Source: an uncultured virus (IMG/VR IMGVR_UViG_3300044986_000857)
Lineage: Duplodnaviria; Heunggongvirae; Uroviricota; Caudoviricetes
Reading direction: 5' to 3' (one strand)
DNA length: 20,000 bases
IMG/VR virus record: IMGVR_UViG_3300044986_000857
Positions 1 through 20,000 of this stretch are shown one piece after another (positions within the stretch are counted from its first letter, which is position 1; each line of letters begins with the position of its first letter). The notes beneath the pieces are model-generated. The model saw nothing but the letters and a program-made list of their open reading frames with translations. It made no database searches and was not told the origin of the DNA. The position numbers were made by a program, and so were the translations under genes.

Positions 1-1
1 C

Positions 2-472
2 GAGGTTTCGGGCAAGATCAGAGGAATCCCGCCCGTTGGCCCCGGCCAGCTTCTTCAGTTTTCGGGCACGCTGTTTCAAAACAGCGGCTACGTCCCCGGC
101 GTCGGCGAGTTCAGCACGCCTTCGGCCTTCGGCTTCTTCCCCGTCCAGAACGCCAACTTTGTTTTCAATCCCGCCGATTTGTTCGGTATTACCAACACCT
201 ACCGAATCCGCGTCGCGGTGCGCGTCGATGGCGCGTTCAACGACGGGCTTCATTGTATGCTGCGTCAAGTAGTGATCGGCGGCGTAGAGAGCGGTGTGCC
301 GGGGCTTCTGGATTTTGGTTCTGGCGTCGCGCAGATTTACCAAGCAGTCAGCAACACGCGCACCATATCAACTACCAACTGGGTTTGGCTTCGCCCGTAT
401 TTCGCTGCGTACAACGGCGGCAACGGTGCGACGTTGCAAGACGTGACAGTCTTTTTGGAAGAATGGTTCTAA
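2..472 (+). CDS. 5'-truncated hypothetical protein, probably the C-terminal beta-rich part of a virion fibre/spike protein
   Basis: Frame is open from position 2 (EVSGKIRGIPPVGPGQ...) through ORF 179..472 to TAA at 472. Gly/aromatic/beta-rich composition, directly upstream of fibre genes. Confidence 0.6.
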   Translation, partial: EVSGKIRGIPPVGPGQLLQFSGTLFQNSGYVPGVGEFSTPSAFGFFPVQNANFVFNPADLFGITNTYRIRVAVRVDGAFNDGLHCMLRQVVIGGVESGVPGLLDFGSGVAQIYQAVSNTRTISTTNWVWLRPYFAAYNGGNGATLQDVTVFLEEWF

Positions 473-473
473 C

Positions 474-914
474 GTGGACAAGCAACAGGTCATCGAAAAG
501 ATCGCACGCGACGTGTTCCCTGACGGACCCACGGTGCAGAAAAGCAACGTGGCGGTCCTCGGCGACGACGTCGTGCTGTTCGACCCGGCGACAAACCCCA
601 CGGAACCCGAGGCCGTCTATGCGTTCTCGCAGACAGACGGGGTGTGCTCGCTGGTCGACGTCCCGAAGCAGACCGCTGAACAATGGCTGACGGGGCAAGG
701 CTACTCGTCGACGCGCTTGGTGACGCTGCTTGATTTGGAAGCGCGGCTGACGGCGGCGCAGAAGTCGTCGCCGAAGCTGGCGGCGACGCGAGCGTGGACA
801 AACGATTTGCTCGCCGCGAGCATGGCCGATGCAGCGCCGCGTTACGTCTGGCTTCCGGCTCCATACTCTTTCTCTGACGTGACAGCAGAAGCATTTGCTG
901 TTTTGACGCAATAA
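474..914 (+). CDS. hypothetical phage protein (146 aa), possibly fibre-associated
   Basis: GTG start 1 nt after the previous stop, protein-like composition, located between fibre-like genes. Confidence 0.7.
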   Translation: MDKQQVIEKIARDVFPDGPTVQKSNVAVLGDDVVLFDPATNPTEPEAVYAFSQTDGVCSLVDVPKQTAEQWLTGQGYSSTRLVTLLDLEARLTAAQKSSPKLAATRAWTNDLLAASMADAAPRYVWLPAPYSFSDVTAEAFAVLTQ

Positions 915-939
915 CGATCGCAACTGAAAGGATCAGGTC

Positions 940-2919
940 ATGGCAACCAAGGCTCTCGTTATCGACGCAGGCACTACCAAGCGCGTGCCGGACGCGGAAA
1001 CCCTTATCGTCGGCGCGGGCATTGACGCTGCGACCCCGACAACGCTTACGATCGGCGGCACGACGGCGACGTCGATCACGCTCGGCAGCGCCACGATCCC
1101 GGTCAGCATCCCCGGCGACGTCAACACCCTCGGCGGCACGACGTTCCAAAGCGACGCCACGTTTGAGGGCAACGTCACCTTCGGCAACGGCCCTGCCGAC
1201 ACGGTGGCGTTCGCGGCGTCCACCACCGTCGTCAGCAACATCGCTTTCGGCGGCGGTTCTCCGACGTACAAGATCACGAATCTTGCGAACGGCACGAATC
1301 CGAACGACGCCGTCAACTTCTCGCAGCTTTCGTCTCTCGTTTCCGGCGTCACGGCGAGCGCCCCGTTGGCGTCGTCGGGCGGCTCGACTCCGAACATCAG
1401 CCTGACCGGCACGGTGGGCGTGGCGAACGGCGGTACGGGCGTCTCGACGGTTCCGACGAACGGCCAACTGCTGATCGGCAACGGCAGCGGCTACTCGGTC
1501 GCTGGCCTGACGGCGGGCAGCGGCGTGACCATCACCCCCGGCGCAGGCACGATCACGATCGCTGCGACCGGTTCGGGTGGCACGATCACCGGGTCGGGCA
1601 CGGCGACGCAGCTTGCCTACTTCACGGGCGCGTCGGCGATCGGGTCGGAGTCCGCGATCGGTAGCGATGCGCTCACTTGGGATTCGACGAACAACGCTCT
1701 GGGTATTCGCGTCGCTTCTGGTTCATTTACGTCGGGTGCTTCTCTCGACGTCGGCAGCGGGCAGATTGCGATCCCTGACGGCACCGCGCTCCTGCCGTCG
1801 ATCGCTTTCCGCGACGACATGAACACGGGCTTCTACTCGCCGACGAACGACGTCATCGGCTTCACGGTGAACGGGGGCGAGATCGCACGCCTGCGCTTGG
1901 AAGGCGTAGGTTCGACGCCCGTGTTTCTGTTGGGTACGACCAGCGTGATCGGAGCGATCACCGTCGACAGCAGCGACCCTTCGGGCACCGCTGGCGTCGG
2001 CATGATTGCCCACGCGAACGCAGGCACCACGATCCAAGAGTCGTATCGTGGAGGTCAGTTTGCGGGTGTTCGTACACGGGGTACCAAAGGCGGGCCGACT
2101 CCGGTGGGCGCAGACGACGGCTTGTGGAACGCGCTTGGCGCGGGCTTCACGTCGGCGAGCGGGTACAACTACGGCGCGCTGATCACGTTCAAGGCCGAAG
2201 AAGCCTACACCGCGTTGGCGTCGGGTGGACGCATTGAGTTCCACACGACGACGAATGGTAGCAGCGGCACCGCGACGCTCGGCGGCGCGACGACGGAACG
2301 GATGCGGATTGCCAACAGCGGCCACGTCGGCATCGGCACCACGAACGTCAGCGGGCACCTGTTCAACATCGGTTCTGGGGCGAACGCAAACTTCGCCGTC
2401 GCCAGCGGCGGTCGCATCCACACCTACGGCGGTGCGGCACCTACGGACGGTCAAGTTCTCATCGGCAATACGGCAAACGGTCGCTTTGAAGCGGCCTCGC
2501 TGACAGCGGGCAGCGGTATCACGATCACCCCCGGCGCGGGAGCGATCACGATCGCCGCAACGGCGGGGACGGACTACTCCGTCGTCACCCTCACCACGGC
2601 GCAGCCCGCGAACACCGCCGTCACCGTGGCGGGCGCGGCGGCGATTGCGACGGCGGCTTCGACGTCGCGCGTGGCGGGCATCGTCACGGCGACGAACACG
2701 GTGAAGGTGCTCGGCATCTGCACCTGCATCGTCGAAGGCGTGTTGTCGATCGCTGCGGGCGACGTCGTCTATCTGTCAGCAGCTACCGCAGGGCGTGTCA
2801 CGAACGTCGCTCCGTCGACGGCGACGCAAGTGGTCGCTGAACTCGGCATCGCGACGGCGGCATCGTCGGGCGGCACCGTCGCGGTGCTTTGGCAGCCGAA
2901 GTCGATCGTCGTCCTCTGA
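940..2919 (+). CDS. fibre/spike (receptor-binding) protein, 659 aa
   Basis: RBS-like GAAAGGA upstream. Gly/Thr/Ala/Ser-rich, with fibre-type motifs KITNLANGTNPNDAVNFSQL (trimeric-adhesin neck-like), GTVGVANGGTG, GQLLIGN and ERMRIANSGHVGIGTT. C-terminal AGDVVYLS..AGRVTNVAP module. Confidence 0.85.
   Translation: MATKALVIDAGTTKRVPDAETLIVGAGIDAATPTTLTIGGTTATSITLGSATIPVSIPGDVNTLGGTTFQSDATFEGNVTFGNGPADTVAFAASTTVVSNIAFGGGSPTYKITNLANGTNPNDAVNFSQLSSLVSGVTASAPLASSGGSTPNISLTGTVGVANGGTGVSTVPTNGQLLIGNGSGYSVAGLTAGSGVTITPGAGTITIAATGSGGTITGSGTATQLAYFTGASAIGSESAIGSDALTWDSTNNALGIRVASGSFTSGASLDVGSGQIAIPDGTALLPSIAFRDDMNTGFYSPTNDVIGFTVNGGEIARLRLEGVGSTPVFLLGTTSVIGAITVDSSDPSGTAGVGMIAHANAGTTIQESYRGGQFAGVRTRGTKGGPTPVGADDGLWNALGAGFTSASGYNYGALITFKAEEAYTALASGGRIEFHTTTNGSSGTATLGGATTERMRIANSGHVGIGTTNVSGHLFNIGSGANANFAVASGGRIHTYGGAAPTDGQVLIGNTANGRFEAASLTAGSGITITPGAGAITIAATAGTDYSVVTLTTAQPANTAVTVAGAAAIATAASTSRVAGIVTATNTVKVLGICTCIVEGVLSIAAGDVVYLSAATAGRVTNVAPSTATQVVAELGIATAASSGGTVAVLWQPKSIVVL
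1453..1572 (+). repeat. intragenic ~40-aa repeat, copy 1 (copy 2 at 2440-2568)
   Basis: PTNGQLLIGNGSGYSVAGLTAGSGVTITPGAGTITIAATG versus PTDGQVLIGNTANGRFEAASLTAGSGITITPGAGAITIAATAG. Confidence 0.9.
2440..2568 (+). repeat. intragenic ~40-aa repeat, copy 2
   Basis: Similar to 1453-1572 at protein and DNA level (shared atcacccccggcgc and cgatcacgatcgc). Confidence 0.9.
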
Positions 2920-2941
2920 TAAACAGCAAGGGAACCCCGGC

Positions 2942-3700
2942 ATGCAAAACTGGAACAATCAGATCCGCAAGCAGCTGAACAACCTGCCGGGGTTCCCACC
3001 TGTTCCGACGGGAACGCCGCCGGGCACGCCATCGACACCCTACGAGTGGATTCTTGGCGATTGGATCGACGAGTGTCGCGTACGGCCGGGCGTGAGCGTG
3101 CTTGGCGCGTTGCCAACGACGGGCAACGAAGTGGGCGACGTTCGTTTCGTTGTCGGCCTCGGTGCGTGGTACTGGTGGGACGGCGCGGCATGGCAACTGG
3201 TGGCAGGAAACGGCGCGGTGGACAGCGTCACAGCCAGCGCGCCTCTTTCGTCGTCCGGCGGCGGAAACCCGGACATCAGCTTCCCGTCGTGGCCCGCGAA
3301 TGCTTCAGGCGCGTTGACGAACGACGGCGCAGGCAATCTTTCGTGGGCTGCGCCGGGCGGGACGCAGTTTGTTACGTTTCCGAGCACTGTAAGTTCGTCG
3401 TCCACCTTGCTTGTTGAGGCCGGTTCCGTAAAACTACCATTTGTAGTTTCAGCGGGAGCGGTTGGCTGCGAGTGTGCAGTTTTCTCAACAAGTCTAACAA
3501 GGGCTAGAGTTATCGCTTGGAATCTTGTCGGTAGTCAGATTGGTTCTTTTGTAGAAGCTGCGGCAACGACAGGATTGAGGATAGTTACGCCAGTATTTTG
3601 GCCTTCAGCTTTTACAGGGTGGGCAAGAATCACTATTGATCAGATACACACGCCTACCGCCGCTGTCTCTTTGCGCGGCGTATTTTTTGTAGAATCTTGA
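2942..3700 (+). CDS. second fibre/spike-like protein (252 aa) with a low-GC C-terminal domain
   Basis: ATG at 2942 within ORF 2795..3700. Contains LPTTGNEVGD..YWWDGAAW and LTNDGAGNLSW fibre-type motifs and shares VTASAPLxSSGG with the 940..2919 protein. Confidence 0.75.
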   Translation: MQNWNNQIRKQLNNLPGFPPVPTGTPPGTPSTPYEWILGDWIDECRVRPGVSVLGALPTTGNEVGDVRFVVGLGAWYWWDGAAWQLVAGNGAVDSVTASAPLSSSGGGNPDISFPSWPANASGALTNDGAGNLSWAAPGGTQFVTFPSTVSSSSTLLVEAGSVKLPFVVSAGAVGCECAVFSTSLTRARVIAWNLVGSQIGSFVEAAATTGLRIVTPVFWPSAFTGWARITIDQIHTPTAAVSLRGVFFVES

Positions 3701-3739
3701 TGGCTTTTAGTTCTTTCATAGTGAGGTGCCGCCCGAGCA

Positions 3740-3768
3740 GTAGCAAGCCCGCGCGCTAGCATGCCGCC
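3740..3768 (+). promoter_or_regulatory. conserved putative leaderless late promoter, copy 1
   Basis: GTAGC-N12-TAGCAT-N6-ATG(3769); no Shine-Dalgarno. Confidence 0.7.
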
Positions 3769-4424
<656 letters not shown>

Positions 4425-4428
<4 letters not shown>

Positions 4429-4628
4429 AGCAGAAGGTCAAGGTCGAGATCACGGTGTCTTTCGACGACGCGACGATGCAGCCCGACGTTGACGAAGCGC
4501 TTGTCGACGCCATCGCGGGCCTGCGCCGGATGCTGGCCCTGCTGCCAGCGGTCAAGGGCAAGACGACGAGAGGCAAGCAAGTGGCGTTCAAGATCGTCGA
4601 CGTCCAGCTGCCCAACGAGAAGTGGTGA
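4425..4628 (+). CDS. hypothetical protein (67 aa, MKQKVKVEITVSF...)
   Basis: ATGA overlap with the lysozyme stop; GAGGAA upstream. Confidence 0.7.
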
Positions 4629-4629
4629 C

Positions 4630-4658
4630 GTAGCAAGCCGATACGGTAGCTTTGTGGC
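4630..4658 (+). promoter_or_regulatory. conserved putative leaderless late promoter, copy 2
   Basis: GTAGC-N12-TAGCTT-N6-ATG(4659). Confidence 0.7.
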
Positions 4659-5162
4659 ATGAGCGACCGCCCCTACCGCGTTGGCATGGCCCGCCCTGTC
4701 CAGCGTTACATCGAGCCGACGGAAATCTACGAAGACCTCAAGCGTGGTCGGTCGACGACCATGCCTGACAACTTCGGGTACACGTGGACCCCGGTGAACG
4801 GGCTGGGGGGCGTCAACGGCGTCGGGTCGCTGCAAGAAGACCTGCTTGAGTTTGGGCAGGGTCTCTTGGAGGCCGGCGCGGGCGCGGCAAAGGAAAAGGC
4901 CAAGGAAGGCGTCGTTGACTTCATCAAGTCGACGCCCGGCAAGAAGCTGCTCGACGCTGTTGAAAGCAGCGCGCGTGCTGGCGTCGTCAAGGAAGTCAAG
5001 AAGAACGCGCCGAACCTGATGCTGTTCGCAGTCGCGGGCGGGGCCATCGGCGGCGCGCTCTCGGCGAAGCTCGGCAAGACCGGCACCGTGCTCGCCATCG
5101 GGCTTGCGGTGTGGTCGGGCTGGCAGCTGATGAACCCGGGCGACGCGCCCAAGAAGAAGTGA
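4659..5162 (+). CDS. putative virion membrane protein (167 aa; two C-terminal hydrophobic segments; VNGLG/VNGVG motifs)
   Basis: Hydrophobic segments LMLFAVAGGAIGGAL and VLAIGLAVWSGWQLM, then PKKK. Confidence 0.8.
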   Translation: MSDRPYRVGMARPVQRYIEPTEIYEDLKRGRSTTMPDNFGYTWTPVNGLGGVNGVGSLQEDLLEFGQGLLEAGAGAAKEKAKEGVVDFIKSTPGKKLLDAVESSARAGVVKEVKKNAPNLMLFAVAGGAIGGALSAKLGKTGTVLAIGLAVWSGWQLMNPGDAPKKK

Positions 5163-5166
5163 GCGT

Positions 5167-6573
5167 ATGCCCCGCTTCGAACCGCAATACCTGACGGAGC
5201 ATGACGGAACGCGACTGCGCGAGGCGCAGCACGCTCTCGTCAACGCGCGAGGTCACTACCTCGGCGAAGCTGCGTCGTTCGCCGGAACGACTGCGGCACC
5301 GTCGACGTCTGCGGAGAAAAAGGCAATCTTGCGGCAGAACCGGGCGCGGGCGCAGCGCGAGATTGAAAAGCGTATGCCCGGCGCGGTGACGGTCAACGCG
5401 GACGGTTCGCTGCACCTTGTCAATCCGCTGACGCCGATGAACAGGGCGATGGCCGATCTTCTGCGGCCGGCGCATGGCGTGATCGATTCGTCGCCGCTCT
5501 CTGCGGCAGACAAGACGAAGCTGAAAACGCAGCCGGTTACGTTTTTCGTTGATTTGTTTGACCCGGTGCTCGACGGTGTGCGAGACGTGCTCGTTGAAGT
5601 CATGCAGCGCGAGGGGTTCGTCTACGACCTGTCGACGCCGCCATTCATGTTCACGCTCGGGAATCCCGCGTTCAAGAACGTCAACATCCGGCTGTATCAG
5701 CCCGGCGATGACCTGTTTGACGACGAGAGCCGAGGCATCATTCTGCGCGTGCGTATGTTGCTCGCGTACTTCGTTCTGTTCTTTCGCAAGCCCGCCGAGT
5801 TGCAGTTCTTGCTGATTAAAAAAGGGTTGGAGGCTTTGTTTGGCAAGGATGACACGCAGCTGGTGCCTGTCGGACAGGGCGGCGATGGGTCGTCATTCGA
5901 CAAGCCTCGCATCGTGATGTCGATGCCTACGGTGTGGCGTGGCGGGTCGCGCAAAGAGATTCCGGCGGGACCTTACCTTATCAGACGGTACACAGCTTCG
6001 CCCCCGGGCCTTCCGACGCGCCGCGATCTTGACGACGTGACCAAGCTCGTTTGGGAGATTCCGCAGGACAACCGGAAGAACCAGACCAGATCGTTCGTGC
6101 AGCTGACGCAAGCTGCATGGGATCAATGGCGGCGACCACGCGCCGGCCTTATCAACGCCCGTCTCGACGAAGGCCGCCCCATCAACGGCCTCGGCAGTCT
6201 CGGCATCAGCCCGGTAGCGGCGGCGGCAAAGGGCACGGCGGTCAAAGTGGCCGTCGATACAGGCACCGCAGCGGGCGGGGGTCAAGCGGCTGTGGCGGCC
6301 ATTTGGACGTGGCTCGGTAACAACATCGTGGGTATCATCGGCGCTGTCGGCGGGGCGATTGCTGGCATCATCGTCGCCGTCAATCAGCCGGCCGTCGCCG
6401 CCGAAGAAGCGCGCGAAGCAGAAGCGAAAGCGCGCGAAGAAGAGGCGAAGACGCGCGGCGCGGGCGAAGGCTCGTTGCAGTCGCAAAGCGCAAGTGGCGG
6501 TGTGTCGCCGCTTTTGATCGGTGGCGCGGTCCTCGCCGCGCTCTTCATCTTGAGGAAAGGCAGCAAGGCATGA
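5167..6573 (+). CDS. putative virion membrane protein (468 aa; INGLG motif, internal hydrophobic segment, coiled coil, C-terminal TM)
   Basis: Long ORF in operon; C-terminus PLLIGGAVLAALFILRKGSKA. Confidence 0.8.
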   Translation: MPRFEPQYLTEHDGTRLREAQHALVNARGHYLGEAASFAGTTAAPSTSAEKKAILRQNRARAQREIEKRMPGAVTVNADGSLHLVNPLTPMNRAMADLLRPAHGVIDSSPLSAADKTKLKTQPVTFFVDLFDPVLDGVRDVLVEVMQREGFVYDLSTPPFMFTLGNPAFKNVNIRLYQPGDDLFDDESRGIILRVRMLLAYFVLFFRKPAELQFLLIKKGLEALFGKDDTQLVPVGQGGDGSSFDKPRIVMSMPTVWRGGSRKEIPAGPYLIRRYTASPPGLPTRRDLDDVTKLVWEIPQDNRKNQTRSFVQLTQAAWDQWRRPRAGLINARLDEGRPINGLGSLGISPVAAAAKGTAVKVAVDTGTAAGGGQAAVAAIWTWLGNNIVGIIGAVGGAIAGIIVAVNQPAVAAEEAREAEAKAREEEAKTRGAGEGSLQSQSASGGVSPLLIGGAVLAALFILRKGSKA

Positions 6574-7112
6574 CGTACGTTCTTGGTACTCTTACGCAGG
6601 CAAACGGGCTTGGCGCTGTGCCCCAGACGGTCGCTGGCGCTGTGCAGGGCGCGGGTTTGCCGTTTGAGACTGTTTTTAGGACTGCGGCAAAGGCTTTGAT
6701 CGCTGCAACCCCTGACATTCCTGACAGGAAGGTCAGAAACGCCATTCGTTATGGCGACCCGGAGATCAGCGTCGAGCGAGCAAACGCAAGAGCGCTCAAA
6801 GGCGAGTACATTCAACCGTACAAGGCTTTCAGAGACGCAGCAGCGAGCGCGATGGGTGCTCTCGGGTACAAGGAAGGCGCGGGCTTTCGCAACATGCGAA
6901 CGCAAGCTCTCGACGCCTACATGAACAGCTTGATCCAGAGCGTGCGCGCGGAGTTGCGCGCGACGGGGCTTGTGGTGTCGTCAAAGCAAGACTCGTCTGA
7001 CAAGCTTAAGAAGGAGTCTGACGATACGCCCGCCGACAACACGCTGCTCTACGTCGCTGGCGCGGCGGCGGTCGCCCTCGTTGCGTTCGGCGCGATGCGG
7101 AGGAAGGCGTGA
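6570..7112 (+). CDS. putative virion membrane protein (180 aa; ANGLG near N-terminus, C-terminal TM)
   Basis: ATGA coupling; C-terminus LLYVAGAAAVALVAFGAMRRKA. Confidence 0.8.
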   Translation: MTYVLGTLTQANGLGAVPQTVAGAVQGAGLPFETVFRTAAKALIAATPDIPDRKVRNAIRYGDPEISVERANARALKGEYIQPYKAFRDAAASAMGALGYKEGAGFRNMRTQALDAYMNSLIQSVRAELRATGLVVSSKQDSSDKLKKESDDTPADNTLLYVAGAAAVALVAFGAMRRKA

Positions 7113-7678
7113 CGTACGTGATCGTCAGCAGCGGGCACCTTCGCGGGCTGCACGGCCTCGGCACGGTGGAGCTTCCGCCCGACCGTGCCGCGTACTTGGA
7201 GCAGATGAAGCCCATCATCGACGACGCGCAAAAGAAGGTCGACGCGATGCTCGCGGGCGACTTTTCGTGGATGAACGTCGAGTCGACGCTGTTGCGGTCG
7301 ACGCGCAGCATCAAGGCAGCCGCGCGAGACATCCTTCTGCAAAAGAAACAAAGGCTTGCCATCACGCTTCCTAGCTTGGAAGAAGCGTTGCGAGATCCAA
7401 ACAGGAAGCTGTCAGAGATCGCAGAGACGATGGAATCTCTGTTTGGCGACTTTGATCAAGAGCTTGCGCGCGTTGCGGCGATGCAGAACATCACGCTGGC
7501 GACCGGCGCAAAGACGGCGTTTCGAAAAGCCGTTCGCGCGGCGTTTGACATGGCCAGAACGGTAGTGCGAGAAGGCGCGAAGGCTGTCGGCGACGAGTTG
7601 GCGGAATCTCCCGTCTCAACGGCTTTGATTCTTGGTGCTGTCGGCGTTGGTCTTTTCCTCTGGGTCAAGAACCGCTAA
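7109..7678 (+). CDS. putative virion membrane protein (189 aa; LRGLHGLG near N-terminus, helical body, C-terminal TM)
   Basis: GTGA coupling; N-terminus MTYV as in the previous gene; C-terminus ALILGAVGVGLFLWVKNR. Confidence 0.8.
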   Translation: MTYVIVSSGHLRGLHGLGTVELPPDRAAYLEQMKPIIDDAQKKVDAMLAGDFSWMNVESTLLRSTRSIKAAARDILLQKKQRLAITLPSLEEALRDPNRKLSEIAETMESLFGDFDQELARVAAMQNITLATGAKTAFRKAVRAAFDMARTVVREGAKAVGDELAESPVSTALILGAVGVGLFLWVKNR

Positions 7679-7687
7679 AGGATCGCG

Positions 7688-8026
7688 ATGCGCTTTTTCT
7701 TGAACCCGATCCAGTTCAATGCTTCCGCCAACGCCGCTGGCATCGCGTGGGCACAAGCGCGTCTGCTCTACGCCGATGCCGGCAACGCGCTCGACGGGTT
7801 GACGTCGACGCAGATCGCGCAAGGCGCATCTCGCCCCTTGCCGCCGCGTCCGATTCCGGCTTCGGCGCGTAACCCGCTGCGTGCAGCGTTGGAACGGCAG
7901 AACGCCGATCGCGCCGCCGCCGTCGAGGTGCAGATCCTCGACAACGTCTTCGTGACGTTCTGCGCGGGCGTGATTGCCGACGTGCGGATCGTCGCACCCG
8001 CTCCTTCCGCTCCCGCTCCCGTTTGA
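7688..8026 (+). CDS. hypothetical protein (112 aa)
   Basis: AAAGGA upstream; fills the operon gap. Confidence 0.7.
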   Translation: MRFFLNPIQFNASANAAGIAWAQARLLYADAGNALDGLTSTQIAQGASRPLPPRPIPASARNPLRAALERQNADRAAAVEVQILDNVFVTFCAGVIADVRIVAPAPSAPAPV

Positions 8027-8034
8027 GGAACACC

Positions 8035-8298
8035 ATGCCCGCCCAAGCCAAAAAGCAGATCATTTCTCACGTTGTCGCATTCATCCTCGGCCTCGTCGGC
8101 GGCTTCGTCGGCAAGGATCTGTCGCCGTTGCAGAAGCCCGTCGAAACCGTCGTGGGCCACGCCGTCGACGCCGTGGAGCAGGCCGCAGAGAAGCCAGCAA
8201 AGAAGCCCGCGCCGGCTCCCGCGCCGGCTGCCGTTCGGTCTGTCGACGCCGGCCCGCCGCCCGCGCCGCTCGGCGACCCGGCTGCGAGCCACCCGTGA
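8035..8298 (+). CDS. small membrane protein (87 aa; N-terminal TM, Pro/Ala-rich tail)
   Basis: GAGGAA RBS then ATG at 8035; hydrophobic IISHVVAFILGLVGGFVG. Confidence 0.7.
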   Translation: MPAQAKKQIISHVVAFILGLVGGFVGKDLSPLQKPVETVVGHAVDAVEQAAEKPAKKPAPAPAPAAVRSVDAGPPPAPLGDPAASHP

Positions 8299-8483
8299 GC
8301 TATCACGCACGCCGGCAAGTCTCGGGCTTCTCCAACGACGCCAAGAAGGCGATCACGGAGAACCCCGACTACTTCGTCTGGTGGTACACGGTCAAAAGCG
8401 TCGGGCTAGGCATCGTCGCCGCCTACGCCGCCTACCTGCTTGGGCGCGAGCACGGGCGCGAGAGGAGAAAAAATGGCTACTGA
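8295..8483 (+). CDS. small membrane protein (62 aa)
   Basis: GTGA overlap; TM VGLGIVAAYAAYLLG followed by a basic tail. Confidence 0.65.
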   Translation: MSYHARRQVSGFSNDAKKAITENPDYFVWWYTVKSVGLGIVAAYAAYLLGREHGRERRKNGY

Positions 8484-8736
8484 GAATCTGTTTTTGAAAG
8501 TGACGGAAGCGCAGGCGATTCTCGCCAGCAACCCCGACACAGAACCCACCATCACGTTCGTTCACAACGGGCGCACGCTTCAAGCGGAACGGCGCTTTCT
8601 ACAGGCAGTCGCGCGCCAGACCTTGAACGACACGGGCATCGTCCCTGTCGTCGTCAAGGAAGATCTATCCGGCCCGCCGTGGCTTCTTATTGCTGGGGGT
8701 CTTTTGATCCTCGGTCTTCTGACGCGACGCAGGTAA
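8473..8736 (+). CDS. small protein with C-terminal TM (87 aa)
   Basis: GAGGAG RBS, ATG at 8473; C-terminus WLLIAGGLLILGLLTRRR. Confidence 0.75.
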   Translation: MATENLFLKVTEAQAILASNPDTEPTITFVHNGRTLQAERRFLQAVARQTLNDTGIVPVVVKEDLSGPPWLLIAGGLLILGLLTRRR

Positions 8737-9037
8737 GGGGCCGGCGCGCGCTCTTGAGCAGCTGCCGGCCCTTCGGCGTGAGCTTGCACATCGTCTTGCG
8801 GTGATCGAAGCGGTGCCTGCTCCGCTCGATGTACCCGCCCGTCTGCATCGCGTGCAGGTACGGCGTCAGCGTCCCCACGCTCGGCAAGTCGAGCGCAGCG
8901 AGCACTTCCAGCGTCGATAGCTCCCCGGGCGTCTGCAACGCCAGCAGGACCGCCAACGACAGCGGGTGCAAGGTCTCGACGCCTTGCGTACGGGGCGCGA
9001 GCCCCGCAATCAGCTTCGCGGCTTCGGCGGGTGTCAT
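8687..9037 (-). CDS. MarR-like winged-helix DNA-binding protein
   Basis: LAVLLAL..GELSTLEVLAALDL helix-turn-helix region, then GYIERSRHRFDHRKTMCKLTPKGRQLL (MarR wing pattern D-x-R..LTxxG). Confidence 0.75.
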   Translation of the reverse strand: MTPAEAAKLIAGLAPRTQGVETLHPLSLAVLLALQTPGELSTLEVLAALDLPSVGTLTPYLHAMQTGGYIERSRHRFDHRKTMCKLTPKGRQLLKSARRPLTCVASEDRGSKDPQQ

Positions 9038-9468
9038 CGGAACCGGCGCTTCTGCGCGGTCTTCCGTCGGTCGGCGAGCGCGGACCTACGCACGTACCCG
9101 GCGACCCGGGCGTGAACCGCGCGCAGGACTTCGTCGTCCTGCACCTCACCGGATAGGATTCTTTCGACGTCCACTAGTAACGCGACCACCGCCCGGTTGT
9201 TCAGAAGGTTCTGGTCGCGCGCGTCCTTGCGGGCTTTCTCCAAGAGCTTGCCCTGCTCTTGGTACTGCTTGCGCAGCTTGTCGCGGGCCTTGCGCGCGTC
9301 GTCGACGGCGGTTGACAGCGCATAGATGCCTCGCGCCTCGGAAGGCCCTATCTCGACGGTGGCTTTCTTCTTCGTCTTCAACTCGACGCGGGCCTTGGCG
9401 AGCATCACTCGGAGCGCTTCGGGCAGCGGAAGCTCGACGTTGACGTTCTCGACAGGTTTTTCGGCCAT
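9034..9468 (-). CDS. hypothetical coiled-coil protein (144 aa, MAEKPVENV...)
   Basis: ATG at 9468 within ORF 9034..9552; ATGA-coupled to the MarR-like gene. Confidence 0.7.
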   Translation of the reverse strand: MAEKPVENVNVELPLPEALRVMLAKARVELKTKKKATVEIGPSEARGIYALSTAVDDARKARDKLRKQYQEQGKLLEKARKDARDQNLLNNRAVVALLVDVERILSGEVQDDEVLRAVHARVAGYVRRSALADRRKTAQKRRFR

Positions 9469-9474
9469 GCGGCC

Positions 9475-9507
9475 GTGTAGCAAACCACGCCGCGCTACAC
9501 TAGGGGC
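9475..9507. promoter_or_regulatory. divergent promoter element: GTGTAGC-N12-GCTACAC inverted repeat (late promoter copy 3)
   Basis: + strand reads GTAGC-N14-TACACT-N6-ATG(9508); - strand reads GTAGC-N14-TACACG-N5-ATG(9468). Confidence 0.65.
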
Positions 9508-9756
9508 ATGGACCCCCGCGAAATCGCTTTGATCCAATCGCAGCGCGGCCAAGCGCTCGCCATCCCCGGTCGTGAAGTGCAGGTCAGCGGTCTGGGCCGC
9601 GCGACCGGCCCCGCTTCGCCGACGCCGCCCCCGCCACCGCCGCCGTCGCCGGGCGATGCGGGCGCGCAGAGCGCGGGCCTGCTTGGCGTGCCGTGGTGGG
9701 CGTGGCTGCTGCTCGGCGTGGGCGCGTACGCGGCGTATTCTCGTCGAGGCCGCTGA
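9508..9756 (+). CDS. small membrane protein (82 aa; VSGLG motif, poly-Pro linker, C-terminal TM)
   Basis: C-terminus VPWWAWLLLGVGAYAAYSRRGR. Confidence 0.8.
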   Translation: MDPREIALIQSQRGQALAIPGREVQVSGLGRATGPASPTPPPPPPPSPGDAGAQSAGLLGVPWWAWLLLGVGAYAAYSRRGR

Positions 9757-10331
9757 TGCCTACGCCCATCGAGATCGCCCGCCGGGAGCTTGACGCTGGT
9801 GTGCGCGAGCCGGCGGCACTCAACAAGTACGCGGGCGGGCGCGACGAGGCGTGGTGCTCGCACTTCGTGTCGTGGTGCTTCGCGCAGGCCGGCTACCCGT
9901 TCGCGTCGTACATCATCCCATCGCCACGACAGCACAACCCGGCGGCCAGCTGCTCTCGCGTCGCGAGCAACATGCGGGACATCGGGCGGCTCTACAAGCC
10001 GGGCGAGATCACGCCGCAGGCGAACGATCTGATCTTCTACAAAAAGGTCGAGGGCGGGCGCTTCGCTGCACCGGGCGTTCTCGGCCTCGACTTCATCCTC
10101 GGGCACATTGGCATCGTCGAGGGCATCGACGGAAACAAGGTCGTCACCATCGAAGGCAACTACAGCAACAAGGTCGCGCGCGTGCGAACGCCTTTGAATA
10201 GCCCAAGCATCGCGTACTATGGCCGACCGTTGACGACCGCAGAGATCGCGGCGATCGGCGGCATTGGCATCGGTACGCTCGCCGTCGTGGGCATCGGCGC
10301 GTATCTGTTCATGCGGGGACGCAGCCGATGA
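9756..10331 (+). CDS. CHAP-domain peptidoglycan amidase/endopeptidase with C-terminal TM anchor (191 aa)
   Basis: TGATG coupling; AWCSHFVSWC (catalytic Cys), GHIGIVE (His), TIEGN; C-terminus IGIGTLAVVGIGAYLFMRGRSR. Confidence 0.9.
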   Translation: MPTPIEIARRELDAGVREPAALNKYAGGRDEAWCSHFVSWCFAQAGYPFASYIIPSPRQHNPAASCSRVASNMRDIGRLYKPGEITPQANDLIFYKKVEGGRFAAPGVLGLDFILGHIGIVEGIDGNKVVTIEGNYSNKVARVRTPLNSPSIAYYGRPLTTAEIAAIGGIGIGTLAVVGIGAYLFMRGRSR

Positions 10332-11011
10332 AGGTTCTACTGTTGGGCGATAGCCACACCGTCGGCCCCTACGGGCAGGCGCTCGCCGGCTTCTTCAAGA
10401 ACGCGGGTGCTTCCGTCACCGTCGTCGCGAACGTCGGTGCGAACGCGGGCAACTACCTGCCCGGGGGCAAGTACGCCTCGCAGGTTCCATCGCGCGTGAC
10501 AAACCTGCTCGGGTTTGACATAGCCATCATCACCCTTGGAACGAACGATGCGGCGGCGAGCGACAGCGTGTTGCCGGCGACCAGCGCCGATCGTTTCAAG
10601 GCTCTGGCGAACGCCCTACCGTCGAGCAACGTCTGGTACGTCGGCCCGCCGGCCTTTTCCGACAGCGCCGCGCGCACCTACAATCCGATCTTCGCCGGCC
10701 CCGGCAAGGACTTGAACACGCGCGCCGCTGCCGTGTTGAACGAAGCCTTCAAGCGTTTCGGAGCAAAGACCATCGACGCGCGGCGCGCGACGCAGCCTTT
10801 CGTCAATGCCAAGGACATTCACCTTGGCAAGCAAGGCGGCGATGCGTGGGCGCGCATGGTGTTCGAAAAGACGATGGCGCATAAGCCGCAAGTGCCGTCG
10901 AGCCAAGACAACGCTCTGACGACGAGCAAGGTTACTTCGTCGCCGCTGGCGTGGGTTGTCGGCGGGCTGTTGCTCTGGTGGGCGTTTGGTCCGCGAAAGA
11001 AGCGTCCATGA
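10328..11011 (+). CDS. SGNH/GDSL-family esterase with C-terminal TM anchor
   Basis: LLLGDSHT, VGAN, LGTNDA and KDIHL blocks; C-terminus PLAWVVGGLLLWWAFGPRKKRP. Confidence 0.85.
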   Translation: MKVLLLGDSHTVGPYGQALAGFFKNAGASVTVVANVGANAGNYLPGGKYASQVPSRVTNLLGFDIAIITLGTNDAAASDSVLPATSADRFKALANALPSSNVWYVGPPAFSDSAARTYNPIFAGPGKDLNTRAAAVLNEAFKRFGAKTIDARRATQPFVNAKDIHLGKQGGDAWARMVFEKTMAHKPQVPSSQDNALTTSKVTSSPLAWVVGGLLLWWAFGPRKKRP

Positions 11012-11091
11012 CGATCACGGCTTGCATCATCGCCTTGCTTCCCGTCATCGCGCTGCTCGTCGCGGCGTACAACGACCCGGAAGACGACTAG
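11008..11091 (+). CDS. 27-aa single-TM micro-protein MTITACIIALLPVIALLVAAYNDPEDD
   Basis: ATGA-coupled to the SGNH gene. Its TAG overlaps the stop of the convergent minus-strand gene (CTAG 11088-11091). Below the ORF-track size cutoff. Confidence 0.5.
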   Translation: MTITACIIALLPVIALLVAAYNDPEDD

Positions 11092-11345
11092 GCTTCATCG
11101 TCGAGCGCTGCGTCGACTTGCGCCAAGAGCGCGCGTAGCGCCGCCTGTTCGTCGTTCGACCCGTAGGGCGGGCGCAGGGCCGGCACCGCACGCAAACGAC
11201 GCAGCAGGCCCGTCAGGCGCGCGATGGTGCGACCGTCTTCAAGGATGCGGTCTTCGTCAGCACGCCAAGCGGCCTCCAACAAAGCGCACTCCGGGCAGGG
11301 CTTCGAAACAGGCAGAGGCGCACGCGGCGTGAAGATCGACTTCAT
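11088..11345 (-). CDS. hypothetical protein (85 aa, CxxC)
   Basis: ATGA-coupled; last gene of the minus-strand operon. Confidence 0.65.
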   Translation of the reverse strand: MKSIFTPRAPLPVSKPCPECALLEAAWRADEDRILEDGRTIARLTGLLRRLRAVPALRPPYGSNDEQAALRALLAQVDAALDDEA

Positions 11346-11539
11346 GGCTTCCCGTACCGCCTCTTCCAGCGTTCGTCCACCCGCGCTTCTTCCAAGCGGG
11401 CAATCTCGGCGCGGACCGCGGCGAGCCGCTGGCGATGTTCTTTCGTCGCGGTGTTCTGCCAGATAAGGTCGAACAGTCCGCAGCGTTCAAGGTACAGGTC
11501 GACGAGCCTCGGGTCGTCGTCGGTCAATCGCGATGCCAT
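11342..11539 (-). CDS. hypothetical protein (65 aa, MASRLTDDDP...)
   Basis: GAAAGA upstream of ATG 11539; C-terminal part of ORF 11342..12259. Confidence 0.65.
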   Translation of the reverse strand: MASRLTDDDPRLVDLYLERCGLFDLIWQNTATKEHRQRLAAVRAEIARLEEARVDERWKRRYGKP

Positions 11540-12045
11540 AGGATCTTTCCGTTCTTCGAATCGCGGACTGCGGTGTGCCCGGAGACGGTCGATGCCGGGT
11601 CGTAGATGACGAGCAGGTTGTCTTGCTTGGGGCTTGTGCGTTCGTGTCCGGGGACCGGGTCGACGAACGGGATGCGGCCTCGGAACGTGTGCCACTCGGC
11701 ATACGGTACGACGAGATCGTTGAACCAGCCCACCGACGACGCCATCGGGATCAGGAACACGCTGAACGTGCCCTTGGCGGCCTCTTCCAAGCCCTTCTGC
11801 AACCAGCGCTCGATGGAGCCCTTGGGGTTGTAGGGCGGGTTGCACCACACGCGAGCCGGGCGATCGTCGGCGGTGCGCCACGCAGCCGTCAATCCGTCCC
11901 GGCCCGGCGAGCCGTCGAAGAACCACGACCTCTTTGCGTTGTCGATGCTGGCGGCGACGTCGAGGTCGAAGCGGTACTCGGAGTGCAGCTGTTCCCACAA
12001 CACGTCGGGCGTGCGCCACGACGGGTCTCTCAACTTCGGATTCAA
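11524..12045 (-). CDS. phage-type DNA N6-adenine methyltransferase (phage Dam-like family)
   Basis: WRTP, FDLDVAAS, DGL..W, VWCNPPY, VFLIP and GRIPF motifs. Confidence 0.9.
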   Translation of the reverse strand: MNPKLRDPSWRTPDVLWEQLHSEYRFDLDVAASIDNAKRSWFFDGSPGRDGLTAAWRTADDRPARVWCNPPYNPKGSIERWLQKGLEEAAKGTFSVFLIPMASSVGWFNDLVVPYAEWHTFRGRIPFVDPVPGHERTSPKQDNLLVIYDPASTVSGHTAVRDSKNGKILWHRD

Positions 12046-12287
12046 TCAGATACCCGTTTCGCCGCCGCGCGGCGCATTTGAATCGTGCCGACGGTGCGGC
12101 GGTTGTAGGCGGGGAAGTGTCGCTCAACCAGCTGCGACACGCGCTGCGTGCTGATTCCGAACCGCAGGCCGATGGCGCGGAAGGTCGTGTTCTGCTCGAC
12201 GAGCAGGCGTTCGAACTCGGCAGCCGCGCCGGCACCGTGCAGCTTGTCGAAGGTTTCACGCCATGCGTCGAAGGTGTGCTTTTGCAT
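12042..12287 (-). CDS. small HTH protein (sigma-70 region 4-like HTH)
   Basis: TFRAIGLRFGISTQRVSQL. Confidence 0.7.
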   Translation of the reverse strand: MQKHTFDAWRETFDKLHGAGAAAEFERLLVEQNTTFRAIGLRFGISTQRVSQLVERHFPAYNRRTVGTIQMRRAAAKRVSD

Positions 12288-12296
12288 GGTGCGCTT

Positions 12297-12503
12297 CTAC
12301 TTCTCGCCGCGCGTTCTTGCGATAGCCTCGCGCACGATCTCTCGGGCGTCGTCGGTCTTCAAGTACGGCAGCGCGATCTTGCACGCGGCGAGCAGCAGCG
12401 CGCGATCTTCGTGTAGTCGACGTATCTCCGCGCCGCGCTTGTTGAACTCGCGAACGAGGTCTTCGATCGTCATCGTCACCTGTTGTGGCGTCGACGGCGT
12501 CAT
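12297..12503 (-). CDS. hypothetical phage protein (68 aa)
   Basis: ATGA coupling; LLAACK..AIAR pattern typical of small phage early proteins. Confidence 0.7.
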   Translation of the reverse strand: MTPSTPQQVTMTIEDLVREFNKRGAEIRRLHEDRALLLAACKIALPYLKTDDAREIVREAIARTRGEK

Positions 12504-12802
12504 GCGTTCTCCCGCTTGGCGGCGTGCGCGAGGGCGACGTCGAGGCTTTGCAGGCGAGCGTTGATCACGTCGCGCGTGCTTCTGGCCTTCTCGGCGACGA
12601 GGTCCGCGCGCAAGCCCGCAAGCTCCAAGCGCAGCTGCGCGTTCTCTCGCAGCAAGCGCGCGATCTCGTCGCCGGCCCGCTCGCCCTTCTCCTTCGCAAG
12701 CCGCTTCGATTCATCACGCATCGCGAGCGCGTTGTCGCGCGCAAGCTCCGCGTGCGCGACGCGCTCTTGCAGCCACACGATCTCTTCGTCTTTCGTTCTC
12801 AC
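12500..12802 (-). CDS. hypothetical coiled-coil protein (100 aa, MRTKDEEIV...)
   Basis: AAGGAG RBS and GTGA overlap at 12799-12802; 3' part of ORF 12500..13501. Confidence 0.7.
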   Translation of the reverse strand: MRTKDEEIVWLQERVAHAELARDNALAMRDESKRLAKEKGERAGDEIARLLRENAQLRLELAGLRADLVAEKARSTRDVINARLQSLDVALAHAAKRENA

Positions 12803-13170
12803 TTGTTCTCCTTCGTCCACGCAGGCGGCGTGGCGTTCGCATCGGTGAAGATTTTTTCGATGGCGGCAACACGCCAAAGAGGAATCGCCTGCCGCTCTCG
12901 CTCCCACAACGACAGCAGCGACGACGACACGCCGACGGCTTCCGCCAGCTGCTTGTTCGACCATTGTGCGGTCTGACGAGCAATCGAAAGCGCGTGTCCG
13001 CTGCCCGCCGGCAGCGTAGGAAGCCCCTCGCCAGAGTCTCGCAGCACCTTCAAGTTTCCGATCGACCTCGTCAGGGTGGCGACGGCGACTTCCAACGCCG
13101 CGATGCGTGCTTCGATCGATCCGACAGGCGGCTTGTCCTTGTTCGACCGGATGTGCGTGCGGCGTGTCAT
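12799..13170 (-). CDS. XRE/Cro-family HTH transcriptional regulator with N-terminal coiled coil
   Basis: ARQTAQWSNKQLAEAVGVSSSLLSLWERERQAIP. Confidence 0.85.
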   Translation of the reverse strand: MTRRTHIRSNKDKPPVGSIEARIAALEVAVATLTRSIGNLKVLRDSGEGLPTLPAGSGHALSIARQTAQWSNKQLAEAVGVSSSLLSLWERERQAIPLWRVAAIEKIFTDANATPPAWTKENK

Positions 13171-13616
13171 TCTTCTTCCTTCGGCGTCGTGCGCAGCCCG
13201 CAGTCAGGACACGCCCGGCCAATCTCTTGCGTCGTCGCGCGCCGGCACTCGTCGCACCACCCGCGCCACTCTTCTGCTCGGGCAGCTTCACGCACCGCAT
13301 CGCGCTCGGCCTTGATCGCGACGATCTGGATCCTCGCGTCGCGCAAGGCCCGGCGGTCTTCCTCCCATGCCGCAAGCACGCGAGCGACGCGATCGGTCGG
13401 CAAACCGCCCGTCGTGACGCCAGCGGCGTTGAGCATGGCGTGAAGCTCGTCGAACAACGCGCGGTAGTGCTTGTTCGTATCCGATACGGTGCGTCGTTCA
13501 CCGCACCAACCGCAACGGTGGCCGTCGCCCTCGGCGTCCTGCCAGAAGTGCGTGCAGGTCGGCGCGCTGGCCTCGGGGATGGGCATGGTGGGAGTCAGGT
13601 CGAGGGTGTCAGCCAT
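13167..13616 (-). CDS. hypothetical protein with Cys/His (Zn-ribbon-like) motifs
   Basis: GGAGAA RBS before ATG 13616; CTH..CGWC, CDEC and CPDC motifs. Confidence 0.7.
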   Translation of the reverse strand: MADTLDLTPTMPIPEASAPTCTHFWQDAEGDGHRCGWCGERRTVSDTNKHYRALFDELHAMLNAAGVTTGGLPTDRVARVLAAWEEDRRALRDARIQIVAIKAERDAVREAARAEEWRGWCDECRRATTQEIGRACPDCGLRTTPKEEE

Positions 13617-13747
13617 CGGGGGGTTCTCCGTTCGTCGATTGTGGGGCATCCTGCTTCGTCGTCTGAAACCGCGTCAGGAAGCCATAAAACGCGGTCCCAC
13701 ATGTAGGATAGCTCGAAACCCTCTGAAATAGTGGGTTTTAGCGCTTT

Positions 13748-13771
13748 CTACAAACTAGGCCAAGTTTGTAG
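13748..13771. promoter_or_regulatory. 9-bp inverted repeat in AT-rich intergenic region (operator or hairpin)
   Basis: CTACAAACT-aggcca-AGTTTGTAG. Confidence 0.55.
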
Positions 13772-13794
13772 CAAGGCTTTCGTGCGCGGTCGAT

Positions 13795-14115
13795 TCATGT
13801 TTCCCCGCTGCGCGCGAGCGCATCGCGTGCGCGTTGTTCGGGCGTTCGTTGGCAGAGCGGGTCGGAGTAGTCGCCGCGCGCTATGTCGGCCAAGGCGGCG
13901 CGGGCCTCGTCGCGCTCACGCACAAGGCGCAGGACGACCTCGCGCGTCGAGACGCTCACGCCGCCGCGCCAATGCCCGTGCGGCTCCGTTTCGACGGCGC
14001 ACGGCCCGCTGCCGTCGCACCAGCGACGCAAGCCGATGCGGCTCACGTCGATGTTCCCGTCCGCGACGCGGGCGAGGGCTTCTTCGTACAGGGCGTCGGT
14101 CAGCTTTTCGGTCAC
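13795..14115 (-). CDS. hypothetical protein (106 aa, MTEKLTDALY...)
   Basis: GGAG RBS and GTGA overlap; 3' part of ORF 13795..14544. Confidence 0.65.
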   Translation of the reverse strand: MTEKLTDALYEEALARVADGNIDVSRIGLRRWCDGSGPCAVETEPHGHWRGGVSVSTREVVLRLVRERDEARAALADIARGDYSDPLCQRTPEQRARDALARSGET

Positions 14116-14366
14116 GGCTTCACTCCGTCGTGCCACACGATCTCGGTGTGGTGTTTGCTGTTCGGGTCGTCGTGGCCGTGGATGCGCCAGAGCGTGTCGA
14201 AGTCGGCCCACACCGACGTCGAACGCGCCGCCGTCAGCCAGCGCACGACCGTCGTGCCGTCGGAGAACACGACGCCCTCGTACTGCGGCTGGTCGGGCGC
14301 GTTCACTTGGTCGGCGTTGTGCGTGGCGCTCAAGTCGCCGCGACGGTAGACGGTGAAGCGCCTCAT
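14112..14366 (-). CDS. hypothetical phage protein (84 aa, MRRFTVYRRGD...)
   Basis: AAGGAG RBS, ATGA overlap; EGVVFSDGTTVVRW..IHGH pattern reminiscent of small phage proteins. Confidence 0.75.
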   Translation of the reverse strand: MRRFTVYRRGDLSATHNADQVNAPDQPQYEGVVFSDGTTVVRWLTAARSTSVWADFDTLWRIHGHDDPNSKHHTEIVWHDGVKP

Positions 14367-14590
14367 GGCTTCTCCTTGTTCGGCCAGCCGCACCAGCACG
14401 ACCCCGCCGACTGCCCGATCCACTTGTGCCCGTTGCTGCACTCGTAGCCCGTCGTCGCGACGGTGCAGTCGTGATAGTGGTGCCTGCCGTCCTCGTCGTA
14501 GAACGATTGGTAGTACGTAGAGGCCGACGAGTCGCGGCGGTCAAACACGCGGCTCGTCTTGCCTTCGGCTTTGCAGGTAGCGCAGATCAT
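14363..14590 (-). CDS. small Zn-finger-like protein (75 aa)
   Basis: CATC, HYHDC, CSNGH and CWCGW motifs; ATGA coupling. Confidence 0.75.
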   Translation of the reverse strand: MICATCKAEGKTSRVFDRRDSSASTYYQSFYDEDGRHHYHDCTVATTGYECSNGHKWIGQSAGSCWCGWPNKEKP

Positions 14591-14913
14591 GGCTTTTCCT
14601 TCGTGAACAAATCGGTCTGCTTCTCGGCGAGGGCTTCGGCTTTCAGCCGTTCCTTCTCGGCGGCGACGGCGGCGTTGAGCGTCAGGGCCGTGTCCGTGCC
14701 GTAGACGAAGTAGTAGTCGCCGTCGTCGGCGTCGGGGCGGCGCTCGATGAATCGGCCCGACGGCAAGATGCTCACGGTCGGGGTCACACTCGCGCAGTCG
14801 CCGACAGAGACGTCACGCATCGCATCGTCGACGTAGGCGCAGGCGGCGACGTCGTCCTCGGCCATGACGGCGAAGTCGAACTCGACCTTTACGGTGAAGA
14901 GTCGTTTGGTCAT
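14587..14913 (-). CDS. hypothetical protein (108 aa, MTKRLFTVKVEF...)
   Basis: GGAG RBS, ATGA overlap at 14910-14913. Confidence 0.75.
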   Translation of the reverse strand: MTKRLFTVKVEFDFAVMAEDDVAACAYVDDAMRDVSVGDCASVTPTVSILPSGRFIERRPDADDGDYYFVYGTDTALTLNAAVAAEKERLKAEALAEKQTDLFTKEKP

Positions 14914-15155
14914 GGCTTCCACTCCCCGTCGACGACCCACTTCGTCGCCCGCGCCTCGGACGTCGTGCCTTTGCGCGCCGGGGTCAGGTCGTCGAAGGTC
15001 CAATCAGCGAGCGGGGCGCTGCGCGCGTGTCGCTTCTTCTTGTAGAGGTGCCACATTTCGCTGCCGTACCAAGAGAGCAGGGCCACGCGATCTTTCGACT
15101 CGATCACGAAGCGCCCGCCGTTGAGGTACATGACGACCTCGGGTTCGTCGCTCAT
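14910..15155 (-). CDS. hypothetical protein (81 aa)
   Basis: Coupled ORF in the early operon. Confidence 0.7.
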   Translation of the reverse strand: MSDEPEVVMYLNGGRFVIESKDRVALLSWYGSEMWHLYKKKRHARSAPLADWTFDDLTPARKGTTSEARATKWVVDGEWKP

Positions 15156-15259
15156 GGCGCACCCACGACTGCGTCGGGGCAGACGACCATCGCGGCGTTC
15201 AAGTCGATGCGGAAAAGATCAGCCAGCCCCGACGGGGGCTTGGTCACGGACTGTTTCAT
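15152..15259 (-). CDS. 35-aa first ORF of the early operon (MKQSVTKPPSGLADLFRIDLNAAMVVCPDAVVGAP)
   Basis: ATG at 15259 downstream of the sigma70-type promoter; ATGA-coupled to the next gene. Confidence 0.5.
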   Translation of the reverse strand: MKQSVTKPPSGLADLFRIDLNAAMVVCPDAVVGAP

Positions 15260-15261
15260 GG

Positions 15262-15321
15262 CGCGTACCTTGACGTTGGCGGGTTGCACCGGCCTATCCG
15301 GCGCGCTTGTCAAGGTACGCG
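15262..15321. repeat. 13-bp perfect inverted repeat with 34-nt spacer, overlapping the -10 box
   Basis: CGCGTACCTTGAC (15262-15274) and GTCAAGGTACGCG (15309-15321). Confidence 0.85.
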
Positions 15322-15340
15322 AGGGTCAATGCGGTGTCAA
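15312..15340 (-). promoter_or_regulatory. sigma70-type early promoter
   Basis: TTGACA (15340-15335)-N17-TACCTT (15317-15312) at the head of the small-gene operon. Confidence 0.75.
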
Positions 15341-15347
15341 GGGGTGA

Positions 15348-16151
15348 TCAGCGCCGACGTGCCTTCATGCTTCGCCGCGCTTGTGCGGGCAAACCGGCCT
15401 CAAATCGGTCCCACGCTTGTCGCCACGACGTGTCGCCGGGCCGGGCGTACGTTCTCAAATCGGTCATGTACCGCCGCAGCAAACCGCGGTCTGCGGGCCA
15501 ACGCTCGGGGTCGCCTTCAGTCGCGTACGCCATCGCCCACAGCTTCATGCTGCCAGCGGCGCGTCGCTCGTATCCCTCGCGCGTCGCCGCCTCAAACACT
15601 TGTTCGCCAAGCTGCTTGACCTGTTCCTTCTGGCTCAACTCCATCTCTGCGGGCAGGTAGATTACTTGGCGTCCCGTCGTCGACGGCTCGTAGATCAACG
15701 CCGGCTTCTGGACGAGGTGGTAGCCCTTGCGCGCGAGCATTTCCAAGCGACGCGGCCCGAACCAGTCGATCGCGTCTTGCTTCGTGCGGTAGCCGAAGCG
15801 CCAGCCTCGGTGCCTCTTGAACCAATCCGGGTCGCTGCCCGTGGGGAAGTCGCGCTCGGGCGCGCTGCCCGCCGGCCCCACGCCACTCGTAGCCCCCGCC
15901 GCATACGGGCCTTCGCCCTTCTCGTTCTCGACGCGCCACACGGTCAGCGGGTTGTGAAGCCACTCGTCATCATCATCATCAGGGAGCCGCACGATGTCGA
16001 ACGACGCCTGCCCCCATCCTTCCGGCATACCCCATGCCGCTTCCTCGCCGACGTCGAGCGATTCCACGAAGTCGATGAACTCGTCGTCTTCGTTGTCCTG
16101 CACCAACTCGGCGTGCGTGACCAAGTGCCCGTCGATCAAGTAGCGTCGCAT
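15348..16151 (-). CDS. modular hypothetical protein (267 aa): acidic N-terminal domain, NP motif, VWRVENEKGEGPY domain, helical C-terminal domain
   Basis: ORF with conserved upstream motif; protein-like composition. Confidence 0.75.
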   Translation of the reverse strand: MRRYLIDGHLVTHAELVQDNEDDEFIDFVESLDVGEEAAWGMPEGWGQASFDIVRLPDDDDDEWLHNPLTVWRVENEKGEGPYAAGATSGVGPAGSAPERDFPTGSDPDWFKRHRGWRFGYRTKQDAIDWFGPRRLEMLARKGYHLVQKPALIYEPSTTGRQVIYLPAEMELSQKEQVKQLGEQVFEAATREGYERRAAGSMKLWAMAYATEGDPERWPADRGLLRRYMTDLRTYARPGDTSWRQAWDRFEAGLPAQARRSMKARRR

Positions 16152-16182
16152 GGCGGGGAGCCTAGCGCGCCCGGGGCGCTAC
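16152..16182 (-). promoter_or_regulatory. conserved putative leaderless late promoter, copy 4
   Basis: GTAGC-N13-TAGGCT-N7-ATG(16151). Confidence 0.75.
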
Positions 16183-16183
16183 G

Positions 16184-17833
16184 TCAGCGCGGTCCGTGCT
16201 TGCGGTCCCAATCGATCCCGACGCCGGCACCGTATTTTTCCAGCTGCGACGCGATCGAGCGCTTGAAGCGCGGCTCTTGGAGCACCTGTTCGGCGTAGGG
16301 TTCCTCGTTCTTCTCGCCGATGATGTCCTCGGCGAACGCAAGCCACTCGCGCCCCGTCCACGCGAGCCACCACGGCGGCTCCATCTGCATGAGAGCTTGC
16401 ATGACGCGCCGCTGGAACGCGCCCCACTCGGGCTGCAAGAGCACGTCGGCGAGGCTCGTGTACTGCAACAGGTCGACGAGGTAGTTGAGAGCGGCGTGCT
16501 CGCGGTCGATCGGCATCGCCGCGCCCGTGCGGAATCGCGTGTACTTGGGCGGCGGCGGGATGCCGGCGTCGACGTACTTGCCCTTCTTCGCCTCGGCGAT
16601 CACACGCTTGATCGGAATCTCCGGCCCCCACCCCATGCCCTCGGCGAACATGACCCCGACGATGCTCGACGGCGGGATGGGTTGGTGGACCATCGCCTGC
16701 GCCTTGCGCGTCTTGTCGTGCGTCAGGTAGTCGTCGATGTCGACGTCGAGCCACATGTAGGGCACTTCCAGCACGAAGCAGATCGGACGCCCGCCGACCT
16801 TCTGCACCGCGCGCGAGGCGTACATGTCCGTCGCGTTCTGATCGAAGGCCACGAACACGCCCGGCGACGTGCCCTCCCACGCCTTGCGGGATTCATCGAA
16901 CGACAGCCCCGACGTGACGACGGGCCAGAACGCGGCCGTGGACGTGCCGTGGTAGACGAGCGCGAACCGGCCCATCTTCGTCGCGGTCTTCTTGAAGCTC
17001 GGCTCCAAGGGGTCGTCGATGGCGTCGAGCATGAGGGGGTTTTCCTGCGCCTCGTCGCCTTCGTCCCACTCGGGGTTCTTGTACGTCGCCACGCGCGTCG
17101 GCGAGCGAGCGCGCGTCCCTCTCGCGGGTGCGCTCGCCTCTGCGCGGCGCTTCCGTCGCACGGCGTCGGCCACTTCTTCCTTCGACATTCGCATCGCCTC
17201 GCGTTCTGGTCGGCACTTCGGGTAGTCCGCGGGGTCGTCGGAGCGCTTGCGCCCGCACGGCTCGTAGCCGACGACCTCGCCGTCCTCACGGATGGGGCGG
17301 GACAAGTCGACCCAATGCTCGCCGAACCACTTGGTCAGGCCCGTGCGCTCCTTGCGCCCCGCGCCAGCGTATCGCCCGCCGCGCTCCTTGTAGGTCTTCA
17401 CGACCCACCCGCTCGCGTAGGCCGAGGGCCACACGGCGAACTTGCGCTTGGCTTCTGCGACGACGGAGTCGTAGAGGTCTTGGTCGAGGGGTTTGCGCGC
17501 GGGGTTTTCTTCGGGGTTCCTGCGCTTCGCCGCGGCCTCGGCCTCGGCCTGCCGCTCGATGTCGGCGAACATTTGCGCCTCAAAGTCGTCGGGGCGCAGG
17601 CGTTCGCGTCGGTAGAAGGGGTTTGGTTCCGCGGCGATGTCTTCCAAGAGCGCCGCGCGCTCGCGGTAGGCGGCGGCGGCTTCGTCGCCCAGCCGCTCGG
17701 CGCGGTTCCGCAACTCCCGCGCGACCCGCAAGAGCGTTTCCTGCTCGTCGCCGCCCATGCCGGAAATCGCGTAGGTGTTGTAGGACTCTTCCAGAAGCCG
17801 CAGAGCGTCGGCGTCACCTTGTTTGCGTGCCAT
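16184..17833 (-). CDS. multidomain protein (549 aa): helical N-terminus, DUF5872-like domain, ADP-ribosyltransferase-fold (HGT-type) domain
   Basis: AKRKFAVWPSAYASGWVVKTYKERGGRY..GLTKWFGEHWVD..CGR..YPKCRP (DUF5872-like); VYHGTS..GL..GVFVA..IPPSSI (ART/Tpt1-like fold). Confidence 0.7.
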   Translation of the reverse strand: MARKQGDADALRLLEESYNTYAISGMGGDEQETLLRVARELRNRAERLGDEAAAAYRERAALLEDIAAEPNPFYRRERLRPDDFEAQMFADIERQAEAEAAAKRRNPEENPARKPLDQDLYDSVVAEAKRKFAVWPSAYASGWVVKTYKERGGRYAGAGRKERTGLTKWFGEHWVDLSRPIREDGEVVGYEPCGRKRSDDPADYPKCRPEREAMRMSKEEVADAVRRKRRAEASAPARGTRARSPTRVATYKNPEWDEGDEAQENPLMLDAIDDPLEPSFKKTATKMGRFALVYHGTSTAAFWPVVTSGLSFDESRKAWEGTSPGVFVAFDQNATDMYASRAVQKVGGRPICFVLEVPYMWLDVDIDDYLTHDKTRKAQAMVHQPIPPSSIVGVMFAEGMGWGPEIPIKRVIAEAKKGKYVDAGIPPPPKYTRFRTGAAMPIDREHAALNYLVDLLQYTSLADVLLQPEWGAFQRRVMQALMQMEPPWWLAWTGREWLAFAEDIIGEKNEEPYAEQVLQEPRFKRSIASQLEKYGAGVGIDWDRKHGPR

Positions 17834-17864
17834 GCGCGCGAGCCTATCGCGCTTGGAGCGCTAC
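17834..17864 (-). promoter_or_regulatory. conserved putative leaderless late promoter, copy 5
   Basis: GTAGC-N13-TAGGCT-N7-ATG(17833). Confidence 0.75.
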
Positions 17865-17865
17865 G

Positions 17866-19557
17866 TCAGCGGCGTCGGCGCGGGTTGGGCAGCGGCTCGC
17901 GAACGCGCGTCACGGGCCAGACCTGTTCGCGCGCCAGCGGGCGGTAGGTCCAGATGACGCTGTCGGTGTTGAGGTCTTCCCAATCGTAGTCGCGGACGGC
18001 TTCTTTGACGCCTTCTAGGTCCAGCGTGTCTTTGCCGAACATCGCCTGCGCGGCTTCGTCGGCGACGAAGGGGTCGCGGTAGACCGCGCCGTCGTAACCC
18101 AGCGTCTCCAACGCGCGCTTGAAGGCCGGCGTCTCGACGAACGCGAAGGTGTCGGCTGCCATCGCAAGCGACACGCGAATCTGCTCGTCTCGGTCGTCGA
18201 ACTCCGCGCCGTCCCAGATGTCGAGGTACTGCGCCAACGGAAGCTGATCGAAAGACAGGCCCAGCGCCACGCCCGGCTCGTCCTCGTCGACTTCGTGCGC
18301 TTCCTTGATCTGGTACGAGAACGCCGGCAGCTTCATCAGGTTGCGCGTGATGGCCTTTTTCGGTTCGTGCCACGAAGGAAGCGCCTTCGCGTTTTCGCGG
18401 TTCGACAAGTGCCGGAGAATCTTCACCGTCTCGTCGAACGGAGTCTTGCCGTCCCAATACCCAACCAACGTCAGCACGTCGTAGAAGGTCAGGAAGTGGT
18501 ACTTGATGACGAGCGGGTTCTTCAAGCACAGGTACGCCGCGAAGACGTTGCTCTCGTCGGTGAACCTGCCCTGCTGCGACGAGTAGATGGACGCGACCTC
18601 GGGCGACGTCGTGAAGGAGTCCATGACGAGGCGAGCTTGCAGCGCACCGCCGCCAGCGGTCTGCCCGCGGTAGAACACCTTGGGCGAGCCGTCGGCGTTC
18701 TTGACGTGCTCGCTCGCGTCCGCGAACCACGCGCGGAACTCGGGGCTGGCGGTTTCGGGGTCGAAGGCGGGGTTGCTGCGGCGCATGTTCGGTGTTCCGG
18801 CGTCGTCGACGCTCTTGCGTTGGAAGTACTCGCGAGCCTCTTGCAAATACTTGCGTTCGTATTCTTGCAAGTCCTCGTCGAGCCGACCTTCGTACAGGTC
18901 TAGGGACATTTGGTGTGAAGACAGTTCATCCTCGGCGTCTTTCTGCTGCGCCTCTGCTTCATCGTACATCGCTGTCGTTTCGAGCAGCGTGACGGCGCGT
19001 GTATCGTAGACGGCGATCTCGTAGCTGCCATCCGGCAGCTTCTCAAACGCGCCCGTAACACCCGCCTTGAGCAAGGCTTTGCGCCCCTCCATCGGGCCGA
19101 GAAGAGCGAAGATCGCACCAATCTTTCCGCCGCCGTGCTCGCCTCGGCGCTGTCCGCGTACGTTGTAGATGGTCCCGTTGGCGCTGCGTTGGACTCTCGA
19201 CTCAAACCCGCCCACGCGCACAACGTCTTCCAGCAGGGCGGCCAGATTGTCGCGCAGCCAGCGCGGCGTTCCCATCACCGGGTCATACAAACCCTTGGTC
19301 TTTATCAGCACCTTGTGCTTGGTGGGCCGATTGCCGCCGTACTTCAAGTACCTCTCAGCAATACCCTCGTCGGTTGCGAAGTACACGCCGGGGCCAAGGA
19401 TGCTAGAGAAGCCGCCCCCAGACGCTCCTTCGCCCGTGCCCACATAGCTGACATCCGGCTTGTTGCCGGACCAAGGGCGACCGCAGTTGTACGCGATCAC
19501 CTGTCGGGGCAAAGCCGGGTTTGGTGTGTCTTCCGCCGCGGGATTCTTGCGTGCCAT
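17866..19557 (-). CDS. polyvalent-type protein (563 aa) with two ART-PolyVal-like ADP-ribosyltransferase domains
   Basis: Domain 1: VGTGEGA..GPGVYFATDEGIAERY. Domain 2: SPEFRAWF..NADGSPKVFYRG..FTTSPEVASIY..VFAAYLCLKNPL..LGYDGAVY. Confidence 0.7.
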   Translation of the reverse strand: MARKNPAAEDTPNPALPRQVIAYNCGRPWSGNKPDVSYVGTGEGASGGGFSSILGPGVYFATDEGIAERYLKYGGNRPTKHKVLIKTKGLYDPVMGTPRWLRDNLAALLEDVVRVGGFESRVQRSANGTIYNVRGQRRGEHGGGKIGAIFALLGPMEGRKALLKAGVTGAFEKLPDGSYEIAVYDTRAVTLLETTAMYDEAEAQQKDAEDELSSHQMSLDLYEGRLDEDLQEYERKYLQEAREYFQRKSVDDAGTPNMRRSNPAFDPETASPEFRAWFADASEHVKNADGSPKVFYRGQTAGGGALQARLVMDSFTTSPEVASIYSSQQGRFTDESNVFAAYLCLKNPLVIKYHFLTFYDVLTLVGYWDGKTPFDETVKILRHLSNRENAKALPSWHEPKKAITRNLMKLPAFSYQIKEAHEVDEDEPGVALGLSFDQLPLAQYLDIWDGAEFDDRDEQIRVSLAMAADTFAFVETPAFKRALETLGYDGAVYRDPFVADEAAQAMFGKDTLDLEGVKEAVRDYDWEDLNTDSVIWTYRPLAREQVWPVTRVREPLPNPRRRR

Positions 19558-19588
19558 GCGCGCGAGCCTACCGCGCCCGGGGCGCTAC
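19558..19588 (-). promoter_or_regulatory. conserved putative leaderless late promoter, copy 6
   Basis: GTAGC-N13-TAGGCT-N7-ATG(19557); the TAG of GTAGC is the stop codon of the upstream gene. Confidence 0.75.
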
Positions 19589-19998
19589 GCGAGCGCGGCG
19601 CGCACGGCGTCAAAGAACTCTTTGTGGTCGTGGTACTCGGGGCCGCCCTCGCCCAGCTGCTCCCAGAGCATCCATTGAGCGCGAGCGAGGCCTATGGGGT
19701 CGGCCGGGTCGAAGTAGGGCGTGCGGGTCAGAATCTCGCGCTCGGCGTCGGCGTAGCGCGCGTACCGCTCTTCGGAGAGTCGGCCGTCCTTCGTCTTCGT
19801 CGACAGGTACTCGCTTGCCTTCTTGCCCTCTTGCGCGCTGCCGTACGCCCACGAAAGGATGCGCGCGTCGAGGCACCCGGCGTTGTTGCCGACGAGCGCC
19901 AGCACGAACGACAGCTTCGCGATCGACAAGCCAAGCGGCAGCGACGTGTTCAAGCACAAGTCGCGGCGAAGCTCGTCGTCGCGCATGCCCTCCTGCAT
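19585..19998 (-). CDS. probably 5'-truncated protein ending in an HhH-GPD/Ogg-like DNA glycosylase-type domain
   Basis: LPLGLSIAKLSFVLALVG (HhH-like with Lys), CLDARIL (conserved Asp), Y..YADAE, AQWMLW; ORF runs to the window edge. Confidence 0.55.
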   Translation of the reverse strand: MQEGMRDDELRRDLCLNTSLPLGLSIAKLSFVLALVGNNAGCLDARILSWAYGSAQEGKKASEYLSTKTKDGRLSEERYARYADAEREILTRTPYFDPADPIGLARAQWMLWEQLGEGGPEYHDHKEFFDAVRAALA

Positions 19999-20000
19999 CC

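Follow-up and report, generated by a model that had tools for sequence, protein, structure and literature searches.

A Gly-Leu-Gly motif closing a conserved leader on tail-anchored membrane proteins in the late gene block of an uncultured virus

The internal proteins of phage T4 carry capsid-targeting sequences that are cut by the gp21 prohead protease, and leader sites of the T4/phiKZ type end in Glu. PhiKZ/SPN3US-like phages are described as having ejection proteins with propeptides. Encapsulin cargo-loading peptides are short and Gly/Leu-rich (G-S-L-x-I-G-S-L type) and dock cargo on the inner face of the shell; they are usually C-terminal, sit on soluble enzymes and stay uncut. Tectivirus genomes measure about 15-18 kb. 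The passages of PMC3386624 on adenovirus quote the consensus of the protease adenain as (M/I/L)xGx-G, place its sites in several different virion proteins, both internally and near termini, and describe pVI as membrane-active and located under the capsid. PRD1 P7 and Toil gp23 are portrayed in PMC5773508 as virion-associated lysozymes with a lysozyme-like domain at the N terminus and a C-terminal transmembrane (TM) helix. On tectivirus processing, the terms 'protease', 'cleav-' and 'processed' are absent from the main text of a 2019 review (PMC6356626).

The window analysed here is a 20,000-nucleotide stretch of an uncultured virus (IMG/VR IMGVR_UViG_3300044986_000857). It holds the following features, in which L-numbers denote related loci; proteins are named below by their first coordinate.

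2..472 (+), fibre-protein domain of receptor-binding type, C-terminal; the gene's 5' end lies beyond the window; homologues are fibre-like, 428-912 aa, and alike in this domain alone
940..2919 (+), fibre/spike protein, 659 aa (Pfam YadA_stalk 5.4e-10, PHROG tail fibre 7e-9); N-terminal 140 aa match the L003 fibre at 63% identity
2942..3700 (+), second fibre-like protein, 252 aa (PHROG tail fibre 8.6e-4); 43% identical to L008:5024-5821, a Phage_depo_C carrier
3769..4428 (+), lysozyme-like enzyme (PHROG endolysin families 5e-21 to 9e-29) with Gly10 linker, C-terminal TM anchor by hydropathy and RNRR tail
4425..4628 (+), small conserved soluble protein, 67 aa; 81-83% identical in L003, L004 and L005, 59% in L001; SD-like GAGGAA precedes the ATG at 4425
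4659..5162 (+), membrane protein, 167 aa; carries x-[N/D]-G repeats, and its C terminus is a hydrophobic hairpin plus KKK (alignment A2, hydropathy)
5167..6573 (+), 468-aa membrane protein (16 homologues, alignment A1, AF2 model): conserved N-terminal domain, variable middle, INGLG-SLG, hydrophobic segments, charged coil, terminal TM plus RKGSKA
6570..7112 (+), tail-anchored protein, 180 aa, leader MTYVLGTLTQANGLG (6570-6614), C-terminal TM by hydropathy (alignment A6); preceded by SD-like GAGGAAAGG
7109..7678 (+), tail-anchored protein, 189 aa, leader (M)TYVIVSSGHLRGLHGLG (7109-7162); preceded by SD GGAGGAAGG
7688..8026 (+), conserved 112-aa protein without the motif, C-terminal hydrophobic segment by hydropathy; 57-64% identical in L001 and L003-L005
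8035..8298 (+), small protein without the motif, N-terminal TM by hydropathy, Pro/Ala-rich tail; 75-79% identical over 57 aa in L003-L005
8295..8483 (+), 62-aa membrane protein, leader (M)SYHARRQVSGFS; L002, L008 and L010 have 61-aa proteins 78% identical to it
8473..8736 (+), 87-aa tail-anchored protein without the motif, SD GAGAGGAG upstream, C-terminal TM plus RRR
8687-9037 (-), MarR/winged-helix regulator (Pfam HTH_34 1.6e-4, NCBIfam MarR-type matches)
9034-9552 (-), 172-aa protein, minus-strand partner of the regulator; the pair (8687..9552) lies within the late block, and both genes are conserved in L001, L003 and L004
9508..9756 (+), 82-aa membrane protein with VSGLG, poly-Pro linker and Trp-rich C-terminal anchor (alignment A7)
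9756..10331 (+), CHAP-domain cysteine amidase/peptidase (Pfam CHAP 1e-9, PHROG endolysin 2e-10), C-terminal TM by hydropathy plus RGRSR; alternative start at 9693
10328..11011 (+), SGNH/GDSL-type hydrolase (Pfam Lipase_GDSL 5e-6), Trp-rich C-terminal anchor plus PRKKRP; conserved in L001, L003 and L004

The locus resembles each of the described systems in part. Like PRD1 and Toil as presented in PMC5773508, it combines an anchored lysozyme with a CHAP protein and numerous small membrane proteins in a late region, but for these membrane proteins no sequence similarity to cultured phages was found, and the window alone, with about 20 kb of late and early genes on a 77.8-kb contig, contrasts with the size of a tectivirus genome. 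The motif shares the aliphatic-x-Gly-x-Gly form, cut before the final Gly, of the adenain (AVP) sites in pVI, pVII, pVIII, pIIIa, mu and pTP, but the host here is bacterial, V at P4 and S or A at P1' are frequent, and no adenain-like gene was found among 32 window and 65 related-locus proteins. The likeness to T4 gp21 and the phiKZ/SPN3US-like phages, as these are described, is that unrelated packaged proteins have in common a short leader at the N terminus, which closes with a protease site, targets the protein and is then removed; those proteins are soluble and their sites end in Glu, whereas Gly-Leu-Gly and membrane anchors are found here. The motif of the 5167 protein reads G-L-G-S-L-G-I, a possible resemblance to encapsulin cargo-loading peptides, which differ in being usually C-terminal, on soluble enzymes and uncut.

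The original prediction placed the motif in five otherwise unrelated membrane proteins, N-terminally in four, and re-reading the window sequence bears out all of its coordinates. VNGLG (4794-4808) and VNGVG (4812-4826) occupy residues 46-56 of 167 in the 4659 protein; INGLG (6181-6195) and the following SLG, which ends at 6204, are residues 339-346 of 468 in the 5167 protein. ANGLG (6600-6614) is found at residues 11-15 of 180 in the 6570 protein, LHGLG (7148-7162, within LRGLHGLG) at 14-18 of 189 in the 7109 protein, and VSGLG (9583-9597) at 26-30 of 82 in the 9508 protein. A weaker variant, VSGFS, lies at 8319-8333 in the 8295-8483 gene. These positions confirm the N-terminal location in four of five proteins, though the 'leader' of the 4659 protein is about 56 residues long. 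BLASTP of the five proteins against each other found no similarity, and 'otherwise unrelated' mostly holds; the exception is the 6570 and 7109 proteins, which have an MTYV start and a C-terminal anchor design in common.

Motif counts in the nine membrane-block proteins (1449 aa) were compared with 1000 within-protein shuffles and with the 24 other window proteins (4831 aa); the patterns were picked post hoc, after the data had been seen, and the enrichment figures are not clean P-values. GLG occurs six times in the block versus 1.27 expected (2/1000 shuffles reach six), [NSH]GLG five times, in 5/9 proteins, versus 0.12 (0/1000), and h-x-G-[LV]-G eight times versus 0.8 (0/1000). Outside the block, GLG occurs once versus 3.26 expected. 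The codons of the five GLG instances differ (GGGCTGGGG, GGCCTCGGC, GGGCTTGGC, GGCCTCGGC and GGTCTGGGC), which identifies a peptide motif rather than a DNA repeat. An accidental origin, in proteins rich in Gly and Leu from a genome with 64% G+C, is extremely improbable: G, L and A are plentiful and the strict adenain pattern is no more frequent than in shuffles (6 in the block versus 3.87 expected, with six reached in 184/1000), but the [NSH]GLG excess and the GLG deficit elsewhere in the window contradict this explanation, as does retention of the motif by homologues under purifying selection. The motifs are genuine and not a product of chance.

Homologues, whose alignment the original prediction had named as a check, keep the motif fully or partly in four families; the fifth, 4659-5162, retains the second copy alone. 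On sequence comparison the 7109-7678 protein is the strongest case among the motif proteins. Its 18-residue leader, MTYV(I/V)VSSGHLRGL(H/S)GLG, is identical at 16-17/18 positions in relatives, and similarity ends directly after the GLG codons, past which 24/140, 29/148 and 28/150 residues are identical (17-20%). The motif marks where conserved sequence gives way to variable sequence, and the leader is under purifying selection at the protein level, with 9-10 synonymous versus 1-2 non-synonymous changes. Such conservation, far above that of the rest of the protein, is as expected of a pro-peptide or docking signal.

The remaining families retain the motif to different degrees. Among homologues of the 5167 protein, h-x-G-h-[G/S/A] is present in 13/15 and exact GLG in 10/15; P4 is aliphatic (I/V/L) in 14/15 and P2 Gly is nearly invariant. 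In alignment A1, G341 and L345 are nearly invariant and G346 is invariant, and this second L-G lies 1 to 9 residues past the motif in an otherwise weakly conserved stretch. The AF2 model places the motif in a low-confidence loop between helices. In alignment A6 of the 6570 family the Leu of G-L is kept in 7/7, G-L in 6/7 and G-L-G in 3/7, with D, N, A or S in place of the final Gly in 4/7. Alignment A7 of the 9508 family has G-L-G in 3/3 (VSGLG, LRGLG, LRGLG), and the 8295 family has VSGFS or IEGFS, the 61-aa proteins of L002, L008 and L010 reading MSYHASPAAPAIEGFS. Homologues in alignment A2 of the 4659 family are 84-87% identical; the second motif, [L/V]-[N/D]-G-V-G, is present in 4/4, and the first, VNGLG, is a variable x-[N/D]-G repeat found in 1/4. 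The N-terminal 47 residues, invariant in 4/4, are conserved more than any other part of this protein.

The motif is the terminus of a broader leader, M-[S/T]-(x)-Y...G-[L/A]-[G/A], that spans two related lineages. In general it starts Met-Ser/Thr, has a Tyr among its first 3-8 residues and a short beta-prone stretch, and closes with G-[L/A]-[G/A/S] at about residue 8-30. In more distant relatives (L002, L007-L014), other tail-anchored proteins begin MSHYDHVGA, MSHYHHMGA, MSNYVYMGA, MHYDYSPGLGA, MSYHAGAA, MSYASSLGLG or MSHYVYAPAFGA. SD-like sequences support the start codons as real. The leader is linked to C-terminal anchors, which consist of a hydrophobic helix and a short basic tail: the leader start occurs in 8/26 C-terminally anchored proteins versus 1/74 others (Fisher P=6e-5, with crude gene calls and a pattern defined post hoc).

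Most likely, the leader acts as a recognition signal common to entry-related membrane proteins, for their incorporation into the virion and/or their proteolytic processing. The carriers are encoded in the late module, between fibre genes and membrane-anchored wall-degrading enzymes, of an uncharacterised and probably temperate phage lineage, for which no relatives were found in cultured-phage, plasmid, IMG/VR or species-genome collections. In its fuller form, in which a partner reads the leader, the leader directs tail-anchored proteins into the virion and a cut at or after G-L-G probably follows, the explanation has about an even chance; virion location, partner recognition and cleavage are steps that we infer. 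The h-x-G-L-G motif marks the C-terminal boundary of the leader, which one shared partner would read as a common signal, and the carriers would be placed in an internal membrane beneath the capsid or serve as ejected entry proteins. A putative protease, viral or host, would cut at or just after G-L-G; in the 468-aa protein, where the signal is internal in a flexible linker, the cut would part a soluble N-terminal domain from the membrane part. The neighbouring fibre genes, the lysozyme with its C-terminal anchor and the anchored CHAP and SGNH enzymes count in favour of a shared signal. Against it, the window and related loci yielded no protease beyond wall-hydrolase-type and fibre-chaperone domains, the final Gly is replaced in 4/7 of the 6570 family, the first VNGLG of the 4659 protein is not conserved, and its 47 most conserved residues are odd for a discarded pro-peptide.

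Those 47 residues better fit a working domain, and with it the rather unlikely alternative that the leader is never cut. It would then stay permanently at the N terminus as a short beta-strand, or a hairpin with a glycine turn, either docking by strand addition on the capsid, vertex or a partner or driving oligomerisation of an entry or pore apparatus, and would be common through old paralogy of small proteins, which could also be a source of shared termini. The leaders are beta-prone (TYVVVSS, SYILGS, SNYVYM), with Gly-rich turns after them, the residue after G-L varies (G, S, A, N, D) more loosely than at many protease sites, and the 6570 and 7109 proteins share both start and anchor design. 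The sharp drop at precisely GLG, where near-identity gives way to about 18% identity, is instead typical of exchangeable signal modules, and an N-terminal docking strand makes less sense for a motif inside the linker of a 468-aa protein. The original proposal of a pro-peptide or docking motif gains from the conservation of the motif at the exact end of a strongly constrained leader on late-module membrane proteins. Its attribution to a viral cysteine protease does not: most instances depart from the strict consensus and no such protease was found in the window and related loci, where the only protease domains are of wall-hydrolase type (CHAP, M15) or a fibre chaperone (S74). An adenain/Ulp1-type (clan CE) enzyme elsewhere on the contig, in a bacterial virus with internal membrane and jelly-roll capsid of the PRD1-adenovirus lineage, is improbable, and the adenain reading of the motif is not established. 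INGLG and LHGLG do fit (M/I/L)xGx-G as quoted in PMC3386624, as had been claimed, and the 5167 family has the aliphatic P4 and P2 Gly described above; as a general rule the strict form fails, with 2/7 listed window instances and 6/15 homologues of that family, and no enrichment in the block. A search of the 32 window and 65 related-locus proteins for a Peptidase_C5/C48-type or other CE-clan protease, a double jelly-roll or other jelly-roll major capsid protein and an FtsK/A32 packaging ATPase, all of which the original prediction had anticipated, found none; the same set contains no terminase, portal or HK97 capsid. The anchored lysozyme and the CHAP protein recall PRD1 P7, Toil gp23 and the CHAP protein of Toil in PMC5773508, and in the distant relatives L002 and L010 a run of genes specifies beta-rich proteins of 200-350 aa, one predicted as a jelly-roll-like sandwich (pLDDT 78). 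VIA matches of this model include HCIV-1 (Z 7.6), P23-77 VP17 (Z 7.5), PBCV-1 (Z 7.4) and PRD1 P3 (Z 6.5), but all are Z <8, which the tool regards as typical of a common fold, and stand alongside both non-viral jelly rolls and proteins of tailed phages; Foldseek against the PDB gave no match at E<=0.001. Among named Atlas clusters the nearest are PRD1 P3/P2 families (0.77, a lead only). Each genome has at least four large fibre genes, homologues lie on 57-142 kb contigs and the best Atlas look-alikes bear the label Uroviricota, three points that a tailed phage fits at least equally well.

A role outside the virion, in the membrane of the infected cell, is more doubtful still. The proteins would act in lysis control, superinfection exclusion or as an assembly platform, with the leader as a signal for insertion or for turnover by a host protease. 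Tail-anchored proteins self-insert into the cell membrane, a regulator pair sits inside the block, and the block closes with wall- and lipid-degrading enzymes that may form a lysis cassette. However, the fibre genes lead into the block in a single transcriptional direction, and the three wall/lipid hydrolases, each C-terminally anchored and without a signal peptide, would face the cytoplasm, which suits virion-borne entry, as for PRD1 P7 in the account of PMC5773508, better than lysis from within.

The window has a G+C content of 64%, sits within a 77,793-bp contig and carries genes that read as a portion of a phage. A late block on one strand gives way at 11 kb to early-type genes on the other.

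Features of the window (coordinates, strand, description)
1-11,011, +, late block of fibres, anchored enzymes and membrane proteins
2-472, +, C-terminal domain of a fibre protein (homologues are 428-912-aa fibre-like proteins)
late block, listed after the 2-472 domain, +, 146-aa protein
940-2919, +, fibre-like protein with YadA_stalk and PHROG tail-fibre matches
2942-3700, +, fibre-like protein (PHROG tail-fibre match)
3769-4428, +, lysozyme-like enzyme with a C-terminal membrane anchor
late block, listed after the lysozyme-like enzyme, +, small soluble protein
4659-8736 and 9508-9756, +, run of membrane proteins
8687-9552, -, MarR/winged-helix regulator and 172-aa protein, inside the late block
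9756-10331, +, CHAP enzyme with a C-terminal anchor (Pfam/PHROG, hydropathy)
late block, listed after the CHAP enzyme, +, SGNH/GDSL hydrolase with a C-terminal anchor
from 11 kb onward, -, early-type genes (Dam methylase, HTH proteins, large DUF5872/ART-PolyVal proteins)

The original prediction described a [V/I/L/A]-x-G-L-G motif (here h-x-G-L-G; h, hydrophobic) in otherwise unrelated membrane proteins, and all positions it gave were correct on checking. The observation was confirmed and also extended. By comparison with 1000 within-protein shuffles, GLG occurs 6 times in the nine membrane-block proteins versus 1.27 expected, [N/S/H]GLG occurs 5 times versus 0.12 expected, and the 24 other window proteins contain 1 GLG versus 3.26 expected; the patterns were picked after the data had been seen, which makes the exact probabilities unreliable and still leaves a large contrast. 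The motif instances use different codons, which identifies a peptide feature and rules out a DNA repeat. Asn-dependent self-cleavage at N-G is ruled out by the variable residue before the Gly (N, S, H, K, R, G, D).

Relatives were found at 15 metagenome loci only, and L001, L003, L004 and L005 are syntenic with the window across most of the block. The motif proved to be conserved in homologues, fully or partly depending on the family, with only the second of two copies kept in the 4659 family. The 468-aa membrane protein encoded at 5167-6573 carries the motif internally and has 16 database relatives. Alignment of 15 of these shows that Gly341 and Leu345 are nearly invariant and Gly346 is invariant within a poorly conserved stretch. 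Exact GLG is present in 10/15 sequences, and the looser h-x-G-h-[G/S/A] in 13/15.

Motif conservation in the other families, named by gene start
7109-7678: leader 16-17/18 identical in L001, L003 and L005; remainder 24/140, 29/148 and 28/150 identical
9508: GLG in 3/3
6570: Leu in 7/7, G-L in 6/7, final Gly in 3/7
4659: second copy, [L/V]-[N/D]-G-V-G, in 4/4; first copy, VNGLG, in 1/4 (within a variable x-[N/D]-G repeat)
8295: VSGFS becomes IEGFS in 61-aa proteins of the distant loci (78% identical overall)

The 7109 family of tail-anchored proteins (189 aa in the window) separates the leader from the protein it precedes. Similarity in the DNA alignment stops directly past the GLG codons. Codon changes within the leader are 9-10 synonymous versus 1-2 non-synonymous in every pair except L003 versus L005, whose leaders are identical. 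This ratio indicates that selection on the leader peptide itself is strong.

The distant loci (L002 and L007-L014) encode different tail-anchored proteins, the 468-aa homologue among them, that share leader-like starts (MSHYDHVGA, MSHYHHMGA, MSNYVYMGA, MHYDYSPGLGA, MSYHAGAA, MSYASSLGLG and MSHYVYAPAFGA). The window leaders MTYVLGTLTQANGLG, MTYVIVSSGHLRGLHGLG and MSYHARRQVSGFS group with them, and the common form is M-[S/T]-(x)-Y, a short beta-prone stretch and G-[L/A]-[G/A/S]. The motif first described therefore lies at the downstream end of a wider signal that these proteins share. Shine-Dalgarno-like sequences support the leader start codons. A leader-type start was found in 8/26 proteins with a C-terminal anchor versus 1/74 others, a post hoc pattern counted on crude gene calls in which mis-called starts lead to an undercount.

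The anchors of 10 proteins in 3769-11011 are nearly all of one design, consisting of Pro/Ser, 17-22 hydrophobic residues and 2-6 basic residues. The anchor helices are often Trp- or Gly-rich, and the basic tails are RNRR, RKGSKA, RRKA, KNR, RRR, RRGR, RGRSR and PRKKRP. As a speculation, a virion-membrane location of the proteins might point these tails toward the packaged DNA. Homopolymeric linkers are also present, with ten consecutive glycines ahead of the lysozyme anchor (4291-4320) and a proline run in an 82-aa protein (9619-9645). A C-terminal sorting signal (PEP-CTERM, GlyGly-CTERM, LPXTG and the like) is ruled out, since 35 proteins gave no NCBIfam match to curated C-terminal sorting domains and the N-termini are not hydrophobic by hydropathy analysis.

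The leader is a short N-terminal module that barely changes even as the protein behind it diverges to ~18% identity; it recurs on several otherwise unrelated proteins within a single functional block, and it ends at small residues. These are the traits of an exchangeable signal peptide or pro-peptide that a common partner recognises. Judged from sequence, the leader is most likely a sorting and probably processing signal on entry-type membrane proteins. The signal itself is conserved; its carriers would be located in the virion, and the leader would be read by a common partner and cut. Cleavage at the motif of the 468-aa protein would release its N-terminal domain, and in the AF2 model the motif precedes the membrane part, within a loop of low confidence that separates predicted helices. 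The mean pLDDT of this model (49.5) is too low for a fold search, and the family profile had no sequence match in the PDB.

The original prediction went further and read the motif as resembling an adenain-type maturation site, with pro-peptides removed by a viral cysteine protease, or else as a capsid-docking motif, in a bacterial membrane-containing virus. INGLG and LHGLG do match the adenovirus protease consensus, (M/I/L)XGX-G or (M/I/L)XGG-X, as quoted in PMC3386624, and the 5167 family shows a real resemblance to adenain sites in its aliphatic P4 and nearly invariant P2 glycine. However, VNGLG, VNGVG, ANGLG, VSGLG and VSGFS fall outside the consensus, Val at P4 and Ser or Ala at P1' are frequent, and the strict form is a minority in the 5167 family (6/15). 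The strict pattern is also unenriched, with 6 instances versus 3.87 expected and 184/1000 shuffles reaching 6. A clan CE protease (Peptidase_C5/C48) was not found in 32 proteins of the window (Pfam, PHROGs), which covers about a quarter of the contig, nor in 65 related-locus proteins or 62 jelly-roll-family members (Pfam), 28 locus proteins (PHROGs) or 35 proteins (NCBIfam). The peptidase-type domains seen in the scanned proteins are CHAP (9756-10331), M15 endolysins (L008, L010) and an S74 chaperone in a fibre. The original interpretation is partly supported: the conserved signal is borne out, and adenain-type cleavage in a phage of the Varidnaviria is currently less likely than not. The reading of these motifs as adenain-type cleavage sites is unlikely, and a large internal-membrane bacterial virus whose dedicated protease matures membrane and entry proteins at adenain-like aliphatic-x-Gly-Leu-Gly sites, cut before the last Gly, is similarly unlikely. 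If true, a proteolytic maturation system would be known for the first time from a prokaryotic virus of the PRD1-adenovirus lineage, and the adenovirus/Polinton-type maturation step would originate before eukaryotic viruses.

The leader as a sorting signal fits both an internal-membrane particle, given somewhat less than an even chance, and a tailed phage that packages or ejects membrane-active proteins, for which the chance is close to even. The lysozyme-like domain and C-terminal transmembrane segment of 3769-4428 have the architecture of PRD1 P7 and Toil gp23, and Toil also encodes a CHAP protein (both from PMC5773508). At least 11 further membrane proteins are encoded in 4659-11011, and the three hydrolases with C-terminal anchors and without signal peptides fit a virion membrane better than a lysis cassette. 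The distant relatives add six unannotated beta-rich proteins (~200-350 aa) upstream of the membrane block (L002:3-5811 and L010:1-7571), one of which, a 332-aa protein of L002, has a family that spans 79 representative clusters, lacks any Pfam, PHROG or PDB sequence match and has a jelly-roll-like predicted fold. A model of this protein, built with 62 sequences from the 79 clusters, predicts a jelly-roll-like sandwich (pLDDT 78.4, pTM 0.76). Its structural matches are weak and mixed: the top match is a nucleoplasmin-like fold (Z 7.9), followed by HCIV-1 (Z 7.6), P23-77 VP17 (7.5), PBCV-1 (7.4) and PRD1 P3 (6.5) together with tailed-phage cement and baseplate proteins, all below Z 8 and in the range typical of a merely common fold. 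Foldseek returned no PDB match to this model at E<=0.001 and one unnamed match in BFVD, and PRD1 P3/P2 Atlas clusters score only 0.77. No major capsid protein with a vertical double jelly roll, or with paired single ones, was found in the window, and the window and related-locus proteins scanned gave no match to an FtsK/HerA-type (A32-like) packaging ATPase (Pfam, PHROGs, NCBIfam).

Indirect hints at a tailed phage are the at least four large fibre genes per genome, the homologues on 57-142-kb contigs and the Uroviricota label of the best Atlas look-alike clusters; a second Atlas search was uninformative (best score 0.79). Terminase large subunit, portal and HK97-fold capsid had no match in the window or related-locus proteins scanned. 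T4 internal proteins carry capsid-targeting leaders, and the leader would parallel these in a tailed phage.

Several of the beta-rich proteins of L002 and L010 end in h-x-h-x-G-Y-type strands, and paralogy among those of L002 is unsupported (hhalign probabilities 0.3-6.6%). In the distant lineage, the gene directly before that of the 468-aa homologue always encodes a GP88-domain protein (PF17338, mycobacteriophage; L010:8088-9548, L002:7902-9641, L011:2824-4590 and L014:3-1154), which the window's own lineage lacks. It was rejected as a clue to virion type because it is found in non-structural regions of many tailed phages; the literature searched does not mention PF17338.

Searches of 50,697 cultured-phage records, PLSDB plasmids, an IMG/VR contig subset and 185,579 species genomes gave no relatives of the membrane proteins, and neither the window DNA nor the 5167, 4659 or jelly-roll proteins matched cultured phages. 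T4-like phages and adenoviruses are known to sort and mature virion proteins through shared leaders; to our knowledge, no such leader has been described on membrane-anchored phage proteins or with a Gly-Leu-Gly boundary. A shared leader on virion proteins is of a known kind, and the membrane-anchored carriers, the Gly-Leu-Gly boundary and the uncharacterised lineage are new. Abstract-level searches of the literature on maturation and processing in membrane-containing phages gave nothing comparable, and a description may exist beyond that literature; the main text of a 2019 review of these phages (PMC6356626) does not contain "protease," "cleav-" or "processed." A whole set of entry-type membrane proteins seems to be tagged by one short peptide that is easy to test. 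If it is cut, it would define a new protease specificity and provide a handle for finding the protease, and in the case of an internal-membrane particle it would speak to a long-standing question about bacterial roots of adenovirus/Polinton maturation proteolysis. Even on a modest reading, the leader is a practical metagenome marker for virion membrane proteins.

The regulator and its 172-aa partner keep the same place in L001, L003 and L004. Both genes run opposite to the late block, and the 172-aa gene shares 45 bases at its 5' end with the start of the opposite-strand 9508-9756 gene. The distant 468-aa homologue at L015:2-694 (-) adjoins a bacterial ABC-transporter solute-binding gene, SBP_bac_5 (L015:715-2976, +), and L015 is possibly a prophage border or a chromosomal copy. 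The 150-aa C-terminal domain of the 2-472 fibre is a cassette on very different N-terminal parts (P0017-P0027; totals of 428-912 aa), an arrangement that suggests swapping of receptor-binding tips. Two early-strand proteins of 549 and 563 aa (16184-17833, - and 17866-19557, -) carry DUF5872 and an ART-PolyVal domain, the ADP-ribosyltransferase of polyvalent proteins; such domains are typical of mobile-element proteins delivered into a new host. Podophages of Pelagibacter and Roseobacter encode weak relatives of the DUF5872 part.

Follow-up and report, generated by a model that had tools for sequence, protein, structure and literature searches.

The window (the whole stretch of DNA analysed; its contig has 77,793 bases, of which this is 20 kb) derives from an uncultured, high-GC, tailed phage of lake water, and its 24 matches among DNA sequencing runs, from 18 studies, are all from lake or fresh water, with no RNA run among them. 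A tail-fibre-like protein, endolysin-like and CHAP domains, and a GDSL lipase are also coded in the window, and the locus is thus phage-encoded. Three effector-like genes, P0001, P0002 and P0003, all lie on the minus strand, with tail and lysis genes on the opposite strand, and each stands behind its own copy of a repeated cassette (Table 1). Searches of a cultured-phage collection returned weak or distant matches only and no close relatives with DNA, while among viral contigs no relative locus was recovered and a degenerate search pattern made from a P0005 peptide matched nothing. Genome contigs yielded 20 loci, every one a distant DUF5872 relative, and metagenome contigs yielded 80, of which only L021 (2097 bases, 92% identity) is close. 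Contigs from four sequencing runs were near-identical short fragments without joints and are uninformative on module gain or loss.

The intergenic cassette, GCGCnnTAGGCTCnCnCnCATG, is present in three copies versus 0.21 expected, and none of 200 shuffles reached three. In copy 1, a TAGGCT box lies 7 nt before the P0001 ATG; in copy 2, the palindrome is one compensatory pair off that of copies 1 and 3, and the upstream stop codon falls within TGACGT. The cassette overlaps the start of the coding sequence as ATGGCACGCAA and supplies the MARK start that the preliminary description had pointed out in two genes and that is indeed found in P0001 and P0002. A repeated cassette does precede all three genes, as was claimed, but its description as a promoter fared less well: a sigma-70 consensus scan did not flag it. 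As RNA, the cassette hairpin folds no better than shuffles (z 0.4-1.0). The placement of the effector genes opposite the structural and lysis genes, together with their own repeated cassettes, speaks against their being expressed late and packaged into virions: the layout looks like one of early expression, whereas late expression would be expected of packaged proteins.

Table 1. Genes, Asn-Pro (NP) sites and cassette copies in the window; module limits are given in residues.
Feature	Position	Strand	Remarks
P0001	17866..19557	-	563 aa; leader 1-16; ART-like module 1 ~17-199; long helix ~186-249; linker with MRRSNP; ART-PolyVal-like module 2 ~265-548; tail LPNPRRRR
P0002	16184..17833	-	549 aa; helical module A 1-105; linker; DUF5872 module B 112-250; linker; ART-fold module C 266-549
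P0003	15348..16151	-	267 aa; acidic N-region 1-65; conserved domain from H66-N67-P68; basic tail
NP5-6, P0001 (M-A-R-K-N-P)	19540..19545	-	RxNP site, N-terminal leader
NP13-14, P0001 (TPNP)	19516..19521	-	second NP of leader pair
NP262-263, P0001 (M-R-R-S-N-P)	18769..18774	-	RxNP, linker before ART module 2
NP347-348, P0001 (LKNPLV)	18514..18519	-	inside ART domain
NP558-559, P0001 (LPNPRRRR-stop)	17881..17886	-	C-terminal tail
NP71-72, P0002 (EPNPF)	17618..17623	-	helix N-cap between helices 50-67 and 72-79
NP106 and NP110, P0002 (R-R-N-P-E-E-N-P)	17501..17518	-	pair in A-B linker
NP253 and NP265, P0002 (Y-K-N-P ... Q-E-N-P)	17036..17077	-	pair at B-C linker
NP67-68, P0003 (LHNPLTVW)	15948..15953	-	first residues of conserved domain
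Cassette copy 1	19555..19585	-	palindrome GCGCC-CCG-GGCGC
Cassette copy 2	17831..17865	-	palindrome GCGCT-CCA-AGCGC
Cassette copy 3	16149..16183	-	before P0003

Pfam, structure-atlas and Foldseek matches bear out the domain labels initially proposed (ART-like, DUF5872-like and ART-fold). In P0001, residues 288-353 match Pfam ART-PolyVal (E 1.8e-5; 25.9 bits, under the 31.2 cutoff), PF18760 (ART-PolyVal) is the precomputed database label of the protein, and the cutoff is passed by relatives such as P0024 (78.8 bits) and P0032 (66.5 bits). Residues 17-199 resemble ART-PolyVal clusters in the structure atlas (feature score 0.93; TM 0.57-0.66), and a single-sequence AlphaFold model was uninformative (pLDDT 33.8). 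P0002 contains Pfam DUF5872 at residues 115-213 (E 9.8e-17), and its AlphaFold2 model, built on a 35-sequence alignment (mean pLDDT 81.8), has Foldseek matches to ART toxins, Tpt1/KptA, DarT and PARP and two low-confidence linkers, 106-113 and 238-263, with pLDDT below 50. For P0003, residues 67-187 match phrog_1106 (E 3.9e-10); its homologues are labelled PF26820 in the database, and the Pfam scan run here gave no family. PDB sequence searches returned empty or trivial matches. On their predicted domain content, then, the three proteins are phage polyvalent proteins, with multiple effector-type modules per chain: two ART-like modules in P0001, and DUF5872 plus an ART fold in P0002. Across the three and their relatives, the module types include ART-fold, DUF5872, PF26820-like, GNAT, ParB-like and SprT-like, with up to four Pfam families in a single relative.

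Asn-Pro dipeptides number 11 in the three proteins, versus 1.89 expected. P0002 has five against 0.69 expected (p=0.0004), with Pro after 5 of its 10 Asn, P0001 has five against 1.02 (p=0.0014), and the single NP of P0003, against 0.18, is not significant by itself (5000 shuffles each). In unrelated phage-like ORFs (516 of at least 150 aa, from 100 loci) the background NP ratio is 1.05-1.50; with a 1.5-fold background allowed, the count of 11 still carries a Poisson p=1.8e-4. The Pro codons that follow Asn (16 CCG and 10 CCC, versus 159 and 102 overall) reflect general usage and thus give no RNA- or DNA-level signal.

Gene coordinates in the preliminary description, and those of MRRSNP, the two P0002 pairs and the P0003 site, were exact, and its view that NP falls at domain boundaries applies to nine of the 11 sites, which lie in leaders, linkers, tails or module starts; NP71 and NP347 are domain-internal. 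NP71, modelled as a helix N-cap within module A, is not a boundary, and neither is NP347, since N347 and P348 are invariant in 8 of 8 aligned P0001-type sequences within the ART domain; an xNP[LVFY] site likewise occurs inside the ART-PolyVal domains of relatives. NP5 and NP13 of P0001 share the 16-residue leader, the alignment of ART-like module 1 beginning at residue 17, and an internal Met stands three residues upstream of the RxNP in MRRSNP. In P0002, three of the four junction NPs are in linkers with pLDDT below 50; NP253 lies within linker 238-263, and NP265 where the ordered part of the C-terminal domain begins. H66-N67-P68 of P0003 is invariant in the homologue alignment, at the domain start, and it alone among the sites has a folded context that is fixed.

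The recurrence of NP, as first described, is real, but the dipeptide alone is too short, the true consensus in homologues being the longer R-x-N-P. Related proteins contain 114 RxNP sites versus 9.6 expected from composition, with 55 of 167 proteins carrying one, and these sites form 53 clusters of unrelated flanks, including 43 singletons; permuted or substituted control motifs occur 5-36 times in the same 167 family proteins. In 49 GARP-rich relatives, NP is found 121 times versus 26.6 expected, 31% of the 392 Asn have Pro next, and Arg occupies position -2 at 77 of the 121 sites (64%, a 6.5-fold enrichment), while eight control dipeptides reach 0.5- to 2.1-fold. Among 149 homologues, the NP z-score of 18.0 is the highest of 400 dipeptides. 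Close doublets are also in excess, 19 of 104 consecutive pairs being no more than 12 residues apart versus 9.7±2.9 expected, and RxNP punctuation often comes as a double with a spacing of 3-12 residues. Downstream of NP, no conserved context and no PTH was found. The two classical Pseudomonas-phage polyvalent proteins are without such punctuation (no RxNP in the 4899 aa of USP_25 gp31 and one in the 1649 aa of F116p60), which makes the motif lineage-specific, and none of four distant proteins representing longer fused forms has it. Judged by the sequences compared, R-x-N-P is restricted to this phage lineage. Literature searches found no use of the term "RxNP" in the present biological sense and, for Asn-Pro with phage cleavage, nothing relevant by title and abstract among the matches listed. 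P0168, a distant DUF5872 protein, has an XkdF-type Peptidase_S78_2 domain and no RxNP.

Mapping of domains in 15 relatives places the motif at module edges. NP lies no more than 20 aa outside the edge at 31 of 48 internal domain edges, versus 8.5±2.8 edges (maximum 19 in 5000 trials) when NP is placed at random, although these counts are not independent, since 11 of the 15 proteins contribute the end of DUF5872, a single homologous site. In the same relatives, NP occurs 1.36 times per 100 aa outside mapped domains versus 0.23 times inside them, so that the enrichment in linkers on which the boundary claim had been staked beforehand was borne out at 5.9-fold; ten control dipeptides give contrasts of 0.4- to 2.85-fold. 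Alignments likewise upheld the conservation of NP at boundaries in homologues. At the DUF5872 junction, P254 never changes and N253 is conserved to at least 90%, in contrast to the variable residue x and the variable sequence that follows, and relatives show T-Y-R-x-N-P at the first site of the P0002 B-C linker and R-x-N-P-L at the second. Of 94 DUF5872 copies with 30 aa or more after them, 48 are followed by NP, versus 1 of 22 copies that end the protein (Fisher p=2.7e-5). Similarly, the P0003-type domain ends in ARRR-stop in the window and runs on as QRRNP or YRRNP where a further module follows. Module C homology stops exactly at NP, with unrelated sequence upstream in 12 of 12 NP-bearing cases, and the distance from NP to the ART core ranges from 2 to 11 residues; NP is therefore no constant element of the fold. 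R-x-N-P is thus a strongly enriched module-edge motif, kept while its flanks and neighbouring modules change. In the endpoint profile of an all-against-all BLAST, NP is heaped near HSP starts, a pattern confounded by the dominant DUF5872 module.

That NP is merely common in Pro- and polar-rich linkers is scarcely credible. Density outside domains is likewise raised 1.7- to 1.8-fold for AP, TP and GP, but this is set against the shuffle results for P0001 and P0002, the top rank of NP among dipeptides, the excess of RxNP over composition and an outside/inside contrast that no control dipeptide reaches. A structural role is possible but doubtful. NP would then be an Asx-Pro turn or a helix or strand N-cap that ends or starts folding units, with no reader or cutter, and the basic residue might aid solubility or insulate the linker. 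In accordance with this, NP71 caps helix 72-79 in the model, low-GC DUF5872 homologues have NP capping their first helix (P[TN]NPxLYxxVKxEAK), H-N-P-L-T-V-W is invariant at the P0003 domain start, N-P-L-M-L-D opens module C with ordered residues, and NP is mildly enriched in unrelated proteins too. A general cap, however, should not be lineage-restricted, and the two F116-type polyvalent proteins lack RxNP punctuation; moreover, a structural role leaves unexplained the Arg at -2, when other x-Pro and Asn-x dipeptides reach only 0.5- to 2.1-fold, as well as the doublets, the fact that NP stands at varying distances from the first conserved residue of the domain, and the sites in linkers of pLDDT below 50.

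It is also conceivable, if unlikely, that the motif is a fusion scar or shuffling joint. Small genes would start M-(x)-R-x-N-P from the shared 5' cassette, and internal motifs would be inherited N-termini, left after loss of stop codons and intergenic cassettes or after recombination at micro-homology. Met is 5.6-fold enriched at -3 and -4 of RxNP, yielding MRxNP at many internal sites, the MRRSNP of the window included, and the extension of the cassette into the coding region, with its two MARK starts, points the same way. Furthermore, 16 of 159 M-initiated family proteins have NP in their first 12 residues (nine as RxNP), the homologue P0155 runs past the P0001 stop as ...RMRFNPKKK and then an additional module, and one ParB-like module follows NP behind three different upstream partners. 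Yet the motif is far commoner at junctions than at N-termini; N-terminal DUF5872 proteins start M..RR[KR]PLD without NP, whereas RxNP precedes internal DUF5872 copies; and idle scars should decay, which is hard to square with the conservation of the DUF5872 junction. The Pro codon shows no special bias after Asn, and some 8 fixed bases offer very little homology for recombination. Finally, it is decidedly improbable that basic R/K-x-N-P turns, which presumably resemble SPKK minor-groove hooks, tether effectors to the travelling phage DNA. Linkers and termini are indeed very basic (KRRNP, LPNPRRRR, ARRR tails) and the low-GC relative P0098 has KKNPKKKRSKKSPSRK-type runs, but the surroundings of many sites are acidic, as in RRNPEENP and in QENP after DEGDEA. 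Polyvalent proteins have been proposed as DNA escorts (PMC5512222), which would suit such a tether.

The reading preferred here, at a probability of roughly one in three, is that a factor in trans reads R-x-N-P as a short linear motif, with a processing site the likeliest function. An endopeptidase would be the most likely trans-acting factor, encoded elsewhere on the 78-kb genome or present as a peptidase module within some family members; its action would be to trim leaders and to part the modules from one another in the manner of polyprotein processing, cutting at the Asn-Pro bond or beside the Arg. Less likely, a sorting or packaging adaptor may read the motif. The protease site or virion-packaging tag put forward in the preliminary description is a candidate function on the present evidence. 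NP doublets no more than 12 residues apart are expected of excised spacers, and lineage restriction fits co-evolution with a lineage-specific reader. Peptidase-type modules do occur in the family (a SprT-like zincin in two of 30 relatives, a transglutaminase-like core in one of 30), and zincin peptidase modules have been predicted to release polyvalent-protein domains, with no cleavage motif given in section 8, where this is set out (PMC5512222). Scission at Asn-Pro has precedents in FlhB/YscU, cut between N and PTH, and reovirus mu1 (PMC3207474), and in RsgI (PMC10328401).

Several observations weigh against processing by a protease at these sites. The viral protease gene that the preliminary description had suggested looking for was not found in these 20 kb: the 26 window ORFs scanned gave no peptidase family (23 at E<=0.001, and 14 of those plus the three effector genes at E<=1). 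Most endopeptidases disfavour Pro at P1'. The Asn-Pro autocleavages documented in the sources cited all need a folded catalytic context (PMC3207474, PMC10328401), and the linker sites are predicted to be disordered, which argues against cleavage. So does the location of the motif in single-module relatives with RxNP, 3-9 residues from the N-terminus, where cleavage would remove almost nothing. The Met enrichment at -3 and -4 points to a gene-fusion origin, and NP71, NP347 and the H-N-P of P0003 are plainly structural. More tentative than the reading in trans is the proposal that R-x-N-P is a cis-acting processing signal of a tailed-phage polyprotein strategy, in which early effector modules (ADP-ribosyltransferases, acetyltransferases, ParB-like nucleases) would be synthesised in strings, to be cleaved at Asn-Pro by a lineage-specific peptidase or through assisted Asn cyclisation, the common junction permitting free module swapping.

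Few carriers of anti-host effectors in phages and plasmids are commoner than polyvalent proteins, and a lineage-specific R-x-N-P junction motif provides an exact, residue-level hypothesis for domain release or sorting. Should it be a processing or sorting code, module boundaries would become predictable in uncharacterised phage proteins from metagenomes, of which there are thousands, and a designed linker for protein co-delivery might be possible; should the polyprotein proposal be true, polyvalent proteins would have their first defined cleavage code. Even as a structural or evolutionary joint only, the motif would still mark the points at which this lineage shuffles its effector modules.

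The polyvalent proteins of Iyer, Burroughs, Anand, de Souza and Aravind (2017; PMC5512222) likewise shuffle ART-PolyVal, GNAT, ParB-like and zincin-like modules, and proteolytic domain release is also proposed there; this founding paper predicts autoproteolysis, no site or junction motif is named in its sections 8 and 9, and the word "linker" is absent from its main text. The present proteins differ from the classical USP_25 gp31 and F116p60, which lack RxNP punctuation, and are small (267-563 aa), with individual upstream cassettes. The concept put forward in the preliminary description has its counterpart in phage T4, where the Alt ADP-ribosyltransferase is packaged and injected (PMC5512222). 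The capsid-targeting sequence (CTS) and the gp21 prohead-protease sites of T4 internal proteins provide injected effectors, including this ART, with a short N-terminal tag and a short consensus cleavage site that a phage protease reads. The T4 prohead-protease motif, L/I-x-E, is unrelated to RxNP, however, and the effector genes here are not part of a late operon; the ORFs scanned in the 20-kb window of the 78-kb contig yielded neither a prohead protease nor a capsid gene.

Two further systems share the Asn-Pro element. Asparagine peptide lyases and other Asn-Pro autocleaving proteins (FlhB/YscU, reovirus mu1 and RsgI) have a scissile Asn-Pro that is cut through cyclisation of the Asn side chain, without a protease; in the sources cited above they cut within a dedicated folded domain, whereas the motif here sits in predicted disordered linkers beside many folds, with pLDDT below 50 at the linker sites, unrelated neighbouring folds and no conserved residues after NP. 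Picornavirus-type 2A NPGP peptides are likewise NP-containing signals that separate polyprotein modules without a protease. Ribosome skipping at 2A needs N-P-G-P and a eukaryotic ribosome; G-P follows none of the 11 NPs in the window, and NPGP occurs three times in the 167 family proteins.

The Asn-Pro (NP) dipeptides that a preliminary description had noted in three adjacent window genes, encoding proteins P0001, P0002 and P0003, were all located exactly where it had placed them, and the observation is confirmed and sharpened into a defined R-x-N-P (RxNP) junction motif. Relative to shuffled controls (5000 shuffles of each protein), NP is over-represented in P0002 (five versus 0.69 expected; p=0.0004) and P0001 (five versus 1.02; p=0.0014), with one versus 0.18 in P0003. 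Background sequences exhibit a mild general over-representation (ratio 1.05-1.50 in 516 ORFs, each 150 aa or longer, drawn from 100 loci), and the combined count of 11 versus 1.89 expected retains p=1.8e-4 even with a 1.5-fold background allowed. The proposal that NP falls at domain boundaries held for nine of the 11 sites, which lie in leaders, linkers, tails or module starts, and failed for two domain-internal ones: NP71 of P0002, a helix cap in the AlphaFold2 model, and NP347 of P0001, invariant within the ADP-ribosyltransferase (ART) domain in the homologue alignment. Three perfect RxNP copies occur in the window (RKNP, RSNP and RRNP), and its YKNP represents the family's T-Y-R-x-N-P, one residue shorter; no NP with Arg at -2 was found in the other 19 window ORFs.

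P0001-P0003 and their relatives are polyvalent proteins as defined by Iyer et al. 2017 (PMC5512222), a known kind. The AlphaFold2 model of P0002 (35 homologues, mean pLDDT 81.8) comprises three modules, the last of which, module C, is a predicted ART fold on weak but consistent scores. Its best structural matches in the PDB are ART folds, namely the Rhs toxin TreX (E 9.5e-4), pertussis S1, Tpt1/KptA and scabin, and its matches among viral models are DarT, PARP-like and rifampin ART proteins. P0001 appears to consist of two ART-like modules, the first being a lead and not proof: residues 17-199 resemble ART-PolyVal clusters in language-model features (0.93) and structure (TM 0.57-0.66). The second matches ART-PolyVal at residues 288-353 (E 1.8e-5; 25.9 bits, under the Pfam cutoff of 31.2) and is kept in seven homologues. 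In P0003, an acidic N-region precedes a conserved domain, phrog_1106, at residues 67-187; a Pfam scan of the protein returned no family, and its homologues carry a PF26820 label in the database. Relatives join such modules with GNAT, SprT-like zincin, transglutaminase-like, Tpt1/PARP-like and ParB-like (DGNHR) modules. Four relatives come from contigs of considerable length: P0031 (99.8 kb), P0010 (36.9 kb), P0017 (34.1 kb) and P0005 (29.1 kb). Module content varies even among close relatives: P0154, 90% identical to P0001, has its long inter-module helix shortened by about 35 residues, and P0155 is missing the whole first ART-like module and continues beyond the P0001 stop with an additional one.

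Features of the window and of protein P0002 (nucleotide positions in window numbering unless residues are stated)
Feature	Position	Strand	Description
P0003	15348-16151	-	267 aa
P0002	16184-17833	-	549 aa
P0001	17866-19557	-	563 aa
P0002 module A	residues 1-105		helical N-domain (AlphaFold2 model)
P0002 module B	residues 115-213		DUF5872 (Pfam, E 9.8e-17); reaches about residue 250 by homology
P0002 module C	residues 266-549		C-terminal domain (AlphaFold2 model)
Cassette copies	16149-16183, 17831-17865, 19555-19585	-	repeated intergenic element
TTGAC-box region	15260-15347	-	downstream of P0003
CHAP-domain protein adjoining GDSL-type lipase/esterase	9693-11011	+	E 1e-9 (CHAP), E 5e-6 (GDSL)
219-aa protein	3769-4428		upstream of CHAP/GDSL pair
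Longest open frame at left end	1-690	+	5' end open
Tail-fibre-like protein		+	with YadA-stalk repeat
Endolysin-like protein		+	
Gene run converging on + strand genes		-	last three are P0001, P0002 and P0003

With P0002 as the query, an exhaustive profile-free search found 1489 proteins at E<=0.001, of which 335 also reach E<=1e-10; 150 of the 1489 were taken. Across 149 of these homologues, NP occurs 296 times versus 108.7 expected, and its z of 18.0 is the top of all 400 dipeptides. Only WF, CG, PC, WV and KC have higher ratios, and these are of a kind that the conserved WFGEHWV and PCGRK stretches of DUF5872 contain. Among the 49 relatives with a high-GC-type composition, NP rises to 121 versus 26.6 expected (ratio 4.55), such that 31% of all Asn residues have Pro next, and Arg stands at -2 in 77 of the 121 sites, a 6.5-fold enrichment compared with 0.5- to 2.1-fold for eight control dipeptides. 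The 167 collected proteins contain 114 RxNP sites, distributed over 55 proteins, versus 9.6 expected, while control motifs are far fewer (R.PN 6, N.RP 6, R.QP 5, R.DP 12 and K.NP 25). Because of this Arg enrichment and these counts, R-x-N-P is taken as the true consensus. Its flanks fall into 53 unrelated contexts after single-linkage clustering (5/10 identical residues on either side).

The link to module boundaries also extends to homologues. Domains were mapped in 15 relatives, and at 31 of their 48 internal domain edges an NP lies no more than 20 residues away on the outer side, versus 8.5±2.8 for random placement (maximum 19 in 5000 trials), the edges being non-independent, with the DUF5872 end recurring in 11 of the 15. 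Enrichment in linkers was likewise borne out, at 1.36 NP per 100 aa outside mapped domains versus 0.23 inside, a 5.9-fold contrast set against 0.4- to 2.85-fold for ten control dipeptides. Where 30 or more residues remain after DUF5872, NP follows it in 48 of 94 cases (some of the 48 being helix-cap NP of permuted DUF5872 halves), versus one of 22 where nothing comes after the domain (p=2.7e-5); NP precedes DUF5872 in 16 of 66 versus one of 59 (p=1.5e-4). Proteins with an N-terminal DUF5872 start M-x-R-x-R-[RK]-P-L-D, without NP, and internal copies are preceded by RxNP. Homology to module C starts exactly at N-P-L in 12 of 22 mapped homologues, the closer ones, regardless of upstream sequence, and five of these 12 are single-module proteins beginning M(x)RxNP. 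Anywhere from 2 to 11 residues separate NP from the ART core, and the linker NP is therefore not a fixed part of the ART fold. The P0003 family offers an independent case: its domain closes with ARRR-stop in the window and reads QRRNP or YRRNP where another module comes next. A clear example of one module changing partners at an NP joint is the ParB-like module, found behind NP with three different upstream partners, including DUF5872 in some relatives and a P0003-type domain in another; it comes after N-P-(R)(R/P)-E-P-Y-S-D-V-E in P0164, P0016, P0019 and L021, a related metagenome locus (93-1133). Finally, NP doublets are frequent, with 19 of 104 consecutive pairs at most 12 residues apart versus 9.7±2.9 expected.

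On the sequences compared, RxNP is restricted to one lineage. In Pseudomonas phage vB_PaeM_USP_25, the polyvalent protein (4899 aa) contains 11 NP versus 7.1 expected and no RxNP, that phage's other 39 proteins have 15 versus 19.1, and F116p60 (1649 aa) has four versus 1.9, with one RxNP. In distant low-GC DUF5872 proteins, NP mostly does no more than cap the N-terminus of the first DUF5872 helix. Many distant relatives (P0074, P0077, P0079, P0082, P0083, P0087, P0088, P0093, P0095 and others) have the DUF5872 halves swapped, with the WFGExW...PCGR half ahead of the NPxLYxxVKxEAKxKFxVYPSAYA half, which suggests circular permutation or two separable sub-domains. Another distant protein, P0168 (1033 aa), combines an XkdF-type phage serine protease domain (Peptidase_S78_2) with DUF5872 and a Zeta-toxin kinase domain, and has no RxNP.

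As RxNP is short, invariant and lineage-restricted in otherwise unconserved, disordered linkers, it may be a short linear motif that some other molecule recognises, either a processing site or a sorting or packaging tag, a tentative reading given a joint probability of roughly one in three. Within it, a processing site is most likely and a tag the alternative; the cleavage or sorting mechanism originally proposed is plausible but unproven. RxNP would serve as a signal read in trans, and its positions agree with this: it separates modules and also occurs in short leaders and tails; doublets could flank spacers that are excised. Peptidase-type modules occur among relatives (SprT-like in 2/30, transglutaminase-like in 1/30), P0010 and P0011 each having the SprT-like one, and Iyer et al. 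(PMC5512222) predict that zincin peptidases free the domains of polyvalent proteins. Cleavage of Asn-Pro bonds is reported for FlhB/YscU and reovirus mu1 (PMC3207474) and for RsgI (PMC10328401), but these known autocleavages all require a folded context, whereas RxNP here lies in linkers predicted to be disordered. Also against processing, no peptidase family was found in 26 scanned ORFs of the 20-kb window (the contig has 77,793 bases), and a cut in single-module proteins would take off just 3-9 residues. Packaging is opposed by gene placement: P0001-P0003 occupy the other strand from the structural and lysis genes and have a cassette apiece, which does not look like late expression.

A purely structural Asx-Pro cap, which is real at some NP sites, is rather unlikely to be the answer, leaving the Arg at -2, the doublets and the lineage restriction unexplained. 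It is doubtful, too, that the motif is a fusion scar or shuffling joint: Met is 5.6-fold enriched at -3 and -4 and N-terminal RxNP copies exist, but the motif is much commoner at junctions than at N-termini, and N and P are conserved within surroundings that vary. A basic turn tethering DNA is improbable, and chance is scarcely credible. The RxNP junction motif appears new to the literature, no description having been found in the literature searched, including the article text of PMC5512222.

The three genes had also been credited with a common promoter cassette. The repeated element stands before all three, its 22-base pattern GCGCnnTAGGCTCnCnCnCATG occurring three times versus 0.21 expected, with a near copy ahead of the homologous gene in L021 (60-95); its promoter role is putative, and a sigma-70 consensus scan did not report it. 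The cassette includes the stop codon of the upstream gene and a palindrome with 5-bp arms around a 3-base centre (GCGCC-CCG-GGCGC), which in copy 2 reads GCGCT-CCA-AGCGC, with one compensatory pair changed; the conserved part of the cassette continues into the start of the coding sequence (ATGGCACGCAA, encoding MARK). The cassette may act as a promoter for leaderless mRNA, an operator or a hairpin signal. A leaderless promoter would fit the TAGGCT box 5-7 nt ahead of the ATG, with no Shine-Dalgarno or ribosome-binding site in between; the TAGGCT-N7-ATG pattern by itself lacks significance (24 of 200 shuffles have at least three), and the cassette's RNA folds are unremarkable. Downstream of P0003, a stretch containing three TTGAC boxes (CTTGACACCGCATTGACC...TACCTTGAC) is kept in L021 (1135-1228) after the homologous gene and extends as far as the next ATG; this stretch may act as another promoter or regulatory region, opening the next gene block.

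The window, with a G+C content of 65%, is part of the 77,793-base contig of an uncultured freshwater tailed phage. Its DNA was found again in lake-water or freshwater metagenome runs (24 rows, 18 studies), of which one row may represent the sample of origin, and contigs from four such runs are near-identical to it; nothing similar to P0001, as DNA or protein, was found among 50,697 cultured-phage records. The longest open frame at the left end, Arg/Pro-rich, of low complexity and without a family match, is probably not the true reading frame there, and its three NP are to be kept out of background counts. The 219-aa protein matches only C-terminal parts of large endolysin/tail-lysozyme PHROGs, and together with the CHAP and GDSL proteins it makes up a multi-enzyme lysis or wall-degrading set.
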